Sequence record: MH992122.1
Length of the DNA stretch: 64,000 bases
Reading direction: 5' to 3' (one strand)
DNA from: Escherichia phage OLB35
Shown here: positions 1-64,000 of the stretch, piece by piece
How the letters are laid out: every line of letters begins with the position of its first letter
How positions within the stretch are numbered: the first letter of the stretch is position 1
Program-made: the position numbers and the translations under genes
The notes under the pieces: model-generated
What the model was told of the DNA's origin: nothing
Database searches by the model: none
Seen by the model: only the letters and a program-made list of their open reading frames with translations

Positions 1-96
1 GAACCTGAAGAAGAAGAAAAGAAAGCTAAAGCTTCGGAAGACGACGCTGATGAAGGCGATGACGACGAAGACGAAGATGATGAGGACGATGAATAA
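1..96 (+). CDS. 67: prohead core protein gp67, C-terminal fragment (runs off window start)
   Basis: Open frame from position 1, acidic Asp/Glu-rich tail, TAA at 94-96 overlapping the ATG of the next gene; sits upstream of 68-21-22-23 as in T4. Confidence 0.6.
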
Positions 97-521
97 TGTA
101 TCTTATCCCTGAATCTTATGAATTGGTACTCGAAAATGTCGAAGCACTTATTCCTGAAGCACAGGGCCGAATCGATGCATTGTCTTCTGCTCTCGATATT
201 GACGATATAAATACTATTATCGAGAACATGCTTGAAACTGAAACGGATTTAGCTGTTGCAATGGCTTCCATTATTAATGAAGAGCAGTTAAATGAGTTTA
301 TCGTTAAACATGTTTCTTCTCGTGGTGAAGTCACCCGCACTAAAGACCGTAAAACTCGTGAACGTAACGCGTTCCAAACAACCGGTCTTTCTAAAGCAAA
401 ACGTAGACAAATCGCTCGTAAGGTCGTTAAAGCTAAAAAAGCTAACCCTTCAGGCCAAGTTAAAGGCATGCGTAAGCGTAAAAAAGCTCTTAAACGTCGT
501 AAAGCATTAGGATTAAGCTAA
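96..521 (+). CDS. 68: prohead core protein gp68
   Basis: 141 aa ORF with basic Lys/Arg-rich C-terminus, located between 67 and 21 as in T4; length matches T4 gp68. Confidence 0.7.
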
Positions 522-1162
522 TGAATAAACCCGAGTTACTTATTGAAACTTGGGGTCAACCCGGTGAGATTATTGATGGCGTTCCAATGTTGGAATCTCA
601 TGATGGAAAAGATTCTGGCTTAAAACCAGGGCTTTATATAGAAGGTATTTTTCTTCAGGCAGAGGTTGTTAACCGAAATAAACGTTTATATCCTAAACGT
701 GTTTTGGAAAAAGCCGTAAGCGACTATATTAAAGAACAAGTCGCAACCAAACAAGCCCTTGGAGAATTAAATCATCCACCTCGTGCAAATGTTGACCCTA
801 TGCAAGCCGCTATCATTATTGAAGATATGTGGTGGAAAGGAAACGATGTATATGGACGTGCTAGAATTATTGAAGGTGACCATGGTCCCGGCGATAAATT
901 AGCTGCTAATATACGAGCTGGTTGGATTCCAGGTGTTTCCTCTCGTGGTCTTGGTTCTTTAACCGACACCAATAAAGGGTACCATATCGTGAACGAAGGA
1001 TTTAAATTAACCGTCGGTGTAGATGCCGTATGGGGTCCTTCTGCTCCAGATGCTTGGGTTACTCCTAAACAAATATCAGAATCAGAAAATTCGGTGGAAA
1101 TCACCAAAAACAGTGCTGATGAAGCATTTAAAGCTCTCGCAGAGAGTTTAAAAGCATTATAA
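521..1162 (+). CDS. 21: prohead core scaffold protein and protease gp21
   Basis: 213 aa, start overlaps stop of 68, position and length match T4 gp21; recognised from sequence memory. Confidence 0.88.
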   Translation: MNKPELLIETWGQPGEIIDGVPMLESHDGKDSGLKPGLYIEGIFLQAEVVNRNKRLYPKRVLEKAVSDYIKEQVATKQALGELNHPPRANVDPMQAAIIIEDMWWKGNDVYGRARIIEGDHGPGDKLAANIRAGWIPGVSSRGLGSLTDTNKGYHIVNEGFKLTVGVDAVWGPSAPDAWVTPKQISESENSVEITKNSADEAFKALAESLKAL

Positions 1163-1165
1163 ATA
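1158..1165 (+). promoter_or_regulatory. late promoter TATAAATA for gene 22
   Basis: Exact TATAAATA about 30 nt upstream of the gene 22 ATG, overlapping the gene 21 stop. Confidence 0.7.
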
Positions 1166-1195
1166 ATAATGTAATCTAAACCACAGGACACTAAA

Positions 1196-2008
1196 ATGAT
1201 CAAAGAACAACTTTTGAAAGAAGCTCAGAATATCGAGACTTCAGTTGCTCTTAATAGTGTTTTCGAATCAGTAGAACTGTCTCCGGACGTTAAAGCTAAT
1301 TTCAGCACTGTATTCGAAGCCACCGTTAAGCAGGAAGCAGTCAAACTAGCTGAATCTCATATCAAAGCTATCGCCGAAAAAGCCGAAGAAGAAGTTGAAA
1401 AGGCTAAAGAAGATGCTGAAGAGAAAGCTGATAAAAAATTGGCTGAACAAGCTTCTAAATTCCTGGACCATCTTGCAAAAGAATGGCTCGCAGAAAACCA
1501 AATCGCAGTTGATAAAGGCATTAAAGCTGATTTGTTCGAATCCATGCTTGGTGGTCTGAAAGAACTGTTTGTTGAACATAACGTTGTTGTTCCAGAAGAA
1601 TCTGTAGATGTTGTAGCAGAAATGGAAGAAGAGCTGGCCGAACATAAAGAAGAAACCGCTCGTTTGTTCGAAGAAGTTACCAAACGTGATGCATATATCA
1701 ATTACGTTCAGCGTGAAACCGCTATTAATGAAAGCGTAAAAGACCTGACTGAATCTCAGAAAGAAAAAGTTATTGGCCTGGTTGAAGGTATGGATTATTC
1801 TGACGCATTTGGTACTAAGTTAACTGCTATTGTAGAAATGGTTAAAGGTTCTACTAAAGAAGAAGCCGCTATTACCGAAAGTATAAATACAGTTGACAAT
1901 GACGCTGCCGGTCTTAATTTTGTTGCCGAAGCAGTTGACACTACCACAACTCAGGTAGAACAGAATTCTAATGTAAGTTTATATGCGAAAGTCGCATCTC
2001 GTTTCTAA
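1196..2008 (+). CDS. 22: prohead scaffold protein gp22
   Basis: 270 aa acidic coiled-coil-like protein immediately upstream of the major capsid gene; late promoter TATAAATA 30 nt upstream. Confidence 0.85.
   Translation: MIKEQLLKEAQNIETSVALNSVFESVELSPDVKANFSTVFEATVKQEAVKLAESHIKAIAEKAEEEVEKAKEDAEEKADKKLAEQASKFLDHLAKEWLAENQIAVDKGIKADLFESMLGGLKELFVEHNVVVPEESVDVVAEMEEELAEHKEETARLFEEVTKRDAYINYVQRETAINESVKDLTESQKEKVIGLVEGMDYSDAFGTKLTAIVEMVKGSTKEEAAITESINTVDNDAAGLNFVAEAVDTTTTQVEQNSNVSLYAKVASRF
1882..1889 (+). promoter_or_regulatory. late promoter TATAAATA for gene 23, inside the 3' end of gene 22
   Basis: Exact TATAAATA about 135 nt upstream of the gene 23 ATG, as known for T4 P23. Confidence 0.65.
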
Positions 2009-2025
2009 TTTAAAGGTTAACACAA

Positions 2026-3594
2026 ATGACTACTATCAAAACTAAAGCTCAGCTCGTAGACAAATGGAAAGAACTGCTGGAAGGTGAAGGCCTGCCGGAA
2101 ATCGCTAATAGCAAGCAGGCTATTATCGCTAAAATCTTCGAAAACCAGGAAAAAGATTTCGAAGTATCCCCTGAATATAAAGACGAGAAAATCGCTCAGG
2201 CATTTGGTTCTTTCTTGACCGAAGCTGAAATTGGTGGTGACCATGGTTATAATGCTCAGAACATCGCAGCAGGTCAAACCTCTGGTGCAGTAACCCAAAT
2301 TGGGCCGGCAGTTATGGGTATGGTTCGTCGTGCTATTCCTAATCTGATCGCTTTTGATATTTGTGGTGTTCAGCCTATGAACAGCCCGACCGGTCAGGTA
2401 TTTGCTCTCCGTGCAGTATATGGTAAAGACCCTATCGCTGCTGGCGCTAAAGAAGCTTTCCATCCGATGTATGCCCCAGACGCGATGTTCTCTGGTCAGG
2501 GTGCTGCTAAGAAATTCCCAGCTCTGGCTGCTGACACTACTACTGTTGTAGGTGATATCTATACTCACTTCTTCCAAGAAACTGGTACTGTATATCTGCA
2601 AGCTTCTGCTGTCGTAACACTTGATTCTGGTGCAACTGATGCAGCTAAATTAGATGCAGAAGTTAAGAAACAAATGGAAGCTGGTGCACTGGTAGAAATC
2701 GCTGAAGGTATGGCTACTTCTATCGCTGAACTCCAGGAAGGTTTCAACGGTTCTACCGATAACCCATGGAATGAAATGGGCTTCCGTATCGATAAACAAG
2801 TTATCGAAGCTAAATCTCGCCAGCTGAAAGCTGCTTACTCTATCGAATTAGCACAAGACCTCCGTGCAGTACACGGTATGGATGCTGATGCTGAACTGAG
2901 CGGTATTCTGGCTACAGAAATTATGCTAGAAATCAACCGTGAAGTTGTTGATTGGATTAACTACTCAGCACAGGTCGGTAAATCTGGTATGACCCTGACT
3001 CCTGGTTCTAAAGCTGGTGTATTTGACTTCCAGGACCCGATTGATATCCGTGGTGCTCGTTGGGCCGGTGAAAGCTTTAAATCTCTGTTGTTCCAGATTG
3101 ATAAAGAAGCAGTTGAAATTGCTCGTCAAACCGGTCGTGGTGAAGGTAACTTCATTATCGCTTCCCGTAACGTAGTTAACGTACTGGCTTCAGTTGATAC
3201 TGGTATTTCTTACGCTGCACAGGGTCTGGCTTCTGGTTTTAATACCGACACTACTAAGTCTGTATTTGCCGGTGTACTTGGTGGTAAATACCGCGTATAC
3301 ATCGACCAGTATGCTAAACAGGATTACTTCACCGTTGGTTACAAAGGCGCTAACGAAATGGATGCAGGTATCTACTATGCTCCTTACGTTGCACTTACCC
3401 CACTGCGTGGTTCCGATCCTAAGAACTTCCAGCCGGTAATGGGCTTTAAAACTCGTTACGGTATCGGTGTTAACCCGTTTGCTGAAAGTTCCCTGCAGGC
3501 TCCAGGTGCTCGCATCCAGTCCGGTATGCCGTCTATCCTGAACAGCCTTGGTAAGAACGCTTACTTCCGCCGTGTATATGTAAAAGGCATCTAA
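2026..3594 (+). CDS. 23: major capsid protein gp23
   Basis: 522 aa; near-identical over long stretches to remembered T4 gp23 (e.g. GPAVMGMVRRAIPNLIAFDICGVQPMNSPTGQVFALRAVYGKDP). Confidence 0.97.
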   Translation: MTTIKTKAQLVDKWKELLEGEGLPEIANSKQAIIAKIFENQEKDFEVSPEYKDEKIAQAFGSFLTEAEIGGDHGYNAQNIAAGQTSGAVTQIGPAVMGMVRRAIPNLIAFDICGVQPMNSPTGQVFALRAVYGKDPIAAGAKEAFHPMYAPDAMFSGQGAAKKFPALAADTTTVVGDIYTHFFQETGTVYLQASAVVTLDSGATDAAKLDAEVKKQMEAGALVEIAEGMATSIAELQEGFNGSTDNPWNEMGFRIDKQVIEAKSRQLKAAYSIELAQDLRAVHGMDADAELSGILATEIMLEINREVVDWINYSAQVGKSGMTLTPGSKAGVFDFQDPIDIRGARWAGESFKSLLFQIDKEAVEIARQTGRGEGNFIIASRNVVNVLASVDTGISYAAQGLASGFNTDTTKSVFAGVLGGKYRVYIDQYAKQDYFTVGYKGANEMDAGIYYAPYVALTPLRGSDPKNFQPVMGFKTRYGIGVNPFAESSLQAPGARIQSGMPSILNSLGKNAYFRRVYVKGI

Positions 3595-3618
3595 TCTTAA
3601 TTGATTAAATCTTATTTT

Positions 3619-3636
3619 GGGAGACTTCGGTCTCCC
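3619..3636. terminator. bidirectional intrinsic terminator hairpin GGGAGAC-UUCG-GUCUCCC after gene 23 and after the antisense 89 aa ORF
   Basis: Perfect 7 bp GC-rich stem, UUCG tetraloop, T-runs on both sides. Confidence 0.8.
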
Positions 3637-3646
3637 ATTTTTGGTT

Positions 3647-3916
3647 TTATTTCTGTGCAATTTCGATGTAAGTTTTCAAAATATTTTGCCAATTAGGCAT
3701 ACCTTCTTGGACATATGCTGGAGAACCGTCTTTGTTTTTGAATGATGCAAGTTTATCAGTGGCCCAATAGCCTTTAGCTCGAGCTTCAGAATCAACTTTC
3801 ATCCATACTTTGTTGAAGGCATTACCATTAACTTTTGCACCATATTTTTCTACTAACTTAACTGCTTCAGCTTCCAGAACTTTTAAAGTATCTCGTAAGA
3901 AACGTGCTTTAGTCAT
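3647..3916 (-). CDS. hypothetical early protein, antisense to the late head genes
   Basis: 89 aa ORF with RBS GAGGAG and its own GTTTACA/TACTAT early promoter; occupies the 23/24 intergenic site where T4 carries segD; no GIY-YIG motif. Confidence 0.55.
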   Translation of the reverse strand: MTKARFLRDTLKVLEAEAVKLVEKYGAKVNGNAFNKVWMKVDSEARAKGYWATDKLASFKNKDGSPAYVQEGMPNWQNILKTYIEIAQK

Positions 3917-3946
3917 TTTGTTTACTCCTCTGTAGTTGATAAGTCT

Positions 3947-3976
3947 ATAGTATCACATACCAAATACGTTGTAAAC
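3947..3976 (-). promoter_or_regulatory. T4-type early promoter for the 89 aa antisense ORF
   Basis: Reverse strand GTTTACA, 17 nt spacer, TACTAT, then RBS GAGGAG and ATG. Confidence 0.55.
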
Positions 3977-3982
3977 AATCTT

Positions 3983-3990
3983 TATAAATA
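3983..3990 (+). promoter_or_regulatory. late promoter TATAAATA for gene 24
   Basis: Exact TATAAATA 26 nt upstream of the gene 24 ATG. Confidence 0.7.
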
Positions 3991-4016
3991 ATCTATATCA
4001 CATAAGGAAAAATGCA

Positions 4017-5300
4017 ATGAGTAAAATCCAAAAATTATTGCGTGAATCTACAACGTCTACTAGCAACTCAATTGGTCGCCCAAATCTCGTTGCTTTGACT
4101 CGCGCTACGACTAAATTAATATATTCTGACATTGTAGCAACACAAAGAACTAATCAACCTGTTGCTGCTTTTTATGGTATTAAATATCTTAACCCAGACA
4201 ACGAATTAACGTTTAAAACTGGTGCTACTTATGCAGGTGAAGCTGGATATGTAGACCGAGAAAAAATTACCGAGCTCACAGAAGAATCAAAAGCCACACT
4301 AAATAAAGGTGATTTTTTCAAATATAATAATATCGTTTATAAAGTGTTAGAAGATACACCATTTGCAGATATTCAGGAAAGTGATCTAGAATTAGCTCTT
4401 CAGATTGCGGTCGTTCATTTAAAGGTACGGCTATTTTCAGATGCAGCGGTAACAAGCAAATTTGAAAGCTCTGGTAGCGAAATTTCTGATGCAAGATTCC
4501 AGATTAATAAATGGCAAACTTCAGTCAAATCTCGTAAACTTAAAACTGGCCTCACGGTTGAATTAGCGCAAGATTTAGAAGCGAATGGATTTGATGCCCC
4601 TAACTTCTTAGAAGATTTGCTTGCTACTGAAATGGCTGATGAAATTAATAAAGATATTCTTCAGTCTTTAATTACTGTATCGAAACGTTATAAAGTTACT
4701 GGAATTACTGACACCGGATTTATTGACTTGAGCTATGCTTCCGCTCCAGAAGCAGGTCGTTCGTTATATCGAATGGTGTGTGAAATGGTATCACACATTC
4801 AAAAAGAGTCAACTTATACTGCAACGTTTTGCGTAGCTTCAGCTCGTGCAGCTGCTATTCTTGCTGCTTCAGGTTGGTTAAAACATAAACCAGAAGATGA
4901 TAAGTATCTTTCACAAAATGCTTATGGATTCTTGGCAAATGGATTACCTCTTTACTGCGATACTAACAGTCCATTAGATTATGTGATCGTTGGCGTAGTA
5001 GAAAATATCGGCGAAAAAGAGATTGTAGGGTCCATCTTTTATGCTCCATACACTGAAGGAATGGATTTAGACGACCCGGAACATGTCGGTGCATTTAAAG
5101 TTGTAGTTGATCCGGAAAGCTTACAACCGTCTATAGGTTTATTGGTTAGATATGCTTTATCAGCAAATCCTTACACAGTAGCAAAAGATGAAAAAGAAGC
5201 GAGAGTAATTGATGGCGGGGACATGGATAAAATGGCAGGACGTTCAGACTTGTCTGTTTTACTCGGTGTTAAATTGCCTAAAATTATTATAGATGAATAA
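4017..5300 (+). CDS. 24: capsid vertex protein gp24
   Basis: 427 aa, same length as T4 gp24, position after 23; late promoter upstream. Confidence 0.9.
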   Translation: MSKIQKLLRESTTSTSNSIGRPNLVALTRATTKLIYSDIVATQRTNQPVAAFYGIKYLNPDNELTFKTGATYAGEAGYVDREKITELTEESKATLNKGDFFKYNNIVYKVLEDTPFADIQESDLELALQIAVVHLKVRLFSDAAVTSKFESSGSEISDARFQINKWQTSVKSRKLKTGLTVELAQDLEANGFDAPNFLEDLLATEMADEINKDILQSLITVSKRYKVTGITDTGFIDLSYASAPEAGRSLYRMVCEMVSHIQKESTYTATFCVASARAAAILAASGWLKHKPEDDKYLSQNAYGFLANGLPLYCDTNSPLDYVIVGVVENIGEKEIVGSIFYAPYTEGMDLDDPEHVGAFKVVVDPESLQPSIGLLVRYALSANPYTVAKDEKEARVIDGGDMDKMAGRSDLSVLLGVKLPKIIIDE

Positions 5301-5308
5301 ACGAAAAA

Positions 5309-5324
5309 GGGACCTTACGGTCCC
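5309..5324. terminator. bidirectional terminator hairpin between convergent gene 24 and rnlB
   Basis: GGGACC-TTAC-GGTCCC flanked by A-run and T-run. Confidence 0.7.
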
Positions 5325-5331
5325 TTTTTCG

Positions 5332-6339
5332 TTATGATACTAATTCAATCCATGCAGGACGCAGAACATCTTGCACCATTCGGACTAATTCTTTCTTAAC
5401 AAGATTCGGATTATCAGATGATGTTAATACAATACCTTCACGAGAAGTTTCTTCCAGAATATCTTGAACAGTCAATCCCATCACTTTGCCAAAATCTTTT
5501 GGCGTTACAGCCCCAATCTTAGAAATCACATTGTTAACACGATTTAATGTAACATAACAAGCTAGAACATCAAGCAAGTTTTTGTCAATTTCGGTTAATG
5601 GAACCTGAGTTTTAATAGGCTTATCAGACTTTTTCTTTTCACTGAATTTAGAGTTCTTGCACTTAATAGCTACACGAGTACCGTTTGGCAGCCATTTAGG
5701 GAAACAAGGCTTCAGAACATAACCTTCTGCAGTATTATCACCAATAACATTAGCATCAAATACACAATTATTTGCTTCGACAAGGTCTTCCGATGCCGTA
5801 GTGTTATAAGCGGCTAAGACGGAATCAAGGTCATTTGGAATCATGATAAGAGAATCAAATGTTCCACGACCAAGCATTGGTGCCATTTTAAAACCGAATT
5901 CATTACAGAAATCTTGCATTTCGTAATCACTCATGTAATAAGTATCACCGCTTTCCGTGTTTATGATGATATCGAATACATAGAAATCTTTTTCACCGTA
6001 GTCAACACCTTTCTGAATTCCACCACCAGCGAATTCACCAAAGATTTGATATGTCACTGGCACTGAAGTTGAAATACTGCCCATGACTTCTTGAACACCT
6101 TTAATAGCCTTATCATACTTCTTGAGTACGATTTCATAACCATAAAAATCTTCTGCTGGAAGAATAGGGCCTGTGCGCTTGGCGCATGTGACGTTGTCAC
6201 GTTCAATTATTAACGAGAAGTTAGTCCCATGGATTTTCTCACGTGCTACCCAAACACCAGTAGTCAAACCATTAGTGTAGAGTTTTTCAATAAACTTAGA
6301 GTTGTAGTGGTTTTCAAGACTGCTGTATTTCTTAAACAT
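5332..6339 (-). CDS. rnlB: RNA ligase 2 (Rnl2)
   Basis: 335 aa; N-terminus [21 protein letters not shown] and nucleotidyltransferase motif I (EKIHGTN) match T4 Rnl2. Confidence 0.9.
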
Positions 6340-6458
6340 AAATCACCATTATAAATAATAATATCAAAATAATTAGCAGAGACTCTATCTCCGACCCGAT
6401 GTTTAATTTGAATGGATAGAACCTAGATTCATTATACCATCAAAAAATGTAAAGCATA

Positions 6459-6710
6459 TTAGAACTTGATTTCTATCCAATGTCCATCACGTTGGTCATG
6501 ATTAATTTTGTACTGAAAGCCGTTATCACGAAGCCATTGACCGACTTGCTCGGTGATAGTTAAATCATTCTTTGATGGATAGTACGTGAATTGTGTCTGG
6601 CCTTTGTCAGCGGCTTTCTCTGCCATCACAGAGAAGTTAGTAATAAAATCACTCAACAAATTGGCTTTAGTGGCCAGAGCCCTTTCTCTTAATTCCTGTG
6701 CAAAACTCAT
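6459..6710 (-). CDS. hypothetical protein (T4 24.2-like by position)
   Basis: 83 aa ORF between rnlB and hoc. Confidence 0.5.
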   Translation of the reverse strand: MSFAQELRERALATKANLLSDFITNFSVMAEKAADKGQTQFTYYPSKNDLTITEQVGQWLRDNGFQYKINHDQRDGHWIEIKF

Positions 6711-6907
6711 TTCTTCACCTTTTTGTTAATCAAACGTTTACGGTATACAACTTTTTCTTTTGCTTTAAACTTTGACCGAGCTGTCTCGGCTTTAGTCCAT
6801 AGTAATCCAACTTCTTTAGGTTGTAAACCAATTTTTTGAGAAATTTCTACGAATGAAAATCCCGCCTCATGTAATGTATAAACTTCAACTTCAGCTCTCA
6901 TAATCAA
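6707..6907 (-). CDS. hypothetical protein (T4 24.3-like by position)
   Basis: 66 aa ORF, stop overlaps start of the downstream ORF. Confidence 0.45.
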   Translation of the reverse strand: MIMRAEVEVYTLHEAGFSFVEISQKIGLQPKEVGLLWTKAETARSKFKAKEKVVYRKRLINKKVKK

Positions 6908-6982
6908 TCCCGTATTATTTGGTTTGTGCCATTATATACATCAATCTCAAGTTGTGTTTTGTATGCTTTAAAAACGAAGAAA

Positions 6983-6996
6983 GGGGCCGAAGCCCC
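6983..6996 (-). terminator. terminator hairpin after hoc
   Basis: GGGGC-(UUCG on transcribed strand)-GCCCC immediately downstream of the hoc stop; coordinates approximate. Confidence 0.6.
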
Positions 6997-7002
6997 TTAC
7001 GA

Positions 7003-8133
7003 TTATGGATATGTATAGATGATACCAGTTTCCAAAGCAGTTTTATGGATGATGTATCCATTACGTGATTCTTGAACATCAACTTCTGGATAGTCTTTCA
7101 TCATCTTCTGAAGAGTGTAACGATCCAGGTAGTATTTACTATCTGGATCTTCAGTTTTCCAATCTTTACCTTCTTCAGTCATTTTTTGGATTTCATCCAT
7201 AACCCACCAACCGCACCAGATGTAAGCTGAAGTACGATGTGGAAGAGGATGAACATAAGGTAATTCACCTTCTGGTTCAATTGGAGTCCGTTCAGCAATA
7301 ACAACTTCAGCGGTTGAACTAATTGTCTTTGAAGTATAATTATCTTTAGTTAATACTGCTTCAACTTTAATTGTATGAGTACCCGCTGAGGAGGTATCAA
7401 TACTGTAAGTATCGGTAGAATTACTTTCTGCTACGTTGTCTTTCTTCCAAGTATAAACAATAGCAGTACCACTAGGTTGACTGCTTACAGATGCTGTTAA
7501 AGTTGTTGCTGTTCAATAATGTTGCCGCCGGAGAAGCCGGAGTAACAGCGATGGTAGAATTATTGTCTTCTTATTAACAGTGATAGTTGTTGACGCTTCA
7601 GCTATTTCTGGATTTCCTGCGGAAAGTGCCGTAATTTGGGCAACACATTTAATTTTTTTAACTCCGCTTGTGGTAGGAGTGTAATTGAATGTAGCAGAAG
7701 TTGCTTCGCTCACAGGAGAACCGTCAACGTGCCATTGATACGTAGCAGATGCGCCTGACGGTTGAGAAGCTAAAGCCGCAGTAAATTTAACAGCTGTTCC
7801 GATTACTCCAGCAGCAGGGCTATCAGGAGTTATAGCCAGAGTAGTTGTCTGAGTTTTATTTTTAACTGTGATAGTTGCAGTAGTTTCTGCTGTTTCAGCT
7901 TCAGCTTCTGGAACTGTATTTGTTGCAACTACTTTAATAGTCTTTTGACCGGCAGGTCCTTTTAGAGTATAATCCATTGTAGCAGCCGTAGAATCCTGCG
8001 CTATACCATCCAAAGTCCAGACGTTAGTAATAGTACCATCTGGAGTTTCACCTGCAGGTGTAGCAGTGAATGTTTGTGAACCTCCAATAACCCCTGTAGG
8101 AGTTAAAGGAGATAACGTGACAGTGAACGCCAT
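7003..8133 (-). pseudogene. hoc: hoc (highly immunogenic outer capsid protein) interrupted by an in-frame stop within a short out-of-frame segment
   Basis: Total span 1131 nt = 377 codons, as in T4 hoc; the N-terminal 206 aa ORF (7513..8133) and the C-terminal ORF (7003..7200) are in the same frame; the ORF ends ...KKTIILPSLLLRLLRRQHY-stop, while the Hoc-like sequence in this ~60 nt stretch is in another frame and frame 0 resumes Hoc-like right after the stop. Confidence 0.7.
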
Positions 8134-8142
8134 AAGTTATCC

Positions 8143-8811
8143 TTATTTTAATGTTACGAAAGAAGAATTACGAGTTTCACGAATTAGAACTGATCCATCG
8201 CGATTAATATAATAAATTAAGCTAAATAATGTTTGGTGGGCAGAAGCGTGCACAAAACTAGTTGGGCGAGATTTCCAATCTGGGGTTTCGGCTATCCATT
8301 GATAAATCCACCAAGGAACAGTAACATACCCTGGGCCTTTGCCTAATTTAATGAGTGTAGGACTAAAATTTTCAGGCAGAACAAATTTTACTTCTTTATT
8401 TACCTCTGACTCAGGCTCTTTTTCAGATTCAACAACCTGAGTAATTGCTTCTTCGAATTTATCATGGTCGAATTCTTTTTCTTGTTCGACAACTTCTAAT
8501 ACTTCAACTTGGTCTGTTGGAGAATCAAACAACAGAATAGCTTCTTCTTTAACTTCTTCGTTGGTGAAATTAACACCGTCCACATCATCTGCGGCAGTAA
8601 TTAAATCGGTGATAGATAATCCATCAGTTTCAGGTAACGGTTCATCAGCCAGTGCGTTAAGAGCTTCTTCGATATCAATAACAATATTATCGAATGATTT
8701 TGTTTTCTTAACACTAATGCCAAATTGTTCCGCATATTCAAACAGTTTAGCTTTGGCTTCCTTTTTATCAGAAAGAGCACGTAACTCTTCAATATAGTCT
8801 TTATCGATCAT
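8143..8811 (-). CDS. inh: inhibitor of prohead protease (Inh), by position and size
   Basis: 222 aa acidic protein between hoc and uvsW as in T4 (T4 segE absent); identification mainly positional. Confidence 0.6.
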   Translation of the reverse strand: MIDKDYIEELRALSDKKEAKAKLFEYAEQFGISVKKTKSFDNIVIDIEEALNALADEPLPETDGLSITDLITAADDVDGVNFTNEEVKEEAILLFDSPTDQVEVLEVVEQEKEFDHDKFEEAITQVVESEKEPESEVNKEVKFVLPENFSPTLIKLGKGPGYVTVPWWIYQWIAETPDWKSRPTSFVHASAHQTLFSLIYYINRDGSVLIRETRNSSFVTLK

Positions 8812-8824
8812 GGTATTTCCTCAT

Positions 8825-8832
8825 TATAAATA
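8825..8832 (+). promoter_or_regulatory. late promoter TATAAATA for uvsW
   Basis: Exact TATAAATA 29 nt upstream of the uvsW ATG in the 50 nt inh/uvsW divergent gap. Confidence 0.7.
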
Positions 8833-8861
8833 TAACTATATTTATTACATGGTAATTTGAC

Positions 8862-10376
8862 ATGACTGACATTAAAGTACATTTTTATGATTTTAGTCAC
8901 GTGCGCATTGAATGCGACGAAAGCGTGTTCTATGAATTACGCGACTTTTTTAGCTTTGAAGCCGATGGGTACAAATTCAACCCGCGTTACAAATATGGGA
9001 ACTGGGATGGTAGAATTCGACTTTTAGATTACAATCGTTTGTTACCATATGGACTTGTAGGACAAATAAAAAAGTTCTGTAACAATATGAGTTATTCTGT
9101 ATGGATTGACCCTAAAATCTTTGAGACCGAAGACCTTACCAGGGAAGATTTTGACGCATGGCTTTCTAAACAAGAAATTTATTCAGGCAACGCCAAAATC
9201 GAACCACATTGGTATCAAAAAGATGCAGTATATGAAGGTCTAGTTAATCGTCGTCGAATTTTAAACCTTCCGACATCAGCAGGTAAATCACTAATCCAAG
9301 CACTTTTAGCTCGATATTATCTAGAGAACTATGAAGGTAAAATTCTCATTATCGTCCCTACAACAGCATTGACAACCCAGATGGCTAATGATTTTGTTGA
9401 TTATCGCTTGTTTAGTCATTCGATGATTAAGAAAATTGGCGGTGGTGCCGATAAAGCGGACAAATCTAAAAACGACGCTCCAATTATTGTTGGCACATGG
9501 CAAACGGTAGTTAAGCAGCCTAAAGAATGGTTCTCTCAGTTCGGTATGATGATGAACGATGAATGCCACTTAGCAACAGGCAAAAGTATTTCTTCAATCA
9601 TCTCAGGATTAAATAATTGTATGTTTAAATTCGGTTTATCCGGCTCATTAAGAGACGGAAAAGCCAATGTAATGCAGTACGTAGGTATGTTCGGCGAAAT
9701 CTTCCGTCCTGTTAGCACGTCTAAATTAATGGAAGACGGACAGGTAACTGAGCTTAAGATTAATAGTATTTTCCTTCGTTATCCGGACGAATTCGCCACT
9801 AAATTAAAAGGTAAAACATACCAAGAAGAAGTTAAAATTATTACCGGACTAAAACGACGTACAAAGTGGATTGCCCAACTTTCAGTCAAATTGGCCAAGA
9901 AAGACGAGAACGCCTTTGTAATGTTTAAACACGTTACACACGGTAAAGAAATATTTGAAGCTATTAAAGAGCTTGGATACGAAAAAGTTTATTACGTATC
10001 AGGTGAAGTTGATACTGAAACACGTAACGCGCTTAAAGTCATGGCAGAAAATGGTAAAGGCATTATTATTGTCGCATCATATGGAGTATTCTCTACTGGT
10101 ATTTCAGTCAAGAATCTTCATCATGTTATTTTTGCCCATGGTGTTAAATCAAAAATTATCGTACTTCAAACAGTAGGTCGTGTGCTTCGTAAGCATGGTT
10201 CTAAAGCTGTTGCTACAGTTTGGGATCTCATCGATGACGCAGGTGTAAAACCTAAATCATTAAATACTAAAAAGAAGTATACTCATCTTAATTACTTGTT
10301 AAAACACGGTATTGATCGTATCCAACGTTACGCTGATGAGAAATTTAACTATGTAATGAAAACAATTAATTTATAA
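8862..10376 (+). CDS. uvsW: UvsW DNA/RNA helicase
   Basis: 504 aa; Walker A LPTSAGKS and DECH box; long identity to remembered T4 UvsW; late promoter upstream. Confidence 0.95.
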   Translation: MTDIKVHFYDFSHVRIECDESVFYELRDFFSFEADGYKFNPRYKYGNWDGRIRLLDYNRLLPYGLVGQIKKFCNNMSYSVWIDPKIFETEDLTREDFDAWLSKQEIYSGNAKIEPHWYQKDAVYEGLVNRRRILNLPTSAGKSLIQALLARYYLENYEGKILIIVPTTALTTQMANDFVDYRLFSHSMIKKIGGGADKADKSKNDAPIIVGTWQTVVKQPKEWFSQFGMMMNDECHLATGKSISSIISGLNNCMFKFGLSGSLRDGKANVMQYVGMFGEIFRPVSTSKLMEDGQVTELKINSIFLRYPDEFATKLKGKTYQEEVKIITGLKRRTKWIAQLSVKLAKKDENAFVMFKHVTHGKEIFEAIKELGYEKVYYVSGEVDTETRNALKVMAENGKGIIIVASYGVFSTGISVKNLHHVIFAHGVKSKIIVLQTVGRVLRKHGSKAVATVWDLIDDAGVKPKSLNTKKKYTHLNYLLKHGIDRIQRYADEKFNYVMKTINL

Positions 10377-10388
10377 GGGCTTCGGCCC
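10377..10388 (+). terminator. short GC hairpin GGGC-UUCG-GCCC between uvsW and uvsW.1 (attenuator-like)
   Basis: Directly after the uvsW stop and before the uvsW.1 RBS; no strong T-run. Confidence 0.4.
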
Positions 10389-10401
10389 TTAGGAGATAAA
10401 A

Positions 10402-10635
10402 ATGGTACTTGAATTTAAACAATTTTTATACGAAGCATCTATTGACGAATTCATGGGTAAAATTGCTAGTTGTCATACCTTAGAAGGGCTTGAAGAATTG
10501 GAAGCTTATTATAAGAAACGTATAAAAGAAACGGAATTAAAAGATACAGACGATATTTCTGTCAGGGATGCCTTAGCAGGTAAGCGTGTCGAACTTGAAG
10601 GCGACAATGATGAGGATGAGGAAGAAGACTTCTAA
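10402..10635 (+). CDS. uvsW.1: UvsW.1 small acidic protein
   Basis: 77 aa ORF directly after uvsW with RBS GGAG; matches T4 arrangement. Confidence 0.7.
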   Translation: MVLEFKQFLYEASIDEFMGKIASCHTLEGLEELEAYYKKRIKETELKDTDDISVRDALAGKRVELEGDNDEDEEEDF

Positions 10636-10693
10636 TTAAAAAAAGGCCCGACCTTTTTGGAAGGGCCAAAAACCATAGGCAAAAAAGGTAACA

Positions 10694-10861
10694 CTATAGT
10701 AAAAGTTGGGTTTCGTTCAATTGCTCTTCTGAACTTTCTGAAACCGGCAATTGTTGTACATAATTATAACAAGGACCAGGATGTGCTGGACCTTTGTCTG
10801 TTTCAACAACCAATGCAGAATCGATTGGAGTTTTACAGACAACACAAATCTTATCTGACAT
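10694..10861 (-). CDS. small Cys-containing protein (55 aa, MSDKICVVCKTPIDS...), T4 uvsY.-2-like by position
   Basis: Below the 60 aa track threshold; hand-translated from reverse strand; RBS GGAGG 6 nt upstream, late promoter TATAAATA upstream; CxxC plus a further Cys. Confidence 0.5.
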   Translation of the reverse strand: MSDKICVVCKTPIDSALVVETDKGPAHPGPCYNYVQQLPVSESSEEQLNETQLLL

Positions 10862-10890
10862 GATTGCCTCCTAAGTTGAAATTACATATC

Positions 10891-10898
10891 TATTTATA
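10891..10898 (-). promoter_or_regulatory. late promoter TATAAATA for the 55 aa Cys-containing ORF
   Basis: Reverse-strand TATAAATA about 30 nt upstream of the ATG at 10861. Confidence 0.55.
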
Positions 10899-11118
10899 CT
10901 ACTCGCATGCACATATCAATACCCATATCTTTTGTATAAAAATACTCGTCGATGTACCCGGCAAACTTCCCTTTAATATAAAGGACGTCTTCACCACAAG
11001 GGTGGTCTGCCAGGATACGAATATCCTGACGTCGTAGACGATACTTTTCCATTAAGAATTTAATTTCTGTTTCAAATTCTTCATCATTATTAAAGGCATC
11101 TTCAATTGAATAACGCAT
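10894..11118 (-). CDS. hypothetical protein (uvsY.-1-like by position)
   Basis: 74 aa ORF immediately downstream of uvsY on the minus strand, start overlaps uvsY stop. Confidence 0.45.
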   Translation of the reverse strand: MRYSIEDAFNNDEEFETEIKFLMEKYRLRRQDIRILADHPCGEDVLYIKGKFAGYIDEYFYTKDMGIDMCMRVV

Positions 11119-11531
11119 TATTGCCCCGCTTCAAATTCTCGCATATCTTGGATATGTTTAAGTGCAAAACTACGAGACTTGACTGCATCAAGTGCACCAC
11201 TACAGAACTCAAGTAAAATTCCCCAGTATTGTAAAGTAGTCTCTATTTTAAGCACATCTTTATCTGCAGCCAGGACAGTTTTCATTTCAGATTTCTCATA
11301 TCGGTCCATACTGAATTCATCACCGTCACCTCGTCCCGAGTAGTAGTCTAATCTTGCTTTTAGAGCAGTTTTCTTCTGAGTCTCTATACGCAACATTTCT
11401 TTACGAATAAATGAGTGTTTACGCAGCCATTTGCTGTATAACTTAACATTATTCGCCGTCTCATATTGCAACTTTGTCGTATCAATAGCTAAGTCTGCGT
11501 CTAACTCTTCCTGTAAATCTTCCAGCTTCAT
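11118..11531 (-). CDS. uvsY: UvsY recombination mediator
   Basis: 137 aa from internal ATG (MKLEDLQEEL...); strong identity to remembered T4 UvsY; the track ORF extends further upstream but a MotA-box middle promoter lies in that extension. Confidence 0.9.
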   Translation of the reverse strand: MKLEDLQEELDADLAIDTTKLQYETANNVKLYSKWLRKHSFIRKEMLRIETQKKTALKARLDYYSGRGDGDEFSMDRYEKSEMKTVLAADKDVLKIETTLQYWGILLEFCSGALDAVKSRSFALKHIQDMREFEAGQ

Positions 11532-11586
11532 AATGTTCTCTCTTTTAACTAATAATCTCCCGGCTGTATCGGAAGGACCTAAAACC

Positions 11587-11611
11587 ATTATACATAGGTT
11601 GCCTTGAAGCA
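11587..11611 (-). promoter_or_regulatory. MotA-dependent middle promoter for uvsY
   Basis: Reverse strand reads aaTGCTTCA (MotA box), 12 nt spacer, TATAAT, about 55 nt upstream of the uvsY ATG. Confidence 0.6.
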
Positions 11612-12010
11612 TTACACTCTATTGCTTGATGCTAACTGAAGTTTGATTTGTTCGATATCATCAGGGTTATCTACGACCGAAAATCTAATCTCTACTATAA
11701 CCGTATAGTCATCATATACTGGCGTTACACTTACAGAAAGTTTGTCGATGCGTGGCTCATAGTTACGGACGGCTGCTTGGATATTACGCTCAATAGTATC
11801 GGCTGTAAGTGGTGTCATGTTCTCGAAAAGTTCATCAACCAAATCGCATCCAAATTCAGGGTCGAAGGGGCGTGAGCCTTTTCTAGTTGTCACTATGCCA
11901 AGAAGACTATTTTTAATAGAACGAAGTCCTACAGAACGAGCAACGTCCTTGTTCCAATCCATACGCATTTCTGGGTCGATATCTGAATAAAGTTTATTGA
12001 TATTAGACAT
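11612..12010 (-). CDS. 25: baseplate wedge protein gp25
   Basis: 132 aa; near-identical to remembered T4 gp25 (..RPFDPEFGCDL..IEQIKLQLASSNRV). Confidence 0.9.
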   Translation of the reverse strand: MSNINKLYSDIDPEMRMDWNKDVARSVGLRSIKNSLLGIVTTRKGSRPFDPEFGCDLVDELFENMTPLTADTIERNIQAAVRNYEPRIDKLSVSVTPVYDDYTVIVEIRFSVVDNPDDIEQIKLQLASSNRV

Positions 12011-12636
12011 TATAGTAACTCAAAGAATTCTTTGAGGCCTCGTATTGTGTGAACGTGTGACGCCCCACATTTGGGACATTTAATAGGGGTTGCCAGATAA
12101 ATTGATGGCGACACCAAAAGATTTTTAATATTGATCATGTCATCTTCTGTTATAAGGCCGTAAAGGTCGTTTATTTCTGCTTCAGTTAAATCTTCAACAG
12201 GGATGGACTCTCCATTGACAAAAACAGCCTCAATACATGAAGCAATCATTAATGCGATATTTTTATCATCAAATAATTTAGGTTGACGGAACTTAATTTT
12301 AATACCGCTGAACGAATACCAGGGATCGGCCTGTTCATCTAATTGAGTGTGCAATAAATTCATATAGACTTGAAATGAATGCCCACAGGAACAATTCCAG
12401 GTGTGTTCTTGATTCACTTCACCTAATGAATGCGCCCAAAGATTTACCAACAATAGCTCGGCTTCTTGTTTAGACAAGTTTTTAGCATTAGAGCAATTAG
12501 TGATAATATTGTTCACTGCTGATTCAATAGTACCAGTAGCCCGAGCACCTATGAGCCCTAAATATTCTTTTAAAGTAAAGGCCCTACAATTCACTTCTTT
12601 ATCACCTAAACGTACGGTAAACGTATATTTGTACAT
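12010..12636 (-). CDS. 26: baseplate hub protein gp26
   Basis: 208 aa, same size and position as T4 gp26; divergent late promoter shared with gene 51. Confidence 0.85.
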   Translation of the reverse strand: MYKYTFTVRLGDKEVNCRAFTLKEYLGLIGARATGTIESAVNNIITNCSNAKNLSKQEAELLLVNLWAHSLGEVNQEHTWNCSCGHSFQVYMNLLHTQLDEQADPWYSFSGIKIKFRQPKLFDDKNIALMIASCIEAVFVNGESIPVEDLTEAEINDLYGLITEDDMINIKNLLVSPSIYLATPIKCPKCGASHVHTIRGLKEFFELL

Positions 12637-12654
12637 GTTAACTCCTTTATTGTG

Positions 12655-12666
12655 TATTTATAAATA
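12655..12666. promoter_or_regulatory. palindromic divergent late promoter TATTTATAAATA serving gene 26 (minus) and gene 51 (plus)
   Basis: 12 nt palindrome containing TATAAATA on both strands, centred in the 47 nt gap between divergent 26 and 51. Confidence 0.65.
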
Positions 12667-12683
12667 ATAGAAAAGGAGTAATT

Positions 12684-13436
12684 ATGGCTAATATAATTCG
12701 TTGTAAATTACCGGATGGTGTTCATCGTTTTAAGCCGTTCACTGTGGCGGATTATAGAGACTTTTTACTAGTTAGAAATGATATCGAACATCGTTCGCCG
12801 CAAGAACAAAAAGAAATAATTGCCGATCTGATTGATGATTATTTTGGCGAGTACCCTAAAACATGGCAACCATTTATATTCCTGCAAGTTTTTGCAGGAT
12901 CTATAGGCAAAACAAAAGTTCCCGTTATTTTCACTTGCCCTAAATGCTCTAAAGAAAAAACTGCACCATTTGAGATATATCAAAAAGAACTAGTCGAACC
13001 TGAACTTGATGTTGCTGGTATAAAAATACGTTTTTCTTTCCCTGAAAAGTTTTATGACAATAAAGCATTAATGATAAGTGAAAACATAAAAGAAATATAT
13101 TATAATGATGAATGGTACCCATGGAATGATTTGACTGAAGAGAACCAAATCCAAGTAATAGAAGCAATAGACATTGACTCTCTCGAGAAGGTTATTGCTT
13201 CTATGAACCCTATTAATTTGACCCTTAGATTAGGTTGTTGTGAACGCCATGTTAAAACATATACTGATATCTTAGAGGTTTTTAAATTGTTAGTTAACCC
13301 TGATGAGATTTTTACATTCTATCAGATAAACCATTCACTAGTAAAGAGTCAATACACATTGGATTCTATTATGCAAATGATTCCTGTTGAACGTGGTATT
13401 GCTTTAACATTAGTAGAAAAGGACCATAAAAAATGA
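12684..13436 (+). CDS. 51: baseplate hub assembly catalyst gp51
   Basis: 250 aa, position between 26 and 27, late promoter upstream. Confidence 0.85.
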
Positions 13437-14605
13437 CAGTATTCCAACGTCCAGGATATCCTAACTTAAGCGTTAAATTATATCAAGATTATTCGGCTTG
13501 GCAAGAAAATAGATACGTTGAACTCGCGGCAACAATAACAACTTTAACCATGCGAGATTCACTATATGGAAGAAATGAAGGGATTCTTCAATTTTATGAC
13601 ACTAAAAACATCCACACTAAAATGGATGGTAGACAGATAGTCCAAATCTCTGTTTCAAATTCAAACACACCTCTCCAAGTTAGAACTCGAATTTACGGAT
13701 GTAGACATTATTCTGTGTCTGTGGACTCAAAAGGTGACAATATTATTGCAATTGAGCTTGGAACAATACATTCTATAGAGAACCTTAAATTTGGGCGACC
13801 ATTCTTCCCAGACGCAGGCGAATCTATACGTGAAATGCTAGGTGTCATATACAAAGACCGTACGTTAATTACTCCGCCAATAAACACTATTAATGCTTAT
13901 GTTCCTGATATTCCTTGGACAAGCACATTTGATGATTATTTGGCATATGTCAGAGAATTAGGACTTGCTACAGCGAGTGATAAGTTCGTATTCGTATGGC
14001 AAGATATTTTAGGCGTAAACATGATTGACTATGATACTCTTATTGGTCAGGAAGGCATTAAGATGATTGTAGGTGAGCCAAATACCGTAGGTCAGTATAT
14101 TCAAGAGCTTGAGTATCCATTAGTATGGGATTTTACCTGGATGACTAAAGCCAACCAATTTACAAGAGACCCTATTAAAAACGCCACAATATTCGCCCAT
14201 TCATTTTTAGATACATCTATTCCGGTTATTGTTACAGGTGATGGTGATAATGCTATTCTTGTGTCAAGATCTGGTGGATATTCTGAAATGACCTATCGTA
14301 ATGGATTTGAAGAAGCAAGTCGTCTTCAGACAATGGCTCAATACGACGGTTATGCTAAATGCACTACTACAGGCAATTTTAACATAACGCCTGCTACTAA
14401 AATTATATTTGTTGACCAAAAGAACCAATTCAAATCCGAATTTTACGTGGATGAAGTTATTCATGAGTTATCAAATAACAACTCACAAACTCATCTGTAC
14501 ATGTTTACCAACTCAATGGTGTTAGAACCTGTTAACCCAGTTAAGGTTAAAAATGAACTTAAATCTGATTCTACCTCTAAAGAAAATAATTCTACCACAG
14601 TCTAA
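13433..14605 (+). CDS. 27: baseplate hub protein gp27
   Basis: 390 aa, T4 gp27 size, start overlaps stop of 51. Confidence 0.9.
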
Positions 14606-15086
14606 TAAAAAGGTAATGATTCCCAAATTAGGGCTCAAACATTATAATCTTTTAAAGGACGTTAAAGGCCCTGATGAAAACATGAAAATCTTAGCTGATT
14701 CTATTTGTAAAAATATGAGTCCTGCTGATTTTGATTTTGCATGTCTACATATATTGGAATTTAATAACAAACTTAAGTCTGAAGTTGAAAAAGACGGATT
14801 CATATATAAGCTAGATGACGTCTATGTATGCCAACGAACAGAATTCCAATTCCAAGGCAATACTTTTTATTTTAGACCTCCAGGCAAATTTGAACAATTC
14901 GCTACAATCAGTGAAATGTTATCAAATTGCTTAATAAAAGTTAATGACGAAGAGAAAGAAATTTCTTTCCTTGAGATGCCTGCTTTTGTAATCAAATGGG
15001 CAGAAGACCTTTCGACAACTATTGCTATTCCAGGCCCTAATGGTCCTATTAAGGGTATAGCAGAAATTATTGGATTGCTTGAATGA
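14553..15086 (+). CDS. 28: baseplate hub distal protein gp28
   Basis: 177 aa, overlaps 3' end of 27 as in T4. Confidence 0.8.
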
Positions 15087-16858
15087 AACCTGAAGAAATG
15101 AAATCCATGCGTAGAAATAAGGTCATTGCCGATAATAAACCACAAAAAGTAGCTGCATCAGCAGCTACCGATTCATTAGAAGCATTGAATGACATTTCAT
15201 CAAAACTAGACGATGTCCAAGCCGCGTCTGAACTCACATCACAAAGTGTAGAAGATAAAGGCAATGGAATTATTGAATCAATTGGAGACTTAAAGAATTC
15301 GACAGATAATACTGCTGAAGGCACAGAGCTTATCGCAGAAGTTATTGAAAAACAAACTGAAGTCACTAAAAGTATAAACGAAGTTTCTAGTGCAATAAGC
15401 TCTAAGTTAGACCGATTAGCTACATTATTAGAGCAAAAATTACAAACATCTACCGCTATTCAAAATACAGGAGGCACCTCTCTTGAAGTAATTGAGAACG
15501 CAATACCTGTTAAAGTGGTTGAGAATGAAACTTCTGATGAGTTGTTTAAAGCATTCCCTACACCTGAAAAGATTGATAATAAGCCAGACGAAGATTTCTT
15601 CCCGGCTCCGGTTCAAGAAAGTGCTAATTCTACTTCTTCTGATTCTAAAGGTGGAATTAGCTTTAAATTGAGCGATAAAATTGCAATGCTCACCAAAACA
15701 GTTCAAACCGGGTTTAATAAATCAATATCAATTTCAGACAGAATTGCTGGAATGCTTTTCAAATACACTATAACGGCTGCTATTGAAGCAGCAAAAATGG
15801 CCGCACTTATTCTTGGTATTGTTATCGGTATTGATTTATTGATAGTCCATTTCAAATATTGGACAGACAAATTCACTTCTGCCTGGGATTTATTTGATGA
15901 AAACTTTACTAAATTCTCCGATGAAGCTAAAGAGTGGGGTAAATTCTTAAGTGATATATTCACTTCTATTGACTCGATAAAACAATTGTGGGAAGCTGGA
16001 GACTGGGGTGGTTTAACCGTTGCTATTGTCAAAGGTGTAGGAACAGCATTAATGAACTTAGGTGAACTAATTCAATTAGGAATGGCTAAACTCTCCGCGT
16101 CTATATTGCGTGCTATAGGTTTTGGTGATACCGCGGACGAAATAGAAGGACGTGCTTTGGAAGGATTCCAAGAAACTACTGGGAACAAATTAAAGAAAGA
16201 AGACCAAGAGAAAGTCGCTAAATATCAAATGAAGCGTGACGATGGGGAATTAGGAACCGTTTCTAAAGGTCTTGATATGTTACAACGCGGCAAAACATTC
16301 GTTACTAACTGGGTTCGTGGTAATGACAATAAAGAAGAGTTTAGTACAAGCGATGAGCGTGCTGCGGAATCAGCAAAATTAAAAGAGCTACCTGAAGAGG
16401 AGCGTAAAGAGGCATATATAAAAGCTAATGAAACTCGTGCGGCACTGGTTAGATTTGAGGATTATATCGATAAAATCGATATGACTAATCCAGAAAATGC
16501 TAAAAACGTCGAGAAGTCTTATGCTGATTTAAGTAAACTTATTAAAGACCCTGAACTTAATAAAACTCCTGTTGTTAAAAAGGAAATAGATGCTAGATTT
16601 GAAAAGCTAAATAATAAAATGGCTGAAGCCAAAAAGGCTCAGACAACAGTTAAGCCTGAATCTTCAACTAAATCTCCGGAAGCAAAACAAGTTCAGTCAA
16701 TAGAGAAAGGACGTGCTTCTGAATCTAAACAACAGCAACCGGTAGCGGCTATTAGTAACACAAATAATGTCGTCAAAAAGAATACCGTAGTCCAGAATAT
16801 GACCCCTGTAACAAGTACAACGGCTCCTGGAATTTTCCATGCCACCGGTGTTAATTAA
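15083..16858 (+). CDS. 29: baseplate hub / tail length determinator gp29
   Basis: 591 aa, T4 gp29 size and position. Confidence 0.9.
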   Translation: MKPEEMKSMRRNKVIADNKPQKVAASAATDSLEALNDISSKLDDVQAASELTSQSVEDKGNGIIESIGDLKNSTDNTAEGTELIAEVIEKQTEVTKSINEVSSAISSKLDRLATLLEQKLQTSTAIQNTGGTSLEVIENAIPVKVVENETSDELFKAFPTPEKIDNKPDEDFFPAPVQESANSTSSDSKGGISFKLSDKIAMLTKTVQTGFNKSISISDRIAGMLFKYTITAAIEAAKMAALILGIVIGIDLLIVHFKYWTDKFTSAWDLFDENFTKFSDEAKEWGKFLSDIFTSIDSIKQLWEAGDWGGLTVAIVKGVGTALMNLGELIQLGMAKLSASILRAIGFGDTADEIEGRALEGFQETTGNKLKKEDQEKVAKYQMKRDDGELGTVSKGLDMLQRGKTFVTNWVRGNDNKEEFSTSDERAAESAKLKELPEEERKEAYIKANETRAALVRFEDYIDKIDMTNPENAKNVEKSYADLSKLIKDPELNKTPVVKKEIDARFEKLNNKMAEAKKAQTTVKPESSTKSPEAKQVQSIEKGRASESKQQQPVAAISNTNNVVKKNTVVQNMTPVTSTTAPGIFHATGVN

Positions 16859-16866
16859 GGATTATT

Positions 16867-17976
16867 ATGATTAGTGTAAAAGAAATAGTAGTAGATGCAA
16901 AGGATTTAAATAAAGCAATCCCAGTCTCAGAAAGTGCTGGGCAAAGCACTAAAACCGAAACAACTACTAAAACTTATGTTGCTCAATTTCCTACAGGAAG
17001 AGCAGCCGGAAATGACTCCACAGGAGACTTCCAGGTAACAGACCTTTATAAGAATGGATTATTATTTACCGCGTACAATATGTCTGCACGCGATTCAGGA
17101 TCCCTCAGGAATTTACGTCCGGCATACGCTGGTACTTCATCTAATGGTATCATATCAGATTTAACTGATAATGTGAAAGATGCAGTGACTAAATTCTCTA
17201 ATGGGTTGCTTCCTGCCGGAGCTAATAAATCTACTATAAATAAAACTCCTGTTGCTAATATACTTTTGCCACGTTCCAAATCTGACGTTGATACAACTTC
17301 ACATCGTTTTAATGATATCGGTGATAGCCTTATTACTAAAGGTGGAGGTACTGCTACAGGTGTTTTAAGTAACATTGCTTCTACTGCAGTTTTTGGTGCA
17401 TTAGATTCTATTACTCAAGGGCTTATGGCTGATAATAACGAGCAGATTTATACGACTTCTCGTAGTATGTATGGTGGTGCCGAGAACCGTACTAAAGTCT
17501 TTACATGGGATTTAACTCCACGTTCAACTGAAGACCTTATGGCTATTATAAACATTTACCAGTATTTTAACTATTTCTCATATGGTGAGACCGGTAAATC
17601 ACAGTACGCCCAAGAGATTAAAAGTTATTTAGACGAATGGTATCGTTCAACGTTTATTGAGCCTATGACGCCAGATGATGCAGTAAAAAATAAGACATTG
17701 TTTGAAAAGATTACTGCGTCATTAACAAATGTATTAGTTGTAAGCAACCCTACAATTTGGATGGTTAAAAACTTTGGTTATACGTCTAAATTTGATGGAT
17801 TAACTGACGTATTTGGCCCGTGTCAAATTCAAAGCGTACGTTTTGATAAAACTCCAAATGGACAATTTAATGGTCTCGCTGTTGCTCCTAACTTACCATC
17901 AACATTTACGTTAGAGATAACAATGCGAGAAATTATTACATTAAACCGTTCTTCACTTTATGCGGGGACTTTCTAA
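16867..17976 (+). CDS. 48: baseplate tail tube cap gp48
   Basis: 369 aa, position after 29. Confidence 0.9.
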   Translation: MISVKEIVVDAKDLNKAIPVSESAGQSTKTETTTKTYVAQFPTGRAAGNDSTGDFQVTDLYKNGLLFTAYNMSARDSGSLRNLRPAYAGTSSNGIISDLTDNVKDAVTKFSNGLLPAGANKSTINKTPVANILLPRSKSDVDTTSHRFNDIGDSLITKGGGTATGVLSNIASTAVFGALDSITQGLMADNNEQIYTTSRSMYGGAENRTKVFTWDLTPRSTEDLMAIINIYQYFNYFSYGETGKSQYAQEIKSYLDEWYRSTFIEPMTPDDAVKNKTLFEKITASLTNVLVVSNPTIWMVKNFGYTSKFDGLTDVFGPCQIQSVRFDKTPNGQFNGLAVAPNLPSTFTLEITMREIITLNRSSLYAGTF

Positions 17977-18938
17977 TGTACTCTTTAGAAGAATTTAATA
18001 ACCAAGCTATAAATGCAGATTTCCAACGAAACAATATGTTTAGTTGTGTATTTGCTACTACGCCATCGACCAAATCGTCTTCACTAATTTCGTCAATTGG
18101 TAGTTTTGCTTATAATAACTTAGGGTTGGATTCCGATTGGCTAGGATTGTCTCAAGGTGATATCAATCAGGGCGTAACAACCCTGATTACAGCAGGAACA
18201 CAGAAATTAATTCGAAAATCAGGTATAAGTAAATATCTGATTGGAGCAATGAGTCAACGTACGGTACAAAGCTTGTTAGGTGAGTTCACAGTAGGAGCTT
18301 ATCTGATAGACTTCTTCAATATGGCATATAATAATACAGGTTTAATGATTTATTCTGTAAAAATGCCTGAGAACCGATTATCTTATGAAACGGATTTCAA
18401 CTATAACTCCCCGAACATCAGAATTACCGGCCGTGAAATGGACCCGTTAGTAATAAGCTTTAGAATGGATTCCGAAGCATCTAACTTTAGAGCAATGCAA
18501 GACTGGGTAAACTCGGTCCAAGACCCTGTAACAGGTCTTCGCGCTTTACCACAAGACGTCGAAGCAGATATTCAGGTTAATTTACATGCACGAAATGGTT
18601 TACCACATACCGCCGTCATGTTCACTGGATGTATTCCTGTTAGTGTCTCTTCTCCTGAGTTAACGTATGATGGTGATAATCAGATAACAGTTTTTGACGT
18701 AACATTTGCTTATCGCGTTATGCAATCAGGTGCTGTAAATAGACAGGCTGCTTTAGAATGGCTGGAATCAGGACTTATTAGTAGTGTTTCAGGAATGTTT
18801 GGAAATAATCAAAATGATTCTGGGCTAGGAAGTGCAGTATCAAGACTTTCTAGATTAGGTGGGACTGCTGGAGGTGTGTCTAATATAAACACATTGACAG
18901 GTGTGGTGAATTCTGCATCAAGAGTTTTAGGTCTATAA
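17976..18938 (+). CDS. 54: baseplate tail tube initiator gp54
   Basis: 320 aa, start overlaps stop of 48; T4 gp54 size. Confidence 0.9.
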   Translation: MYSLEEFNNQAINADFQRNNMFSCVFATTPSTKSSSLISSIGSFAYNNLGLDSDWLGLSQGDINQGVTTLITAGTQKLIRKSGISKYLIGAMSQRTVQSLLGEFTVGAYLIDFFNMAYNNTGLMIYSVKMPENRLSYETDFNYNSPNIRITGREMDPLVISFRMDSEASNFRAMQDWVNSVQDPVTGLRALPQDVEADIQVNLHARNGLPHTAVMFTGCIPVSVSSPELTYDGDNQITVFDVTFAYRVMQSGAVNRQAALEWLESGLISSVSGMFGNNQNDSGLGSAVSRLSRLGGTAGGVSNINTLTGVVNSASRVLGL

Positions 18939-18946
18939 GAAAAAAA

Positions 18947-18963
18947 GGGAGACGTTGTCTCCC
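18947..18963. terminator. bidirectional terminator hairpin between convergent gene 54 and the alt-downstream ORF
   Basis: GGGAGAC-gtt-GTCTCCC with A-run before and T-run after. Confidence 0.7.
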
Positions 18964-18972
18964 TTTAGGGGT

Positions 18973-19266
18973 TTATTTACGGAATGAAAGGAATGCTGGT
19001 GCTCGGAATGGAGTATCATCTTTAGAGTATTTAACTAATACGACCATTGGTACCTCTGTTTCTAAATGACCTGTCAGTACACCGATAAAAATTTGATCAG
19101 TGTGCTCAGGGTCACGAAAGTTTTTAAGAGGTTCCATAGCAATATGGAATGCACCTGGGAATACTCGATTCAATTCGTCAATCACAGCTTCGTTAAAAAC
19201 ATCATCCGCTGGGATAGCATCTTCAACTACTAGTTCTTGACCATTAAAGCGAAGCATAGATTTCAT
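18973..19266 (-). CDS. hypothetical early protein downstream of alt
   Basis: Real start likely the internal ATG (MKSMLRF..) because an early promoter sits inside the longer track ORF. Confidence 0.5.
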   Translation of the reverse strand: MKSMLRFNGQELVVEDAIPADDVFNEAVIDELNRVFPGAFHIAMEPLKNFRDPEHTDQIFIGVLTGHLETEVPMVVLVKYSKDDTPFRAPAFLSFRK

Positions 19267-19295
19267 AACGTTTTCCTCATGTTGTTGATGGGATG

Positions 19296-19325
19296 ATAGT
19301 ATCACACATCCATGTGCTTGTAAAC
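19296..19325 (-). promoter_or_regulatory. T4-type early promoter at the 3' end of alt
   Basis: Reverse strand GTTTAC, 18 nt, TACTAT, driving the downstream small ORF. Confidence 0.5.
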
Positions 19326-21412
19326 TATCCTTGAACAAATTTAAATGGAACCGATTCCAAATCCATTAAAGATGCTAACAGTTTCAATCCTTTAGGAGCA
19401 CTAGTTTTTTCTACAAATGTGGAGAACGATACCGGCTCATCTGATTCGATTTCACCAGTCATAGCAACCACCTCGCCTGTTTCCATGAGAACATCGCCAT
19501 CGTAAATGACTGCTTCATCCAACTGGTCCGAGGACATGACTTCAGCTTGAATAAATTTAAGGTTGGATTCTAAACCTGCACCGGTGTCAGATGACGCATC
19601 TGTAATTTTATTTATCTGCAAGAGAATGCCTCTAGGCAAAATAATTTCTTGCTCATTAGGGTGATTACTCAACTGTCCTGGATAAATCACGTTAACTTTA
19701 TGAGCGCCATCAATAGCCCATCCAACGTTAACACGGATTTGTTCTGGTGCATGCATAGCTGTTCTTACTTGACTAGGAGAAATAGTAACACCTTCGTCAT
19801 TATTGTCAATGCTAAGCTCTTTGCGAACTTCTTCAGGAGCAAGTCCAAGGGCAACGTTCTCTTTAAACCCGCCGAAAATAATAGGAGCTAGTGAAGTAGA
19901 AACATAGTTTCTGAAGTAGAATACCTTATTTTTAACCATTGCTTCGTAAATAGGCATTCTGATAGACTGAGCTCTATACAACGTTAGTCCTTCAGGTAAA
20001 CGGTCTCCATTTAAAAACGCCGAATCAAGACCATCAATAGCGCGTTTAACTTCATCTTCATCTGCAACATCATAAAAATCCGGTTTATAACGTCCTAACA
20101 ACATATTATTGATATCGGTATACGCAGAAGAGGCATATTCACGAATAGCTCGTTTTTCAGCAACAGAGTATTGTTTAGGGTCACGATTCATTGTTATATT
20201 AAAGGTGCCTCTAGCCGATTCTCGTGCATAAGTATACATCACATTAGACAAGAACGCTGATTTACGTTGTTTCCAAGTTTTTTCAGATACTTCAGCTAAA
20301 ACGTCGTCAGCCAGTTGGAAATTATCTCGTCTAAAATCTTCAAACCATTCGTCTCTAATAGAGTCTGCAATTTCGTTTGCAGCTTCAACAAAAGCAGCTA
20401 ATGCTTTAACAGATGTTGTTTTTTCAGTTTTAATTTTCTTAGCAAACTTTTCTAAAGTCGGCTTAATAACACTACCATAAGAAACTTCATCAGCAAATCT
20501 AAAGGATTCATCAATACGATTATAAATCTTATTTTCGATATCAGCAACTAAAGTGCCTTTTGCTGTAGACGATGCTTGGGCTAGTACGATTTCATATGCT
20601 TCAGGAAGTAATTCAGCTGTAGCTGGGCCACTAACTTCTTTAGCAGAATTTTCGTATTTCTGGAATAGCTCACCTTCTTGGCGGTCAGCTTCTAAAGATT
20701 GACTTGCTGCAATAGCGCGACGAGAAATTTTAGTACGAGCAATAACAGGCTTATCTTTACGTTTTTCTTCTACAGCAGCAATAGAACCAGCGATAGCCGT
20801 TTCTTTGGTGACTTTTTCGCCAGTCTTTTTACTCACATAAACTTCACCAACATCAGAATCTACTTTCGTGTACAACTCTGTGTTAATGTTAGGGATGCCT
20901 TTAATATCTTCAATGTTGGCATTTTTACGAACCATCATCACATATGTGTGTTTACCTGTGAATTGATACATTGCAGACAATACTTTAAAACGACCACCGG
21001 TTTTAGTAGAAACTAAACGAGCAAGAAGAGTTTGAAGTTGTTGTCCACGTCCTTTCAATTTCTTGGTAGGGAATCGGAACAAAACTGCATCCATACGAAG
21101 AGCTTTAACCTGTTCATACACTGTATTGAAAATGGTGTTGATTGCATCAATAGGAGCAGGACCAAGACCATTTTTCAATTCAGCGAGATTACCCTTTTCA
21201 GAAAGACTCATAATAACGACATGAGCGTATTTGTCACCAAGTTTAACTTGTTTTACAGCATCGCCTTCGGAAAGGTAAGAGAATAAACGAACTACGATGT
21301 TTGTATCGATATCACCAATTTTCCAGACTTGTGGAACTTTGGCTTTAGGGTTCAAATTGACGACAGGAAGACTGCCTTCAGATTCAAACACTTCATTTAA
21401 TTGTTCAGACAT
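19325..21412 (-). CDS. alt: Alt-family ADP-ribosyltransferase
   Basis: 695 aa between 54 and ligase as in T4; ART R-S-E signature elements (YRAQS, YVSTSL, EQE). Confidence 0.8.
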   Translation of the reverse strand: MSEQLNEVFESEGSLPVVNLNPKAKVPQVWKIGDIDTNIVVRLFSYLSEGDAVKQVKLGDKYAHVVIMSLSEKGNLAELKNGLGPAPIDAINTIFNTVYEQVKALRMDAVLFRFPTKKLKGRGQQLQTLLARLVSTKTGGRFKVLSAMYQFTGKHTYVMMVRKNANIEDIKGIPNINTELYTKVDSDVGEVYVSKKTGEKVTKETAIAGSIAAVEEKRKDKPVIARTKISRRAIAASQSLEADRQEGELFQKYENSAKEVSGPATAELLPEAYEIVLAQASSTAKGTLVADIENKIYNRIDESFRFADEVSYGSVIKPTLEKFAKKIKTEKTTSVKALAAFVEAANEIADSIRDEWFEDFRRDNFQLADDVLAEVSEKTWKQRKSAFLSNVMYTYARESARGTFNITMNRDPKQYSVAEKRAIREYASSAYTDINNMLLGRYKPDFYDVADEDEVKRAIDGLDSAFLNGDRLPEGLTLYRAQSIRMPIYEAMVKNKVFYFRNYVSTSLAPIIFGGFKENVALGLAPEEVRKELSIDNNDEGVTISPSQVRTAMHAPEQIRVNVGWAIDGAHKVNVIYPGQLSNHPNEQEIILPRGILLQINKITDASSDTGAGLESNLKFIQAEVMSSDQLDEAVIYDGDVLMETGEVVAMTGEIESDEPVSFSTFVEKTSAPKGLKLLASLMDLESVPFKFVQG

Positions 21413-21452
21413 AGTGTTTTCCTTTTAGTAATAATTTATATTTATGCCAAAA

Positions 21453-21468
21453 AGAGCCCGAAGGCTCT
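21453..21468 (-). terminator. hairpin AGAGCC-(UUCG)-GGCUCU upstream of alt
   Basis: Stem-loop followed on the transcribed strand by UUUUGG; overlaps the stop of the upstream small ORF. Confidence 0.5.
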
Positions 21469-21677
21469 TAATCCACAATCGGAAGCAAAGTACGATAAAC
21501 TTCAAAATTAGGGCCTTTTTCGTACTTATCAAAATTGTCCATAAAAATATTATAGGAATCGTTATTAGGAAAATCTAATACAATTTGGGAACAAGAGGTG
21601 GAAACATCACCACCATCTTTATTAGCGACAACTACTGTTTCTAAATAAGCTTTCATTATAAACCTGTCTGGGACCAA
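21468..21677 (-). CDS. hypothetical small protein
   Basis: 69 aa ORF between ligase and alt, overlaps ligase stop; start uncertain. Confidence 0.35.
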   Translation of the reverse strand: MVPDRFIMKAYLETVVVANKDGGDVSTSCSQIVLDFPNNDSYNIFMDNFDKYEKGPNFEVYRTLLPIVD

Positions 21678-23149
21678 GGTCCAAATACGTCTTCAAATGA
21701 ATCCGCTTCTGTTTTATCAAAACGGAACCCTTTAATAATTGGAAGGAAAATACCTACAGTACCTTCACGGCCTTTAGAATGAACCCAACCATTACATTCG
21801 CAATCAGCAATACGTCCAATCAATTTACCTTCACGAGCTTCAGCCATTAATCGTTCACGGTCTAAATCATGACGCTCATCTAAAGGAATAAGAACCTTTA
21901 CACCGTCAACTGTTTTATGAGTTGTATCTTTAAACCCTGAACCACAATCGGTTGTAATACGACGACAACGTGATACAAGTTCGACACCACCTAATTTGTT
22001 AGGGTCTTTAGAGTGTTCATAGTATCCTACAACTTCTAAAGCGATATCAATAACTTCTTTAAATTTAATTAGGTTCTTAGAGCGTTTGTTTTCCCAATAT
22101 GAATCACGGTTTTTAAGGATAATACCTTCAAGACCTTGGTCAACATATTTTTTATAAACCACTTTAGCTTCGTCAAGATTACGAACTAACTGATTTTCAA
22201 TTGGCTCAATTCGCTTAAAGCCTTCAGCCATATTTTCAAGAGCAGCAAAACGAACATCGTATTTCTGACCTTTAATTTTGCCATCAGAATAGACTTCATC
22301 TAAAGGAACATAGTCCCAGGCTTGAAGAACCATACCTTCAGCTTCTTTAGGAGAAATAGTCCCTTGAAGAGATTTATTTGCTAAACCGTTTGAAGTGCTA
22401 CGGTCTGCAACTTGTACTTCTTCGGATTCTTCATTATCGCCAAATAAGAACGACAGGTCATTTCCTGAGCTCACAGCCTTTTTAATATCAAATGAATGAT
22501 AAACTAATTCGCCGTCGATTAAAACCCCATTAGGGTGTCTTTCACGGGCTTCTTTAGTCATTTCCATTAGTTCATCTGCTAATAGGGTAAGACCATGGTA
22601 TTCGTTACCGGCACGAGAAAAGAATTGAACACCGTCATCACGAACTTCAGCGAAACAACGAGCACCATCTGCTTTTAATTGAGCAAATGCAGGCCATTTA
22701 ATATTTTTAGTAATCAATTTCTCGTCATATGCAGATGCTAACATCTGCGGTTGCAATTGAATAAGTCCAGGCCATACCTTATTCGCGATAGACACTGAAG
22801 CACCTACTTCAAGGTCTCGCATCATTACACGGCGTAGTACTTCAACATCATCAGGTTTACCGTCGGCGATATAACCCATGAGCTCTTTAATTGCTGCATT
22901 ACCAGTGAGTTTACGAGTGGCCAATGTGAACTCAATAAAATCCAACATGTCATCTAATTCAAGAAGACCATACGCTTGAGACCTTTCACCTGGTCCTGGC
23001 CATTTCTTAATATAATACTGGATACCACGTGCATATGTTAAACGATACACACGTTCAAGTAATTTGTTGTCCTTATTTTTCTTAAGGATTTCCTGTTTTG
23101 TTTTAGTAGAACCGATCGCAGCTATTTGGTTTAAAATATCTAAAATCAT
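21656..23149 (-). CDS. 30: ATP-dependent DNA ligase gp30
   Basis: 497 aa; adenylation motif KADG (AFAQLKADGARCF); long identity to remembered T4 ligase. Confidence 0.95.
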   Translation of the reverse strand: MILDILNQIAAIGSTKTKQEILKKNKDNKLLERVYRLTYARGIQYYIKKWPGPGERSQAYGLLELDDMLDFIEFTLATRKLTGNAAIKELMGYIADGKPDDVEVLRRVMMRDLEVGASVSIANKVWPGLIQLQPQMLASAYDEKLITKNIKWPAFAQLKADGARCFAEVRDDGVQFFSRAGNEYHGLTLLADELMEMTKEARERHPNGVLIDGELVYHSFDIKKAVSSGNDLSFLFGDNEESEEVQVADRSTSNGLANKSLQGTISPKEAEGMVLQAWDYVPLDEVYSDGKIKGQKYDVRFAALENMAEGFKRIEPIENQLVRNLDEAKVVYKKYVDQGLEGIILKNRDSYWENKRSKNLIKFKEVIDIALEVVGYYEHSKDPNKLGGVELVSRCRRITTDCGSGFKDTTHKTVDGVKVLIPLDERHDLDRERLMAEAREGKLIGRIADCECNGWVHSKGREGTVGIFLPIIKGFRFDKTEADSFEDVFGPWSQTGL

Positions 23150-23415
23150 TTGATATCCTCGATTTTGGTTACGGTTCTATTATAAGCCACTTCATCTAGA
23201 AGCGATTTCAGCGTTTTCTGATAAGTGGTAATCCGTTTACCGAGTCCTTCAACATAGTATTCTGAAATGTAGATGAACCCTTGTTCAACGCACTCTTTAA
23301 ATATTTCTGCGTCTTTTACTGAACGAAACAACGGCCAGTCTCGAAAGAACATGTTAACATGACCGTAGTCGCGTGTGGTGTTTTTGCCATCTGTAATATC
23401 ATGAACTACAAACAT
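23146..23415 (-). CDS. hypothetical protein (30.1-like by position)
   Basis: 89 aa ORF, start overlaps stop of upstream ORF. Confidence 0.45.
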   Translation of the reverse strand: MFVVHDITDGKNTTRDYGHVNMFFRDWPLFRSVKDAEIFKECVEQGFIYISEYYVEGLGKRITTYQKTLKSLLDEVAYNRTVTKIEDIK

Positions 23416-23424
23416 AATTAACCC

Positions 23425-24249
23425 TTAACAATTTTTAGACCAAGTCCATTTAGACGAATCTAAAGGAAAGTTTTGAATCGTCCACCATGGCTGCATATCG
23501 GTTGGTCCTGGGGTTCGCCAGGTATATGGAGTACGTGTTGTCGAGGGGCCACCAATTTGATTAGGCCATGCGCCTGGACTTGTTGCACCAGATTCTTTAA
23601 GCAAATCGGCCAATCGTTTTAAAAGGTCTTCACGATCTGAATTTGAATTATGCTCGGGTGGAACCAATCGAGATTCAATATCATCCCACGTGTGTACACG
23701 TTGTGCAGTGCGAGGAATATCATCACGTTCACCACGAGCCAACCAATAAATCGGTACATTAAGAATTTCTGCCGCATGGTCACAGTGATGAGCTAAATCG
23801 TCAACGTAACAAATCACGTTATATTTTGTTTTAGCTAGTTCGAATAATTGTTCCTTTGAAGAATCATGACCACACATCATTACTTCAGAGAAAGCGCCTG
23901 GGAACAAAGCGTTCAAATTAAATTGTCTATTCAATCGAGCATCAATTGAATCACCTAGCGCCGTCACGGCTACAAAATTATAGTCTTCTTTTAGTTTATT
24001 GATAACTCGAAGAGCATCCGAATAAGGCGCTAAGTAACGAATAAAATCAGAGCGATTATATTTTTCTATTAATTGTTTACCGAGGTTATCGTCGGTATTG
24101 AATAGTTTACCAGGAGAAATAAATTTTTCGTCCTGAATCATTTTTAAAATATGTTCTAATGGAAGATTATATTTTTGGGCAAAATAAGGAAGTCCGGATT
24201 GCCAACTTAAACATACACCATCAATATCAGTCAAAATAGTAGGCTTCAT
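23425..24249 (-). CDS. HAD-superfamily hydrolase-like protein (30.2-like)
   Basis: 274 aa; N-terminal HAD motif I ILTDIDGV; Trp-rich C-terminal tail. Confidence 0.55.
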   Translation of the reverse strand: MKPTILTDIDGVCLSWQSGLPYFAQKYNLPLEHILKMIQDEKFISPGKLFNTDDNLGKQLIEKYNRSDFIRYLAPYSDALRVINKLKEDYNFVAVTALGDSIDARLNRQFNLNALFPGAFSEVMMCGHDSSKEQLFELAKTKYNVICYVDDLAHHCDHAAEILNVPIYWLARGERDDIPRTAQRVHTWDDIESRLVPPEHNSNSDREDLLKRLADLLKESGATSPGAWPNQIGGPSTTRTPYTWRTPGPTDMQPWWTIQNFPLDSSKWTWSKNC

Positions 24250-24713
24250 AAAGAGTCTCTTAATAGGTTTAACACATCAATAAATTCAGCTTCAGTTAGT
24301 ATTGTATCATCTTTTGTTAGGTGGCTAGCCATGCTGTGCTTCAAAATTTTTCCTTTAGAGGCTTGTAAGGCATCACGAAACCCCTTATTTTGGATCGCGG
24401 CTTCAAAATATGCATTTGTGTATAATTCTTTCCACGCTTCGGAGTATCTTGAAAACGGAACTCCTAACCAGAAGAGAGTTCCATGGTCCTGGGCTCTTGC
24501 ATAAGACCTTCCAGCTTGCTGTGCAGCCAATCCAGACAACCCAAATATACGTCTTTGTTGTTCAACATTTTTCACCTTACATCCTTGGAGAAATCCTTCA
24601 AGACCTCCGAATTGAATACCATCCATAACAAAAGGCCATTGAGCAAAGTTACTTAATGCACATGACGGCCACTTGAAATTACTTCTTATTTCTAATTCAG
24701 ACATCTTTAACAC
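24246..24713 (-). CDS. NADAR / YbiA (DUF1768)-like protein (30.3-like)
   Basis: 155 aa; segment ALSNFAQWPFVMDGIQF resembles the YbiA/NADAR core (SNFAAWP..DG); family call from memory only. Confidence 0.5.
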   Translation of the reverse strand: MLKMSELEIRSNFKWPSCALSNFAQWPFVMDGIQFGGLEGFLQGCKVKNVEQQRRIFGLSGLAAQQAGRSYARAQDHGTLFWLGVPFSRYSEAWKELYTNAYFEAAIQNKGFRDALQASKGKILKHSMASHLTKDDTILTEAEFIDVLNLLRDSL

Positions 24714-24909
24714 TTATAATTTCAACATCAGCCCAATGGCCGTAACTAGGCAGACGGTCTTCAATAGATAAACCACCGTCATTTTTAAGCATTTTAATTG
24801 TCTTGATAAATGGTTCATCCTGTGGATGAATAGGCGAGCAGTCAGTTACACGATAAGTAACTTCGATCATTTCTGTACCAAACAATTTCTGGATTAGTTT
24901 TTTAAGCAT
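24697..24909 (-). CDS. hypothetical protein
   Basis: 70 aa ORF in the 30.x early block. Confidence 0.4.
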   Translation of the reverse strand: MLKKLIQKLFGTEMIEVTYRVTDCSPIHPQDEPFIKTIKMLKNDGGLSIEDRLPSYGHWADVEIISVKDV

Positions 24910-24913
24910 TTTA

Positions 24914-25201
24914 TTAGAACCTCATCTGAAAGCCATGTGATTTAACATTACCGCCGCCAATATCAGAAATGTTAATTTCACTTGCAATCGAAGGATCGAT
25001 GTCAATTTCACGATTAAGTTTAGTGATAGCTAAAGTATCATGCCCATTTACTGTACGAAACTCCAAAGGACATACTACGTTGACATAGTGTTTAATTGAC
25101 TCGCTAGTAGGTTGCAAATGGACCGGAAGGTCTTTAGGTGCTTTAGAGAAAACAACTTCACAAAAGTTTTTGCGGGTATCAAAATAAGTGGTCATAAACA
25201 T
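24914..25201 (-). CDS. hypothetical protein
   Basis: 95 aa ORF with RBS GAGGAAAAT, preceded by a terminator hairpin. Confidence 0.4.
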   Translation of the reverse strand: MFMTTYFDTRKNFCEVVFSKAPKDLPVHLQPTSESIKHYVNVVCPLEFRTVNGHDTLAITKLNREIDIDPSIASEINISDIGGGNVKSHGFQMRF

Positions 25202-25217
25202 AATATTTTCCTCAATT

Positions 25218-25233
25218 GGGAGCCGAAGCTCCC
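25218..25233 (-). terminator. hairpin GGGAGC-(UUCG)-GCUCCC in the 30.x block
   Basis: Between the stop of ORF 25241..25606 and the start of ORF 24914..25201. Confidence 0.5.
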
Positions 25234-25240
25234 AGTTAAA

Positions 25241-25606
25241 TTAGATATCGAATTCATTAAGAACTACATCAAAGATTGCTTCGAGATGTTCAGGTTTAGC
25301 TCGGTTACTCAGGATATGACGAATCCAAGTTTTAACCAAAAGTTTACGATTAACACCGTTCCAGCAAGGATGAGTACCTAAATCACGCTGACGGAAATCA
25401 TCATCTAATGCAATTTTAAAATTTGAACCTTCCATCGTGATTGAAACCGTGATGCCATTTTCAAATCGCATATAAACGTAATTAGGAGTCATGCACTGTT
25501 CGATTTCACAAACTGTACCGTTTTTGTGTTTCCATAAGCAAATAACTTCAGAAGAACCAGCGATACCGTTAGAAACATATTTACGTTCGAAGTTGATGTA
25601 GTTCAT
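25241..25606 (-). CDS. hypothetical protein
   Basis: 121 aa ORF in the 30.x early block. Confidence 0.45.
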   Translation of the reverse strand: MNYINFERKYVSNGIAGSSEVICLWKHKNGTVCEIEQCMTPNYVYMRFENGITVSITMEGSNFKIALDDDFRQRDLGTHPCWNGVNRKLLVKTWIRHILSNRAKPEHLEAIFDVVLNEFDI

Positions 25607-25680
25607 TTTATTCTCCAGATGTTTAAGTTGTTTGTTAGTACAGGTCTATAATAACATAACCTGTACCAAAGTAAACTGTT

Positions 25681-26049
25681 TTATGCAACTTTAATCCAAT
25701 TGTCTAAATTTAAAACACCTTTGGCTTTCATTTTTTCGATCAGGTTATCTGCTGTAATGCGTCCATTTTGATACCATGTAACATCTTCAGAGTAACCAGT
25801 TTCTTCGTCAACATATGTTTCTGAACGAATTTTACCTGTAATAATAGTTTTTAATTCGTATGTGTCACCTGTGAAAAAGTTTGCTAACACAATTTTCCAA
25901 GAGAAATCATTTGAAGGACCTTCAGGAGTTGTACAACCTACGATCTCAAATTGCTCTTTGTATAACATCCACTGGAATTCTTTAATTTCGATAGCTTTAT
26001 AACCGTCGTGGTCTTTACATTTGATGTATGAGTTCAGGTTGATTTTCAT
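25681..26049 (-). CDS. hypothetical protein
   Basis: 122 aa ORF with its own early promoter (TACTAT / GTTTAC) and RBS. Confidence 0.5.
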   Translation of the reverse strand: MKINLNSYIKCKDHDGYKAIEIKEFQWMLYKEQFEIVGCTTPEGPSNDFSWKIVLANFFTGDTYELKTIITGKIRSETYVDEETGYSEDVTWYQNGRITADNLIEKMKAKGVLNLDNWIKVA

Positions 26050-26090
26050 TTTGTTCTCCAGTTTGTTTTATTGATTAGGTGGTACAAGTC

Positions 26091-26119
26091 TATAGTAACA
26101 CATCCTACAGGAGAGTAAA
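26091..26119 (-). promoter_or_regulatory. T4-type early promoter
   Basis: Reverse strand GTTTAC, 17 nt, TACTAT, directly after the UUCG terminator hairpin. Confidence 0.55.
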
Positions 26120-26156
26120 CATTTTTTTAAACTTTTTCTGCCCTAAACGCACAAAA

Positions 26157-26174
26157 GGGAGACCGAAGTCTCCC
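26157..26174 (-). terminator. terminator hairpin GGGAGAC-UUCG-GUCUCCC (18 nt identical to the gene 23 terminator)
   Basis: Directly after the 58 aa ORF stop, followed on the transcribed strand by a T-run, then an early promoter. Confidence 0.75.
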
Positions 26175-26179
26175 TAAAA

Positions 26180-26356
26180 TTATGCAACAACCTTTCCAAA
26201 ACGAGAAGCATCATCTCGAAGAACTGCACGTGCTCTGCGCATGATCTTCTCAACTGTTTGATTAATACGAGAGTTCGACCCACGCTTGTATCCAGCGCGT
26301 TTAGAATCACCGACTTTCTTTTCAACTGCTTTCTTTGCTTTAGTTTGTTTTGCCAT
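26180..26356 (-). CDS. small basic Lys-rich protein, 58 aa (MAKQTKAKKAVEKKVGDSKRAGYKRG...)
   Basis: Below the track threshold; hand-translated; followed by UUCG terminator hairpin; the overlapping track ORF 26143..26325 in another frame looks non-protein-like. Confidence 0.5.
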   Translation of the reverse strand: MAKQTKAKKAVEKKVGDSKRAGYKRGSNSRINQTVEKIMRRARAVLRDDASRFGKVVA

Positions 26357-26623
26357 TATAAATTCTCTTTAAATGAAAATGCAGGACTTATTGACATTGC
26401 CTGCTCAAGCCCTCAAGGGGAACATAGGTTTTGGATATTTAACGACAGGATAACCATAAACCCGTCATCATACCATATAGCTCTTATCTGTTGGGGGTAG
26501 CATGCACTTACCGCTATAAGAACAACATTCAAGAGGTACACCGTAAAACTGCCGGGGTCTTATTCTAAAATATAATGATTCGCAAATCATTAATCAGACA
26601 ATTCGACGGCTCCTCGATTTAAC

Positions 26624-26872
26624 TTACTTCAGGGTAATAACAAAATGACGTACTGCTTTACGAGCTGCTGAAGCCAAAGGCTTAGCATATTTCAGTTCAT
26701 CTTTTGCTTCCAGTTCAGCAGCCAGAGTAGCCTGAGCAGGATTCAGATGTTTGAAATACTGTAAGATTTCCAGTGCTTCGGCTTCAACATCAATTGAAGC
26801 GCCGTAGTTTTCGTGACCGTTATTCCATGCGTTGCGTTGCAGATCAAGAGCGTGTTGTAGTTGTTTAATCAT
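26624..26872 (-). CDS. rIII: RIII lysis inhibition accessory protein
   Basis: 82 aa, near-identical to remembered T4 RIII (MIKQLQHALxLQRNAWNNGHENYGASIDVEAEALEIL..). Confidence 0.9.
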   Translation of the reverse strand: MIKQLQHALDLQRNAWNNGHENYGASIDVEAEALEILQYFKHLNPAQATLAAELEAKDELKYAKPLASAARKAVRHFVITLK

Positions 26873-26996
26873 TTTAAATTCTCAATTCGAGATAATATTT
26901 AGTAGCCACGTTCGTCTGAATTTCACCTTCTTTCGACAAGTCTCTCAGTTGTAGGCTACCGCTTAGAAGAGTGTTCTCTTCATATAGTTATTTATA

Positions 26997-27329
26997 TCAC
27001 TTATAAAGACACGGAATAGCTTTATAGTGGCATGTTACGAATTTCTGTTTAATTTCTTTAGGTTGTTTAAGTCCCAAAGCCACAAATGGATGTGGAACAT
27101 TTCGAATTTGTCCAACTGGTAGTGGAGTCAAATCACCGACTTCAACAAAACCTTCAGGAACATCAGGACCTACAGAATGAACTACACATAGTTCAGGAAC
27201 TTCACCTTGAACACGTTTACCAATCACAAGTCCTGATTCGGTAACTTCTTCATCACCTGCTTGAGCGGGTTCAGAAACCAGAATGACATATTCACCAACA
27301 GCACGAATTGGGAGTTGTACTTCAGACAT
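26997..27329 (-). CDS. 31: co-chaperonin for GroEL gp31
   Basis: 110 aa; near-identical to remembered T4 gp31 ([29 protein letters not shown]...). Confidence 0.9.
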
Positions 27330-27386
27330 CTTATTTCCTTGTTGTTTGACGATAGATTAATAATACCATACTATTCGTAAAGCATA

Positions 27387-27695
27387 TTACATAAGAAGCA
27401 AACGTTCGACCGGAGTACCATCAACCGAAATTACTTTATCAAGGCGGAAAGAACGCCACTGACCTAACTTGGTATCGAATGCTCGAACTGATTCACGAGG
27501 TTCAGAACGAACTTCTGTTGATGGGTTACTATTTTCATATTTGACTTCAAGTTCATCGCGCGAAGCAAACATCGTACGAACATCACCGTTAGCCTTTTCA
27601 AATACAACACAATGAACGCCTACAGACAGAATAGTTTTAATACGTTCACGAAGAACCATAGTTTCTTGTTCAGTTAAAATCATATTATTCACCAC
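27387..27695 (-). CDS. hypothetical protein (31.1-like by position)
   Basis: 102 aa ORF between cd and 31. Confidence 0.45.
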   Translation of the reverse strand: MVNNMILTEQETMVLRERIKTILSVGVHCVVFEKANGDVRTMFASRDELEVKYENSNPSTEVRSEPRESVRAFDTKLGQWRSFRLDKVISVDGTPVERLLLM

Positions 27696-28266
27696 AAAAG
27701 TTTCGGATTTGTTCCCAATTCAGAGAACGAAGATTATTACGAGAGTACTGAATTACTTCAATACCAGCTTGTTTTAGAATATCTGCCCAATTTTCAGGAG
27801 ATCGGTCGTATAATTCTGCGTATACGACCTTTTTAATACCTGACTGCGTAATAGCTTTAGTACAATCAGGACATGGAGAAAGCGTCGTATATAACGTAGC
27901 ACCTTCAATAGAATTACCTTTACGAGCGGCAAACAAAATTGCATTCAATTCTGCATGGATTTCATTATTAGCAGACCATGCACTATGAGCAGCTCGATGT
28001 TCTTTGGCTAAAACAAAATTATCTACCCGTCCAAATGCTGTAGTGCCTTCTTTATGTCCAGCAACGATGACCGGACTTGGTTTATTCTTCAACCAACCAT
28101 TTTCAGATGCATGTTCGCAACAGTTAACGCCACCTGCAGGTGAACCGTTATATCCAGTAGAGATAATGCGTCCATCTTTTTCAATGACGGCACCAACTTT
28201 CCATGAACAACATTTTGATTCTTGAGAAATCAGATATGCAATCTGAAGGTATGTGCTAGCTTTCAT
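27685..28266 (-). CDS. cd: dCMP deaminase
   Basis: 193 aa, T4 Cd size; zinc-binding deaminase motifs CEHAE-like (NCCEHASE) and PCPDC. Confidence 0.9.
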   Translation of the reverse strand: MKASTYLQIAYLISQESKCCSWKVGAVIEKDGRIISTGYNGSPAGGVNCCEHASENGWLKNKPSPVIVAGHKEGTTAFGRVDNFVLAKEHRAAHSAWSANNEIHAELNAILFAARKGNSIEGATLYTTLSPCPDCTKAITQSGIKKVVYAELYDRSPENWADILKQAGIEVIQYSRNNLRSLNWEQIRNFCGE

Positions 28267-29258
28267 TATTGAACCTTATTAATATAAGTTAACAGCTCTT
28301 TAGTTTGTTCCCAACTGATGCACGCATCGGTAACGGAAACGCCATAGGACATATTATTAGAAATTTTTTGATTTCCTTCATGTAGGAACGATTCTATCAT
28401 AATTCCTTTGACCAAATCATTAGCTGCTAAATTTTTACCAATACCAATTTGATTGCTATAATGCCCATCAGCGTTTGCATGGCTACAGTCAACCATTACA
28501 TAATGATTCAGACCTACTGCCCTTGCTTTGTTAGAAGCTTCTTGAATATCAGAAGAATGATAGTTCGGGCCGTTGGTCCCGCCACGCAATACGATATGCG
28601 TATTCTGATTACCTTCAGCTTCAACAATGCCTACAGTACCATCGACGTCCATACCCATATACCGATGAGGCCAGGCGGCACTATACATCGCGTCTGTAGC
28701 TACTTTAATAGAACCATTGGTTGCGTTCTTGAAGCCTACGCACATCGGTAGACCCGAAGCAATTTCACGATGTGTCTGACTTTCAGTCGTACGGGCGCCA
28801 ATAGCAACCCATGAGAAAATACCAGAAAGATACTTAATCGTGAATGGGTCTAATACTTCAGTTGCTAATGGAAGTCCCATACGTAGAAGTTTACGACACA
28901 ATGTTCGTGCAACTATAAGACCGTGGTTCATATCAAAACTTCCGTCAAGATATGGATCATTTACAAGACCTTTCCAACCTACGGTAGTTCGAGGCTTTTC
29001 AAAATAAACGCGCATCACTAACAGAACATTAGGAAGACGAGTTTGAAGTTCAGCCAGACGTTTGCCGTATTCAACCGCAGCAATAGGGTCATGAATTGAA
29101 CAAGGACCTACAACAATAAGTTTGCGTGGGTCTTCACCGTTCATAATCGAATTAACTTGTTCGCGATGAGAAGCCACTTGTGATGCGTAAGCTTCCGACA
29201 AAGGAATAATCTCAGCCAGTTCTTTTGGAGAAATAAGTTTTCCGACGACAGGTAACAT
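28266..29258 (-). CDS. class I (AroG/AroF/AroH-type) 3-deoxy-D-arabino-heptulosonate-7-phosphate (DAHP) synthase
   Basis: 330 aa; conserved blocks GPCSIHDP, VMRVYFEKPRTTVGWKGL, GARTTESQ, GFKN, ILRGG, DCSHAN, ESFLHEGNQ, TDACISW, matching E. coli AroG including the metal ligands Cys/His/Glu/Asp; stop overlaps cd start. Confidence 0.9.
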   Translation of the reverse strand: MLPVVGKLISPKELAEIIPLSEAYASQVASHREQVNSIMNGEDPRKLIVVGPCSIHDPIAAVEYGKRLAELQTRLPNVLLVMRVYFEKPRTTVGWKGLVNDPYLDGSFDMNHGLIVARTLCRKLLRMGLPLATEVLDPFTIKYLSGIFSWVAIGARTTESQTHREIASGLPMCVGFKNATNGSIKVATDAMYSAAWPHRYMGMDVDGTVGIVEAEGNQNTHIVLRGGTNGPNYHSSDIQEASNKARAVGLNHYVMVDCSHANADGHYSNQIGIGKNLAANDLVKGIMIESFLHEGNQKISNNMSYGVSVTDACISWEQTKELLTYINKVQ

Positions 29259-29378
29259 AACAATCCTTAGGAGATATAAACAGATTCTGATTCAACAATA
29301 CCTTTAACCGGATTAGACAGGCTAAGTTGGTAGTGCTCAGATTTATGACCATTCTCGATAGTAATGAGATAGCTCTCA

Positions 29379-29615
29379 TTATAGTGTTCCATATACTCGA
29401 GTTGCTTCAACAAGACCATCACTGCCTAATTTAAGATTAGTAATTTGGTCACCATCTTTAGGATTAACGATTATGAGAAAAGAACGTGGAGATTCTTGAA
29501 TAACTCGTAATGTTGCATCCTGGAAACGTTCAGACACTTTATTGATGAGTGCTTGAGCAAATTCTTTTACTTTAATCTGAAATTCGTGTACTGTAATTGG
29601 ATTTTCACTTAGCAT
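29379..29615 (-). CDS. hypothetical protein
   Basis: 78 aa ORF in the cd to pseT variable block. Confidence 0.4.
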   Translation of the reverse strand: MLSENPITVHEFQIKVKEFAQALINKVSERFQDATLRVIQESPRSFLIIVNPKDGDQITNLKLGSDGLVEATRVYGTL

Positions 29616-29672
29616 TTCAATTTCCTCATTGTTGGTAGAGTCATCATATCACAACTCTACGGTGTTGTAAAC

Positions 29673-29948
29673 TTAAATTGCAAAACATTTAATTTCTTGT
29701 GAATCGAAATCAACTTCACACTGAATTACTAGTTCAGCATCAAGACCAAACACAACAATCACATGAGCCGAGCTGGGCAACAATGTAACAGACACAGAAT
29801 CCACTTGGTCAGGCACCAGAGTATTCAAAACGTAGAGTAGTTCAGAGTGGACCTTAAGCTCGGTAGCAGTATCCAGCTTATCAAAGAAATGATTTGCGAT
29901 AATCTGACTAAAAACGACCTTTACAATTTCAGAATATTTAGGGAACAT
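29673..29948 (-). CDS. hypothetical protein
   Basis: 91 aa ORF with early promoter upstream. Confidence 0.4.
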   Translation of the reverse strand: MFPKYSEIVKVVFSQIIANHFFDKLDTATELKVHSELLYVLNTLVPDQVDSVSVTLLPSSAHVIVVFGLDAELVIQCEVDFDSQEIKCFAI

Positions 29949-29955
29949 AATTACC

Positions 29956-30180
29956 TCAGTGTACAGTATTTACTTTAACTCTAACGACAAATTGCTCGGT
30001 CGGTTCGCCTACAGGAACAAACTCTACATGATATTCGCCTTTGTAACGAGTATTCAGGTCGTTACGAATTTCGGTAAGCTTGTTGATTAATGTAGAACTC
30101 ATATTAAGTCCTACTAATTTACGAAGCATTTTGTATGCTTCATCTTCGATTTCATGATGTTTATCGTACATAATTTTCAT
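29956..30180 (-). CDS. hypothetical protein
   Basis: 74 aa ORF. Confidence 0.4.
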   Translation of the reverse strand: MKIMYDKHHEIEDEAYKMLRKLVGLNMSSTLINKLTEIRNDLNTRYKGEYHVEFVPVGEPTEQFVVRVKVNTVH

Positions 30181-30351
30181 TTAACCATTCAATTGCCTGG
30201 TCGACGTTATCAAATATACCACCGTCCAAACGTTCTTCATGCTCATAGTCCAGCACATCAATACCGAACTGTCCATTTACTAAAGGCCAGGCTACAAACA
30301 AATATTCTTTATGCTGTTCGATGGCCTCAATCACTTCATATAATCGTTTCA

Positions 30352-30352
<1 letters not shown>
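30161..30352 (-). CDS. hypothetical protein
   Basis: 63 aa acidic ORF, stop overlaps next start. Confidence 0.4.
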
Positions 30353-31438
<1,086 letters not shown>

Positions 31439-31439
<1 letters not shown>

Positions 31440-31738
31440 TATTTTATTCCTAAGAAAGTTTCAAGAATACGAATGTTATGCTCGCGTCGGTCTTTATTAA
31501 TTTCAGCAACGTTTTTATTAATTGACGTACTTCTAACGTTTGAAGAAATAAATTTAATCATATGACTTTTGAGTTGTTGCAAATCCAACCCTTTTTCTTT
31601 AGCAGCTTTACGAAGAGCTTTACCTGCTTCATCTAGTGCCTTTGCAGCATCTTTGTCATAATTGTCAAGTGACGTTCCACGGCAGATATCAATATACTCA
31701 TCAGACCGTTTTATGTAATTCTCTAGTAATGTTTTCAT
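31439..31738 (-). CDS. hypothetical protein
   Basis: 99 aa ORF with early promoter upstream. Confidence 0.5.
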
Positions 31739-31766
31739 TTAGATTTCCTCAATTATCCATAGGAGC

Positions 31767-31796
31767 ATTATACTCTGCTCCCGAGAGTTTGTAAAC
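31767..31796 (-). promoter_or_regulatory. T4-type early promoter with palindrome across the -10 element
   Basis: Reverse strand GTTTACA, 18 nt, TATAAT lying in the loop of GGAGCA..TGCTCC. Confidence 0.5.
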
Positions 31797-32020
31797 TATT
31801 TTACTAAAGATTCGATATACTCATGAAGAGCTTTAGTCGCTACTGCCCACTTGTTCTGATATTCATTTTTCAGATTAGCACGAGACTGAACTAACAAGCG
31901 GTCATTAGTCGGAGGCAAAGATTCTAATCGTTGAATCTGGCGCCCATAAATCATAGCCGCCATTTCAGATTCATAGATAAGCCCTTTAATGTATTCATGC
32001 TGTTCTTTAGTCATTGGCAT
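31796..32020 (-). CDS. hypothetical protein
   Basis: 74 aa ORF. Confidence 0.45.
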   Translation of the reverse strand: MPMTKEQHEYIKGLIYESEMAAMIYGRQIQRLESLPPTNDRLLVQSRANLKNEYQNKWAVATKALHEYIESLVK

Positions 32021-32301
32021 TTTTCCTCTTTTAAACCACTACGATAATAACATAACATAGTCTTCTGGTCATGTACATATCTTTTTACGTCGTTTAACCA
32101 GATACGAAATTCTTGAGAGTCTTCAAATGGCATTCCAACCCATGGATTACCATCAATAACCTTTACTTGCCATTTCTGGTTATATTCAACAATAGATTCA
32201 GGCCATTGCGGATGTAAAGTTTCTTTAGGGCTTAAGGGCACATCCTGGGCACATCCAGCCAAAATACCAATAGATAATACAACTGCGGCTAATTTAATCA
32301 T
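32011..32301 (-). CDS. outer-membrane spanin (o-spanin) lipoprotein, T4 pseT.2-like
   Basis: 96 aa; signal peptide with lipobox LAGC; follows the i-spanin with a 4 nt overlap. Confidence 0.7.
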   Translation of the reverse strand: MIKLAAVVLSIGILAGCAQDVPLSPKETLHPQWPESIVEYNQKWQVKVIDGNPWVGMPFEDSQEFRIWLNDVKRYVHDQKTMLCYYRSGLKEEKCQ

Positions 32302-32654
32302 TCTGAGAGCTTCCTGAGGTCTTCTGCAAAGGAATCGAAGGACCTGTTGATTTGTTTTTCGACCAATCCTGGCTTACTTGCCACCACGTTCTTCTTCTTC
32401 GAATCCTTACGGAGCTTTTCATTTTCAGCCTTAAGTTGGTCAACTAAAACACGGTTCTTATAAGTCATTTCTTCGATTGACTGATATTGAACTTTGAAGT
32501 CGTCTAATACTTTAGCATTGTTTTTAGCAGCCTCTTTAACAGAGGCTAATTCAGTATTCAACGAATCAACTTTGTTGTTTAAGACAACTATTGTTACCGT
32601 AGAAACTAGAGCAAAAGCTGCTACTATAGCATAAATCGGATTTACTTTAAGCAT
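32298..32654 (-). CDS. inner-membrane spanin (i-spanin), T4 pseT.3-like
   Basis: 118 aa; N-terminal transmembrane helix (IYAIVAAFALVSTVTIVVL) then charged coiled-coil-like periplasmic domain. Confidence 0.7.
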   Translation of the reverse strand: MLKVNPIYAIVAAFALVSTVTIVVLNNKVDSLNTELASVKEAAKNNAKVLDDFKVQYQSIEEMTYKNRVLVDQLKAENEKLRKDSKKKNVVASKPGLVEKQINRSFDSFAEDLRKLSE

Positions 32655-33142
32655 GTTTTAATAATCTCAATGATTTCATCTCGGGATAATCCATTGATAA
32701 GAACGGTTTTCAAACCATCACACTGGATTTTGTACGATTCAAACATTACACACAACTCTTCTGCTGTATGATACGGGCTTGAAATTCCGAGACGGTTGAA
32801 TTTGTCGGTAAGAGGGTCGCAAATGATGTAGAATTTTATACCTGCGATATGTACGTTTGGTTGACTAATATTAATGAACACATTAGCGTCATATTTAGTC
32901 AAATTGTTTTGAAGAAATTCAACCATGGCATTAACCGCTTCCGGCATTGCTTCACGTTTTTCTTCAGCGTATCGAGTAGAATACTCTTTTTGTTTTACTT
33001 TCTTTTTAAGATTTTTGGCCAGTGTAACACGGAGGTCAGTAAGATAACCAACCGGACGTCCTTTCTTAAAGACTCGGATTCCGTCAGTTGTGTCTCCAAA
33101 AGCGGTTACGACCATATCGTTAGTAATCAATTGCATATTCAT
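32642..33142 (-). CDS. alc: Alc-like protein (host transcription unfolder), by position and size
   Basis: 167 aa from internal start MNMQLITND...; early promoter directly upstream; located between spanins and rnlA as T4 alc. Confidence 0.6.
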   Translation of the reverse strand: MNMQLITNDMVVTAFGDTTDGIRVFKKGRPVGYLTDLRVTLAKNLKKKVKQKEYSTRYAEEKREAMPEAVNAMVEFLQNNLTKYDANVFINISQPNVHIAGIKFYIICDPLTDKFNRLGISSPYHTAEELCVMFESYKIQCDGLKTVLINGLSRDEIIEIIKTCLK

Positions 33143-33172
33143 AATTTTCTCCTCGTGTTGTTGATAAAAGCC

Positions 33173-33202
33173 ATAGTAACACCATCCTTGGTGTTTGTAA
33201 AC
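33173..33202 (-). promoter_or_regulatory. T4-type early promoter for the alc-like gene
   Basis: Reverse strand GTTTAC, 18 nt, TACTAT, then RBS and ATG at 33142. Confidence 0.5.
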
Positions 33203-33204
33203 CA

Positions 33205-34338
<1,134 letters not shown>

Positions 34339-34355
34339 TCAGTTAGTTTTTTTAA

Positions 34356-34385
34356 ATTGTACCACAATCCTTGTGGTATGTAAAC
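34356..34385 (-). promoter_or_regulatory. T4-type early promoter for rnlA
   Basis: Reverse strand GTTTACA, spacer, TACAAT, upstream of rnlA ATG; overlaps the denA stop. Confidence 0.45.
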
Positions 34386-34795
34386 TACTTTTTCTTATGT
34401 TGGATATTCCAAGGCGGGTTGAACTTTTTGATAAAAAGCGGTTCTTCAAGGTCCATTGTTGCGATGGTCATTGAACCAAGTTCGTTGGTGACTGAAAGGT
34501 CAAAACATTGGCGGGCCCAGAATTCAACCTTTTTGCCTTGCATTAAGGCATCCAAAATCATAAGTGATTTTCTTGAATCTGAAGTCTGGTCTTTTCGATT
34601 TATGGCTGTTCGATAATAGTTAATGCGTTTCTTTAAATTCTTGGTTTTACCAATATACACAAGTTCGTCATCTATAGCAATAGCGTATATGACATTTTTC
34701 TTATTAGGGGCATCAATGGTTTTAATTGTTGCATCTTCTAATAGCTCCAATTCTATATATTTAATAAAGGAATATTCGGCGGCAATATCTTTCAT
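34385..34795 (-). CDS. denA: endonuclease II (GIY-YIG family)
   Basis: 136 aa as T4 DenA; GIY-YIG-like VIYAIAIDDELVYIGKTKNLKKRINYYR. Confidence 0.75.
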   Translation of the reverse strand: MKDIAAEYSFIKYIELELLEDATIKTIDAPNKKNVIYAIAIDDELVYIGKTKNLKKRINYYRTAINRKDQTSDSRKSLMILDALMQGKKVEFWARQCFDLSVTNELGSMTIATMDLEEPLFIKKFNPPWNIQHKKK

Positions 34796-34803
34796 AATAA
34801 AGT

Positions 34804-34817
34804 GGGACCGAAGTCCC
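34804..34817 (-). terminator. hairpin GGGAC-(UUCG)-GUCCC between nrdB and denA
   Basis: Lies in the 26 nt gap between the nrdB stop and the denA start. Confidence 0.5.
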
Positions 34818-34821
34818 GTCC

Positions 34822-36000
34822 TTAGAAATATTTTTTGTATGAATTGATTACATTTTGGTCTACATCATTATCAATTTGTGCGACAAGATAAGAACTGATT
34901 TCAACTTCCTGAGGAGCTGCTTGAACTAAATCGGAGTTCAGATATTCACGAATCCAAGGATAAGGATGTTTGGTCGGAGCATCAGTAATTGGACACGGCA
35001 AACCACACTGTTTCATACGAGACACAGTCAAGTAATCAACAAAAGCACACATACTCTGTGTATTGATACCTGGACATGTACCGTCTTTAAAGAGGTGTGC
35101 AGCCCATTCCTTCTCTTGACTATTTACTTCCATAAAAATGTCAACTGCTTCTTGTTCACATTCTTTAGCAATTTGAACCCACTCATCGCCATCAGTACCA
35201 GATTGAAGTTGACGGATAATGTATTGAGTACCCTTGAGATGGAGTTGTTCGTCACGAGCAATGAACTTCATAATCTTTGCATTGCCTTCCATAATTTCCA
35301 TATTTTTATGGAAGTTGAAAGTACATGCGAAAGATACATAAAAACGAATAGCTTCCAAGGCGTTGATAACATGCAAACAGAGATAAAGAGACTTCATTAG
35401 GTCATGTTTACATTCTTCCATGTGCATAAGACTATTTGAATATGCATCTAAATCATATTCGTTTTCGGAAAAACACTTAAAAATTTCTTTAGCATTTTCC
35501 CATTCACGGGTTTTAATCAGAACGTCATCATAATAACGTCCAATGGATTCAGCTCGTTTCATAATAGCTTCATCTAATACAATTTCATCAAATACCTTCG
35601 ATGGATCGGTATAAAGATTTCGCATAATATGAGTATACGAACGAGAGTGAATAGTTTCACTGAATGTCCATGTTGCGACCCATGTATCTAATGAAGGGTC
35701 AGAAATAAGTGCCATAAGTACCGCAGATGGGGCCCTGCCTTGGATAGAATCTAATAATGATTGATACTTAAGATTGTTTGTAAAGATGTCCTGTTGGAAC
35801 TGAGGAAGCTTATTGAACTGCGCAGAGTCCAACATCAAGTTTACCTCTTCTGGGCGCCAGAAAAATGACAAGGATTTTTCTATAAGTTCTTCGAAAACTT
35901 TATGACGCTGAATATCATATCGTGCGAGGCCAAGACCAGAACCAAAGAACATCGGTTCATTCAAAACATCGACTTGTTGCGTGTTAAAAACTGTACTCAT
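34822..36000 (-). CDS. nrdB: ribonucleotide reductase small subunit, uninterrupted
   Basis: 392 aa continuous ORF (no intron), position upstream of denA, T4 NrdB-like. Confidence 0.95.
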   Translation of the reverse strand: MSTVFNTQQVDVLNEPMFFGSGLGLARYDIQRHKVFEELIEKSLSFFWRPEEVNLMLDSAQFNKLPQFQQDIFTNNLKYQSLLDSIQGRAPSAVLMALISDPSLDTWVATWTFSETIHSRSYTHIMRNLYTDPSKVFDEIVLDEAIMKRAESIGRYYDDVLIKTREWENAKEIFKCFSENEYDLDAYSNSLMHMEECKHDLMKSLYLCLHVINALEAIRFYVSFACTFNFHKNMEIMEGNAKIMKFIARDEQLHLKGTQYIIRQLQSGTDGDEWVQIAKECEQEAVDIFMEVNSQEKEWAAHLFKDGTCPGINTQSMCAFVDYLTVSRMKQCGLPCPITDAPTKHPYPWIREYLNSDLVQAAPQEVEISSYLVAQIDNDVDQNVINSYKKYF

Positions 36001-36054
36001 TATATTTTCTCACTTAGTTATAACTCATCCATGAGTAAATTATAATCAAAAGTC

Positions 36055-38310
36055 TTAAAGCTTACAAGCAGAACAATCTTCAGCTTTAGGTGTTTCTAAT
36101 TCATAGTCATCTGTACCTGACCCATCACGAGTGTTATGATAGTAGAGGTTTTTTCCGCCAAAGTACCAGAAGTAAAGCAGATCGTCAAGCATTACTGACA
36201 TTGGCACTTTACCTTTCTCAAATACTGCAGGGTCATAGTAAGTATTAGCAGAAGCAGATTGGCACACCCATTTCAACATGATAGCAACTTGGGTCAAATA
36301 AGGTTTATTACCTTTCTTAGCAAGTTTCCACGCATAGTCGTAAAGACTCATGTTATGTTCGATATTAGGAACAACCTGTCGGAAGTTGCCTTCTTTAGAT
36401 TCTTTAATACTTACTGGACCGCGTGGTGGCTCTATACCGTTTGTGCTATTTGAGACTTGACTGCTTGACTCACAAGGCATGAGTGCAGACAACGTTGAGT
36501 TACGAATTCCGTGTTCTTTGAGTTCAGCTCGAAGTTCTTCCCAGTCGCAGACGTAGTTCGGGGCTGCGATTTGGTCAATCTTTTTATTGTACCAGTCGAT
36601 AGGTAATTCGCCTCTAGACCATTTAGTGTCTGAATAATACTCACAACGTCCTTTTTCTTTGGCGAGTTTGATTGATGCTTTGATAAGGCCATATTGCAAT
36701 CTCTCGAACAATTCATGAGTCAAATCGTTAGCGTCTTCATATGAAGCAAAGTTAGAAGCTAACCATGCAGCATAGTTCGTCACACCGACACCGAGATTTC
36801 GACGTTTTTTAGCTTTTAAAGCTTCTGGGACCGGATAATCTTGATAGTCTAACAGGTTATCAAGTGCACGTACTTGTACTTCGGCCAGTTCATTAATTTT
36901 ATCTTGGTCTTGCCAATCAAATTTATCTAATACAAAAGCGGATAACGTGCATAAACCAATTTCAGCATCAGGGCCATTCACATCATTAGTTGGAATAGCG
37001 ATTTCACAACATAAGTTACTCTGACGAATTGGAGCTTTTTCACGAATAAATGGAGTGTAGTTATTCGTGTTATCAACAAACTGTGGATAAATTCGAGCAG
37101 TACCAGAACGTTCAGTCATGAACAATTCAAAGAGTTCTAGTGCTTTGATTCTTTTCTTTCTGATTGTTGGGTCTTTTTCAGCTTTCTCATAAAGCTCACG
37201 GAATTTATCTTGATCTTCAAAGAACGAGTAATATAGTTCGCCTGACATTTCGTGAGGGCTAAATAAAGTAATATAATCATTTTTGCCAAGGCGTTCCATC
37301 ATGAGGTCATTAATCTGAATTCCATAGTCCATATGTCGAATACGGTTTTCATCCACGCCTTTGTTATTTTTCAGAACTAATAGGTTCTCTACTTCTAAGT
37401 GCCACATCGGATAATACGCTGTAGCAGCACCACCACGAATACCGCCTTGAGAACAAGATTTTACTGCAGTTTGGAAATGCTTCCAGAATGGAATAACACC
37501 CGTATGTCGAACTTCACCCATACCGATCTTAGAACCTTCTGCACGAAGCATACCAACGTTGATACCGATACCAGCTCGTTTAGAAATATATTCAATAATT
37601 GATGCCGAAGTTTTGTTAATAGATTTTAACGAATCGCCGGCTTCAATAACTACACAACTAGAGAACTGGCGAGTTGGAGTACGAGCACCTGCCATAATTG
37701 GAGTAGGCAATGAAACTTGATGAGTAGAAACGGCATCATAAAAACGAATAATATGTTTCAAACGGTCATGAGTTTCGTCTTGATGTAAGGCCATACCGAT
37801 AGCCATGATAGCAAACTGTGGAGTTTCATAAATCTTCCCAGTTGTTTTATCTTTAACCAGGTATTTTTCTTTAAGCTGCATAGCACCAGCATAAGTCAGA
37901 TCAAAATCTCGCTCATGTTTAATCCGAGAATCAAGATAAATGATTTCTTCTGCAGAATATCTAGATAACAACTCAGGATCATATTTGCCTTCATTAACAC
38001 AATACGAGATATGGTCGATAAAAGCAGGAGGTTCAAACTGACCATACACATCTTTACGAAGTGCAAACATTAATCCTTTAGCGGCAACATATTGATAATC
38101 AGGTTCTTCAACAGAAATCGAGTTAGCTGCAACTTTAATACAAATCTTCTGAATATCTTTGGTGCTCATCCCGTCAACAAGATGGGTCTTAATTTCTTCG
38201 TATAATTCATATGGGTCGATTTGTGTTCCTTCACACTGCCAAGTTAAGACTTGAATAATTTTCTGTGCATCAAAATTTTGGGATACACCACTGCTCTTAG
38301 TTACTTGCAT
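36055..38310 (-). CDS. nrdA: ribonucleotide reductase large subunit
   Basis: 751 aa; active-site NLCCEI motif; T4 NrdA size. Confidence 0.95.
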   Translation of the reverse strand: MQVTKSSGVSQNFDAQKIIQVLTWQCEGTQIDPYELYEEIKTHLVDGMSTKDIQKICIKVAANSISVEEPDYQYVAAKGLMFALRKDVYGQFEPPAFIDHISYCVNEGKYDPELLSRYSAEEIIYLDSRIKHERDFDLTYAGAMQLKEKYLVKDKTTGKIYETPQFAIMAIGMALHQDETHDRLKHIIRFYDAVSTHQVSLPTPIMAGARTPTRQFSSCVVIEAGDSLKSINKTSASIIEYISKRAGIGINVGMLRAEGSKIGMGEVRHTGVIPFWKHFQTAVKSCSQGGIRGGAATAYYPMWHLEVENLLVLKNNKGVDENRIRHMDYGIQINDLMMERLGKNDYITLFSPHEMSGELYYSFFEDQDKFRELYEKAEKDPTIRKKRIKALELFELFMTERSGTARIYPQFVDNTNNYTPFIREKAPIRQSNLCCEIAIPTNDVNGPDAEIGLCTLSAFVLDKFDWQDQDKINELAEVQVRALDNLLDYQDYPVPEALKAKKRRNLGVGVTNYAAWLASNFASYEDANDLTHELFERLQYGLIKASIKLAKEKGRCEYYSDTKWSRGELPIDWYNKKIDQIAAPNYVCDWEELRAELKEHGIRNSTLSALMPCESSSQVSNSTNGIEPPRGPVSIKESKEGNFRQVVPNIEHNMSLYDYAWKLAKKGNKPYLTQVAIMLKWVCQSASANTYYDPAVFEKGKVPMSVMLDDLLYFWYFGGKNLYYHNTRDGSGTDDYELETPKAEDCSACKL

Positions 38311-38397
38311 ATATTCCTCAGTATAGGTTGATAGACATTACTCCAAACGGGATAGTATTTATCCCGTTAATTTATTATACACTTTTAAACTGAAGCG

Positions 38398-38652
38398 TTA
38401 ATTATTCTTAGCAATAATTTCTTTGTATTCTTTAGGTGTCAAGACTGTGATATCGAAATAAACCAATGGTTCTTTTTCCATACCGTAACCACCACAAAAT
38501 TCACGATATTCATAAATTCGTTCATGTGAATAACAAATGAATCGTTCACCTTTAACTGTGATTTCACTATTCGGTGAAGGGATATCTAGTTCGGTAGGAT
38601 TTTTCATTTCAAAAATTGTGGTACCATATGAATTAATAAAACGTAAAATCAT
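38398..38652 (-). CDS. hypothetical protein (nrdA.1-like by position)
   Basis: 84 aa ORF between td and nrdA. Confidence 0.45.
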   Translation of the reverse strand: MILRFINSYGTTIFEMKNPTELDIPSPNSEITVKGERFICYSHERIYEYREFCGGYGMEKEPLVYFDITVLTPKEYKEIIAKNN

Positions 38653-39513
38653 TTATACCGCCATTTTAGCTTTGATAGTTGGATGAGATTCGTAATTTTT
38701 AAGAACGAAATCAGAATGTGTCATCGTTCCAGTAACCCAGTCCATTTGGATTTTTGTAGGCCAATTCTCAAAATTACTAGGCCAATTAATTTCAAGAGAA
38801 CACAACTCTTTAGGTTCACGACGAAGAACTTCTTTGCATTGTTCTACATGATTGCTGTAGATATGCGTGTTGCCGCCTGAGAACACTAAATCACCTGGGA
38901 TAAGGTTACACATCTTCGCTACAATATGCGTCAAGGCAGCGTATGAGGCAATGTTGAACGGCAGGCCCAAGAAAACATCTACACTGCGTTGATACCATTG
39001 TAAATCAAGATGCCCATTACGCACATTGAACTGATAGAACATGTGGCAAGGAGGAAGAGCCATTTGATTTATTTCGGCCGGATTCCAGGCAGAAACAATT
39101 TGACGACGATCAGTTGGTAATTTTTTAATACTGTTGATTGTTTCAACTAATTGGTCCACACCACCGAAATCACGCCATTGTTTACCATATATAGGACCAA
39201 GTTCGCCGCTATGATATCCAAGGTCTTTTGCCTGATTTTCATAGTTGTCGTCCCAAATAGTTTTACCTTCAATTAGACTACCATGAGTACGAAGACGTAA
39301 TTCATTAACATTAGTAGAACCGGACATGAACCACAATAACTCGGCAATACAAGCTTTCCATGCTAATTTCTTAGTTGTTACTGCAGGGAATCCTTTAGTC
39401 AGGTCCCAACGTAATTTAGTTCCGAACAGAGCAATTGTTCCTGTGCCTGTACGGTCGTCTGTTTCGTAACCGTTTTCAAGGATATTTTTAATTAAATCTT
39501 GGTATTGTTTCAT
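38653..39513 (-). CDS. td: thymidylate synthase, uninterrupted
   Basis: 286 aa continuous ORF, identical length to spliced T4 Td. Confidence 0.95.
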   Translation of the reverse strand: MKQYQDLIKNILENGYETDDRTGTGTIALFGTKLRWDLTKGFPAVTTKKLAWKACIAELLWFMSGSTNVNELRLRTHGSLIEGKTIWDDNYENQAKDLGYHSGELGPIYGKQWRDFGGVDQLVETINSIKKLPTDRRQIVSAWNPAEINQMALPPCHMFYQFNVRNGHLDLQWYQRSVDVFLGLPFNIASYAALTHIVAKMCNLIPGDLVFSGGNTHIYSNHVEQCKEVLRREPKELCSLEINWPSNFENWPTKIQMDWVTGTMTHSDFVLKNYESHPTIKAKMAV

Positions 39514-39526
39514 TTAGCACCTATAA

Positions 39527-40740
<1,214 letters not shown>

Positions 40741-40768
<28 letters not shown>

Positions 40769-40983
40769 TCAGCTTTAAACGATTCAACATCAGAGTGGTA
40801 AATCCAGAATCCTGCACTTTCACCATCTTCATAGAGTGGACATCCATCGCATTCATCTTCCCAACCCATATCGCGTAAAAGATGTTCAGCTTTTTCAACA
40901 AGTTCAGCGTCTTTACCGACGATGTTGAAGTACCATTTACCTCTAACTTCAGAATCTTTGATGCTCTGGCGTTGCAATCTCAT
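40741..40983 (-). CDS. hypothetical protein (frd.2-like)
   Basis: 80 aa ORF with early promoter upstream. Confidence 0.45.
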
Positions 40984-41046
40984 TTTATTCTCCTCTTCAC
41001 TTTTATTTGATAGGGCTACTATAACATAACCCTATCTTGTTATAAA

Positions 41047-41439
41047 CTACTTTTTAAAAGTTTTTTGCAAAAGTTTGATGATTTCGTCGACGTTGGTTTC
41101 ATCTACGATACAATGGATTTTTGTTACACCTAAAGTTATACCTTCGTTAGTAGGTTGAGGCTTTACTAAATCTACCTCAATAAAGTATTTGAACTCGTCA
41201 GGATAAATCTCAAAATAAGTTTCAATTTCACCACCGGCAGAACATACAGTACCATCTTCCATAGTTACACTTACTACGTTTGACGTATCGCTATCATAAT
41301 CAGGTTCCATTCCGTTTACAACAAAACTAGGCCCGTGGAGTTCAATTAATTTTAACATCTTAGCGTTATTGTGTGGTGCTTCTTGAACAAAGTCGTCTTT
41401 AAATAAAGGGTTAATGATATAAGATTTTCCGATTTCCAT
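41047..41439 (-). CDS. hypothetical protein (frd.3-like)
   Basis: 130 aa ORF behind a terminator-plus-early-promoter cassette. Confidence 0.5.
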   Translation of the reverse strand: MEIGKSYIINPLFKDDFVQEAPHNNAKMLKLIELHGPSFVVNGMEPDYDSDTSNVVSVTMEDGTVCSAGGEIETYFEIYPDEFKYFIEVDLVKPQPTNEGITLGVTKIHCIVDETNVDEIIKLLQKTFKK

Positions 41440-41468
41440 TTTGATTTCCTCATGTTGTTGATAAGTCT

Positions 41469-41497
41469 ATACTAACACATCCAGGGAAGAAGTAAAC
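41469..41497 (-). promoter_or_regulatory. T4-type early promoter
   Basis: Reverse strand GTTTAC, 17 nt, TAGTAT, paired with the gene 32 terminator hairpin. Confidence 0.55.
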
Positions 41498-41528
41498 AAC
41501 TTTTTCGGCAATTTACAGATACTCAAAA

Positions 41529-41546
41529 GGGAGACCGAAGTCTCCC
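41529..41546 (-). terminator. terminator hairpin GGGAGAC-UUCG-GUCUCCC after gene 32 (third identical 18 nt copy)
   Basis: Follows the gene 32 stop; transcribed strand reads hairpin then UUUUGAG; early promoter follows. Confidence 0.75.
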
Positions 41547-41552
41547 AATTTA

Positions 41553-42452
41553 TTATAGACCAGCTAACAGGTCATCAAGGTCGCCATCATCAGAAGACGA
41601 GGAACTCATGAAGTCATCTTCAGTTTTTGCAGAACTAAAGGCTTCCATGTCTTTATCAAAATCGTCAAGGTCAGAAGCAACTTTATCTGCAACAGAAGCT
41701 GCTGCGGCTGCTGCACCACCAAGAGCGGCAGTACCAAGAACCTTAGCGAAAGATTCATTTAATTTTTCAAAGGATTTGAACTGGTCTTTAGCCGTCAAAG
41801 TAGTAAGGTCTACCATCTGGTCGTATAGTTCTTTCTGGAATGCTTCGTCATTAATACGAGGAATTTCAGATTGACCCAAGAATTTAGATTCGTCATAGTT
41901 GCTAAAACCAGAAACCTGCTTAGCTTTCAGAACGAAGTTAGCACCTTCAAACGGACAAGTAACATCAACTGGAGTTTCACCCATTTCGGTATCAACTGCA
42001 ATCATTGCATTGATTTTGTCCCAAATCTTTTTACCGAAACGATATTTAAATACTTTACCTTCGTTATCTGGAGCTTGAGGGTCTTTAACAACCAGAATAT
42101 TAGCCCAATAAGAAGTTTTACGTTTCAGTTGAGAATATTCAGTTTTGTTGGTATTGTACAGGTCATTTTTACTAATGTACTGACATACAGGACAAGAGTC
42201 GTAATCACCATGTGTAGAAGAGCAATTTTCAATATACCATTTACCATTTTTCTTGAAACCGTGGTTAACAAGAATTGCAAATGGTAGTGCATCATCAGTT
42301 TTTGCTGGCAAGAAACGAATTACCGCTTGACCATTACCTGATGCATCTAGCTTCAGCTTCCATTCGCCTTTATCTTCTGAAGAGAAACCTTTGTTACCGT
42401 TCAGTTTAGCCATTTGAGCAGCGAGGTCAGCAGTAGATTTACGTTTAAACAT
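41553..42452 (-). CDS. 32: single-stranded DNA-binding protein gp32
   Basis: 299 aa; zinc site [12 protein letters not shown]; acidic C-terminal tail; AT-rich leader upstream. Confidence 0.95.
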
Positions 42453-42533
42453 GGATTATTACCTTTTATTTAGATTATTTAATTTATTTACAGTTGGTTG
42501 CTACGACACTTATACCTCGTAGCTGGTATGATT

Positions 42534-42541
42534 TATTTATA
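42534..42541 (-). promoter_or_regulatory. late promoter TATAAATA for gene 32
   Basis: Reverse-strand TATAAATA about 80 nt upstream of the gene 32 ATG, followed by an AT-rich leader with TTAAA-type repeats. Confidence 0.55.
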
Positions 42542-42570
42542 AAGTAATTTTAACACACAAGAAATAAAGC

Positions 42571-43224
42571 TTAATACTTACATGATTTGATTGTTTCTAT
42601 GAACAATTTCTTAGCAGCATTTCCATCGATTTGGAGTATTTTTCGATATGCCTTTAATTTGGTAGAATAATTTTGCCAGACTAAATTGTCAGTAAGTTCG
42701 TCATGCTTATCTATAATATTCAAGAATGAATCCAACAACAAGAAGGTTTCAAATGAAATTATATTGCTTTGTAGCAATTTAAATATGTAGCTCGACTGAA
42801 CTTTATTATTATAATCAAATATCTCTTGAAGCGCACTAACTTCCACTTTCTTACTGAAATAGTAGATGTTACGTACATCTTCAGCAAACGTCTCCTTGGC
42901 TTGTTTGAGACGTCCAATATATTCCCTATAGAAAACTAATGCATCAGCGTCTGAGATCTCACCAATCCATGCATCTTGGTTAGCAACTAAGTTACTGATG
43001 AATATCAAAGTGAGTTCCTTTAACTTATATTTCTCTGCTAGTTTCTCAAAGAAATATTTATCTCGGCGTTTTTGATACGCATTATCCGAAACACGCATGC
43101 ACCAGTTATATTTGATTACGTCATACCGACCACCAAAATGGTTTTTGCACATCAAGTATAGTTTATATACCGATTTTCCGTTAATATAACGTTCTCCATC
43201 AGGAGGCATGCGTATTTTAATCAT
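42571..43224 (-). CDS. 59: helicase loader gp59
   Basis: 217 aa as T4 gp59; N-terminus MIKIRMPPDGERYINGKSVYKLYLM. Confidence 0.9.
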   Translation of the reverse strand: MIKIRMPPDGERYINGKSVYKLYLMCKNHFGGRYDVIKYNWCMRVSDNAYQKRRDKYFFEKLAEKYKLKELTLIFISNLVANQDAWIGEISDADALVFYREYIGRLKQAKETFAEDVRNIYYFSKKVEVSALQEIFDYNNKVQSSYIFKLLQSNIISFETFLLLDSFLNIIDKHDELTDNLVWQNYSTKLKAYRKILQIDGNAAKKLFIETIKSCKY

Positions 43225-43900
43225 ATTTCCATCCGGGCCATTTTGAAGATTTAAGTCTATATGTAACTAAAGACGCAGAAATATTAAAAACATTTGAAAC
43301 TTCTTTACACGAGGCGTATTTTATACCATCAATAATTATAGGTTTTTGTTTTTTAATAGTTCTTTCTTTAGAATGCGGCTTTGAATTTGCTATTCTAAGA
43401 GCTTCTTTGGTTGAATCAGGCATCGGCTTATTCGTTTTTCGCCCTTTTCGGACTTTACTCAAGGCCAATTTGTGAGCTTCAGATAGTTTCTTACCCTTAT
43501 TAGGTGACGGTATTTTTCTTTCTAGTCTTGTTTTAGATACTTTAGCCTTAGTCTCTTCAGATCTAGGTTTACCTAATTTAGAAAGTGAAATAGACCTTTT
43601 AGCTTCATCACTTTGTTTTTTACCAGGACCACCTTTACCACCGGGAACTAAGTTATAAGTATCATCTCGCAAAACAAAATCTTCGTTAACCAATTCTGCT
43701 TCTTTTTTATAGGCGTCCTTGTCATTATCATATTCATAAAGAATTTCGGTATAAAAATTTTTTAGTCCATATTTAGCTTTGGCCGCTAATATAGCGCGGC
43801 CTGATCCAATATACCAATCTTTCTCTTTATGTTTTTTGTGTACGCCTATATAAATTTTACCATTTATTTTATTGGTAGTTTTATACACAACGTATTTCAT
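43217..43900 (-). mobile_element. free-standing GIY-YIG homing endonuclease (Seg / I-TevI-like) with NUMOD3-type repeats and C-terminal DNA-binding domain
   Basis: 227 aa; GIY-YIG core VYKTTNKINGKIYIGVH..E..YNLVPGG; Lys/Ser-rich linker repeats; wedged between 33 and 59 with 4 and 8 nt overlaps. Confidence 0.8.
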
Positions 43901-44235
43901 AATAAGAAATCTAACGTATTAGTTTTTTCACCACGAGCAACTGATGGGCGAAGCATGTTTTCGTCAATTGCTTCGCTTGTAATTTTTTCAACAATTCCTG
44001 TAGGAATAAATTTAGCAAATTGTGTTTCTGGAATAGAATTTTCTTCCAAGAAAGCAGTTGTTGCTTCTAAATAAGACATACCAAATTGTTCAACCATGGA
44101 TTCGATAATGAATCCGTTTTCTTGACGGTCAAGCAATTTAGCGATATCATCTTTATCGTGTTTTACTGCTAATTCTTGTTCAGATAAACCGGTCTCATCA
44201 ACCGGTTTAATATCACTTAGTGAAAACTGTGTCAT
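43897..44235 (-). CDS. 33: late transcription co-activator gp33
   Basis: 112 aa, T4 gp33 size and position. Confidence 0.9.
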   Translation of the reverse strand: MTQFSLSDIKPVDETGLSEQELAVKHDKDDIAKLLDRQENGFIIESMVEQFGMSYLEATTAFLEENSIPETQFAKFIPTGIVEKITSEAIDENMLRPSVARGEKTNTLDFLL

Positions 44236-44482
44236 AAAGCTCGACTACCTCTTCGTTTTCAGCTTCAAATTGGTCACGAGCATCTTTATGATAAAGAGCT
44301 AACAAACGATTAAACATTTTTCCATCGACGCCAAGCTCTTCTTTAGCACGAGTACGAATGTCTTTAATCAGTTCATTATAACCAGAAATTTTAAGTTTGT
44401 TATCGGAAGCTTCCTTGACTAGTTTAGCCAGTTCTTCACCATGCACATCTTGATTAAATTCAACTGCTTCTTTCTTAGCCAT
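44213..44482 (-). CDS. dsbA: double-stranded DNA binding protein DsbA
   Basis: 89 aa as T4 DsbA, overlaps gene 33 start. Confidence 0.85.
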   Translation of the reverse strand: MAKKEAVEFNQDVHGEELAKLVKEASDNKLKISGYNELIKDIRTRAKEELGVDGKMFNRLLALYHKDARDQFEAENEEVVELYDTVFTK

Positions 44483-44489
44483 GTTTACC

Positions 44490-45407
44490 TCAGAATTCGT
44501 TAATTACACTTGTTAATTTAGAAAGACCAGATTTTACAAAGTATGAATAAATCTTGCCTTTAGGTTGTGGTTGATATGAGTTATAATACTCTATAATGGT
44601 TGAAGCAATATTATCAGGAATATAATCAAAATCAATTAGAACTAAATTTTCCTGATACCGTTTATATTCTTCTGCACTTAATAATACTTCAGCTTGAGAA
44701 CGGTCATTGGCAATTGCTTCAATAATCGTTGTTTTCATGCTTGGAGTTCGTTCGCCTTCAACTCGAGTAAACCAGAAGTCACCACGAACTCGAACAGACG
44801 CAACACCATCTTTACGGTCGCCTTTAAGAATTTTAGTCATGCAATCAATTTCAGCAGAACCATTCTTAATTTTAACCCATTTTTTCTGCGGTGGCGACCA
44901 CTGTTTAACGTTAGGGTACTTGTGTAATTGTGTAAAGTCACCATCTGATGCAACAATACACACCTTATGACCAGCTAATGACAAATATTTAGTTAATACA
45001 CCGATATGGTCATCCGCTTCGTATTTGTCAATATCCATTACAACGTATGGCATATATTTCTTAATCTCATCAACAACTTGATGAAGTGCAGTAAAATATC
45101 CTTCCCAATCCCACTTTGAAGCTTCACGATCGGTTTTACGATTTTTCTTATAATAGTAAGCAAAGTCACGACGCCAATATCCAGAAGTAGCGTTATCCAT
45201 GCACAATACAAATTTTGTATAACCTTGCTTACGGAACATCACTACGTTTTTACGAATTGAATTCAAGACTACATGGCGAACCATCGGAACAGTAATTTTA
45301 TCACCGTCTTCAAAGTTGTTTAATGCAGCTGCCAATGCAATGTTACTAAAGTCGGCAAGTGCAATACCTTCTTTGTAATCTTCATTCAACATCATTTCTA
45401 AATCCAT
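44490..45407 (-). CDS. rnh: RNase H (5'-3' exonuclease)
   Basis: 305 aa as T4 Rnh; position upstream of dsbA. Confidence 0.9.
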   Translation of the reverse strand: MDLEMMLNEDYKEGIALADFSNIALAAALNNFEDGDKITVPMVRHVVLNSIRKNVVMFRKQGYTKFVLCMDNATSGYWRRDFAYYYKKNRKTDREASKWDWEGYFTALHQVVDEIKKYMPYVVMDIDKYEADDHIGVLTKYLSLAGHKVCIVASDGDFTQLHKYPNVKQWSPPQKKWVKIKNGSAEIDCMTKILKGDRKDGVASVRVRGDFWFTRVEGERTPSMKTTIIEAIANDRSQAEVLLSAEEYKRYQENLVLIDFDYIPDNIASTIIEYYNSYQPQPKGKIYSYFVKSGLSKLTSVINEF

Positions 45408-45485
45408 ATGAACCTCTTGTTCAGTTAGTCAACTTGGACTATAGTAACATACTAGTTCGAAAGCGTAAATAGTCTTTTACTCATT

Positions 45486-45493
45486 TATAAATA
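45486..45493 (+). promoter_or_regulatory. late promoter TATAAATA for gene 34
   Basis: Exact TATAAATA 34 nt upstream of the gene 34 ATG. Confidence 0.7.
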
Positions 45494-45527
45494 GTAAAAT
45501 AGAACACATAATGATAAGAGGACTACC

Positions 45528-48500
45528 ATGGTTGACATCAAACGTAAGTTCAGGGCCGAAGATGGTCTTGACGCAGGCGGTGATAAGATAGTTAACGTTG
45601 CGCTTGCTGACCGCACAGTTGGCACCGATGGCGTGAACGTTGACTTTTTGGTGCAAGAAAACACCGTACAGAATTATGACGATACGCGCGCGTATACAAA
45701 AGATTTTATTGTTCTTTATGATAATCGTTTTTATCAAGCTTTAAACGATATTCCAGCTCCGGCAGGCCCTTTCTCTTTGGCTAAATGGAAGGCAACTCGT
45801 ACAGATGCAGAATGGATTACAGTTCAAGGCGGAGATTTCCAATTATCAGTAGGTAACTCTATCGCGGTTGATACTTCAGCTGGCACTGATATTAATTTCA
45901 CTTTGCCTCAAAATCCTTTAGATGGCGATACAGTTATTTTGTCTGATATTGGCGGTAGAGTAGGCTATGTAAAAGTTCAAATTACTGCAGCGGCTCAAAG
46001 TATTGTAAACTTTAGAGGACAACAGGTTCGTTCAGTTTTAATGACGCACCCAAAATCTAAAATGGTCTTCATTTTTAGCAACCGCCTATGGCAAATGTAT
46101 GTTTCTGATTACGAACGTAATGCAGTCACAGTAACTCCTGCTAAGCCATATCAGGCGCAACCTAATGATTTTATCATTCGACGTTTTACATCAGCCGCTC
46201 CTATTAATATTACATTGCCTCGTAATGCTAATAATGGCGATATTATTAATTTAGTTGATTTAGACAAATTAAACCCATTATATCACACAATTGTCAAAAC
46301 TTACGATGATACAACTTCTATACGAGAAGCTGGTGTTCATGTAGCAGAAGGACGTAATACTGCGGAAGCATTCTTTGTTTATGATTCTGCTAATAGCTTA
46401 TGGCGTGTTTGGGAAGGTGACCAGAAATCTCGTTTACGTATAGTTCGTAATGATACTGATTTACGCCCTAATGAAGAAGTTCTTGTTTTTGGAACTAATA
46501 ATGATACAATCTCGACGGTAAATCTTACTTTGCCTACAGATATTTTGTCTGGTGATACTGTTAAAATATCGTTGAATTATATGCGTAAAGGGCAAACTGT
46601 AAAAATTAAAGCTGCTGAAGGCGATACAATTGCTAGCAGTATTTCTTTATTACAGTTCCCAAAACGTTCAGAGTATCCACCTGATGCACAATGGGTTTCT
46701 GTTAGTGAGCTGGAATTTAATGGCGATACTTCGTATGTACCTGTACTTGAGTTAGCTTATATAGAAGATTATTCATCTGAAACAAAATATTGGGTAGTTC
46801 AACAAAACACTGTAACCGTCGAACGAGTCGATGCATCGAGCAATACAACTCGAGCTCGTTTAGGTGTTATTGCTCTTGCTTCTCAAGCGCAAGCAAATGT
46901 CGATTTAGAAAATGCTCCTGGTAAAGAACTGGCTATTACTCCGGAAACATTAGCAAATCGTACAGCAACTGAAACTCGTCGTGGTATTGCTCGTATTGCA
47001 ACAACTGCACAAGTTAACCAGAATACCGATTTTGCATTCCAAGACGACTTGATTATTTCTCCTAAGAAATTGAACGAACGTACAGCAACTGAAACCCGTA
47101 GAGGTGTTGCTGAAGTTGCAACTCAGGCTGAAACTAATGCTGGCACAGATGATACCACTATTATTACTCCTAAGAAATTGGATGCCCGTCAAGGTTCTGA
47201 AGTTTTATCTGGTATTGTAAAATACACATCTACGACTGGTACTACAGCGGCTACTGTTCGTGGTAATGCTGGGACTAACGTTTATAACAAAGCCGTAGAT
47301 AATTTAACTATTTCTCCAAAGGCTCTTGACCAGTATAAAGCTACCCCTACTCAACAGGGCGCAGTAATTCTTGCTATTGAAAGTGAAGTTATCGCTGGTG
47401 AATCACAAGCCGGTTGGGCTAATGCTGTAGTGACCCCTGAAACACTACATAAGAAAACTTCTACTGATGGACGTATTGGTTTAATTGAAATTGCTACGCA
47501 AGCAGAAACTAACACTGGAACTGATTATACTAGAGCAGTAACGCCTAAGACGTTAAATGATAGGAAAGCTACGGAAGGATTATCCGGCATAGCCGAAATT
47601 GCTACGCAAGTTGAATTTGATACTGGAACTGACGATACTCGTATCTCGTCTCCACTGAAAATTAAAACTCATTTTGATTCTTCTGACCGTACCAGTGTTA
47701 ATTCTGATTCCGGACTTATTGAAGAAGGAACCTTGTGGAACCATTATACTCTTGATATTTCTAAAGCAAATGAAACACAACGTGGTACACTTCGCGTAGC
47801 GACTCAGGCAGAATCTAATGCCGGAACTTTAGATGATGTTCTTATTACTCCTAAAAAACTTTTAGGGACTAAGTCCACTGAAACGTCTGAAGGTGTGATT
47901 AAGGTTGCTACTCAAGATGAAACTGTAACGGGAACTTCCACTAATACCGCTGTATCACCTAAGAATTTAAAATGGATTGTCCAGGATGAACCAACATGGG
48001 CTGCTACTACGGCAATTCGTGGATTCGTTAAAACTTCATCCGGTTCTATTACATTCGTTGGTGACGATACTCAAGGTAGTACCCAGGATCTGAATCTTTA
48101 CGAGAAAAATAGTTATGCTATTTCTCCATATGAATTAAACCGTGTACTTGCTAACTATTTGCCATTGAAAGCTAAAGCCGTAGATAGTAATCTGTTAGAT
48201 GGTCTAGATTCTCTCCAGTTCATCCGTAGAGACATCGACCAGACGGTTAATGGTTCTTTAAGTCTTACTAAACAGACCAACCTGAGTGCTCCTTTAGTAT
48301 CTACAAGCACTGCTTCTTTTGGATCTGAAGCATCTGTTACTCGTAGATTAACTCTTAATGACTCTAGCGGTTCCGAAATAGTTTTCACTAAAGGAACCCA
48401 ATCTCTTAGTAATAAAGAGAATTTCGTTGTTAGAGCATGGGGTAATAGCGCTACAGATGGTGCCCGTGATACAGTATTTGAAGCTGGTGACGAAACCGGA

Positions 48501-49361
48501 TACCATTTCTATTCTCAGCGCGCTTCTGATAATAAAGTATCATTTAATATTAATGGAACACTTTATTCAACAGGCATTGTTTCTACAAATGGATTAAATG
48601 TTACAGGTGTTTCTACCTTTACCGGGCCTATTAGTGCTACAGGCGAAATTGTTTCTAGTTCTCCTATTGCATTCAGAGCTATTAACGGTAACTATGGTGT
48701 TATGCTTTATAATGCTGGTAACAGTTCTTATATTGCATTAACTAACTCAGGTGACCAGACCGGGACGTTTAATAACTTACGCCCGATTACGATTAACAAT
48801 GCCACAGGATTGGTTCGTCTTGACAACGGTGTTCAAATCACAAGTGGCGCAACAATAACTACCGGTGGGTTAACTGTAAATAACAGGATTATTTCTAACG
48901 GCGTTAAAACTGCTACGGTTTATACCGATAAACCAACAGCTTCTACTGTAGGTTTTTGGTCTATTGACATTAACGATTCTGCTGTATATAGCCAATTCCC
49001 TGGATACTGGACGCGTGATAACAAAGGTAACCGTGACCAAGAAATTAAATATCCTGGTACTTTGACTCAATTTGGTAATAGCTTAGATTCGCTTTATCAG
49101 GATTGGATTTGTTATCCTACAGGTGCAAATGGTGGTAGTATTCGTTATACTCGTACCTGGCAGAAAAATAAAGATGCTTGGACTTCATTTGCAATGGTAT
49201 TTGATAGTGGCAACCCACCTTCACCTAGCGATGTCGGTGCTATCCCATCTGATAATGCTGTTATTGGAAACCTTACTGTTCGAGACTTCTTACAATTAGG
49301 AAATGTGAGAATTGTTCCAGACCCGGTTAACAAAACCGTTAAATTTATATGGGTTGAATAA
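45528..49361 (+). CDS. 34: long tail fibre proximal subunit gp34
   Basis: 1277 aa; late promoter upstream; internal tandem ~40 aa repeats typical of gp34. Confidence 0.9.
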   Translation: MVDIKRKFRAEDGLDAGGDKIVNVALADRTVGTDGVNVDFLVQENTVQNYDDTRAYTKDFIVLYDNRFYQALNDIPAPAGPFSLAKWKATRTDAEWITVQGGDFQLSVGNSIAVDTSAGTDINFTLPQNPLDGDTVILSDIGGRVGYVKVQITAAAQSIVNFRGQQVRSVLMTHPKSKMVFIFSNRLWQMYVSDYERNAVTVTPAKPYQAQPNDFIIRRFTSAAPINITLPRNANNGDIINLVDLDKLNPLYHTIVKTYDDTTSIREAGVHVAEGRNTAEAFFVYDSANSLWRVWEGDQKSRLRIVRNDTDLRPNEEVLVFGTNNDTISTVNLTLPTDILSGDTVKISLNYMRKGQTVKIKAAEGDTIASSISLLQFPKRSEYPPDAQWVSVSELEFNGDTSYVPVLELAYIEDYSSETKYWVVQQNTVTVERVDASSNTTRARLGVIALASQAQANVDLENAPGKELAITPETLANRTATETRRGIARIATTAQVNQNTDFAFQDDLIISPKKLNERTATETRRGVAEVATQAETNAGTDDTTIITPKKLDARQGSEVLSGIVKYTSTTGTTAATVRGNAGTNVYNKAVDNLTISPKALDQYKATPTQQGAVILAIESEVIAGESQAGWANAVVTPETLHKKTSTDGRIGLIEIATQAETNTGTDYTRAVTPKTLNDRKATEGLSGIAEIATQVEFDTGTDDTRISSPLKIKTHFDSSDRTSVNSDSGLIEEGTLWNHYTLDISKANETQRGTLRVATQAESNAGTLDDVLITPKKLLGTKSTETSEGVIKVATQDETVTGTSTNTAVSPKNLKWIVQDEPTWAATTAIRGFVKTSSGSITFVGDDTQGSTQDLNLYEKNSYAISPYELNRVLANYLPLKAKAVDSNLLDGLDSLQFIRRDIDQTVNGSLSLTKQTNLSAPLVSTSTASFGSEASVTRRLTLNDSSGSEIVFTKGTQSLSNKENFVVRAWGNSATDGARDTVFEAGDETGYHFYSQRASDNKVSFNINGTLYSTGIVSTNGLNVTGVSTFTGPISATGEIVSSSPIAFRAINGNYGVMLYNAGNSSYIALTNSGDQTGTFNNLRPITINNATGLVRLDNGVQITSGATITTGGLTVNNRIISNGVKTATVYTDKPTASTVGFWSIDINDSAVYSQFPGYWTRDNKGNRDQEIKYPGTLTQFGNSLDSLYQDWICYPTGANGGSIRYTRTWQKNKDAWTSFAMVFDSGNPPSPSDVGAIPSDNAVIGNLTVRDFLQLGNVRIVPDPVNKTVKFIWVE
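46880..47960 (+). repeat. coding tandem repeats within gp34 (repeated ..ATETRRG.A.IATQAE.N.GTDD..ITPKKL.. units)
   Basis: At least six degenerate repeats of a ~40 aa unit visible in the translation; bounds approximate. Confidence 0.6.
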
Positions 49362-49369
49362 GAGGTTAT

Positions 49370-50494
49370 ATGGAAAAATTTATGGCAAGGTTTGGACAGG
49401 GATACGTCCAAACGCCGTTTTTATCGGAAAGCAATTCAGTTAGATTTAAACTAAGTATAGCGGGTTCATGCCCGCTTTCAACAACTAATCCGTATATTTT
49501 GTTCCAAAATGAGCCTTTAGGGTTGCAGTCTTTTGGTATTGGACTAAATGTTAGGGTAATAAATCCGGAAAATGGAACTATAGTTGATAGTAAATTATAC
49601 AATTTTGCGCCTACAAATAATGCAACTTCGGCCGCGTTTATTTCGTTTGTTAATACATACGCAGATAATTTCATTTTCGCATTTATTTCTAATAACAAAT
49701 TTAATTTGCCGCCAGAAATAATTGAATGGTTTAAAGCTGCTGGGAGTTCAGTTATACCGTCAATTGAAGTTGCTAGTCTTGTTGATATTTCATATTCAGC
49801 GTTTTATGTTTCAGGTAAAAATACTATTGCATTAGAACACATAAAATACAGTAATAAGAAAACAATTTCTGATTACGCAACTCCATTAGATATTGTATAT
49901 GACTCTATTGCTGATATAGGTGCTACCGGCTATCCTAGACGTACATATGAAGCTCTAGAAACGTTTTTATCTCCTGTTGGAGGAACTAACAATGAAATAA
50001 AAAGGGTGCCTACATCATCCCTTGTTACTCCTATCGCAAACTATGGATTAAAGCCTACAGATTTTCTTTATTTGAAATTTCAATTAATGGCTGATGAAGC
50101 ATTACTAGAGGAAGGAACCACAAGACTTTCAATTCGTTTCTTTAAGACTCCATCTAGCTCTCCTATATTGTCTAAAGATATAAACTTTGACGGAACTGCT
50201 GGAGTGTGGAAGTTATACGAAGAATATGTTGAAATACCAGCCGAAGCCGATGGCTTTACAGTATATTGTTACCGTACGGCCCCAGTCGGTCAAGGTGGAC
50301 TAAGAAATGTTATTTTCACTGAAGTATCATGTAACGGAAGTATAGCAAAACCTGCCGAGTTTGGCCTAAATGGTATTCGTGCTAATTACATCGATGAATC
50401 ATTAATTGGTAATGATATAATGGACTTGCCTACCCAGTTATCTAACGACACGGGTAAGGTATTTGGGCAAGAATTTAAAGAGTACACAGAATAA
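49370..50494 (+). CDS. 35: long tail fibre hinge connector gp35
   Basis: 374 aa, position after 34. Confidence 0.85.
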   Translation: MEKFMARFGQGYVQTPFLSESNSVRFKLSIAGSCPLSTTNPYILFQNEPLGLQSFGIGLNVRVINPENGTIVDSKLYNFAPTNNATSAAFISFVNTYADNFIFAFISNNKFNLPPEIIEWFKAAGSSVIPSIEVASLVDISYSAFYVSGKNTIALEHIKYSNKKTISDYATPLDIVYDSIADIGATGYPRRTYEALETFLSPVGGTNNEIKRVPTSSLVTPIANYGLKPTDFLYLKFQLMADEALLEEGTTRLSIRFFKTPSSSPILSKDINFDGTAGVWKLYEEYVEIPAEADGFTVYCYRTAPVGQGGLRNVIFTEVSCNGSIAKPAEFGLNGIRANYIDESLIGNDIMDLPTQLSNDTGKVFGQEFKEYTE

Positions 50495-50495
50495 A

Positions 50496-50511
50496 GGAGA
50501 CTTCGGTCTCC
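50496..50511 (+). terminator. terminator hairpin GGAGAC-UUCG-GUCUCC after gene 35
   Basis: Hairpin followed by TTTT, then the gene 36 late promoter. Confidence 0.75.
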
Positions 50512-50519
50512 TTTTCGCG

Positions 50520-50527
50520 TATAAATA
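50520..50527 (+). promoter_or_regulatory. late promoter TATAAATA for gene 36
   Basis: Exact TATAAATA 26 nt upstream of the gene 36 ATG, just after the gene 35 terminator hairpin. Confidence 0.7.
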
Positions 50528-50553
50528 CTTTAATATTAATAAGGAGACACGAA

Positions 50554-51210
50554 ATGGCCGATTTAAAAGCCGGAAGTACAGTTGGTGGTTCCGTCATATG
50601 GCATCAAGGCAATTTTCCTTTAATGCCAGCTGGCGATGACATCCTATATAAAACATTTAAATTATACACCGAATATAACAAGCCAAAAGCGGCTGATAAC
50701 GATTTCGTATCTAAAGCAAACGGCGGGACATATCTCAAAAAGGTAATCTTTAACGAAGGTGTTGCAGTCAAAACAGCTGATGACCAAACGAATGGTATTT
50801 TTTCTGGTGGTGGTGACGCCGCGACATTCGACCAAACAAACATGGATATTGTTTCATGGTATGGTATTGGGTTTAAATCATCTCAAGGTACCGGTGAAAG
50901 AACTGTTGTAATTGATACTCGCACCGGTAATATAAGTTCTAAAGGCGTTATTGAAGCATCTCAATTCAGAGCCACAACGTTAGCACCTTTAAATAATTAT
51001 GACCTTACTCGCAAAGATTATGTTGATAGTCAAATAAATACAGTTAATGCTAATGCAAACAGTCGTGTACTCCGTTCAGGAGATACTATGACCGGGGCGC
51101 TAACCGCCCCAAACTTTTTCTCACAGAATCCTGCATCTCAACCCTCGCATGTTCCGCGATTTGACCAAATTGTTATTAAGGATTCTGTTCAAGATTTCGG
51201 CTATTATTAA
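50554..51210 (+). CDS. 36: long tail fibre distal connector gp36
   Basis: 218 aa, late promoter TATAAATA upstream. Confidence 0.85.
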   Translation: MADLKAGSTVGGSVIWHQGNFPLMPAGDDILYKTFKLYTEYNKPKAADNDFVSKANGGTYLKKVIFNEGVAVKTADDQTNGIFSGGGDAATFDQTNMDIVSWYGIGFKSSQGTGERTVVIDTRTGNISSKGVIEASQFRATTLAPLNNYDLTRKDYVDSQINTVNANANSRVLRSGDTMTGALTAPNFFSQNPASQPSHVPRFDQIVIKDSVQDFGYY

Positions 51211-51218
51211 GAGGACTT

Positions 51219-54200
51219 ATGGCTACTTTAAAACAAATACAATTTAAAAGAAGCAAAACTGCAGGAGCACGTCCTGCTGCTTCAGTATTAGCCGAAGGTG
51301 AATTGGCTATAAACTTAAAAGACCGTGTACTTTTTACTAAAGATGACCAAGGAAATATTATTGATCTAGGTTTTGCTAAAGGTGGTAGTATTGACGGGAA
51401 TGTTATTCATACTGGCAATTACAACCAAACTGGTGATTATACTTTAAATGGCGTCTTCACACAGACGGGTAATTTTAATTTAACTGGTATTGCTCGAGTA
51501 ACTCGCGATATTATTGCCGCCGGGCAGATTATGACTGAAGGCGGTGAACTTATTACAAAAAGTTCAGGCACAGCACATGTTCGTTTTTTCGATAACAATA
51601 GTCGCGAACGCGGAATCATTTATGCCCCGGCTAATGATGGTTTAACTACACAAGTACTTAATATCAGGGTTCAAGACTACGCCGCTGGTGATGAAAGCAC
51701 CTATGCATTTTCGGGCAGCGGACTATTTACTTCACCTGAAGTATCAGCATGGAAATCTATTTCGTCTCCACAAATTCTGACCAACAAAGTCATTACAAAT
51801 GGGAAGAAGACCGGCGATTATGATATCTATTCATTATCAAATAACGTTCCATTGTCAGAAAGCGAAACGGCTATTAACCACCTCCGTGTCATGCGAAATG
51901 CTGTTGGTTCTGGTATTTTCCACGAAGTTAAAGTTAATGATGGAATAACCTGGTATAGCGGAGATGGATTAGACACTTATCTTTGGTCGTTTACCTGGAG
52001 CGGTGGAATTAAATCCAGTCACTCTATTTCTATCGGTTTACCAGGCGGTAATAAAGATTATTCAATATTAGGACCATCTTCGATTGCTCTTGGCGATAAT
52101 GACACCGGGTTAAAATGGCACCAGGATGGATATTTCCATACAGTAAACAATGGAACAAGAACTTTCATCTACGGCCCTGCAGAAACACAAAGCCTTAGAA
52201 AAATGGTTATGGGTTATTCTCCAGATGGGCTTCTTATGACAACGCCACCGACAGAAAACTATGCTTTGGCTACTGTTGTTACTTACCATGATAATAACGC
52301 ATACGGTGACGGTCAAACTCTTTTAGGATATTATCAAGGCGGTAACTATCATCATTATTTTCGCGGTAAGGGTACTACAAACATTAATACTCACGGCGGT
52401 TTGTTAGTTACTCCAGGTAATATTGATGTTATTGGCGGTTCTGTTAATATAGATGGTAGAAATAATTCTTCTACACTAATGTTTAGAGGCAACACAACAG
52501 GATACAGCTCGGTTGATAATATGGATATTAAAGTTTGGGGTAATACGTTTGTTGATCCAAGCGGAGGTATCCGTAAAAACGTCATGGAAATTTCTGATGC
52601 AACTAGTTGGATGAGCTATATTCAAAGACTTACAACAGGTGAAGTAGAAATGAACGTTAACGGTTCATTTGAATCATCTCGTGTTACTGCTGGAGATAGG
52701 GGAGTTTACACAACAGGCGAAATTTCATCTGGAGCAGTGAATGCGCTTCGTATTTGGAACGCAGATTATGGAGCTATTTTTAGACGTTCAGAAGATAGTC
52801 TTCATATTATTCCAACTGCTTACGGTGAAGGTAAACACGGCGATATCGGTCCACTTCGCCCGTTTAGTATGGCTTTAGATACTGGTAAAGTTACTATTCC
52901 AGATTTACAATCAAAATACAATACGATCACTGCGAACGGCTATATTAAATTTGTTGGCCATGGTGCAGGCGCTGGTGGTTATGATATTCAATATGCTCAA
53001 GCAGCTCCTGTTTTCCAGGAAATCGATGATGATGCTGTAAGCAAATATTATCCTATTGTTAAGCAGAAGTTTTTAAACGGTAAAGCAGTTTGGTCTTTAG
53101 GTACCGAAATTAATTCGGGTACATTCGTTATTCATCATCTGAAAGAAGATGGATCACAAGGCCATACATCTCGTTTTAATCAAGACGGCACAGTTAATTT
53201 CCCTGATAACGTTCTGGTCGGCGGCGGCGAAGCTGCTATTGCTCGTAATGGTAATATTTTCTCGGATATTTGGAAAACGTTTACTTCAGCAGGCGACGTA
53301 ACTAATATTCGCGATGCAATAGCTACTCGTGTTGCTAAAGAAGGCGATACGATGACAGGCGCTCTTTGGATTAATAAAGATGCTGCTGGAATAGTTCTTA
53401 ATCCTCCTTTGGCTAGTGATTCATCATTTATTCGTTCTGATACGGCCGGGGTCAATAATTGGTATATTGGTAAAGGCGGTGCCGACAATGGTCTAGGTTT
53501 TTACAGTTACATTACACAAGGCGGTGTATACATAACAAATACCGGTGAAATATCGCTTTCTCCTCAAGGACAAGGAACATTTAATTTTAATAGAGACCGC
53601 CTTTATATAAATGCTAGTCAATGGATTGCACATAAATCTGGCGCTTGGGGCGACCAATGGGGCTTAGAAGCTCCTGTATTTGTGGATTTTGGTAGCGTTG
53701 GTAATGATAGTTATTATCCTATTATCAAAGGAAAATCTGGTATTACTAATGAAGGTTATGTATCTGGTGTTGATTTCGGTATGCGACGCATTACTAATAC
53801 ATGGGCACAAGGTATTATCCGTGTAGGTAATCAGGAAAACGGTTCCGACCCACAAGCTATCTATGAATTTCACCATAGCGGTACTTTTTACGCACCCGGT
53901 CTGCTTAAATCTAGTCGTGTTTCTGCGGGTGGTGGTGACCCTGCGTGGGGTAGTCCTTGTATTGTATTAGGTGACAACGATACCGGATTTCTTTGGGAAG
54001 CAGATGGTATTTTCAACGCATATGCAAACGGCCAAGGCGTATTCAGTTTTAGAGCTGGTCTCGCACAAACGTTCGGTAACGTATCGTTAAACGTTAACGC
54101 AGGTATGTATGTTCGTGATAACATTGATGTTAACGATGTTTATATCCGTTCTGATATTCGTTGTAAGTCAGAAATTAAGCTTATTAAGAACGCTCAAGAG

Positions 54201-54470
54201 AAATCTAAACTCTTAGGCGGCTATACTTATCTGCTTAAAAACTCTGTTACAGACGAAGTTAAACCGTCTGCAGGTTTGATTGCTCAGGAAGTTCAAGAAG
54301 TATTGCCCGAACTTGTTTCTGAAGATAAAGAGACCGGACTGCTTCGTTTGAACTATAACGGTATTATCGGTTTAAATATTGCTACAATCAACGAGCATAC
54401 TGACGAAATCAAGGAATTGAAATCCGAAATTGCTGAGTTGAAAGCATTAATTAAATCATTGATAAAATAA
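51219..54470 (+). CDS. 37: long tail fibre distal subunit gp37 with C-terminal intramolecular chaperone (peptidase S74-like) domain
   Basis: 1083 aa; C-terminus [29 protein letters not shown]...[16 protein letters not shown]...coiled coil matches the endosialidase/T5 pb1 auto-cleaving chaperone signature. Confidence 0.88.
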
Positions 54471-54475
54471 TAAAA

Positions 54476-54490
54476 GGGCCTTCGGGGCCC
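54476..54490 (+). terminator. GC hairpin GGGCC-UUCG-GGCCC between gene 37 and gene 38
   Basis: Between the 37 stop and the 38 RBS GGAGG; no long T-run, so probably a partial terminator or RNA stabiliser. Confidence 0.5.
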
Positions 54491-54501
54491 TGGAGGTTTA
54501 T

Positions 54502-55281
54502 ATGGCAGTAGTAGGAATTCCTGGTTGGATTGGGACTTCAGCCGTCGCTGAAACAGGCCAACGTTGGATGACAGCAGCTTCTAGAGAATTGCGTCTTGGT
54601 AACCCGTCTTGGATGTCACAATTTGCTGGTAGGTCCCGTGAGATTATTCATACGCTTGGAGCTGACCATAACTTTAATGGTCAATGGTTCCGAGATAGAT
54701 GTTTTGAGGCGGGTAGTGCGCCTATAGTGTTTAATATCACCGGAAATTTGGTATCATATTCTAAAGACGTTCCTTTATTCTTCATGTATGGTGATACACC
54801 AAATGAATATGTTACTTTGAATATTCATGGTGGAGTTCATATGTGGGGACGAGGTGGTAACGGTACTGTAAACGGAAACCCAGGCACAAATGGCGGCGAT
54901 GTAATCCAAAATGATATCGGCGGAAGACTTCGTATTTGGAACTATGGCGTTATTGCATCAGGCGGGGGCGGCGGTGGTGCAGTGTCATTACAGAATAGCT
55001 GGGCGCCAAATGCTACAGCAGGTGGCGGTGGTGGTAGACCATTTGGCATCGGTGGCGGTGGCGTTAATTGGCCGGGTGGTAATGCTAGTTATGACTCCCC
55101 GGGCGGTGCCGGTTACACTTCCCAATTCGGCGGAGGCAATGGCGGCGATGCCGGTGGATGGGGCGGAGATGGATGGGGTAATCACTTATCTAGATCTGGC
55201 GGTGGTGCTCCTGGCAGAGCAGTATTCGGAAGTTCACCTTCATGGGGTGCTACAGGCACAATCTACGGCTCCTGGATTTAA
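54502..55281 (+). CDS. 38: T2-type gp38 receptor-binding adhesin with glycine-rich motifs
   Basis: 259 aa; conserved N-terminal gp37-attachment domain followed by poly-Gly tracts separated by short variable segments. Confidence 0.85.
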
Positions 55282-55287
55282 ACGATA

Positions 55288-55295
55288 ATACCTCT
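55288..55295 (+). promoter_or_regulatory. late promoter TATAAATA for holin t
   Basis: Exact TATAAATA 19 nt upstream of the t ATG. Confidence 0.7.
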
Positions 55296-55314
55296 CAATT
55301 ATAAATATTGATAA

Positions 55315-55986
55315 ATGGGAGGTAATATGGCAGCACCAAAAGTATCATTTTCGCTTAGTGATATTTTATTTGGGTTGCTAGACCGCATTTTCAAAGATAA
55401 CGCCTCTGGAAATATTCTTATTTCCAGAGTTGCTGTTGTAGTTCTTTTGTTCCTAATGGCACTAATATGGTACAAAGGGAATATTTTTATGGATTATTAC
55501 GTGAGGTCTAAATATGATACTTACACAGAAGTAATTCAAAAAGAAAGAAATACACGATTTGAATCTGCGGCTTTAGAACAACTACAAATAGTCCACGTCA
55601 CATCAAGGGCGGATTTTAGTTCGGTGTATTCTTTCAGACCTAAAAATCTAAATTATTTCGTCGACCTTATTGCGTATGAAGGTAAGTTACCTAGCACAGT
55701 AACTGAAAAATCTATGGGAGGATTTCCTGTCGATAAAACGACAGCAGAATATTCAGTCCATTTAAGTGGACTTCACTTTACTTCTAAAACAGATTTTGCT
55801 TTCTTACCTACCAAATCAAAAACTCCGGAACTGGCATATATGTATAGTTGTCCTTACTTCAATTTGGATAACATATACGCTGGAACTGTTTCTATGTATT
55901 GGTATAAGGGGTCGGATGTGTTAAATGAAGAACGCTTGGCCGCAATATGCAACCAAGCTGCAAGGATATTAGGGCGGGCTAAATAA
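55315..55986 (+). CDS. t: holin T
   Basis: 223 aa; near-identical to remembered T4 holin (MAAPxxSFSxSDILFGxLDRxFKDNA..); single TMD; late promoter upstream. Confidence 0.95.
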   Translation: MGGNMAAPKVSFSLSDILFGLLDRIFKDNASGNILISRVAVVVLLFLMALIWYKGNIFMDYYVRSKYDTYTEVIQKERNTRFESAALEQLQIVHVTSRADFSSVYSFRPKNLNYFVDLIAYEGKLPSTVTEKSMGGFPVDKTTAEYSVHLSGLHFTSKTDFAFLPTKSKTPELAYMYSCPYFNLDNIYAGTVSMYWYKGSDVLNEERLAAICNQAARILGRAK

Positions 55987-56259
55987 TTAGTTGTTAGAAT
56001 ACATCGTCAAATGGCGATAAATATTTTCAAAACCTTCATTGAATTCACTAATCAGTGTTTTCTTTTCTTCGGCAGTTAAATTTGTAATTAGTTTTCTGAA
56101 CGAATTCTGATTTAGCTGCCGACCATCTTTTTTAATTCCAATCTCATTCAAGAATCCGATAAAATTTGCTCGGTCTTCAACAATATCTTCCCTAGAGAAT
56201 TTAATCAAAATAGAAGCAACAGTAATAATTTCACGTACAATTTCAATATCTTTATTCAT
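55987..56259 (-). CDS. asiA: anti-sigma70 factor AsiA
   Basis: 90 aa; near-identical to remembered T4 AsiA (MNKxIxxVREIITVASILIKFSREDIVE.RANFI.FLNEIG). Confidence 0.95.
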   Translation of the reverse strand: MNKDIEIVREIITVASILIKFSREDIVEDRANFIGFLNEIGIKKDGRQLNQNSFRKLITNLTAEEKKTLISEFNEGFENIYRHLTMYSNN

Positions 56260-56293
56260 AACGTTTTATTCATTCCACTTAATTGTTAGGAGT

Positions 56294-56323
56294 ATAGTAC
56301 CATTATCAGTGTTGATTGTAAAC
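56294..56323 (-). promoter_or_regulatory. T4-type early promoter for asiA
   Basis: Reverse strand GTTTACA, 18 nt, TACTAT, about 35 nt upstream of the asiA ATG. Confidence 0.55.
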
Positions 56324-56467
56324 AGCTTTTTCTACGCTTTTAACATAATCAATGTAGTCTTCCTGTTCATACGAGTGTAAGGCTAAGAACGAGGCCAATA
56401 GTTCATTATAGATTAAAGCCTCACGCTCACGTTCGGCCTCTACTACGTTCTGAAGATTATGACTCAT
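56306..56467 (-). CDS. hypothetical small protein
   Basis: Short ORF from internal start (MSHNLQ..) between the arn-like ORF and the asiA promoter; weak. Confidence 0.3.
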   Translation of the reverse strand: MSHNLQNVVEAEREREALIYNELLASFLALHSYEQEDYIDYVKSVEKAVYNQH

Positions 56468-56759
56468 ATTGTTCCTTATAACTATCAATGTAGTCCTGTA
56501 TGTCAAAGAACGACATTTCATATTCTAGGACATTAAGAGCCCGTTCTTCAGTATAGTCAGAACCAAATACGATAGTGATTTCACCAGGCTTCATGTGATT
56601 GAAATCAACGCTAAAAGGAATACGAGAACATACTTCATCTGCCATATCGACGATAACACTACGATATACTTCTCGGTTAACCTGATAAAGCTCTGCAAGT
56701 TCTTCACATCGAATAACAAGTTCAGTGGCAGGATTTTCTTTGATTTTAGTAAACATAGT
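56457..56759 (-). CDS. acidic protein, possible Arn (anti-restriction) homologue by position
   Basis: About 100 aa from internal start MFTKIKENPATEL..; acidic; sits next to asiA as arn does in T4; sequence identity not verified. Confidence 0.4.
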   Translation of the reverse strand, partial: TMFTKIKENPATELVIRCEELAELYQVNREVYRSVIVDMADEVCSRIPFSVDFNHMKPGEITIVFGSDYTEERALNVLEYEMSFFDIQDYIDSYKEQYES

Positions 56760-56839
56760 CTTTACCCTTATGTTTTTGTTTACGCTTAGATTGAAGTTCT
56801 GATTTCTTCTTGTCCTTATGGACAGAAGCCTTATTGAAA

Positions 56840-57058
56840 TCATGTTTTGCTACAAGATTGTTCATAATGATTTATAACCTCATTTAAACATTTATCGGTA
56901 AAAGAAAACTTTTTAGCCACAGAACATTCGATAATGTGCTCTTTCAAATCTTTAGAGTCAGTATAACCCATCTCAGTAATAAAGTGGCGAATTAAAGCTT
57001 TATTCTTATCATTAACAGAATTAAAATAATCTGCTTTAGAATCAATTATTCTCATCAT
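56840..57058 (-). CDS. hypothetical protein
   Basis: 72 aa ORF in the asiA to motA block. Confidence 0.4.
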   Translation of the reverse strand: MMRIIDSKADYFNSVNDKNKALIRHFITEMGYTDSKDLKEHIIECSVAKKFSFTDKCLNEVINHYEQSCSKT

Positions 57059-57323
57059 CTAATTTCCTTAATTGATATTGCAACGAGCTAATAATTTCTT
57101 CGTTCATTTTAATATACATGTCACGCAAGAAAGGTTTTAACCCATCACGAATAATTGCTAACGTATCACCTTTACATAAATTAACCAAATAAGGATGATC
57201 TAAAGCGTCCCAACCAGGCTGATTAGCATACATGCCATAGTTTTCTTCCATCATATGATTAAGACGTTTGATATCTTGGATACGTGATTCAATAGCATCT
57301 TTCTGGAGTTGTTTAATATTCAT
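57042..57323 (-). CDS. hypothetical protein
   Basis: 93 aa ORF. Confidence 0.4.
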   Translation of the reverse strand: MNIKQLQKDAIESRIQDIKRLNHMMEENYGMYANQPGWDALDHPYLVNLCKGDTLAIIRDGLKPFLRDMYIKMNEEIISSLQYQLRKLDDENN

Positions 57324-57784
57324 TAATAAAGGTCCTCTGAATAAAGTTCTTTCTCACTTCCACCACGTTCAATACGTACCTGTCCAGCATACGTTGCAAT
57401 AATCATTGCTTCTTCACGCGTCCAGTAATTAGAGTATTGGTCAATAAAGCCTTGGTCGTCACCACAAACTTGTTGCGAGACTAATTGAGGACCAACTATA
57501 TCAAGTACTTCAGCCATATCTTTAGAGTAATGATGAACTCCAGGAATAACCAGAGTTCCACCGCTCTTCAATTTAAACCTATTAGCTGCACATACTATAA
57601 CACGTTGAACTTTTTGGTCATTGTTCCAATAGCACGTTTGCCAACAGATTTCAGGAACTTCATTCATTATATCATCAGCAGAATAATTATAACCGTAGGA
57701 CTGGAATTTTTCTGCTAGACTTTCAGGAGTCTCACGAGACAAGGCTAAATCTAATAGCTCTAAGCGTTCTTTAAATGATTTCAT
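57323..57784 (-). CDS. hypothetical protein
   Basis: 153 aa ORF; conserved-looking blocks ([17 protein letters not shown]) but no family assigned. Confidence 0.45.
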
Positions 57785-58110
57785 TTAAACCATTCCTTAA
57801 TACGTTGCCAAATAGATTTTTGTGCTTGTTTATTTACACCAATCGAACGAATAACCGGTTGTGACTGCTGATATTCTTTATAATCTTCTTTATAGATTTC
57901 GTAAGCTGCATCAACAAATGAACTGATCGCTGCCATGTAGTTTTTACGAAGGCCAAATGGCGCGTCATTATTTTCACGAATAACCGTATATTGGCCTGCT
58001 TTAATCTTTACAATTGTCCCTAAATAAGCTCCATGGTACCAAATATCCCATCCTTCCTGAGTAGGTTCTGCACATTTACGAAGTTCGTTAATAATATTCA
58101 GCTTATTCAT
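57781..58110 (-). CDS. hypothetical protein (motA.1-like by position)
   Basis: 109 aa ORF downstream of motA. Confidence 0.45.
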
Positions 58111-58120
58111 TATGTATTCC

Positions 58121-58753
58121 TCACAGTACGTTAGTTACAAGGGTAATGATTTCTTTGGACACATTAGGGAAGTCAATGTAAGTATATTTACCACCGATTT
58201 TAATCTTAACATCATTTTCAAGAGAAGTAAACAGCTTTGATTCAGTTTCTGACATGTTGTATGCAAAGATTCTAAGAGCGCCATCTCGTCGAATTTCAAT
58301 TTGGCGAATGCCTAGAACTCGTTTAGCGAATCGAACTTCTAAGTTACTACGGTTTTCACCAATTTCTTTAACTTCAACTTTATCTTTAATATTTTCAAAA
58401 ACAAAGTTTGCTAGTTCATGCATTTCAGGAGTAACTCCACGTGCTTTTCTGGTGTTACGTTTCTGAAGAAGTTCTGGAGCATTTTCTTGAGCAAATAGGT
58501 CTGCAGCTTTTTGGATAATATCCATTGCTTCGCCTGTTGCTACAAGTCCATCACCGGATTTTTCGACTAAACCTTTCTTAATCAATACACCAATGTTAGA
58601 GTTAACAACTGATGCATTGTATTCCGCTTCCAGAGCTTCACGGACATTGGCAGCAGTGGTGAAGTTGTTCTTAATGATATAAACCATTATTGCAGCGGTT
58701 TTTTCATTCAGAGCGTTTTCAGAAGCTTTGATGATGTAAGTAACTTTAGACAT
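58121..58753 (-). CDS. motA: middle transcription activator MotA
   Basis: 211 aa from internal start MSKVTYIIKAS..; strong identity to remembered T4 MotA; early promoter directly upstream. Confidence 0.9.
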   Translation of the reverse strand: MSKVTYIIKASENALNEKTAAIMVYIIKNNFTTAANVREALEAEYNASVVNSNIGVLIKKGLVEKSGDGLVATGEAMDIIQKAADLFAQENAPELLQKRNTRKARGVTPEMHELANFVFENIKDKVEVKEIGENRSNLEVRFAKRVLGIRQIEIRRDGALRIFAYNMSETESKLFTSLENDVKIKIGGKYTYIDFPNVSKEIITLVTNVL

Positions 58754-58820
58754 TTTATTTCTCCAATTTAGTATTTGTTTTGATAGGTCTATAATATCAT
58801 GTTTGAAGCACATGTAAACT
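58745..58820 (-). repeat. direct repeat copy 1: promoter + 5' UTR + first three codons cassette
   Basis: About 76 bp near-identical to 59064..59141. Confidence 0.7.
58790..58819 (-). promoter_or_regulatory. early promoter for motA (copy 1 of duplicated cassette), with embedded TGCTTCA MotA-box-like motif
   Basis: Reverse strand GTTTACA tgTGCTTCAaacatgat ATTATA; 37 nt upstream of motA ATG. Confidence 0.55.
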
Positions 58821-58827
58821 TTATTTT

Positions 58828-58847
58828 GGGCTCTTTTTCAAAAGCCC
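58828..58847 (-). terminator. hairpin GGGCU..AGCCC after the 71 aa ORF
   Basis: 5 bp stem with 10 nt loop, A/T-rich flanks, precedes the motA promoter. Confidence 0.45.
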
Positions 58848-58856
58848 TGGTAAAAT

Positions 58857-59072
58857 TTACAAACTCATTTCTTTAATAAGGCTAATAAGTTTTGCCTTTT
58901 TAGAACGAAGCTTTTCTAAATGATGTCCATTTGAACCGCGAACCACTAAAGAATTGATTTCAACTTCTAAGAAATTTAATTCTTCAACAAGTGCTTTACG
59001 GAGAGCATTCATACCAGGTTTAACTTTACCGAAACGAGTAGTTGTGTTTTGGGTTAATTTCATTTTAGACAT
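58857..59072 (-). CDS. hypothetical protein flanked by duplicated promoter cassettes
   Basis: 71 aa basic ORF; shares its first three codons (MSK), 5' UTR and promoter with motA. Confidence 0.5.
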   Translation of the reverse strand: MSKMKLTQNTTTRFGKVKPGMNALRKALVEELNFLEVEINSLVVRGSNGHHLEKLRSKKAKLISLIKEMSL

Positions 59073-59141
59073 TTTATTTCTCCAATTTGGTTGTTTTGTT
59101 TTGATAGGTCTATAATATCATGTTTGAAGCACATGTAAACT
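59064..59141 (-). repeat. direct repeat copy 2: promoter + 5' UTR + first three codons cassette
   Basis: Differs from copy 1 by a ~5 nt insertion and two substitutions. Confidence 0.7.
59111..59140 (-). promoter_or_regulatory. early promoter (copy 2 of duplicated cassette) for the 71 aa ORF
   Basis: Identical -35 / spacer / -10 to copy 1. Confidence 0.55.
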
Positions 59142-59167
59142 GTTTTGTGAGAAAAAAATGCACAAAA

Positions 59168-59181
59168 GGGAGCCGGCTCCC
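59168..59181 (-). terminator. palindrome GGGAGCCGGCTCCC after gene 52
   Basis: Perfect 14 nt palindrome with T-run on the transcribed strand, precedes promoter copy 2. Confidence 0.55.
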
Positions 59182-59257
59182 TAATCATGTTTGTCTAACC
59201 AATACAGCCAAATCACTAGTGCAGCTATTGCACCGAGAAATCCTAAGGCTAGGGCAC

Positions 59258-60583
59258 TCAAAGTGCCTCCAAGTCTTTAGTGTACTCTGTCACAACATCA
59301 GTAGACTTCCAATACTCATTTTCTTCTTTCTTAGCTTTAGCTTCTTCTGCCAGTTTACGTGCTTCGTCAGAAGTGATATGGAAGATGTTAAGACCTACCA
59401 GTTTATCGACATGTTCTTTATACATTTCGATTTGTGCTAGCTCTTCAGTCAAAGCTTTACGAGTCTTGCCTTGAATCACAATTTCGCCACTGATAACTTT
59501 TTTGATGAAGTGTGCCTTAGCAAAAGCCAGTTTAAATGCTTTTTCAGATTCAAGGATTTTGTTGTCAATACGTTTCTGAACGTAAGTCTTACGGACTTCA
59601 ACAAAATCTTTGATTAAGTCCACTACGTTATCGTAGACCGCTAATTTACCCTTTTCATTAATCACTGTGATGTTTTGTGAACGACGTTCGATGAGACTAA
59701 AATCTTTCATGATTTTTTCATGACGTAGCTCTTCGTCATCTGGAAGCGAGTACTCTTTACGGAACTTCACCTTAAACCCAAAGCCGTGTTCACCACAATC
59801 ATCTTCCCATGAGATTAGACCTTTGTCTTCCAACGGGTCAAGAACCTTACTCACATACGTTTCACGGTCGAATTTATATGGGATTTCAGTTATCTGCATT
59901 TGAGTACGAGATGTGAACTTGTACGTTCCGTGAATCTCATAACGCCCATCAACTTCATGCACTTCACCACGGAATTCTGGAAATTCAACTTTTGGCTTAG
60001 TGACATTTTTACCTTGAAGAGCTTGTAATACAGCCTTTTTGACCGATTTAAAACTATGAGGCAGAATATTTGTTGCGTAACCGGTTGCAATACCAGAGAC
60101 ACCGTTCAAAAGAACTGTCGGAATAATAGGAAGATAGAATTTTGGTGGAAGGTGTTCTTTATCTTCATGTGCTGGAGCATATTCAGTATCTTTATATACG
60201 TTATAGAAATTTTTGCTTACACGAGCAAAAATATAACGAGATGCTGCAGCTTTTTGGACTGTTCTAGAACCAAAGTTGCCTTGGCCGTCTAACAGTGGAT
60301 AGTTGTTATTCCACGTATTAGCCATCAATGCACCTGCATCTTGTGCAGAAGATTCGCCATGATGATAACCTAAATCTGCAACACCTCCTGCAATTGACGC
60401 AAGTTTATGAAATTTTTCTTTATTACCACGAGCCAAATCTAATGCCCGATGAACAACAAAACGTTGAACCGGCTTAAATCCATCAATCATGTTTGGGATT
60501 GCACGGTTTTCAACGGTGTACATCGCATATACTAAGGCTTCGTTATCAATAATACTTTTTAGATTACGAGAATTCAATTGCAT
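59258..60583 (-). CDS. 52: DNA topoisomerase II medium subunit gp52
   Basis: 441 aa; long identity to remembered T4 gp52 (MQLN.R.LKSIIDNEAL.YAMYTVENRAIPNMIDGFKPVQRFV). Confidence 0.95.
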   Translation of the reverse strand: MQLNSRNLKSIIDNEALVYAMYTVENRAIPNMIDGFKPVQRFVVHRALDLARGNKEKFHKLASIAGGVADLGYHHGESSAQDAGALMANTWNNNYPLLDGQGNFGSRTVQKAAASRYIFARVSKNFYNVYKDTEYAPAHEDKEHLPPKFYLPIIPTVLLNGVSGIATGYATNILPHSFKSVKKAVLQALQGKNVTKPKVEFPEFRGEVHEVDGRYEIHGTYKFTSRTQMQITEIPYKFDRETYVSKVLDPLEDKGLISWEDDCGEHGFGFKVKFRKEYSLPDDEELRHEKIMKDFSLIERRSQNITVINEKGKLAVYDNVVDLIKDFVEVRKTYVQKRIDNKILESEKAFKLAFAKAHFIKKVISGEIVIQGKTRKALTEELAQIEMYKEHVDKLVGLNIFHITSDEARKLAEEAKAKKEENEYWKSTDVVTEYTKDLEAL

Positions 60584-60587
60584 ATTT

Positions 60588-60728
60588 TCACCATATTAAT
60601 GAATGAATATCCATTATAACATCTGAAATGAAAAGCACTACTTGGATTAGTCCAAACATCACACCGTAGTACAGAACCGTAAGCAACAACAAGAGCCCTA
60701 AGGCTCCTGCTAAGATTTTCTTAATCAT
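60588..60728 (-). CDS. small hydrophobic membrane peptide, 46 aa (MIKKILAGALGLLLLLTVLYYGVMFG...)
   Basis: Below track threshold; hand-translated; stop 5 nt before gene 52 ATG; T4 has ac/52.1 small genes here. Confidence 0.45.
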   Translation of the reverse strand: MIKKILAGALGLLLLLTVLYYGVMFGLIQVVLFISDVIMDIHSLIW

Positions 60729-60874
60729 TACTCGCCTTTTAATACGTTAAAAAGAGCTAAGACCGCTAAGGTGCCTTGTGATACGGCCTGTTGAAATACT
60801 GTTGTTTCGCCTGTAACTAAAGTACTAACGAATAAAAACGACCAACACAGTAATGCAATAATCCATGTTACCAT
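60728..60874 (-). CDS. small hydrophobic membrane peptide, 48 aa (MVTWIIALLCWSFLFVSTLVTG...)
   Basis: Below track threshold; hand-translated; stop overlaps ATG of the next small ORF (TAATGA). Confidence 0.45.
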   Translation of the reverse strand: MVTWIIALLCWSFLFVSTLVTGETTVFQQAVSQGTLAVLALFNVLKGE

Positions 60875-60925
60875 TTTATTACCTCACAAATAAATTAAAG
60901 GTCTAACTTAATAGGCCCGTATAAA

Positions 60926-61372
60926 TTAGTAACTCTGCAGAATGAATTTGAAATTATCTGCCAGAAGACGGTTCATTTCAGTGAGTGTTTGATATTCTGA
61001 TGTATGATTGCGAGTGAATGCCAGAGCCAATTGTCCTTTACCATAACCAGTAGTCAGTGGTTTCATGTTCTTAGCTGCAACAAAGATTACGTCATATTCA
61101 ATATTGTTAGTGCCCATGGTACGGGCTAGTTGCGAACGGCCTTGACGAATGTGAGAAAGAATTGCATCCAACCCTTGTTTAGAACGTTGACGTCCTACAA
61201 AAAATCGTGCTGCTACTTGTCGCCAATCAGATGAACCTTTAACAAAGAAGTAAAAACCTTCACGAGAACGAAACTCTTTAGAAACTTCGGAACCGTATTC
61301 GCCATTACGAACTACTGCAACAACTTCACCGCCAACTGCCAGAAGGTCTTTACGAGTTAAATATTTAGACAT
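60926..61372 (-). CDS. ndd: nucleoid disruption protein Ndd
   Basis: 148 aa; blocks RFxVGxQRSKQG, SHIRQxRSQLART, [22 protein letters not shown], EMNRxLADNFKF match remembered T4 Ndd. Confidence 0.85.
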
Positions 61373-61416
61373 GCTAATTTCCTCAATTGATTAATGTTTT
61401 TGTAATCCATGAGAGC

Positions 61417-61446
61417 ATTATACTCTGCTCTCAAGAGTTTGTACAA
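61417..61446 (-). promoter_or_regulatory. early promoter for ndd with palindrome across the -10 element
   Basis: Reverse strand GTTTGTACAA-type -35 variant, 18 nt, TATAAT within AGAGCA..TGCTCT palindrome; close copy of the 31767 promoter. Confidence 0.45.
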
Positions 61447-61448
61447 TT

Positions 61449-61649
61449 TTATTCGGCCATATCAGAACGTTCAAAAAGCTCTTCAACGGTTAAACATTCG
61501 GTGTCATCCTCAATAAAGAATCGGGTCCAACACGTTGGGGCGATGCAGTTATGAGTTTGTCCGGCTATAGAAGCTACACGAATAAGCTGCTGGCCATTAT
61601 TCAGGACAAATTTTTCACCAATTTCAACATCTTTAAAAAGCTTAGCCAT
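61449..61649 (-). CDS. hypothetical protein
   Basis: 66 aa ORF with early promoter upstream. Confidence 0.45.
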   Translation of the reverse strand: MAKLFKDVEIGEKFVLNNGQQLIRVASIAGQTHNCIAPTCWTRFFIEDDTECLTVEELFERSDMAE

Positions 61650-61666
61650 TTTGTGTTCCTCATGTT

Positions 61667-61729
61667 TTGATAAGACTACTATATCATAGTCCTATTTAGT
61701 TGTAAACACTTTTTATGGAATTAAAGATG
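61667..61729 (-). repeat. direct repeat copy A of an early promoter region
   Basis: 63 bp, about 95 percent identical to 62179..62241. Confidence 0.65.
61678..61707 (-). promoter_or_regulatory. T4-type early promoter (repeat copy A)
   Basis: Reverse strand GTTTACA, 18 nt, TATAGT. Confidence 0.5.
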
Positions 61730-61899
61730 TTAAAGCCAACCATGTTCCAGTGAACGAACATGCAATGTAAAAACCAGTATCACAAATTGTTCTTAGTACA
61801 ATAAGAAGTGCATTTTTCATAAGTACCTCAATGCAATTGAAAATATTATACAAATCATAGGGATACTAAGCAACCATATTCCAATCCACATTTTAGAGC

Positions 61900-62163
61900 T
61901 CATATCTCAACTTCCGCGAGTTCCATATATCCTTTGTTGATAACCTCTTTAAGGTCTTTAGAAAGAATAACACCAAAATGGTCATTCATATGTCCATTAA
62001 CTAAACGAGTTATTTCGGCTTCGGATGACATATAAGGCACGTCTGAGTCCCAATGAGATAGACCTAAATGAGTATAAATCATCCCTTCGTCATCTGCAGT
62101 GTTGTACATTGAAACAAACTCACCAGTCACTTTATGTTTTGCGTAGAAAAATTTAAATTTCAT
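61900..62163 (-). CDS. hypothetical protein
   Basis: 87 aa ORF with near-identical copy of the same early promoter. Confidence 0.45.
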   Translation of the reverse strand: MKFKFFYAKHKVTGEFVSMYNTADDEGMIYTHLGLSHWDSDVPYMSSEAEITRLVNGHMNDHFGVILSKDLKEVINKGYMELAEVEI

Positions 62164-62178
62164 GATGTTATCCTCTTT

Positions 62179-62241
62179 TAGATAGGACTACTATATCATA
62201 GTCCTACTTAGTTGTAAACACTTTTTATGGAATTAAAGATG
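62179..62241 (-). repeat. direct repeat copy B of an early promoter region
   Basis: 63 bp, about 95 percent identical to 61667..61729. Confidence 0.65.
62190..62219 (-). promoter_or_regulatory. T4-type early promoter (repeat copy B)
   Basis: Near-identical to copy A. Confidence 0.5.
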
Positions 62242-62266
62242 AAGATACCAACCGTTGTAGTTGCTC

Positions 62267-62842
62267 TTACGAACGATTTTCTTTAGGTCTTACGAACTTT
62301 ATAGAATAAGAGAAGACGTCAGGTGAGGTTTCTTTGACATTCAATATAATAATACAGTCTGCAACTCGATGATTCAGGAAGGGCCCTATGTTGATTCCGT
62401 TGCCACCCGGATAATCACCACTGTATCCTGTGGTAACAGAAATCCATTTAGAATCCATCTGATGTGTCTTGACTTCTACACGAATTCCACAATATTTAGG
62501 ATGGGCTAACACGTCCCACGCATATGTGTACGGGTCTTCAAGGTCTTCGTTACCGCCATTGACATACCCATCAAGCCAATTTGCTACTACATACTCTGCA
62601 AAGACTGCAACCTTACAACGTCGAACTACGTCTTCTTTTATTTGACCTGGATCTTGTTTCAACGAGTACCGAGCAGTGTCAGCAATCTTCACCTTCATTT
62701 CACTAGTCAAAAACTCATTCGACAGGATAAATGTCGGAAGACTCTTCAGTCTCAACAACCCCAAGTTCGTCTTTACCATAGATACCTCTGATGTGTAGTT
62801 CACCAAAATAAATGCGGTCACCTTCTTCAAGATATTCAGCAT
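62267..62842 (-). CDS. possible endonuclease IV (DenB-like) by position; start uncertain
   Basis: 191 aa ORF downstream of rIIB where T4 carries denB; overlaps the next ORF in another frame; identity not verified. Confidence 0.45.
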   Translation of the reverse strand: MLNILKKVTAFILVNYTSEVSMVKTNLGLLRLKSLPTFILSNEFLTSEMKVKIADTARYSLKQDPGQIKEDVVRRCKVAVFAEYVVANWLDGYVNGGNEDLEDPYTYAWDVLAHPKYCGIRVEVKTHQMDSKWISVTTGYSGDYPGGNGINIGPFLNHRVADCIIILNVKETSPDVFSYSIKFVRPKENRS

Positions 62843-63002
62843 CTACAGGTGGAATTTCAATAACAACTTCGTCACATTCTAACCAGCCGTAGTGTGCATC
62901 ACCAGGATGTTTTACTAATTTAGCACAATAAACTGATTTACACTTATGATGACCGCGAAGATTAGCAATTTTGGATTCTGATACGTCAAATGGATGAATC
63001 AT
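62715..63002 (-). CDS. hypothetical protein; start uncertain
   Basis: Track ORF reaches 63041 but that overlaps the rIIB terminator hairpin; internal start MIHPFDV.. more plausible; overlaps the DenB-like ORF. Confidence 0.3.
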   Translation of the reverse strand: MIHPFDVSESKIANLRGHHKCKSVYCAKLVKHPGDAHYGWLECDEVVIEIPPVDAEYLEEGDRIYFGELHIRGIYGKDELGVVETEESSDIYPVE

Positions 63003-63023
63003 AATTACCCCTAAAGAAAAAAA

Positions 63024-63039
63024 GGGGACCGAAGTCCCC
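63024..63039 (-). terminator. terminator hairpin GGGGAC-(UUCG)-GUCCCC after rIIB
   Basis: 5 nt downstream of the rIIB stop, followed by T-run on the transcribed strand. Confidence 0.7.
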
Positions 63040-63044
63040 AATTA

Positions 63045-63980
63045 TTATTCTGCAAATAATTCAGTAACGTCTGAAATTACTTCATAACGACAAGTACGCA
63101 TCTTAGCATCACCATAGTCAACTGGGATGGATACAACATCACGTGGATGAACTTTAACCTTCACAACTTTATCTGAGCTTGAACCAAAGTGGCGAATATA
63201 AGATTTAGCACAAACGTGGAGACCGCGAGAACAGGTTTGAGTATCATCGTCGTTAACTCGAGTACGAGGCATTGAAACAACTTTACCTGGGGAGTTATCA
63301 AATGTACCACTATAGCAGTCTAAATAGTCCTTACGAACTACTTTCCACGCATAGAAATACCCATCTTCAGTGATTTCAATATCGTTTGCAACCAAGAAGT
63401 CGAATAAACGTTGTACAGCTTTTTCGCTTGGGTTTTCTAACAGGTTTTCAAGGAACGGCAGATAGAATTTAAAGTCTTCGCCTTTTTCCATGGAATCAAT
63501 AATACGATTAACCAGTCCTGAACGAATTTCTATACCTTGATAAAATAAACTACCACCTTCAATAGTAACATTACCGTCAACAAACTTAGTAATAGCTTTC
63601 TTGATGTTAATAAGTTCGACAGCTTTACTAAGGTTTCCTGCGACCAGATTAGCTTTAATTTCTTCAAAATTTGCATGACTTGATGGGGTCGCATTGTATG
63701 CTACGCGTCCTTCAATGATTGAAATAAATTTAGATGATGCGTTCCATACGATTTCTGGACGATGTCCGCCGATAATAGGTTCATTATTTTCTTGGACTTG
63801 TTCTTCGTCTTCAAATTCAGCGGCTTTCTCTTCAGCTTTAAAATTCTTAACAATCTTACGAAGAGTGTCAGTGGAAATATTGAAGTAATCAGCAATTTCC
63901 CGACGGGTCCATTGGCCTGATTTAACCAGATCGTAAGCTTCTAACTGTTCTTCTTGAGACAAGCATTTAATATTGTACAT
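63045..63980 (-). CDS. rIIB: rIIB membrane-associated lysis inhibition protein
   Basis: 311 aa; long identity to remembered T4 rIIB (MYNIKCL...SRLFDFLVANDIEITEDGYFYAWKVV...DDDTQTCSRGLHVC.KSYIRHFGSS). Confidence 0.95.
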   Translation of the reverse strand: MYNIKCLSQEEQLEAYDLVKSGQWTRREIADYFNISTDTLRKIVKNFKAEEKAAEFEDEEQVQENNEPIIGGHRPEIVWNASSKFISIIEGRVAYNATPSSHANFEEIKANLVAGNLSKAVELINIKKAITKFVDGNVTIEGGSLFYQGIEIRSGLVNRIIDSMEKGEDFKFYLPFLENLLENPSEKAVQRLFDFLVANDIEITEDGYFYAWKVVRKDYLDCYSGTFDNSPGKVVSMPRTRVNDDDTQTCSRGLHVCAKSYIRHFGSSSDKVVKVKVHPRDVVSIPVDYGDAKMRTCRYEVISDVTELFAE

Positions 63981-64000
63981 AATGTTTCCATAATGTTTCC

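Follow-up and report, generated by a model that had tools for sequence, protein, structure and literature searches.

A premature stop within an out-of-frame patch of a mosaic hoc allele in Escherichia phage OLB35: recent lesion or consensus artefact

At positions 7003–8133 (minus strand) of the DNA analysed here, a 64,000-nt stretch of Escherichia phage OLB35 (MH992122.1; hereafter the window), a locus with the length and setting of hoc carries an internal stop codon. This raises the question of whether the gene has been inactivated in the phage, whether the sequence as written contains an error, or whether a product is still obtained by unusual means. The sequence of the window is that of an RB69-like phage of the T-even group (genus Mosigvirus); its first 20 kb are 97–98 % identical to CCU7, Mizar, TH12, phiC120 and others. 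The ORF order, rnlB (5332–6339), 24.2 (6459–6710), 24.3 (6707–6907), hoc (7003–8133), inh (8143–8811) and uvsW (8862–10376), is canonical and recurs in RB69, Mizar and others. The hoc locus lies between inh (hoc.1) and 24.3/24.2/rnlB and is co-directional with inh. It comprises 377 codons including the terminal TAA, which is the canonical 1131 nt.

Both halves of the locus match phrog_1149 (Hoc-like head decoration; E=1.5e-49 and E=9.5e-67), and the conceptually repaired protein matches T4 Hoc (PDB 5vf3_Z) from end to end (E=1e-153). Ig domains are indicated by sub-threshold Pfam matches to PKD, Ig_2 and BiPBP_C, such as intact homologues also give. The capsid-binding domain at the C-terminus is encoded in frame 0 at approximately 7003–7278, 3′ of the premature stop, with about 99 % identity to intact alleles, and the conserved C-terminus (ESRNG...TYP) is present, the ESRNG motif occupying positions 355–359 of the protein. 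A Shine-Dalgarno sequence (AAGGA, minus strand, 8140–8144, read from the sequence) is intact 6 nt 5′ of the hoc ATG, as is an intrinsic terminator hairpin (minus strand, 6981–6998) just 3′ of the hoc stop; a terminator is annotated at the corresponding place 3′ of hoc in the NRG-P0074 record. Judged from sequence and context, the locus is hoc (highly immunogenic outer capsid protein), the dispensable head decoration of an RB69-like Mosigvirus. What it lacks is one uninterrupted ORF in which the Ig domains are continuous with the binding domain, as a TGA at 7513–7515 follows a 54-nt out-of-frame stretch. Since the ORF is interrupted, the locus is filed as a hoc pseudogene, or disrupted hoc, and not as a functional member. 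A preliminary description had already read it as hoc broken by an in-frame stop, and the codon count, the gene context and the phrog_1149 matches bear this out.

With hoc nucleotides numbered from the ATG, the window coordinate is 8134 − n. Translation of the minus strand over 7003–8133 gives 377 codons with exactly one internal stop, the TGA at codon 207; the other two frames contain 17 and 37 stops. Frame 0 is Hoc-like as far as ...TITVNKK (hoc nt 567), continues as ...TITVNKKTIILPSLLLRLLRRQHY to the stop, and is then Hoc again (TATTLTASVSSQPSGTAIVYTWKKDN...) up to the C-terminus, so that the N- and C-terminal parts do share one frame, as first described. The out-of-frame stretch between them spans 54 nt (minus strand, 7514–7567). 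Its shifted frame encodes DNNSTIAVTPASPAA over 7523–7567, of which the NNSTIAVTPASPAA part is identical to Hoc of phage UGJNEcP1, and the core at 7523–7561 (hoc nt 573–611) is identical at 39 of 39 positions to the start of domain 2 of UGJNEcP1 hoc, one base out of register. The Hoc-like sequence reported earlier in another frame is therefore genuine, and only its extent, then given as 7513–7580, has to be narrowed slightly. With both halves matching phrog_1149 and the repaired protein matching T4 Hoc, the appearance of Hoc in two frames is, on these homologies, not a matter of chance.

The two edges of the stretch were mapped against domain 2 of RB69/UGJNEcP1 by pairwise alignments, a table of domain starts and k-mer painting. 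At the 5′ edge (lesion 1, minus strand, 7562–7569) the window has AAGACAAT where RB69/UGJNEcP1-type alleles have AAAGAAAAT, a −1 change with an adjacent A>C. Pairwise alignments with the nearest intact allele give the change as AAGAAAGAAAAT to AAGACAAT, and in wider context RB69/UGJN-type AAGAAAGAAAATAAT is replaced by AAGAAGACAATAAT, again −1 with A>C. The outcome is a 17-mer, GTTAATAAGAAGACAAT, which k-mer painting finds to be identical to TH12/FL31-type alleles. At the 3′ edge (lesion 2, minus strand, 7514–7522) the RB69-type domain 2 sequence GTAGAAATTGG has become ACATTATTG, a complex replacement with a net change of −2; in wider context GCAGTAGAAATTGGAACAGC is replaced by GCAACATTATTGAACAGC. 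The conserved ATTGGAACAGC (Ile-Gly-Thr-Ala) here reads ATTG-AACAGC, and it is the loss of its G that creates the TGA. As written, hoc thus reads AAGACAAT and ACATTATTGAAC at the two lesions, and −1 and −2 sum to −3, restoring the frame. Alignment to the closest intact allele does not support the two compensating single-base indels proposed at first, given that the shifts are −1 and net −2, each with adjacent substitutions. No closer match to the 9-mer context of lesion 2 was found among 50,697 phage records, and a short 63-nt query for a donor of the ACATTATTG patch returned a best match of just 78.5 %.

The surrounding allele is itself composite. K-mer painting against fetched hoc loci (12 in one round and 24 in another) assigned hoc nt 7–107 to an RB69-type domain 1, nt 169–498 to an exact CCU7-type sequence, nt 506–611 to RB69/UGJN-type sequence covering the end of domain 1 and the start of domain 2, nt 629–647 to an exact 19-nt patch of the last Ig domain, and nt 683 onward to the last Ig domain and the C-terminal domain, with 94–99 % identity to intact alleles. 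The 19-nt patch, CAACTTTAACAGCATCTGT (minus strand, 7487–7505), is in frame and equals the last Ig domain of RB69/CCU7-type alleles amid domain-2-like sequence; it shows fine-scale mosaicism adjoining the lesions. Two further in-frame stretches, 7966–8026 (hoc nt 108–168) and 7452–7486 (hoc nt 648–682), share no 12- to 14-mer with any of the fetched alleles, and the former is the site of the switch from RB69-type domain 1 to CCU7-type sequence. Because of these unique stretches the allele is not a simple splice of known alleles. In composition it is a mosaic of RB69-type and CCU7/TH12-type modules with three Ig domains, one not seen before.

No copy of the allele, broken or intact, was found by exact-pattern scans of IMG/VR, JGI metagenome contigs and GTDB genome contigs, nor in the 50,697 phage records or a 5.8-billion-cluster protein set, and the complete genomes and plasmids of E. 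coli gave no match. A 153-billion-gene index contains neither the 206-aa product nor RnlB in exact form. Contigs with an identical Inh or gp24.2 carry other hoc alleles. Among matches to the repaired Hoc protein, the best of 376 aa has only 73 % identity, and the chimeric domain-3 motifs occur in none of the best 120.

Both frame-shifting lesions fall at transitions between Ig-module types, and for this reason a single recombination or template-switch event would be the most economical origin; two independent point indels are less likely. Under such a model, a single short-patch recombination or template switch, imprecise and involving diverged Ig modules or alleles, would have thrown 54 nt at the beginning of the third Ig module out of codon register, with a shift of −1 at the 5′ edge and a net shift of −2 at the 3′ edge. 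Pairing by local nucleotide similarity (GAnAAT; ATTG), and not by codon register, would account for both edges. A more specific version, in which the patch is the fresh footprint of Ig-module shuffling and a tract of about 50 nt of RB69-type domain 2 was copied into a different allele by template switching or short-patch conversion, is rather unlikely. A perfect 7-bp inverted repeat, CAATAAT/ATTATTG, lies on both lesions (7559–7565 and 7514–7520); random pairs of 20-nt sites in hoc share a 7-bp inverted match about 2 % of the time. The repeat hints at quasi-palindrome template switching or may be due to chance, and such switching would account for part of the lesion change only. A diversity-generating retroelement was rejected on the pattern of change, which consists of patch-like mosaics of other modules and not of adenine-specific substitutions.

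The ORF as written (minus strand, 7513–8133) encodes 206 aa followed by TGA. It includes Ig domain 1 (approximately 7849–8133) and Ig domain 2 (approximately 7564–7848), both on the minus strand, gives weak PKD/Ig Pfam matches, and ends in 17 out-of-frame residues, TIILPSLLLRLLRRQHY. In T4 Hoc the capsid-binding domain consists of the C-terminal residues 281–376 (PMC10385173). With the stop at codon 207 and this domain encoded downstream, the earlier account of a product that keeps two Ig-like domains and loses the C-terminal one stands. The untranslated frame-0 remainder (minus strand, 7003–7512) contains 169 codons and the TAA, and holds most of a chimeric Ig domain 3 together with the capsid-binding domain. 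Its identity to intact alleles ranges from 94–96 % (503 nt) to about 99 % (last 276 nt), and no further lesions are present within 7003–7512. The first ATG, GTG or TTG in frame 0 after the stop is at 7198–7200, from which only a 65-aa remnant would result.

Ribosomes would thus be expected to read 17 junk codons and then stop at the TGA, releasing a 206-aa soluble fragment of two Ig domains which, without the capsid-binding domain of the C-terminus, could not attach to gp23* hexamers. Given the predicted loss of that domain, virions should carry no Hoc fibres, and the phage would be viable because Hoc is non-essential. Because no damage affects the expression signals or the 169 codons after the stop, either the event is young or it is not real.

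On the second of these possibilities, the locus was set against the rest of the genome. Of 100 ORFs taken from two relatives, 95 map at full length and in a single frame within the window; the remaining five are the naturally diverged tip of gp37 and four ORFs that were judged to be spurious or antisense, of which two were confirmed as such against annotated genes. The largest ORF-free gap in the 64 kb, 7201–7512, is within hoc, and hoc is the only broken gene found in the window. Genome-wide sequencing noise was rejected on these grounds, as no other broken gene was found there. Assembler repeat collapse was likewise rejected as implausible, since the Ig modules within one hoc are only 55–59 % identical, with no shared exact word longer than 14 nt.

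As a separate observation, the C-terminal third of gp37, the long tail fibre distal subunit (53226–54501), has no protein match of at least 70 % to phiC120; the ORFs are intact. The unmatched stretch possibly includes the adhesin region after gp37, and it looks like the usual hypervariable tip that determines host range.

In the version of the artefact that fares best, hoc is intact in the phage, and the out-of-frame patch arose as reads of a co-isolated second Mosigvirus hoc allele, or of a mixed population, were merged or polished onto the contig in nucleotide register and not in codon register. Two lesions 45–54 nt apart that cancel exactly and keep the canonical length would be an odd coincidence for natural mutation, whereas laying second-allele reads out of register on a backbone can produce cancelling lesions during consensus building or polishing. 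The shifted core is also a perfect copy of a known intact allele, and hoc is the most polymorphic part of a region with ~98 % conservation elsewhere; it is in such places that consensus errors of mixed populations concentrate. Additionally, the allele is unique in all databases searched, so that nothing corroborates the sequence, and split hoc annotations are frequent in public records, several of them resembling homopolymer sequencing errors. Against this, no other frame error occurs within approximately 54 kb of matched coding sequence, the lesions lie outside long homopolymers and are not homopolymer-length errors, the Ig repeats are too diverged to collapse, and the in-frame unique sequence at hoc nt 108–168 and 648–682 argues for a real, distinct allele. 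The artefact remains a serious contender, if one that probably does not apply. A real and recent inactivating lesion in hoc, present in the phage DNA and not only in the assembly, is somewhat better than an even prospect, and the evidence leans slightly in its favour. The preliminary description had held an artefact and a natural null to be equally possible. For the mixed-population consensus error much of that caution is still warranted, but random error and repeat collapse are disfavoured.

Far less probable is that hoc remains functional through recoding, be it UGA read-through, which would give full-length Hoc in which 17 residues are scrambled, a pair of programmed frameshifts, or a bypass like that of gene 60. 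A bypass of about 50 nt has a T-even precedent in T4 gene 60. The 169 codons after the stop are intact and share the frame of the start codon, and ACA codons, read from the sequence, flank a candidate gap of about 51 nt (hoc nt 568–570 and 622–624). However, the first shift, in the context AAT AAG AAG ACA, lacks a slippery heptamer, and the putative take-off codon is not followed directly by a stop codon. RNA structure is not significant (MFE −13 kcal/mol, z = −0.99), neither a tRNA nor a suppressor tRNA is encoded in the window, and the arrangement is conserved in no relative. The gap is moreover a near-perfect copy of ordinary coding sequence of an intact allele, which marks a fresh lesion and not an evolved signal. 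A programmed recoding site was rejected on the missing slippery or take-off signal, the fold z-score and the want of any relative with the arrangement.

The least probable reading, a deliberate two-gene arrangement of a free two-Ig protein and a separately translated C-terminal capsid-binding fragment, can draw on the existence of short Hoc variants (Muldoon, 314 aa, and PG7, 233 aa, PMC10385173; PhiPNJ-9 Hoc without domain 3, PMC11853027; and the 283-aa two-Ig Hoc of the Logan contig described below) and on a 65-aa C-terminal ORF that gene callers often report, forming phrog_21694, but frame 0 has no ATG, GTG or TTG from the stop to 7200, so that translation could yield no more than the last 65 aa, short of the 96 residues of the binding domain, 312 nt of good Hoc coding sequence would go untranslated, and the functional short variants are single in-frame ORFs.

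The inactivating lesion, if real, has consequences for the use of the isolate. Hoc is an Ig-domain fibre implicated in adherence to mucus/MUC2, immunogenicity and particle dispersion (PMC10385173; PMC11853027; PMC9271167), and OLB35 capsids would be Hoc-less, which matters for phage therapy, mucosal studies or Hoc display with this isolate. The lesion would also be an example of Ig-module recombination misfiring; were the shuffling footprint correct, Ig-domain diversification of a phage adhesin for mucus and host surfaces would have been caught in progress, failures included. Otherwise the locus is an ordinary young pseudogene of a non-essential gene, or a local assembly error, with practical relevance only to users of OLB35. 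In an annotation, hoc should provisionally be marked as disrupted.

A disrupted hoc ORF is recurrent in deposited T-even genomes. Public records with hoc split into at least two ORFs include NRG-P0074, a20, NHEP10, MK962756.1, ECML-134, IME537, ACG-C40 and vB_Eco_EL. In a sample of 60 records, evenly spaced among the 661 phage records that match the hoc locus, hoc is annotated as two CDSs in 4 (~7 %) and not annotated at all in 1; among the 40 best matches to the locus, it is split in 3. The split results from A8>A9 in NRG-P0074 (PQ480333.1), from A8>A7 with a compensating A5>A6 396 nt downstream in a20 (OQ067374.1), and from a +1 in an A-run in NHEP10 (PQ511148.1); in MK962756.1 the frameshift lies inside the capsid-binding domain. 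These four cases are either homopolymer sequencing errors or in vivo poly-A slippage. Nothing specific on natural hoc frameshifts was found in the literature searched.

Several records met in the course of these comparisons deserve mention in their own right. The family phrog_21694 ('Hoc-like head decoration') has 66 positions only and corresponds to the MDEIQK...TYP remnant ORF; evidently, many truncated hoc tails have been called in phage genomes by gene callers. The 32-kb record MG010123.1, labelled 'Staphylococcus phage SAJK-IND', is 86.6 % identical to the T4-like hoc/inh region and is probably mislabelled or contaminated. In MH550421.1 (Enterobacteria phage T6) only inh is annotated under the hoc/inh match, without a hoc CDS. 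Contig L017 (Logan, SRR30679767) encodes at 2858–3709 an intact 283-aa two-Ig Hoc from which domain 3 has been deleted cleanly in frame; it resembles the PhiPNJ-9 variant. In the 378-aa P0063 Hoc, a junction falls within an Ig module.

Among known systems, T4 Hoc (PDB 5vf3 chain Z; Fokine et al. 2023, PMC10385173) has the same locus between inh and 24.3 and the same 376-aa length class, whereas the OLB35 ORF is interrupted after domain 2 and its Ig modules are mosaics of RB69/CCU7 type, not T4 type. A parallel in outcome is T4 HAP1 (T4 delta-Hoc), in which a spontaneous C496T ochre mutation in hoc places a nonsense codon at 44 % of the gene; its capsids lack Hoc and the phage is viable (PMC10580926). 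This upholds the earlier remark that Hoc is dispensable and a natural null plausible. In both phages the premature stop lies inside Ig domain 2 or past it (at 44 % of the protein for HAP1 and 55 % for OLB35), at the cost of the capsid-binding domain. HAP1 carries a single nonsense substitution, whereas the OLB35 stop derives from a short out-of-frame patch with a complex indel at either end. OLB35 hoc shares two compensating shifts with a20 hoc; however, the aligned split genes (NRG-P0074, a20 and NHEP10) differ by ±1 in poly-A runs, whereas the OLB35 changes are complex, indel plus substitution, and sit at mosaic junctions. Intact Hoc ORFs of Mosigvirus and relatives are of 283, 376–378, 471–472 and 567–570 aa and include chimeric modules, and a two-Ig variant, PhiPNJ-9 Hoc, which lacks domain 3, has been shown to function in mucus binding (PMC11853027). 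As in these domain-number variants, Ig modules in OLB35 hoc would have been gained, lost or made chimeric by recombination; but the variants keep their reading frame and presumably their function, whereas the shifted patch of OLB35 has junctions that were resolved out of frame.

Follow-up and report, generated by a model that had tools for sequence, protein, structure and literature searches.

A Type I-Alpha DAHP Synthase Lineage of T4-Like Phages with an Intact Catalytic Set and a Remodelled, Putatively Feedback-Insensitive Inhibitor Pocket

Introduction

Why would a T4-like phage carry an enzyme for the entry step of the shikimate pathway, and would this enzyme obey the feedback control of its cellular relatives? 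The question is raised by the pseT-cd interval of Escherichia phage OLB35, analysed here within a window of 64,000 nucleotides of DNA (sequence record MH992122.1). A preliminary description of this sequence had recognized a DAHP synthase (DAHPS) in the interval and had connected it with the folate metabolism of the phage.

That such phages carry the gene is already plain from the databases, and as a headline it adds little. With its own PHROG (5045), an occurrence in 212 phage records, mostly annotated correctly, DAHPS or aroF labels already in RefSeq and GenBank and mentions in papers, the gene cannot count as novel. The protein encoded in the window is 99.7% identical to those of CCU7, p000v, the O157 typing phages 3 and 6 and the LF82 series. 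In the literature, the gene has been noted in phiC120 (PMC8022965), and a paper on Kanagawavirus KLB31 marks the same gene as an AMG (PMC11845039). Both are passing mentions; a biochemical or genetic characterization of any phage DAHPS was not found in open-access full text, and neither an altered regulatory pocket nor an experiment is described for the phage gene in the database records and papers found. The useful result of the present analysis is a testable prediction, namely a coliphage DAHPS lineage in which catalysis appears intact and the residues that throttle the shikimate pathway are changed.

Gene Organization and Expression Signals

The DAHPS gene is embedded in phage genes (cd, gp31, cd.2-cd.4 and pseT; Table 1). 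As a host-type metabolic gene inside a bona fide phage genome, with phage genes on both sides, it has the location expected of an AMG. At this position, T4 has only cd.1/cd.2, in line with the small cd.x ORFs named in the preliminary description. The overlap with cd reported there is present as a TAATG junction, in which the DAHPS stop codon (TAA, 28268..28266) and the cd start codon (ATG, 28266..28264) have one base in common. By this junction, the DAHPS gene is translationally coupled to cd. An upstream start codon that would provide a full-length N-terminus was ruled out: the ORF is already maximal, and the proteins of all 25 clade members begin at the same point.

Table 1. Features of the DAHPS locus in the window (positions of the whole stretch).
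Feature	Position	Strand	Remark
cd (dCMP deaminase)	27685..28266	(-)	Start codon overlaps the DAHPS stop
Direct repeat, right copy	28251..28268	(-)	TAATGAAAGCTAGCACAT; across DAHPS stop and cd start
DAHP synthase (type I-alpha) CDS	28266..29258	(-)	330 aa; ATG start, TAA stop
ESFLHEGNQ (28368-28394) ... TDACISW (28311-28331)	28311..28394	(-)	Metal ligands Glu289 and Asp311
DCSHAN	28473..28490	(-)	Metal ligand His260
HRYMGM	28650..28667	(-)	AroG F209 -> Y200
SGLPM	28743..28757	(-)	AroG S180 (inhibitor-contacting Ser) -> Pro171
DPFTIKYLSGI	28818..28850	(-)	Remodelled pocket segment; AroG P150 -> I141, Q151 -> K142, D155 -> G146, L156 -> I147
KPRTT loop	28983..28997	(-)	K88, R90, T91 = AroG K97, R99, T100; binds PEP and E4P phosphate
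GPCSIHDP	29085..29108	(-)	Metal ligand Cys53 (= AroG C61)
Cassette leader	29259..29378	(-)	120 nt; missing from RB69 along with the gene
Shine-Dalgarno AAGGA	29264..29268	(-)	5 nt 5' of the DAHPS ATG
Direct repeat (imperfect), left copy	29364..29381	(-)	TAATGAGAGCTATCTCAT; at the cd.2 stop
cd.2 homologue	29379..29615	(-)	Upstream neighbour, same transcription direction; 65% identical to T4 Cd.2
Promoter TTTACA-17-TATGAT	29643..29671	(-)	Sigma-70/T4-early type, cd.3/cd.2 gap; consensus and homology match
td	38653..39513		Upstream of DAHPS
frd	39864..40481		Upstream of DAHPS

In T4, an early promoter is annotated between cd.2 and cd.3, and the early-type site upstream of cd.2 in the window aligns with it. 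This site was the only convincing one for the DAHPS gene; a scan of the 120-nt leader immediately upstream of the gene, for a promoter or terminator, came back empty, and inspection by eye revealed neither a MotA box nor a late-promoter motif. Transcription of the DAHPS gene probably starts from this conserved early promoter.

Together, leader and gene form a 1.1-kb cassette placed between cd.2 and cd. In RB69, which has no DAHPS gene, the difference is a 1.1-kb indel bounded by a direct repeat, the two copies of which are identical at 15 of 18 positions. The leader opens with a cd-like pseudo-start (ATGAGAGCTATC...). The diversity of the cassette is unusually low relative to its flanks. Since the gene is absent from RB69, it is dispensable under laboratory conditions. 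The pseT-cd interval as a whole is a variable region, rich in small ORFs and homing endonucleases, and homing endonuclease genes directly adjoin the DAHPS gene in Klebsiella phage EI and Proteus phage PM2.

Family, Fold and Catalytic Residues

The class I (AroG/AroF/AroH-type) assignment made in the preliminary description is borne out by Pfam, NCBIfam, PHROG, alignment and structure prediction. The protein matches PF00793 with E = 4.2e-75 (252.6 bits, cutoff 25.5) in the Pfam profile search, the NCBIfam aroFGH equivalog TIGR00034 with 427.8 bits (cutoff 173.2) and PHROG 5045 with E = 6e-182. Among solved structures, the best match is E. coli AroF (6AGM, E = 4e-105). Among the NCBIfam subfamily models, PRK12755 scores above its cutoff (455 vs. 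343), and the isozyme models for AroH (PRK12756, 386 vs. 463) and AroG (PRK09261, 363 vs. 568) stay below theirs. The AF2 model (pLDDT 93.3) superimposes on the type I-alpha DAH7PS structures 4HSO, 1KFL and 1GG1 with a TM of 0.96 and an rmsd of 1.4 Å. It is a (beta/alpha)8 barrel that includes the beta6a/6b hairpin (strands 198-203 and 209-214); the N-terminal extension is kept, but is 8-9 aa shorter.

In the alignment to E. coli AroG, AroF and AroH, the metal ligands C53, H260, E289 and D311 correspond to AroG C61, H268, E302 and D326. None is lost, and all four are invariant in the 25 phage and the 98 cellular sequences compared. The residues that bind PEP and E4P are likewise all kept (R83, K88, P89, R90, T91, A155, R156, K177 and R225, with R92, K97, R99, T100, A164, R165, K186 and R234 as AroG counterparts), and the catalytic set is conserved at 13 of 13 positions in every clade member (25/25). 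All motifs quoted in the preliminary description were found at their places in the 330-aa ORF. Profile matches, alignment and model agree that the ORF encodes a DAHP synthase of type I-alpha whose catalytic set is intact.

A KDO8P synthase (KdsA, the other branch of PF00793, with specificity for A5P in place of E4P), or a role in LPS, was ruled out by the residue pattern, by the 43-51% identity to AroF/G/H and by the fact that only NCBIfam models of the aroFGH type match. The LPS link hinted at for the phage enzyme (PMC8022965) is unlikely.

Remodelling of the Inhibitor Pocket

Residues were compared between 25 proteins of the phage clade and 98 cellular homologues. Positions that are 90% or more fixed within each group, yet different between the groups, were sought in a blind scan, which returned only seven diagnostic sites: P150I, Q151K, D155G, L156I, S180P, F209Y and T223A in AroG numbering. 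All seven are located in or beside the pocket for the aromatic amino acid inhibitor, and five of them are on a pocket list drawn up beforehand (hypergeometric P = 1e-5). The glutamine at position 151, found in 98/98 cellular sequences, is replaced by Lys in 24 phage proteins and by Arg in the remaining one. Position 180 is Ser in 97/98 cellular sequences and Pro in all 25 phage proteins; position 209, Phe in 97/98, is Tyr throughout the phage clade (25/25). The same holds, with one exception each on the phage side, for D155 (Asp in 95/98 cellular, Gly in 24/25 phage) and P150 (Pro in 92/98, Ile in 24/25). The segment DPFTIKYLSGI is nearly invariant across the clade. In HRYMGM, Gly202 takes the place of a serine in E. 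coli AroG (Ser211) and AroH (Ser210), and is a glycine in AroF as well (Gly212).

Overall, the phage product falls 20 aa short of AroG. The preliminary description had placed a shortening of about 20 residues at the N-terminus, but only eight are missing there (AroG I10 corresponds to phage L2). The rest of the gap is made up of loop deletions of 1, 5 and 2 aa, less one 1-aa insertion, and 5 aa at the C-terminus. The equivalents of AroG D6/D7 are missing in 25/25 phage proteins. The earlier suspicion of altered feedback is strongly supported by the substitutions inside the pocket, the N-terminal shortening not being the main ground for it.

In AroG, P150L and S180F are feedback-resistant; the inhibitor is contacted by Q151/Q152 and S180/S181, and D155 forms a stabilizing salt bridge (PMC9529685). 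AroF becomes Tyr-insensitive after replacement of Gln152 or deletion of Ile11 (PMC5791370), and the Phe site of type I-alpha enzymes is built from the N-terminal extension and the beta-hairpin (PMC4735112). When examined for an intact inhibitor pocket, the phage protein, like the clade as a whole, showed K142, P171, G146 and I141, with the N-terminal capping residues (AroG D6/D7; AroF N8 and I11) gone. Because these caps are absent, and because the invariant Gln and Ser are now Lys and Pro, the phage DAHPS is probably unresponsive to Phe, Tyr and Trp. P148/M147, D146, L179 and the beta-hairpin are kept, so a pocket may still exist. The entropy of residues 134-151 is 0.14 in the phage clade vs. 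0.78 in the cellular homologues, with a protein mean of 0.99. Given this hyper-conservation, a constrained new function, with a ligand or a partner, would fit at least as well as a plain loss of regulation.

Distribution and Lineage

Monophyly of the phage proteins was recovered in 36 of 40 NJ bootstraps; as a clade, they span 55-100% identity over several genera. Their nearest cellular relatives are 52-54% identical, and the identity to AroF, AroG and AroH is 51, 47 and 43%, respectively. The GC3 of the gene is phage-like (0.31), compared with 0.50-0.57 for E. coli aroF/G/H. A recent capture from the host is ruled out by these identities, the GC3 and the monophyly. The order pseT...DAHPS...cd is kept in Mosigvirus, Winklervirus, Bragavirus and Marfavirus, as well as on a metagenomic T4-like contig; the pseT-cd locus with DAHPS is present in complete genomes of at least four Straboviridae genera. 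Among close Mosigvirus records, 139 of about 157 have kept the gene. Tree, composition and synteny together identify the phage DAHPS as a long-established lineage, monophyletic and confined to phages, that occupies the pseT-cd interval of the Straboviridae.

Between the window and phiC120, the gene differs at three codons only, a number at which dN/dS is uninformative. The aroF matches labelled 'Acinetobacter phage MD-2021a' were set aside as probable bacterial contigs, since cobS and a phosphatase gene adjoin them and their pocket is canonical.

Proposed Role and Comparison with Known Systems

The phage enzyme shares its fold with Tyr-sensitive AroF (6AGL/6AGM) and Phe-sensitive AroG (1KFL/1GG1), with identical metal and PEP/E4P residues, and the regulatory beta-hairpin is common to both. 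It is 20-26 aa shorter than the two isozymes and has lost the first 8-9 residues, including the equivalents of D6/D7 (N7/N8 in AroF). Feedback-resistant alleles of aroG (P150L, D146N, S180F and Q151 variants) and aroF (P148L, Q152I and delta-Ile11) provide the closest functional parallel: the phage clade has natural substitutions at three of these positions (150, 151 and 180), together with an N-terminal truncation. Unlike in the alleles, the phage changes are combined, natural, viral and under strong purifying selection, and their effect is predicted only.

A conceptual likeness exists with PhzC (PA1901) of the Pseudomonas phenazine cluster, an extra copy without functional aromatic sites that feeds a dedicated demand (PMC6435475). 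In both cases, an additional DAHPS outside primary metabolism would bypass feedback. PhzC, however, is a type IIB DAH7PS and not of type I-alpha, has lost whole helices instead of point contacts, and is cellular, not viral.

It is considered rather probable that the gene provides an early-expressed DAHPS, insensitive to Phe, Tyr and Trp, which forces carbon into the shikimate pathway. The unchanged barrel would catalyse the metal-dependent formation of DAHP from PEP and erythrose-4-phosphate. With the pocket that receives Tyr, Phe or Trp in cellular AroF/G/H rebuilt, and the N-terminal cap absent, the enzyme would not respond to aromatic amino acids. Once host gene expression has been shut off by the phage, entry into the pathway, its first committed and flux-controlling reaction, would then stay open whatever the levels of aromatic amino acids. 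The host downstream enzymes that remain would be supplied with precursor for the aromatic amino acids and for further products of chorismate, and any benefit to the phage would depend on these enzymes.

If this is correct, the phage protein would be the first naturally occurring type I-alpha DAHPS that is blind to feedback, and phages would have retained it to override the control exerted by the host. T4-like phages of gut and wastewater would thereby escape feedback where a biosynthetic pathway is committed; what has been worked out on AMGs so far concerns mostly marine cyanophages. Feedback-resistant DAHPS alleles are staple tools for the metabolic engineering of aromatics, and the phage protein would offer a naturally optimized feedback-resistant enzyme of type I-alpha.

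Alternative Explanations

The pocket may instead have been re-tuned, so that a different effector acts allosterically or a protein partner docks on the rebuilt surface. The seven fixed substitutions and the hyper-conserved segment, in a clade otherwise 55-60% identical, point in this direction, as do the systematic charge changes (Q->K, D->G and the lost D6/D7 equivalents) and the hairpin still present in the AF2 model; a pocket that has lost its acidic groups and gained a Lys would be a fitting site for an anionic aromatic (chorismate or prephenate, for example) or for a metabolite specific to infection. However, the conservation could also keep the dimer interface and the catalytic loop (A155/R156) active once the inhibitor site is disabled, and S->P and P->I are typical of pocket-filling changes of the feedback-resistant type. 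Re-tuning is considered rather unlikely, and the same goes for the idea that the new allosteric or docking site ties the shikimate entry step to a signal of the infected cell, either a small molecule or a phage or host protein. If true, a classic allosteric enzyme would have been re-wired by viral evolution. That the protein simply adds regulated activity, as an ordinary Tyr-inhibited isozyme like AroF, is very doubtful, even though many GenBank labels read 'aroF, Tyr-sensitive', AroF is the best solved match, the PRK12755 cutoff is passed, and the phage proteins agree with AroF in the glycine of HRYMGM and in a Pro at the position of P148. No clade member retains AroF Gln152, Ser181, Asp156 or the N-terminal N7/N8, each being replaced or absent, and either the Gln152 replacement or the Ile11 deletion alone suffices to make AroF Tyr-insensitive (PMC5791370).

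The remaining alternatives concern the purpose of the gene more than its regulation. The preliminary description had proposed that chorismate is drawn via p-aminobenzoate into folate for td, frd and dCMP hydroxymethylase and for the pteroyl-polyglutamate of the baseplate. Such a downstream purpose would be compatible with a feedback-insensitive enzyme, whose effect might be greatest in cells rich in aromatic amino acids, with vitamin-type chorismate products alone limiting; the gene is also part of a leftward early region that holds cd, nrdAB, td and frd, and the distance upstream to frd and td shrinks to about 4-5 kb in a compact metagenomic relative. In the window, however, they are not the neighbours they were taken for, being 9.4-10.6 kb upstream, with about 15 genes in between. 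The variability of the pseT-cd interval means that position says little on function, and RB69 carries td and frd, yet no DAHPS. Folates, moreover, are recycled cofactors. Folate supply is not favoured by the present evidence over aromatic amino acids or other chorismate products, and is regarded as unlikely. The most far-fetched proposal is that the product is irrelevant and that the enzyme acts as a sink for PEP and/or E4P, redirecting central carbon, e.g., transketolase flux to pentose phosphates for nucleotides. Cyanophage AMGs, which rewire the pentose-phosphate pathway, offer an analogy, and nucleotide-metabolism genes are co-located; the argument from location is again weak in this variable interval, and a drain of E4P, itself an intermediate of pentose-phosphate formation, would lower the pentose yield. 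Finally, a passenger gene of no benefit to the phage, spread with the neighbouring homing endonucleases or by recombination, could account for the absence from RB69, the low cassette diversity and the adjacent endonuclease genes in EI and PM2. It is nevertheless highly improbable in view of the catalytic residues, every one of which is kept over a clade of such breadth, the fully ameliorated GC3 and the retention in most Mosigvirus records. For the favoured prediction, that of a feedback-insensitive enzyme, a ready genetic system would be at hand: RB69 as a natural null and its sister Mosigviruses with the 1.1-kb cassette between the same flanks.

DAHP Synthase Family and Catalytic Residues

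The gene directly preceding the dCMP deaminase gene cd encodes a DAHP synthase (DAHPS) of type I-alpha, the AroF/G/H family. The ORF is the maximal one in its frame and runs into cd: in the sequence TAATG, the final A of the TAA stop codon is the first base of the cd ATG. The ORF and this overlap, both claimed in the preliminary description, are real, and all the motifs quoted there were found in place. The protein matches Pfam DAHP_synth_1 (E = 4.2e-75), as well as the NCBIfam equivalog TIGR00034, 'aroFGH' (427.8 bits, cutoff 173.2), and its closest solved structure is E. coli AroF (6AGM, E = 4e-105). The family assignment is far above chance level.

Alignment to AroG, AroF and AroH of E. coli MG1655 confirms the four predicted metal ligands (C53, H260, E289 and D311). 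Conservation extends to the eight PEP/E4P residues checked and to the proline of the KPRT loop. An AlphaFold2 model built with 50 homologues (mean pLDDT 93.3, pTM 0.92) superimposes on 4HSO from N. meningitidis and on 1KFL and 1GG1, both E. coli AroG (TM 0.96, rmsd 1.4 Å). Judged from its sequence, the phage protein is very probably an active DAHPS. The N-terminus had been thought to be about 20 residues shorter than that of AroG, but its loss is of 8 residues (AroG I10 corresponds to phage L2). The figure of 20 is the difference over the whole protein, made up of these 8 residues, internal deletions of 1, 5 and 2 aa less an insertion of 1 aa, and 5 aa missing at the C-terminus.

Features of the DAHPS region and related loci (window coordinates, unless a compared phage locus is named)
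Feature	Position	Strand	Remarks
DAHPS ORF	28266..29258	-	330 aa, ATG start
Ribosome-binding site	5 nt upstream of DAHPS ATG	-	AAGGA
cd (dCMP deaminase)	27685..28266	-	gene after DAHPS; 72.5% identity to T4 Cd
Early-type promoter-like site	29671..29643	-	TTTACA-17-TATGAT, extended TG; cd.3/cd.2 gap
Repeat copy, upstream	29381..29364	-	TAATGAGAGCTATCTCAT
Repeat copy, downstream	28268..28251	-	TAATGAAAGCTAGCACAT
Relic ORF	29212..29379		55 aa, MRAIS...; opened by upstream repeat copy
td	38653..39513		
ORF between frd and td	39527-39874	-	115 aa
frd	39864..40481		
Homing endonuclease region beside DAHPS, Klebsiella phage EI	L007 1981-5048		
Homing endonuclease region beside DAHPS, Proteus phage PM2	L006 2106-2822		

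Inhibitor Pocket

The list of AroG residues known to form or influence the site for aromatic amino-acid inhibitors was written before scanning, and 25 phage proteins (the phage clade) were then compared with 98 cellular homologues. The catalytic positions are the same in both groups; residues of the pocket are replaced or missing in the phage proteins, including D6 and D7, which in the AroG structure 1KFL contact the amino group of the inhibitor. All 330 positions were also scanned blind for residues at least 90% fixed within each group and differing between the groups; only seven qualify (AroG 150, 151, 155, 156, 180, 209 and 223). Five of them had been listed beforehand (hypergeometric P = 1.2e-5), and the remaining two lie one and two residues away from listed sites. 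Among the best 120 matches, no cellular protein carries the phage pattern. At the level of sequence, the regulatory pocket is rebuilt site-specifically and throughout the phage clade.

Inhibitor-site residues in cellular homologues and in the phage clade
AroG position	Cellular (n = 98)	Phage (n = 25)
D6/D7 equivalents	present	missing in 25/25
P150	Pro 92/98	Ile 24/25
Q151	Gln 98/98	Lys 24, Arg 1
D155	Asp 95/98	Gly 24/25
S180	Ser 97/98	Pro 25/25
F209	Phe 97/98	Tyr 25/25

The AroG changes P150L and S180F give complete feedback resistance, Q151/Q152 and S180/S181 touch the bound inhibitor at its main chain, and D155 forms a stabilising salt bridge (PMC9529685). [quoted passage not shown] On these position data, the phage enzymes stack several changes, each known or expected to abolish inhibition, and the enzyme of the window is likely to be insensitive to Phe, Tyr and Trp.

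One feature fits simple loss poorly: an abandoned site should drift, yet the segment EVLDPFTIKYLSGIFSWV is strongly conserved, with an entropy of 0.14 in phages vs. 0.78 in cells (whole-protein means, 0.99 and 1.22). The conservation of the segment is owed in part to the adjacent catalytic loop and dimer interface; nevertheless the pocket, devoid of its acidic groups and with an added lysine, might, at low probability, have been re-tuned to take another effector or to act as a docking surface. For loss of inhibition, the preferred reading, the Pseudomonas phenazine cluster offers the closest conceptual precedent in PhzC, a dedicated feedback-blind DAHPS; unlike the phage enzyme, PhzC is of type IIB and has lost whole allosteric helices (PMC6435475).

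Genomic Neighborhood, Expression and Predicted Role

The window ORFs upstream of DAHPS are homologues of T4 cd.2, cd.3 and cd.4; therefore, DAHPS stands in the position of cd.1. T4 itself carries only cd.1 and cd.2 there, in line with the preliminary description. The same description took td and frd for neighbours, which instead lie 9.4-10.6 kb upstream; pseT, the spanins, alc, rnlA, denA, nrdB and nrdA come in between. Its observation is confirmed, while its interpretation is partly supported. The 115-aa ORF between frd and td is common in other records and is named a putative homing endonuclease in one; phiC120 lacks it, and frd and td overlap there. Shigella phage Shf125875 (NC_025437.1) matches the window at 39400-40000 with 100% identity; in its GenBank record, DAHPS is labelled 'AroG'.

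The sole convincing promoter-like site of the region can be aligned base for base to T4 GGTTTAC...TATTAT, where a T4 early promoter is annotated. Because that promoter aligns with the site, DAHPS is probably transcribed early, as cd.2-DAHPS-cd. The window shares the site nearly base for base with T4 and RB69 (GTTTAC...GTAGAGTTGTGATAT[G/T/C][A/T]T).

In the mechanism we propose, DAHPS would be produced early and would draw on host PEP and E4P. Since it would be unable to bind Tyr, Phe or Trp, DAHP output would continue whatever the concentration of aromatic amino acids. Following phage shut-off, the cell could no longer adjust enzyme levels, so that the feedback-blind entry enzyme would govern flux through the surviving shikimate enzymes of the host. 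Candidate uses of the extra chorismate are aromatic amino acids for the protein of ~10^2 virions, folate/pABA, quinones and others. As a whole, we lean towards this picture of an early-made, active, feedback-blind DAHPS setting shikimate flux.

Occurrence and Lineage

As a gene, DAHPS is common, already catalogued and not new. It is present (tblastn) in 212 of 50,697 phage records. Of these, 139 have at least 95% identity and come from E. coli and Shigella phages of the genus Mosigvirus; phage CCU7 shares 99.1% identity with the window over 4.3 kb. Another 46 records (Klebsiella, Serratia, Erwinia, Edwardsiella and Enterobacter phages) show 60-80% identity, and Proteus phage copies ~58%. Most phage records name the gene correctly, some as aroF or AroG. 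The phiC120 genome paper gives one line to the DAHPS domain (PMC8022965), and a 2025 Klebsiella-phage paper, which offers no more than a hypothesis, places the Kanagawavirus copy among amino-acid AMGs (PMC11845039). Full-text searches of the open-access literature found no enzymological, genetic or metabolomic study of a phage DAHPS, a weak negative.

A search of 5.8 billion proteins returned two tiers of homologues. The first (319-343 aa, 55-98% identical) comes from T4-like phages wherever a source name or long contig is available; the second comprises cellular enzymes of many phyla (341-388 aa, 48-55%). In 36 of 40 NJ bootstraps, the phage proteins separate as a monophyletic bipartition, and the GC3 of DAHPS (0.305) lies within that of neighbouring phage genes (0.15-0.35; E. 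coli aroF/G/H, 0.50-0.57). By its separate clade and phage-like GC3, DAHPS is a long-standing phage resident and was not acquired recently from a host. The locus is conserved, with the order pseT ... DAHPS ... cd in Mosigvirus, Winklervirus X20, Bragavirus PM2 and Marfavirus EI, and in a metagenomic T4-like contig bearing the divergent member P0020, whose gene likewise overlaps cd. The divergent member P0022 occupies another locus, still in a T4-like context.

Outside this group, Aeromonas phage HJ05 (L010 2899-4062), an unrelated 79-kb phage, carries a very divergent DAHPS (387 aa, 38% identical) with intact catalytic residues and Q151->H, D155->P, S180->P and F209->V; it may be an independent example of a phage enzyme that lacks the canonical inhibitor pocket. 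The aroF matches of 'Acinetobacter phage MD-2021a' (L011, CAKLQH020000056.1) adjoin cobS and phosphatase genes, and their pocket is the canonical bacterial one; these contigs are probably mislabelled host DNA.

The RB69 Indel and Cassette Diversity

RB69, the type Mosigvirus, lacks DAHPS, and its cd.2 stop overlaps the cd start (L012 7150-7620). It differs from the window by one 1113-nt indel, comprising DAHPS and, except for a few bases, its 120-nt leader. The indel is flanked by imperfect direct repeats of the cd start (TAATGARAGCTA...), whose copies agree at 15 of 18 positions, and the start of the relic ORF resembles that of cd (MKAST...). There are two readings: loss of the cassette from RB69 through recombination between the repeats, or entry of the cassette through recombination that duplicated the cd start; translational coupling to cd is preserved in both cases. 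Together with this natural null, the clade-wide rebuilding of the pocket yields a definite hypothesis, unreported as far as we found and open to inexpensive tests.

Window 27685-29378 was compared with phage records, including the loci L001 and L013-L015. Cassette DNA reaches 99% identity or more in 101 of 139 records, but cd does so in 4 of 193 only. Within three genomes, identity is 98.7-99.4% for DAHPS, 95.4-96.2% for cd and 93.9-96.0% for pseT. This low diversity relative to the flanks suggests a recent spread or sweep of the cassette within the genus. pseT is annotated ~120 nt shorter in p000v (L013 3554-4330) and NHEP10 (L015 3556-4332) than in the window and AV112; a frameshift or differently called start sites may account for this. 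In other genera, homing endonuclease genes (SegB-like, Seg-like and MobE-like) adjoin DAHPS; the pseT-cd interval has the look of a mobile-element hot spot, and such elements could move the cassette.

Follow-up and report, generated by a model that had tools for sequence, protein, structure and literature searches.

The CUUCGG hexamer is said to be in excess in the intercistronic regions of bacteriophage T4, an observation credited to Tuerk et al. in 1988; mapping of the gene 32 terminator of T4 also dates from the 1980s. The UUCG tetraloop itself was first found in T4 mRNA (PMC4371310), and PMC2811024 cites Tuerk et al. 1988, ‘CUUCGG hairpins’, as the original paper. A search of the T4 genome by the Gold laboratory revealed that more than half of the sense CTTCGG copies, and none of the antisense ones, lie between self-complementary sequences (PMC7165471). 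Hairpins with UUCG and GAAA loops serve as Rho-independent terminators (PMC3972237). Another kind of stem-loop, the promoter-early stem-loop (PeSL), sits between the −35 and −10 boxes or over the −10 box (Arbiol 2010, PMC2839356); PeSLs are clustered near variable ORFs and undergo recombination among themselves (PMC2839356; Comeau 2014, PMC4122927).

The DNA analyzed here, hereafter the window, is a stretch of 64,000 nucleotides from Escherichia phage OLB35 (MH992122.1), an RB69-like T4-type phage (Mosigvirus) with ~97% identity to Shigella phage Shf125875, itself an RB69-like Mosigvirus. The full window is collinear with positions 105060–169062 of Shf125875 at 95–98% identity and extends from gene 68 through rIIB; within it, the 8 kb surrounding the focal site are 98.7% identical to Shf125875, and hundreds of other T4-type phages also match this segment. 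Gene names were carried over from the annotation of Shf125875, each reading frame was checked, and uvsW.1 and nrdB were added. The focal span, 41440–41552, coincides exactly with the 113-nt spacer separating frd.2 from gene 32, which codes for the single-strand DNA-binding protein; both genes are on the minus strand. The phenomenon described below is already known from T4 and is here rediscovered in an RB69-like genome, which makes it an ordinary finding. The initial annotation of this DNA did not recognize the classical T4 CUUCGG hairpins.

UUCG hairpins at the 3′ ends of genes

A census of perfect tetraloop hairpins with a stem of at least 5 bp returned 108 in the window, 12 of which carry a TTCG or CGAA loop, versus 0.61 ± 0.85 expected (maximum 6) from 200 dinucleotide shuffles. 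Ten of these 12 lie in non-coding DNA (p ~1e-11), which makes up 5.5% of the window and in which they account for 10 of the 18 tetraloop hairpins. The intergenic GC-rich hairpins listed by the initial annotation proved real at all 11 positions. Ten of them (3618, 6981, 10374, 21452, 25217, 26156, 34804, 41529, 50493 and 63024) form perfect tetraloop hairpins whose stems measure 5–9 bp, and at 10 of the 11 sites we found the CUUCGG hexamer, with its C-G closing pair and a flanking inverted repeat; the eleventh (54475) has UUCGG. Nearest-neighbor predictions of the RNA energy range from −10 to −15 kcal/mol, versus approximately −6 kcal/mol for shuffles, and the focal hairpin at 41529 is predicted at −13.4 versus −7.0 kcal/mol. 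The 11 hairpins are as follows, the recurrent 18-mer being GGGAGACTTCGGTCTCCC.

3618..3637, plus strand: hairpin after gene 23 (major head protein), UGGGAGAC-UUCG-GUCUCCCA, then UUUUUGGUUUU; exact copy of the 18-mer
6981..6998, minus strand: hairpin after hoc, AAGGGGC-UUCG-GCCCCUU, then UCUUCGUUUUU
10374..10391, plus strand: hairpin on the uvsW stop codon, UAAGGGC-UUCG-GCCCUUA, with the GGAG ribosome-binding site of uvsW.1 directly 3′; no T-run
21452..21469, minus strand: hairpin after alt.1, AAGAGCC-UUCG-GGCUCUU, then UUUGG and, upstream of alt, a late promoter close to consensus
25217..25234, minus strand: hairpin after 30.7, UGGGAGC-UUCG-GCUCCCA, then the ribosome-binding site of 30.6; no T-run
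26156..26175, minus strand: hairpin after 30.9, AGGGAGAC-UUCG-GUCUCCCU, then UUUGUG; exact copy of the 18-mer
34804..34817, minus strand: hairpin after nrdB, GGGAC-UUCG-GUCCC, then ACUUUAUUAUG, which contains the denA start codon
41529..41546, minus strand: focal hairpin and predicted gene 32 terminator, GGGAGAC-UUCG-GUCUCCC, 7 nt past the gene 32 stop, then UUUUGAG
50493..50514, plus strand: hairpin on the gene 35 stop codon, AAAGGAGAC-UUCG-GUCUCCUUU; two positions off the 18-mer
54475..54491, plus strand: variant hairpin after gene 37, AGGGCC-UUCGG-GGCCCU, with an extra G in the loop and the GGAGG ribosome-binding site of gene 38 directly 3′; a true UUCG loop stands at the same place in Shf125875, RB69 and T4
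63024..63039, minus strand: hairpin after rIIB, GGGGAC-UUCG-GUCCCC, then UUUUUUUCUUU

According to the initial description, the loop almost always reads UUCG on the strand that carries the upstream gene. This holds for all ten perfect hairpins and for 11 of 11 when the UUCGG variant at 54475 is counted. Among all CUUCGG hexamers in the window, 10 of the 15 sense copies form hairpins versus none of the 17 antisense copies (p = 5e-5), a count that reproduces the T4 report of the Gold laboratory, to which the central observation of the initial annotation amounts (PMC7165471). Such a sense-only orientation points to selection on RNA rather than on DNA. The hairpins are perfect inverted repeats whose complementary DNA strands fold nearly as well, and they could conceivably act as DNA, in the form of cruciforms, protein-binding palindromes, or origin or packaging signals. 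However, a strict sense orientation of an asymmetric loop is unexpected for a DNA palindrome, the hairpins all lie at gene 3′ ends, and the two-way hairpins of convergent genes avoid UUCG and carry loops that flip between relatives. We thus consider a role at the DNA level extremely unlikely. The two-way hairpins are the following.

5300..5333, either strand: predicted 15-bp two-way terminator between convergent 24 and rnlB, loop UUAC (plus) or GUAA (minus), −24.4 kcal/mol; loop inverted in Shf125875
18944..18966, either strand: predicted two-way terminator between convergent 54 and alt.3, stem GGGAGAC/GUCUCCC with a 3-nt loop, GUU (plus) or AAC (minus); loop inverted in RB69

Each of the 11 UUCG hairpins starts 0–25 nt from a stop codon, and four of them (uvsW, alt.1, gene 35 and nrdB) overlap or abut it. 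At least four T's directly follow the stem in 7 of the 11, and the nrdB hairpin has a weak U-rich tail; when graded, the T-run is strong at 3618 and 63024, moderate at 6981, 21452, 26156, 41529 and 50493, weak at 34804, and absent at 10374, 25217 and 54475. A simple terminator scan detected no overall enrichment in two of the four window segments. The whole window, scanned against Rfam at gathering thresholds, gave no match; the UUCG hairpins belong to no curated family. Downstream of the hairpins we found an early promoter in two cases, a late promoter in two and a ribosome-binding site in five. The elements that follow the hairpins at 26156, 41529 and 50493 are given below.

26092..26119, minus strand: early-type promoter for 30.8, TTTACT-N16-TACTAT, extended −10
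41469..41496, minus strand: early-type promoter for frd.2, TTTACT-N16-TAGTAT, extended −10 TG
41437..41462, minus strand: repeat containing leader and ribosome-binding site (ATCAACAACATGAGGAAA...), at the junction where relatives hold an extra small ORF
50520..50527, plus strand: late promoter for gene 36, TATAAATA, 5 nt past the hairpin at 50493

Judging from these sequence features, it is highly probable that the UUCG hairpins are C(UUCG)G-capped, GC-rich RNA hairpins placed by T4-type phages at the 3′ ends of cistrons, with putative roles as terminators or attenuators and as 3′ caps. Each hairpin would be transcribed within the mRNA of the upstream gene and would fold there into an unusually stable tetraloop hairpin. 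When followed by a U-run (after 23, hoc, alt.1, 30.9, 32, 35 and rIIB, and weakly after nrdB), it would function as a Rho-independent terminator or attenuator, and every hairpin could cap the 3′ end of the message against 3′-to-5′ exonucleases, thereby setting a stable 3′ end. The hairpins devoid of a U-run (uvsW, 30.7 and 37) lie within operons, directly before the next ribosome-binding site, and most likely serve as decay barriers or as modulators of translational coupling. A single mechanism for all sites fails because of these three hairpins and of two whose U-run is weak. At the focal site, the hairpin would be the gene 32 terminator, and the early promoter behind it would open the frd.2 transcription unit. 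The initial proposal that the hairpins delimit transcription units therefore seems reasonable for about 8 of the 11, in view of their location at cistron 3′ ends, their sense orientation and, at most of these sites, their T-runs. A literature search for 3′-end mapping of T4 transcripts (Term-seq, cappable-seq) found nothing usable.

The hairpins with little or no U-run (10374, 25217, 54475 and perhaps 34804) end 0–7 nt before the GGAG or GAGG of the next gene, and this position is also compatible with translational control of the next cistron, the translation of which they would decouple or gate by lying against its ribosome-binding site or by pairing with it in turn. Hairpins that sequester ribosome-binding sites are known in T4, for gene e and others (PMC3014915), and at 54476–54499 a competing fold of comparable energy is predicted in which the gene 38 Shine-Dalgarno sequence is paired. 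However, this alternative fold needs the extra G that is missing in Shf125875, and the Shine-Dalgarno sequences are unpaired in the minimum-energy folds. We regard translational control as unlikely and favor the interpretation of these hairpins as decay barriers or coupling modulators. Taken as C(UUCG)G-capped RNA hairpins, the members of the set would serve as 3′-end markers of transcription units, or else of stable stretches of mRNA, in this RB69-like genome.

Conservation in T4 and in other genera

We compared the orthologous spacers of Shf125875, RB69 and T4. A hairpin is present in T4 at 9 of the 11 window junctions, with a UUCG loop in seven (after 23, hoc, alt.1, 30.9, 35, 37 and rIIB); after 30.7, T4 has a UUCA hairpin, and after gene 32, its known non-UUCG terminator. 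No comparable hairpin was found in the orthologous T4 spacers after nrdB or uvsW. In seven of the nine T4 counterparts, the stem differs from that of the window while its pairing is kept. The T4 orthologs read AGGGAACC-UUCG-GGUUCCCU after gene 23, AGGACUCC-UUCG-GGAGUCCU after 30.9 and AAAGGCC-UUCG-GGCCUUU after alt.1, the latter being followed by an exact TATAAATA, and T4 has a CUUCGG hairpin at the gene 35 site too. The hoc stem is identical in T4, and the T4 hairpin after gene 37 equals that of RB69 save one single-side change. Hand alignment of the stems revealed 28 doubly compensated pair changes and 2 single ones; the one apparent break, in an arm of KFS-EC, is an artefact.

The comparison of the gene 32 site was extended to five added phages, which bring in four further genera. 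EO1 was left out, gene 32 being annotated longer there. The hairpins at this site are as follows.

Gaprivervirus VR25: GGGGACC-UUCG-GGUCCCU
Jiaodavirus KP182: AGGGACC-UUCG-GGUCCCU
Krischvirus KFS-EC: GCCUUCC-UUCG-GGGAGGC
Kanagawavirus CIP9: pentaloop
Mosigvirus FL31: the 18-mer of the window

The order of stop codon, hairpin, T-run and promoter is kept in all six genera (Mosigvirus, Tequatrovirus, Gaprivervirus, Jiaodavirus, Kanagawavirus and Krischvirus), and the loop is UUCG in four of them. An equivalent of the early promoter past the gene 32 terminator is kept in RB69, T4, VR25, KP182 and KFS-EC. The first 100 kb of Shf125875 contain nine more UUCG hairpins, of which eight are intergenic, all eight in sense orientation. 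An old and conserved position, loop and downstream promoter, combined with compensated drift of the stem, is the signature of a functional RNA hairpin. With position and loop conserved, covarying stems and a sense-only orientation, these elements provide a clean textbook case of selection at the RNA level.

Early promoters, cassettes and gene-content breakpoints

The initial annotation described several UUCG hairpins as immediately followed by an early promoter, likened this to the PeSL cassettes of T4-type phages, and suggested that the hairpins may mark cassette boundaries at which accessory ORFs were inserted. On this interpretation, the hairpins would be the stem-loops of mobile promoter-terminator modules, the recombination of which inserts and deletes accessory ORFs. 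The terminator-plus-promoter arrangement does exist at the focal site, where the predicted terminator is followed by an early promoter and a leader, and the composites of hairpin, T-run and early promoter at 26156 and 41529 are 80% identical over ~150 nt, which speaks in favor of cassettes. These are nevertheless the only 2 of the 11 hairpins that an early promoter follows. They also form the only pair of copies with homology on the order of 100 bp (26041–26189 and 41431–41562, 80% identity), the others sharing just the 14–22-nt hairpin. We identified 14 early-promoter-like sites in non-coding DNA, and a UUCG hairpin lies at most 60 nt upstream of only two. Nine of the 11 UUCG hairpins thus lack an early promoter, and 12 of the 14 early promoters lack a UUCG hairpin. 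Furthermore, the UUCG hairpins are located ~40–45 nt upstream of the −35 box, neither between the promoter boxes nor over them. The PeSL position is occupied by seven hairpins of a different class: 7 of the 14 early promoters have another stem-loop centred on the −10 box, at 25648, 29643, 31767, 34356, 61417, 61678 and 62190.

Several differences in gene content do lie beside UUCG hairpins and would be compatible with cassette exchange. Relatives differ by one small ORF just 3′ of the focal composite; 30.6, located just 3′ of the hairpin at 25217, is swapped for a different 846-nt segment in F2 and AV110; and T4 carries segD in place of the ORF just past the gene 23 hairpin. We compared the gene order of the window with that of five Mosigvirus relatives and T4. 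Four false indels produced by merged tblastn pieces (gp23/hyp170, hyp170/gp24, gp26/gp51 and gp36/gp37) were removed using blastn chains before Fisher tests were carried out. Among the Mosigvirus relatives, breakpoints were found at 3 of 11 hairpin junctions versus 13 of 82 other junctions (p = 0.28), and, among junctions with a spacer of at least 10 nt, at 3 of 11 versus 7 of 38 (p = 0.40). With respect to T4, 4 of 11 UUCG junctions and 34 of 82 others are breakpoints. This absence of breakpoint enrichment at UUCG junctions leaves the idea that hairpins mark cassette boundaries unsupported for the family as a whole. The hairpin positions are kept between T4 and RB69-like phages and are not variably present.

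Inspection of the focal indel places the crossover in the leader repeat and not in the hairpin. RB69, AV110 and T4 have one additional small ORF, which separates the promoter from frd.2 (ORF245c in RB69 and, in the equivalent position, frd.3 in T4); a 26-nt overlap accompanies the 237 additional nt of the relatives. In RB69, ORF245c is flanked on both sides by a repeated leader, ATCAACAA(C)ATGAGGAAA, and the window junction at 41437–41462 falls within that leader repeat, ~70 nt from the focal hairpin. The best cassette of the window lies elsewhere: PhAPEC2_246 (58857–59072), a true cassette that lends some credit to the PeSL interpretation, is located between two copies, 86–95% identical, of an early promoter and leader, each with a non-UUCG hairpin upstream. 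RB69, F2 and T4 have at this site a single promoter and leader copy and no ORF. Hence, PeSL-like shuffling operates in this genome, and its substrates are repeats of promoter and leader, not UUCG hairpins. For the hairpin family as a whole, the PeSL interpretation is largely refuted and we hold it to be quite improbable, the hairpins being better viewed as RNA elements at cistron 3′ ends. Recombination hot spots and cassette borders should be sought at early promoter and leader repeats and at stem-loops over the −10 box rather than at UUCG hairpins.

Identical stems and comparison with known systems

As initially reported, the 18-mer occurs exactly at 3619 (plus), 26157 (minus) and 41529 (minus); our search of the window recovered these three copies, and none is expected in shuffles. 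A copy with two mismatches lies at 50495 (plus), and a fourth exact copy is located after gp8, in the first 100 kb of Shf125875. The exact 18-mer also recurs, between unrelated flanks, in at least 120 viral contigs that are themselves unrelated; among the matches listed, 107 of 122 copies have at least five T's in the next 8 nt. A control 18-mer with a permuted stem matched 108 stretches in viral contigs, versus at least 120 for the real one; any given 7-bp stem is rare per genome, with about 100 to 120 or more matches in 2.9 million contigs. Since the control is about equally common, the GGGAGAC stem counts among many generic solutions and may have arisen by convergence; the control result is compatible with both convergence and copying within this genome. 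For the same reason, we rejected a universal preference for the GGGAGAC stem. A dispersed mobile repeat of the REP or MITE type was also rejected because homology is confined to the hairpin save for one pair and hairpin positions have been retained between T4 and RB69-like phages; the unrelated flanks of the 18-mer in at least 120 viral contigs further disfavor such an origin.

We propose that the identical 18-mers represent independent terminators at long-standing positions, the stems of which would have grown alike within the RB69 lineage. Plain independent evolution does not predict the identical or near-identical stems at five sites, and these stems may have been copied by gene conversion or ectopic recombination within that lineage. 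Copying would concern the copies after gp8, 23, 30.9 and 32 and the near-copies after 35, after 41, and between 54 and alt.3. The T4 stems all differ after 23, 30.9, 32 and 35, Mosigvirus having one stem throughout, and any one 7-bp stem is rare per genome. In addition, the similarity reaches past the hairpin into spacers of no obvious function: CCCUUUUG(U/A)G together with the promoter is common to the 30.9 and 32 sites, and UUUCG(U/C)GUAUAAAUA is common to the gp8 and 35 sites; indeed, Shf125875 has after gp8 nearly the same hairpin, spacer and late promoter as at the gene 35 site. On the other hand, the shared tracts span just 18–40 nt, most of which is taken up by hairpin, U-run and promoter, all of them functional elements, and the 18-mer arose many times in unrelated phages. 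Given the differences between T4 stems and the spacers shared by 30.9 and 32 and by gp8 and 35, copying between sites within the RB69 lineage is plausible, and we put it forward tentatively; it is compatible with the main explanation, to which it adds only a mildly new angle.

A more specific and rather doubtful version of this hypothesis is that short-tract gene conversion in the RB69 lineage copies whole punctuation modules from one intergenic site to another, non-homologous one, which would explain the identical 18-mers. One such module would consist of hairpin, U-run and early promoter (30.9 and 32), another of hairpin, spacer and late promoter (gp8 and 35). If true, the late-promoter module would extend the PeSL/PmSL idea, which has been described only for early and middle promoters.

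The significance of the UUCG hairpins as RNA elements at cistron 3′ ends goes little beyond good annotation, in which they could be entered as terminators. With respect to the synthetic GGAC(UUCG)GUCC model, an NMR oligonucleotide of classic structure (Cheong, Varani and Tinoco 1990, as cited in PMC2811024), the hairpins at 34804 and 63024 contain its exact 12-mer, in a natural setting. Like PeSL/PmSL cassettes, two sites of the window combine a stem-loop and an early promoter in one spacer and are similar to each other, and accessory-ORF differences lie beside some of the UUCG hairpins. Unlike in PeSLs, the stem-loop is located upstream of the −35 box, most copies are promoterless, and there is no excess of breakpoints. 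About 8 of the 11 sites resemble the Rho-independent terminators of E. coli and its phages, with a GC-rich hairpin and a U-run just past the stop codon, whereas three sites are intra-operon and lack the U-run, and termination here is predicted. The closest system is that of the C(UUCG)G hairpins of T4. In T4, seven of the nine counterpart stems differ from those of the window, and so do six of the seven whose loop is UUCG; the window, unlike T4, has a UUCG loop in its gene 32 terminator, and the host genome here is an RB69-like Mosigvirus in which several sites share one stem, GGGAGAC. As in T4, the hairpins of the window combine the hexamer, the C-G closing pair and GC-rich inverted repeats, are sense-only and intercistronic, and at seven junctions are the positional orthologs of T4 UUCG hairpins.

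Leader repeats and gene-content differences

The presence-absence difference involving ORF245c/frd.3, beside the gene 32 terminator hairpin, has its crossover point in a conserved leader, ATCAACAACATGAGGAAA, rather than in the hairpin. We observed copies of this leader 3′ of early promoters, in the stretch from the −10 box to the start codon, at the following window positions:

41437-41462, leader copy
19259-19291, leader copy
33135-33167, leader copy

Two early promoter and leader copies that are 86-95% identical to each other also flank the small ORF PhAPEC2_246 within the region 58745-59195 (minus strand), each with one hairpin upstream:

58828-58847, hairpin with a GAAA loop
59167-59182, hairpin equivalent to the one that follows gene 52 in RB69

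A single promoter/leader copy is found at this locus in RB69, F2 and T4, where the ORF is absent. PhAPEC2_246 is a clear case of a cassette bounded by promoter repeats. The hairpin at 59167-59182 lacks two loop bases (AGGGAGCCGGCTCCCT) relative to its RB69 counterpart (RB69 positions ~27700-27735), which reads GGGAGC-CGAA-GCUCCC on the sense strand; the CGAA loop of the latter has the orientation opposite to the usual UUCG, yet a T-run comes next.

There are two further differences in gene content. The window shares with Shf125875, PHB12, F2 and AV110 a host-like DAHP synthase (AroG-type) gene located between cd and cd.2 (28266-29258, minus strand), which RB69 and T4 lack and whose borders carry no UUCG hairpin. 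The homing-endonuclease gene segH, between genes 59 and 33 (43217-43900, minus strand), is missing from RB69 and F2; T4 carries segG instead, at the junction of genes 32 and 59. The segH/segG differences are the typical presence-absence of free-standing endonucleases and have no relation to the hairpins.

Variation in terminator and intragenic hairpins

Among very close relatives, two terminators located between convergent genes keep their stems unchanged and have inverted loops:

5300-5333, 24/rnlB terminator; loop TTAC (window, RB69) or GTAA (Shf125875)
18944-18966, 54/alt.3 terminator; loop GTT (window, Shf125875) or AAC (RB69)

Both cases look like flip-flop inversion inside a perfect palindrome, and they contrast with the UUCG loops, whose orientation stays fixed. 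At gene 37/38, the window (54475-54499) has one G more than Shf125875, which changes the loop from UUCG to UUCGG and also permits a second predicted hairpin at 54476-54499, comparable in energy (−10.8 kcal/mol), in which the Shine-Dalgarno sequence of gene 38 would be paired. The uvsY.-1 coding sequence itself contains a sense-oriented UUCG hairpin with a 9-bp stem (11009-11030, minus strand). T4 has exactly the same 18-nt core, which may be due either to constraint on the encoded protein or to a function of the internal hairpin.

Comparison of the spacer after gp8 in Shf125875 (39305-39390) with the spacer after gene 35 in the window (50480-50562) revealed a common succession of GGAGAC-UUCG-GUCUCC, (C/U)UUUCG(U/C)G and a late promoter, TATAAATA. 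This putative terminator and late-promoter composite thus recurs at two unrelated sites.

Stem-loops centred on the −10 hexamer

In seven early-promoter-like sites, all on the minus strand, the −10 hexamer lies at the centre of a stem-loop with an energy of −9 to −16 kcal/mol:

25648-25675, minus
29643-29671, minus
31767-31795, minus
34356-34384, minus
61417-61445, minus
61678-61706, minus
62190-62218, minus

Several of these sites belong to dispersed repeat families, as in the pairs 31755-31800 with 61405-61450 and 61665-61741 with 62177-62253. The position of the seven stem-loops matches that described for the stem-loop of PeSL (promoter-early stem-loop) elements.

Follow-up and report, generated by a model that had tools for sequence, protein, structure and literature searches.

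Genes 33 and 59 are direct neighbours in phage T4. In Escherichia phage OLB35, a Mosigvirus (RB69-like, T4-family), a 227-aa ORF lies between them, which raises the questions of what it encodes, whether it moves between phages and where its enzyme would cut. All positions refer to the window, the whole stretch of 64,000 nucleotides of the sequence record (MH992122.1) that was analysed. Table 1 gives an overview of the features. The ORF is predicted with high confidence to be a Seg-like GIY-YIG homing endonuclease gene. The full account that we regard as probable is that of a free-standing, intron-less Seg-type homing endonuclease with I-TevI-like modules, which would co-convert the 5′ end of gene 59.

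Position and architecture of the reading frame

The ORF starts with an ATG that overlaps the TGA of gene 33 by 4 nt in the sequence ATGA (43897-43900), and its final 8 nt, ATGATTAA (43217-43224), overlap the start of gene 59. The initial annotation had described overlaps of a few nucleotides at both ends, and this was exact. The product of gene 59 matched the Pfam families T4_Gp59_N (2e-49) and T4_Gp59_C (2e-44). The adjacency of the two genes in T4 could be confirmed as well: in the T4-type loci (L008-L010, L016) they abut with nothing between them, and Table 1 of the Edgell review places no T4 endonuclease gene at 33/59 (PMC2988022). Other known seg sites had been described as empty or differently occupied. 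Inspection of the gaps in the window agreed with this, as the 32/59 gap measures 118 bp and contains no ORF, the inh/uvsW gap is about 56 bp long, and the 23/24 gap has a small unrelated ORF as its sole content. A tblastn search and an HMM scan covering every ORF of the window found no Seg-type GIY-YIG domain other than that of the ORF itself.

Table 1 Features of the 33/59 region of the window; residues refer to the 227-aa protein
Feature	Position	Strand	Evidence
Gene 59, helicase loader; start codon within the last 8 nt of the endonuclease ORF	42571..43224	-	Pfam
Gene 59 nt 24-92, linked patch, candidate recognition/cleavage or immunity region	43133..43201	-	haplotype comparison
Predicted Seg-like GIY-YIG homing endonuclease gene, free-standing, 227 aa	43217..43900	-	ORF, PHROG, Pfam, model, fold matches, dN/dS
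I-TevI-type DNA-binding domain, beta-hairpin and helix-turn-helix, residues ~185-227	43217..43348	-	Pfam, phmmer, Foldseek
676-nt segment of occupied alleles, absent from empty alleles, bounded by duplicated ATGA (TATGA)	43221..43896	-	alignment
Lys/Ser-rich helical linker, four NUMOD3-like repeats, residues ~93-184	43349..43624	-	model helices, NUMOD3 score
GIY-YIG nuclease module, beta-beta-alpha-beta-alpha, residues ~1-92	43625..43900	-	invariant residues, Foldseek 1mk0, SegE_GIY-YIG score
Gene 33, late-transcription co-activator; stop overlaps the endonuclease start codon	43897..44235	-	Pfam Trans_coact 3e-26

The GIY-YIG core, NUMOD3-like linker and helix-turn-helix tail read from the letters in the initial annotation were borne out by domain searches, a structural model and a fold search. 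In Pfam the window protein matched I-TevI_DNA-bd (PF20987, residues 183-226) with 46.4 bits against a cut-off of 27, while SegE_GIY-YIG (22.4 bits, cut-off 25) and NUMOD3 (18 bits, cut-off 20.4) stayed slightly below and below their thresholds, respectively. Orthologues from the same junction passed the cut-offs for GIY-YIG (PF01541, 24.0 and 29.9 bits, cut-off 22.6) and for PF19835 (26.3 and 25.5 bits, cut-off 25), and NUMOD3 scored 22.7 bits in the orthologue of phage IME540. PHROG 314, annotated as homing endonuclease, was matched at 3e-56. The AlphaFold model (pLDDT 87) has nuclease strands at residues 2-10, 16-23 and 49-57 and helices at 35-44 and 60-70, followed by linker helices at 98-108, 115-127, 141-152 and 162-173.

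The GIY-YIG motifs read VVY (residues 4-6) and IYIG (16-19). Y6, Y17, G19, H21, Y30, G32, E67 and N83 are invariant among 49 aligned homologues. E67 and N83 would be the counterparts, matched by position in the fold only, of the conserved catalytic residues E75 and N90 of I-TevI, whose conserved helix 1 arginine is R27. R35 is present in the window protein, but the homologue alignment does not single out a canonical GIY-YIG arginine, since this column is variable (R/K/A/S) in close homologues while H21, Y30 and K43 are conserved.

Both solved domains of I-TevI, the endonuclease of the T4 td intron, are the top structural matches of the window protein: Foldseek aligned the catalytic domain (1mk0) with a TM score of 0.65 over 95 columns and the DNA-binding domain (1i3j) with a probability of 1.0, and phmmer also found 1i3j (E 7e-4). 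The two proteins share an N-terminal GIY-YIG domain, a flexible linker and a C-terminal helix-turn-helix, with an identity of about 23-31% that refers to the structurally aligned parts only. Nevertheless, they differ in several respects. I-TevI is intron-encoded and the window protein is not. The linker of I-TevI has a zinc finger; that of the window protein consists of four NUMOD3-like helices and has none, because C198 is the single cysteine of the whole protein. The nuclease motif is of the Seg variant (YIGxH...DxYxGSG), unlike that of I-TevI.

The endonuclease gene would be a promoter-less cassette inside the rnh-dsbA-33-59 transcription unit, probably translated through coupling to gene 33, and its 3′ end carries the start codon of gene 59. 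Between 43900 and 45500 the coding strand has no match to a late or a MotA-type middle promoter, and a sigma-70-type scan, the late-promoter box and the MotA-box pattern gave nothing convincing on this strand near the ORF. The RNA folds at the two coupling junctions are no more stable than those of shuffled sequences (z = -0.2 and +0.3; empty allele -1.6).

Occupied and empty alleles of the 33/59 junction

An endonuclease-free allele in close relatives, on which the initial annotation had made its reading depend, is common: genes 33 and 59 abut without interruption in 138 junction records and are separated by the ORF in 28. Of the Mosigvirus records in the phage collection, 28 are occupied and about 126 empty, and the junctions of RB69, JS09 and mar005P1 are empty. 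In four named species occupied alleles occur while the other isolates are empty. When 12 occupied alleles were aligned with 12 empty ones, an indel of 676 nt emerged. According to the junction sequences this difference is exact, the ATGA overlap being either restored or duplicated. Up to the junction, occupied and empty alleles have the same gene 33 flank, and in three genera both flanks are near-identical between the two states, with the exception of nt ~24-92 of gene 59. Judged from such alignments, gain and loss of the gene would look the same. At the annotation level the element is not new, because many GenBank records already label the gene 'homing endonuclease' or 'Seg-like'.

Orthologues with 47-58% identity to the window protein occupy the same junction. 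This clade is tied to its site, as all eight members, which come from at least four genus-level lineages, lie between genes 33 and 59; more distant homologues are found at other loci. The orthologues of Dhakavirus (IME540), Winklervirus (Serratia phages CBH8 and LC53) and a Karam-like lineage share with the window gene the ATGA overlap at the start, the end within the start of gene 59 and the architecture of the protein, although some have a shorter linker and comprise 197-204 aa instead of 227 aa.

The 12 sequenced Mosigvirus alleles are old and under purifying selection. All 12 are intact, with a dN/dS of about 0.10 among them and a dS of up to 0.24, compared to 0.27 for gp59 and 0.22 for rnh. 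The copy of AV116 is frameshifted.

The linked patch in gene 59 and the candidate target

In Mosigvirus the sites linked to the endonuclease gene are nt 60, 82, 84, 91 and 92 of gene 59 (43165, 43143, 43141, 43134 and 43133 in the window). GCAAAAACCA(T/C)TTTGGTGG is present in every one of the 12 sequenced occupied alleles, and GCAAACAACATTTTAATGG in 6 of the 12 empty ones. Throughout the collection the 28 occupied Mosigvirus records have haplotype B and none has haplotype A, while the empty records comprise 30 with B and 96 with A (Fisher p ~7e-15, phylogeny ignored). RB69, p000v and Bas46 are empty phages with A, G53 and F2 empty phages with B; Bas47 PaulHMueller, AV110 and phage 55 are occupied. 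Differences between occupied and empty alleles are concentrated in this part of the gene: five in nt 60-92 against four in nt 96-654. The comparison of occupied Winklervirus with Gravdalen gave 22 differences in nt 28-78, none in nt 96-654 and one in gene 33; the background of the Winklervirus pair CBH8 and X20 is 100% identical. For the Karam-like lineage 20 differences were counted in nt 24-84, 10 in nt 96-654 and two to three in gene 33. Dhakavirus IME540 is too divergent from L014, L015 and L027 (Moonvirus; 60-75% identity) to inform on the patch.

The patch looks like a co-conversion or immunity tract. At the population level, flanking markers appear to be co-inherited with the gene in the form of a bounded gene 59 patch that is linked to it in three genera. 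The full linkage in Mosigvirus spans only about 90 bp, and it could be neutral. Between 41500 and 45450 no fixed difference separates the occupied from the empty alleles of Mosigvirus, and no site reaches a frequency difference of 0.6, which rules out a simple picture of one immunity SNP. Across all three genera, no single nucleotide separates occupied from empty alleles; therefore, the orthologues may have different specificities, or the patch may simply have hitch-hiked. The gene 59 patches linked to the orthologues also differ in sequence from the Mosigvirus patch, so that specificity may have drifted. A common donor for the patches was rejected: none is visible, because the patches of different genera are 67-68% identical and no closer to each other than to empty alleles.

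The initial annotation had guessed a target in gene 59 or gene 33. The patch at nt ~24-92 in three genera and the unchanged gene 33 narrow this towards gene 59, and we lean slightly to a target within nt ~1-100 of this gene. No CNNNG motif of the I-TevI type was seen by eye around nt 64-100. The gene itself is likely to be actively homing, or to have been so until recently. In a mixed infection the enzyme would cut an endonuclease-free relative in or beside the first ~100 bp of gene 59, and the phage recombination machinery would repair the break with the endonuclease-carrying genome as template. Through this repair the recipient would acquire the 676-nt cassette and, with it, the initial ~80-90 bp of gene 59, and the substitutions of the patch probably render carriers immune to their own enzyme. 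A repair tract ending short of the cassette would leave an empty, patch-bearing allele that resists cutting; we propose that such alleles, about a quarter of the empty genomes, exist because repair stopped before the cassette. For this cycle we infer that the protein is active as a nuclease, at which exact site it cuts, in which direction the cassette is transferred and that the patch confers immunity. Marker exclusion in mixed infections, which the initial annotation had raised, may follow.

A different site for the same homing endonuclease has to be weighed against the target in gene 59. If recognition spanned the 33/59 junction, insertion alone would destroy the target and give immunity, and the patch would be a passive co-converted tract from a diverged donor. 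I-TevI binds at the site of insertion and makes its cut about 25 bp from there, and the DNA-binding domain of the window protein is of the I-TevI type. Conservation across genera is high for TTATTATGATTAAAATACGCATGCC, the sequence at the junction; moreover, no flanking site is fixed in Mosigvirus, and half of the sampled empty alleles share the gene 59 haplotype of the occupied ones. However, a passive tract from a cut at the junction is expected to extend both ways, and the gene 33 side is without any tract even though this gene differs far more from genus to genus. In addition, the patches start at nt 24-28 and stop almost alike (nt 78, 84 and 92) in three genera, and the empty patch-bearing alleles (30 of ~126) are more easily explained by a cut distal to the patch. 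We consider a junction target unlikely. A still smaller chance is given to the label 'group I intron endonuclease', which several records carry and which the homology to the domains of I-TevI might suggest. The genes on either side of the ORF are complete, the ORF overlaps each of them, they directly abut in empty alleles, and Rfam, including its intron families, gave no match at E≤1 between 42300 and 44600. This label was rejected on the gene arrangement and the Rfam result, and an intron origin has practically no probability left.

It could also be argued that the element is an old resident which no longer homes actively, its patchy distribution reflecting vertical inheritance and repeated loss by recombination with empty relatives. 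The protein would then be kept for a benefit to the phage (competitor exclusion or a regulatory role) or be drifting towards decay. Indeed, the alleles have diverged as deeply as the flanking genes (dS 0.21-0.24 compared to 0.22-0.27), the divergence of orthologues between genera (47-58%) resembles that of gp33 (54-61%), and the frameshift in AV116 as well as T4 SegD, which reportedly does not home, count in the same direction. Decay is contradicted by the 12 of 12 intact alleles and a dN/dS near 0.1. Furthermore, there are occupied and empty genomes whose flanks are 99-100% identical, which shows a very recent gain or loss relative to the age of the alleles, and the bounded foreign patch shows that recombination moved the cassette as one piece. 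An inactive resident thus appears improbable, more so than a junction target.

Relation to T4 Seg enzymes and possible consequences for T4-like phages

A homing endonuclease at the 33/59 site would have close parallels in T4. SegG (between 32 and 59, cutting gene 32) and SegF (between soc and 56, cutting gene 56) are, like the window gene, free-standing GIY-YIG endonuclease genes, wedged without a promoter between conserved replication genes of an existing operon and absent from close relatives. The sites differ, as SegG sits on the opposite side of gene 59 and T4 has no gene inserted at 33/59. The window protein is orthologous to none of the T4 Seg proteins (SegA-G); its best T4 match is SegC, with about 33% identity and at a different locus. 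For T4 Seg enzymes intron-less homing, co-conversion of flanking markers and localized marker exclusion have been described (PMC2988022). Free-standing endonucleases cleave at a distance of hundreds to thousands of bp from their own gene (Edgell review, PMC2988022). In contrast to these, the putative target of the window protein would lie within ~100 bp of the insertion.

Free-standing homing endonucleases are a main source of differences in gene content among near-identical T4-like phages, and they bias which parent's markers survive a mixed infection. The element described here sits at a junction where neither T4 nor RB69 has an insert, and adds one further candidate modular GIY-YIG enzyme with a putative natural target. 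In cocktail or engineering work with Mosigvirus it may skew the recovery of recombinants around the essential genes 33, 59 and 32, which is of modest relevance. More tentatively, and with some doubt prevailing, the mobile unit may be a compact cassette of nuclease plus immunity patch, composed of the 676-nt gene and the first ~80-90 bp of gene 59 and conserved across at least three to four T4-like genera. If this is true, the cleavage site would be found within ~100 bp of the insertion, and each move of the patch would alter two to four residues of the N-terminal region of gp59. Roughly a quarter of the 'empty' Mosigvirus genomes would then be resistant survivors of past attacks, and the locus would offer a natural, tractable system for following the homing cycle of invasion, immunity and decay in a phage population.

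An additional gene between genes 33 and 59

The block rnh-dsbA-33-59-32 has the canonical T4-type order plus one additional gene; dsbA, rnh and gene 34 follow beyond gene 33, and gene 32 and frd.2 beyond gene 59. The 227-aa ORF described by the initial annotation as overlapping the gene 33 stop and the gene 59 start was found as claimed. The gene 33 stop and the endonuclease ATG overlap in ATGA, and gene 59 starts within the final 8 nt of the endonuclease ORF (ATGATTAA), whose stop codon is made by codons 2-3 of gene 59.

Features of the 33/59 region and further positions considered in the window
Feature	Position	Orientation	Length	Basis or remark
Endonuclease ORF	43217..43900	minus	227 aa	ORF listing; ATG-initiated
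Gene 33 (gp33, late-transcription co-activator)	43897..44235	coding-strand upstream	112 aa	Pfam Trans_coact, 3e-26
Gene 59 (gp59 helicase loader)	42571..43224	coding-strand downstream	217 aa	Pfam, both gp59 domains
Segment differing between alleles	43221-43896		676 nt	flanked by duplicated ATGA
Gene 33 3′ hairpin	43920-43860	coding strand		pairs with downstream start-codon region
23/24 gap (segD position in T4)	~3595-4022	opposite strand (small ORF)	~89 aa (small ORF)	size and strand by homology to a phage 55 'hypothetical protein'
Stretch in hoc region	~7278-7636		~360 bp	not aligning with phage 55
ORF at hoc position	7513..8133		206 aa	376 aa annotated in phage 55

T4-type loci show the arrangement without the endonuclease gene, and a published table of T4 endonucleases lists segG at 32/59, segD at 23/24 and segE at inh/uvsW and none at 33/59 (PMC2988022), in line with the earlier statement that this junction is unoccupied in T4. 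The three seg sites elsewhere in the window carry no seg gene, also as proposed, and a small ORF lies in the 23/24 gap. In T4-type IMG/VR loci the 59/32 gap measures ~690 bp (L009, L016) or ~100 bp (L008, L010), as would fit a segG gene that some Tequatrovirus-like genomes have and others lack. Dhakavirus IME540 (L003, 3845-4462) and locus L054 (3146-3811) have an added ORF of 205-221 aa between genes 59 and 32, the segG position of T4. It is without a Pfam match at E ≤ 0.01 in IME540 and without a recorded Pfam family in L054, and may represent a further mobile or accessory gene, at the junction next to 33/59.

On the coding strand, neither a late-promoter box nor a MotA-type middle promoter was found from the ORF to the start of the rnh block, and neither junction showed significant RNA structure. 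Thus, the endonuclease gene looks like a promoter-less cassette translationally coupled to gene 33, and we infer that gene 59 translation is initiated inside its 3′ end. A hairpin formed by the 3′ end of gene 33, also seen in alleles lacking the endonuclease gene (L001, 2285-2385), might contribute to translational coupling; its stability relative to shuffled sequences was not significant (z = -0.2 in occupied and -1.6 in empty alleles).

Domain structure and relatives of the protein

A GIY-YIG core, a NUMOD3-like linker and a helix-turn-helix tail had been read from the sequence. Among Pfam families the I-TevI DNA-binding domain gave a significant match (residues 183-226, 46.4 bits, cut-off 27), whereas SegE_GIY-YIG (22.4 bits, cut-off 25) and NUMOD3 (18 bits, cut-off 20.4) stayed just below threshold; same-junction orthologues from other genera exceed the curated GIY-YIG cut-offs. 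The protein falls into PHROGs family 314, 'homing endonuclease' (3e-56), and its sole PDB sequence match is 1i3j, the I-TevI DNA-binding domain. Y6, Y17, G19, H21, Y30, G32, E67 and N83 are invariant across 49 aligned homologues; among them are both tyrosines and the glycine of GIY/YIG as well as the conserved Glu and Asn. The canonical arginine could not be assigned confidently. The AlphaFold model built from this alignment is confident (mean pLDDT 87) and comprises an N-terminal beta-beta-alpha-beta-alpha module, four short helices with NUMOD3-like repeats of the S-x-E-x-K-x-K-x-S type, and a C-terminal beta-hairpin with helix-turn-helix. Foldseek returned meaningful PDB matches only to 1i3j, to the I-TevI catalytic domain 1mk0 (TM 0.65 over 95 columns) and to I-HmuI (1u3e). 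Invariant residues, model and the 1mk0 and 1i3j matches thus bear out the proposed architecture. Unlike I-TevI, the protein has no zinc finger, since it contains a single cysteine.

The nearest homologues that are not identical share 47-58% identity, measure 197-236 aa and make up a distinct group. All members with examined context lie between gp33 and gp59 with identical overlaps: in Dhakavirus IME540, in Winklervirus (Serratia phage LC53-type and CBH8-type), in the Karam-like lineage and in three more metagenomic T4-like contigs. Distant homologues occur elsewhere, one beside a Mu-type portal gene and one beside gp2 of an Acinetobacter phage. The closest T4 protein, SegC, is only ~33% identical, so the window protein has no orthologue among the named T4 Seg proteins. 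Shigella phage Shf125875 (KM407600.1) bears the depositor label 'SegH; similar to RB3 segH'; the known SegH occupies a different locus. The label 'group I intron endonuclease' of some records is wrong here, as ruled out by the gene arrangement; the lack of any Rfam match in 42300-44600 at E ≤ 1 also speaks against it.

Junction polymorphism and a linked patch in gene 59

Many Mosigvirus (RB69-like) phages match the region at 96-99% identity, Escherichia phage 55 best (99.2%). Phage 55, 97% identical elsewhere, does not align over a stretch of the hoc region, and together with the shorter ORF this suggests a divergent or rearranged hoc. A probe for the empty junction found genes 33 and 59 directly abutting in 138 records, 13 of them from another genus, and was split in 28; the same 28 carry the ORF at an identity of at least 95%. 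Endonuclease-free alleles therefore exist among close relatives, as the initial annotation had supposed. RB69, JS09, HX01, p000v and mar005P1 are empty, and occupied genomes are spread across the species Mosigvirus utam, JS09, 25307 and mar005p1. The alleles differ by exactly 676 nt, and owing to the duplicated ATGA at its borders the stop/start overlaps are kept in both states.

All 12 retrieved Mosigvirus alleles are intact 684-nt ORFs; they vary at 60 sites and divide into two main haplogroups. Pairwise dS of up to 0.21-0.24 is as deep as in gp59 (0.27) and rnh (0.22), and dN/dS is ~0.10, indicating that purifying selection acts on a gene that is old in Mosigvirus. Among the 28 copies, that of Escherichia phage AV116 (OR352946.1) has an extra C at nt ~311 (AGGTCT to AGGTCCT), which shifts the frame past residue ~103, and only a 139-aa C-terminal fragment is annotated; this reflects either decay of the copy or an error in sequencing.

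The flanks are mosaic, and over ~4 kb they contain no site at which occupied and empty Mosigvirus alleles show a fixed difference. Nevertheless, at gene 59 nt 78-95 all 12 occupied alleles read GCAAAAACCA(T/C)TTTGGTGG (gp59 ...CKNHFGG...), whereas 6 of 12 empty alleles, including RB69 and JS09, read GCAAACAACATTTTAATGG (...CKQHFNG...), the T4-like state. Collection-wide, 58 records are of the CKNHFGG and 96 of the CKQHFNG type. Every listed occupied record is of the former, which by arithmetic from 28 occupied and ~126 empty records gives splits of 28/0 and 30/96 (Fisher's p ~7e-15, uncorrected for phylogeny). Between the window and p000v, 5 of 9 gene 59 differences fall at nt 60-92.

The pattern is much sharper in two independent genera than in Mosigvirus. 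In the Karam-like lineage, 20 substitutions at gene 59 nt 24-84 separate an occupied genome from three empty ones; they affect nearly all third codon positions and cause G11E, L26I and N28Q, with only 10 differences in the other 560 nt and 2-3 in gene 33. Between Erwinia phage Gravdalen and the occupied CBH8-type and LC53-type Winklervirus, 22 substitutions fall at nt 28-78, none at nt 96-654 and one lies in gene 33; with Serratia phage X20 as empty comparator the result was the same. Judged from these alignments, the endonuclease gene is co-inherited in three genera with a bounded foreign or diverged stretch of gene 59, running from the insertion to nt 78-92. No comparable stretch was found on the gene 33 side in these genera, although gene 33 diverges more between genera.

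Probable homing and its predicted target

Classical intron-less homing, established for T4 SegB, E, F and G (reviewed in PMC2988022), is the best-supported reading. The enzyme would cleave endonuclease-free genomes, the carrier genome would serve as template for break repair, and the cassette would be copied in together with adjacent markers. As the tract is asymmetric and sharply bounded, the cut or recognition site probably lies within the first ~100 bp of gene 59, with the patch substitutions as obvious candidates for self-immunity determinants. Free-standing endonucleases are described as cutting hundreds to thousands of bp from their genes (PMC2988022); the target predicted here is much closer to the insertion. 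The patch-bearing empty alleles (30 of ~126) match the residue expected from incomplete co-conversion or later cassette loss by recombination. Alternatively, recognition may extend across the 33/59 junction in the manner of I-TevI, so that the insertion itself confers immunity and the patch only hitch-hikes. This would suit the lack of fixed differences within Mosigvirus, but fits poorly with a one-sided tract and its common right-hand end. In a further reading, the gene would be a long-standing resident that nowadays is only lost, never gained. Simple decay is made less likely by purifying selection and by occupied/empty pairs whose backgrounds are 100% identical; sequence does not reveal the direction.

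The ORF is already annotated as a (Seg-like) homing endonuclease in many GenBank records, and a Winklervirus study states in general terms that such genes vary between close relatives (PMC10132071). No description of the 33/59 element, its target or the gene 59 patch was found in the literature searched. The 33/59 endonuclease is an uncharacterised example of a thoroughly familiar type. Comparing the genomes leaves the general view of such elements unchanged but yields a precise, easily testable target prediction.
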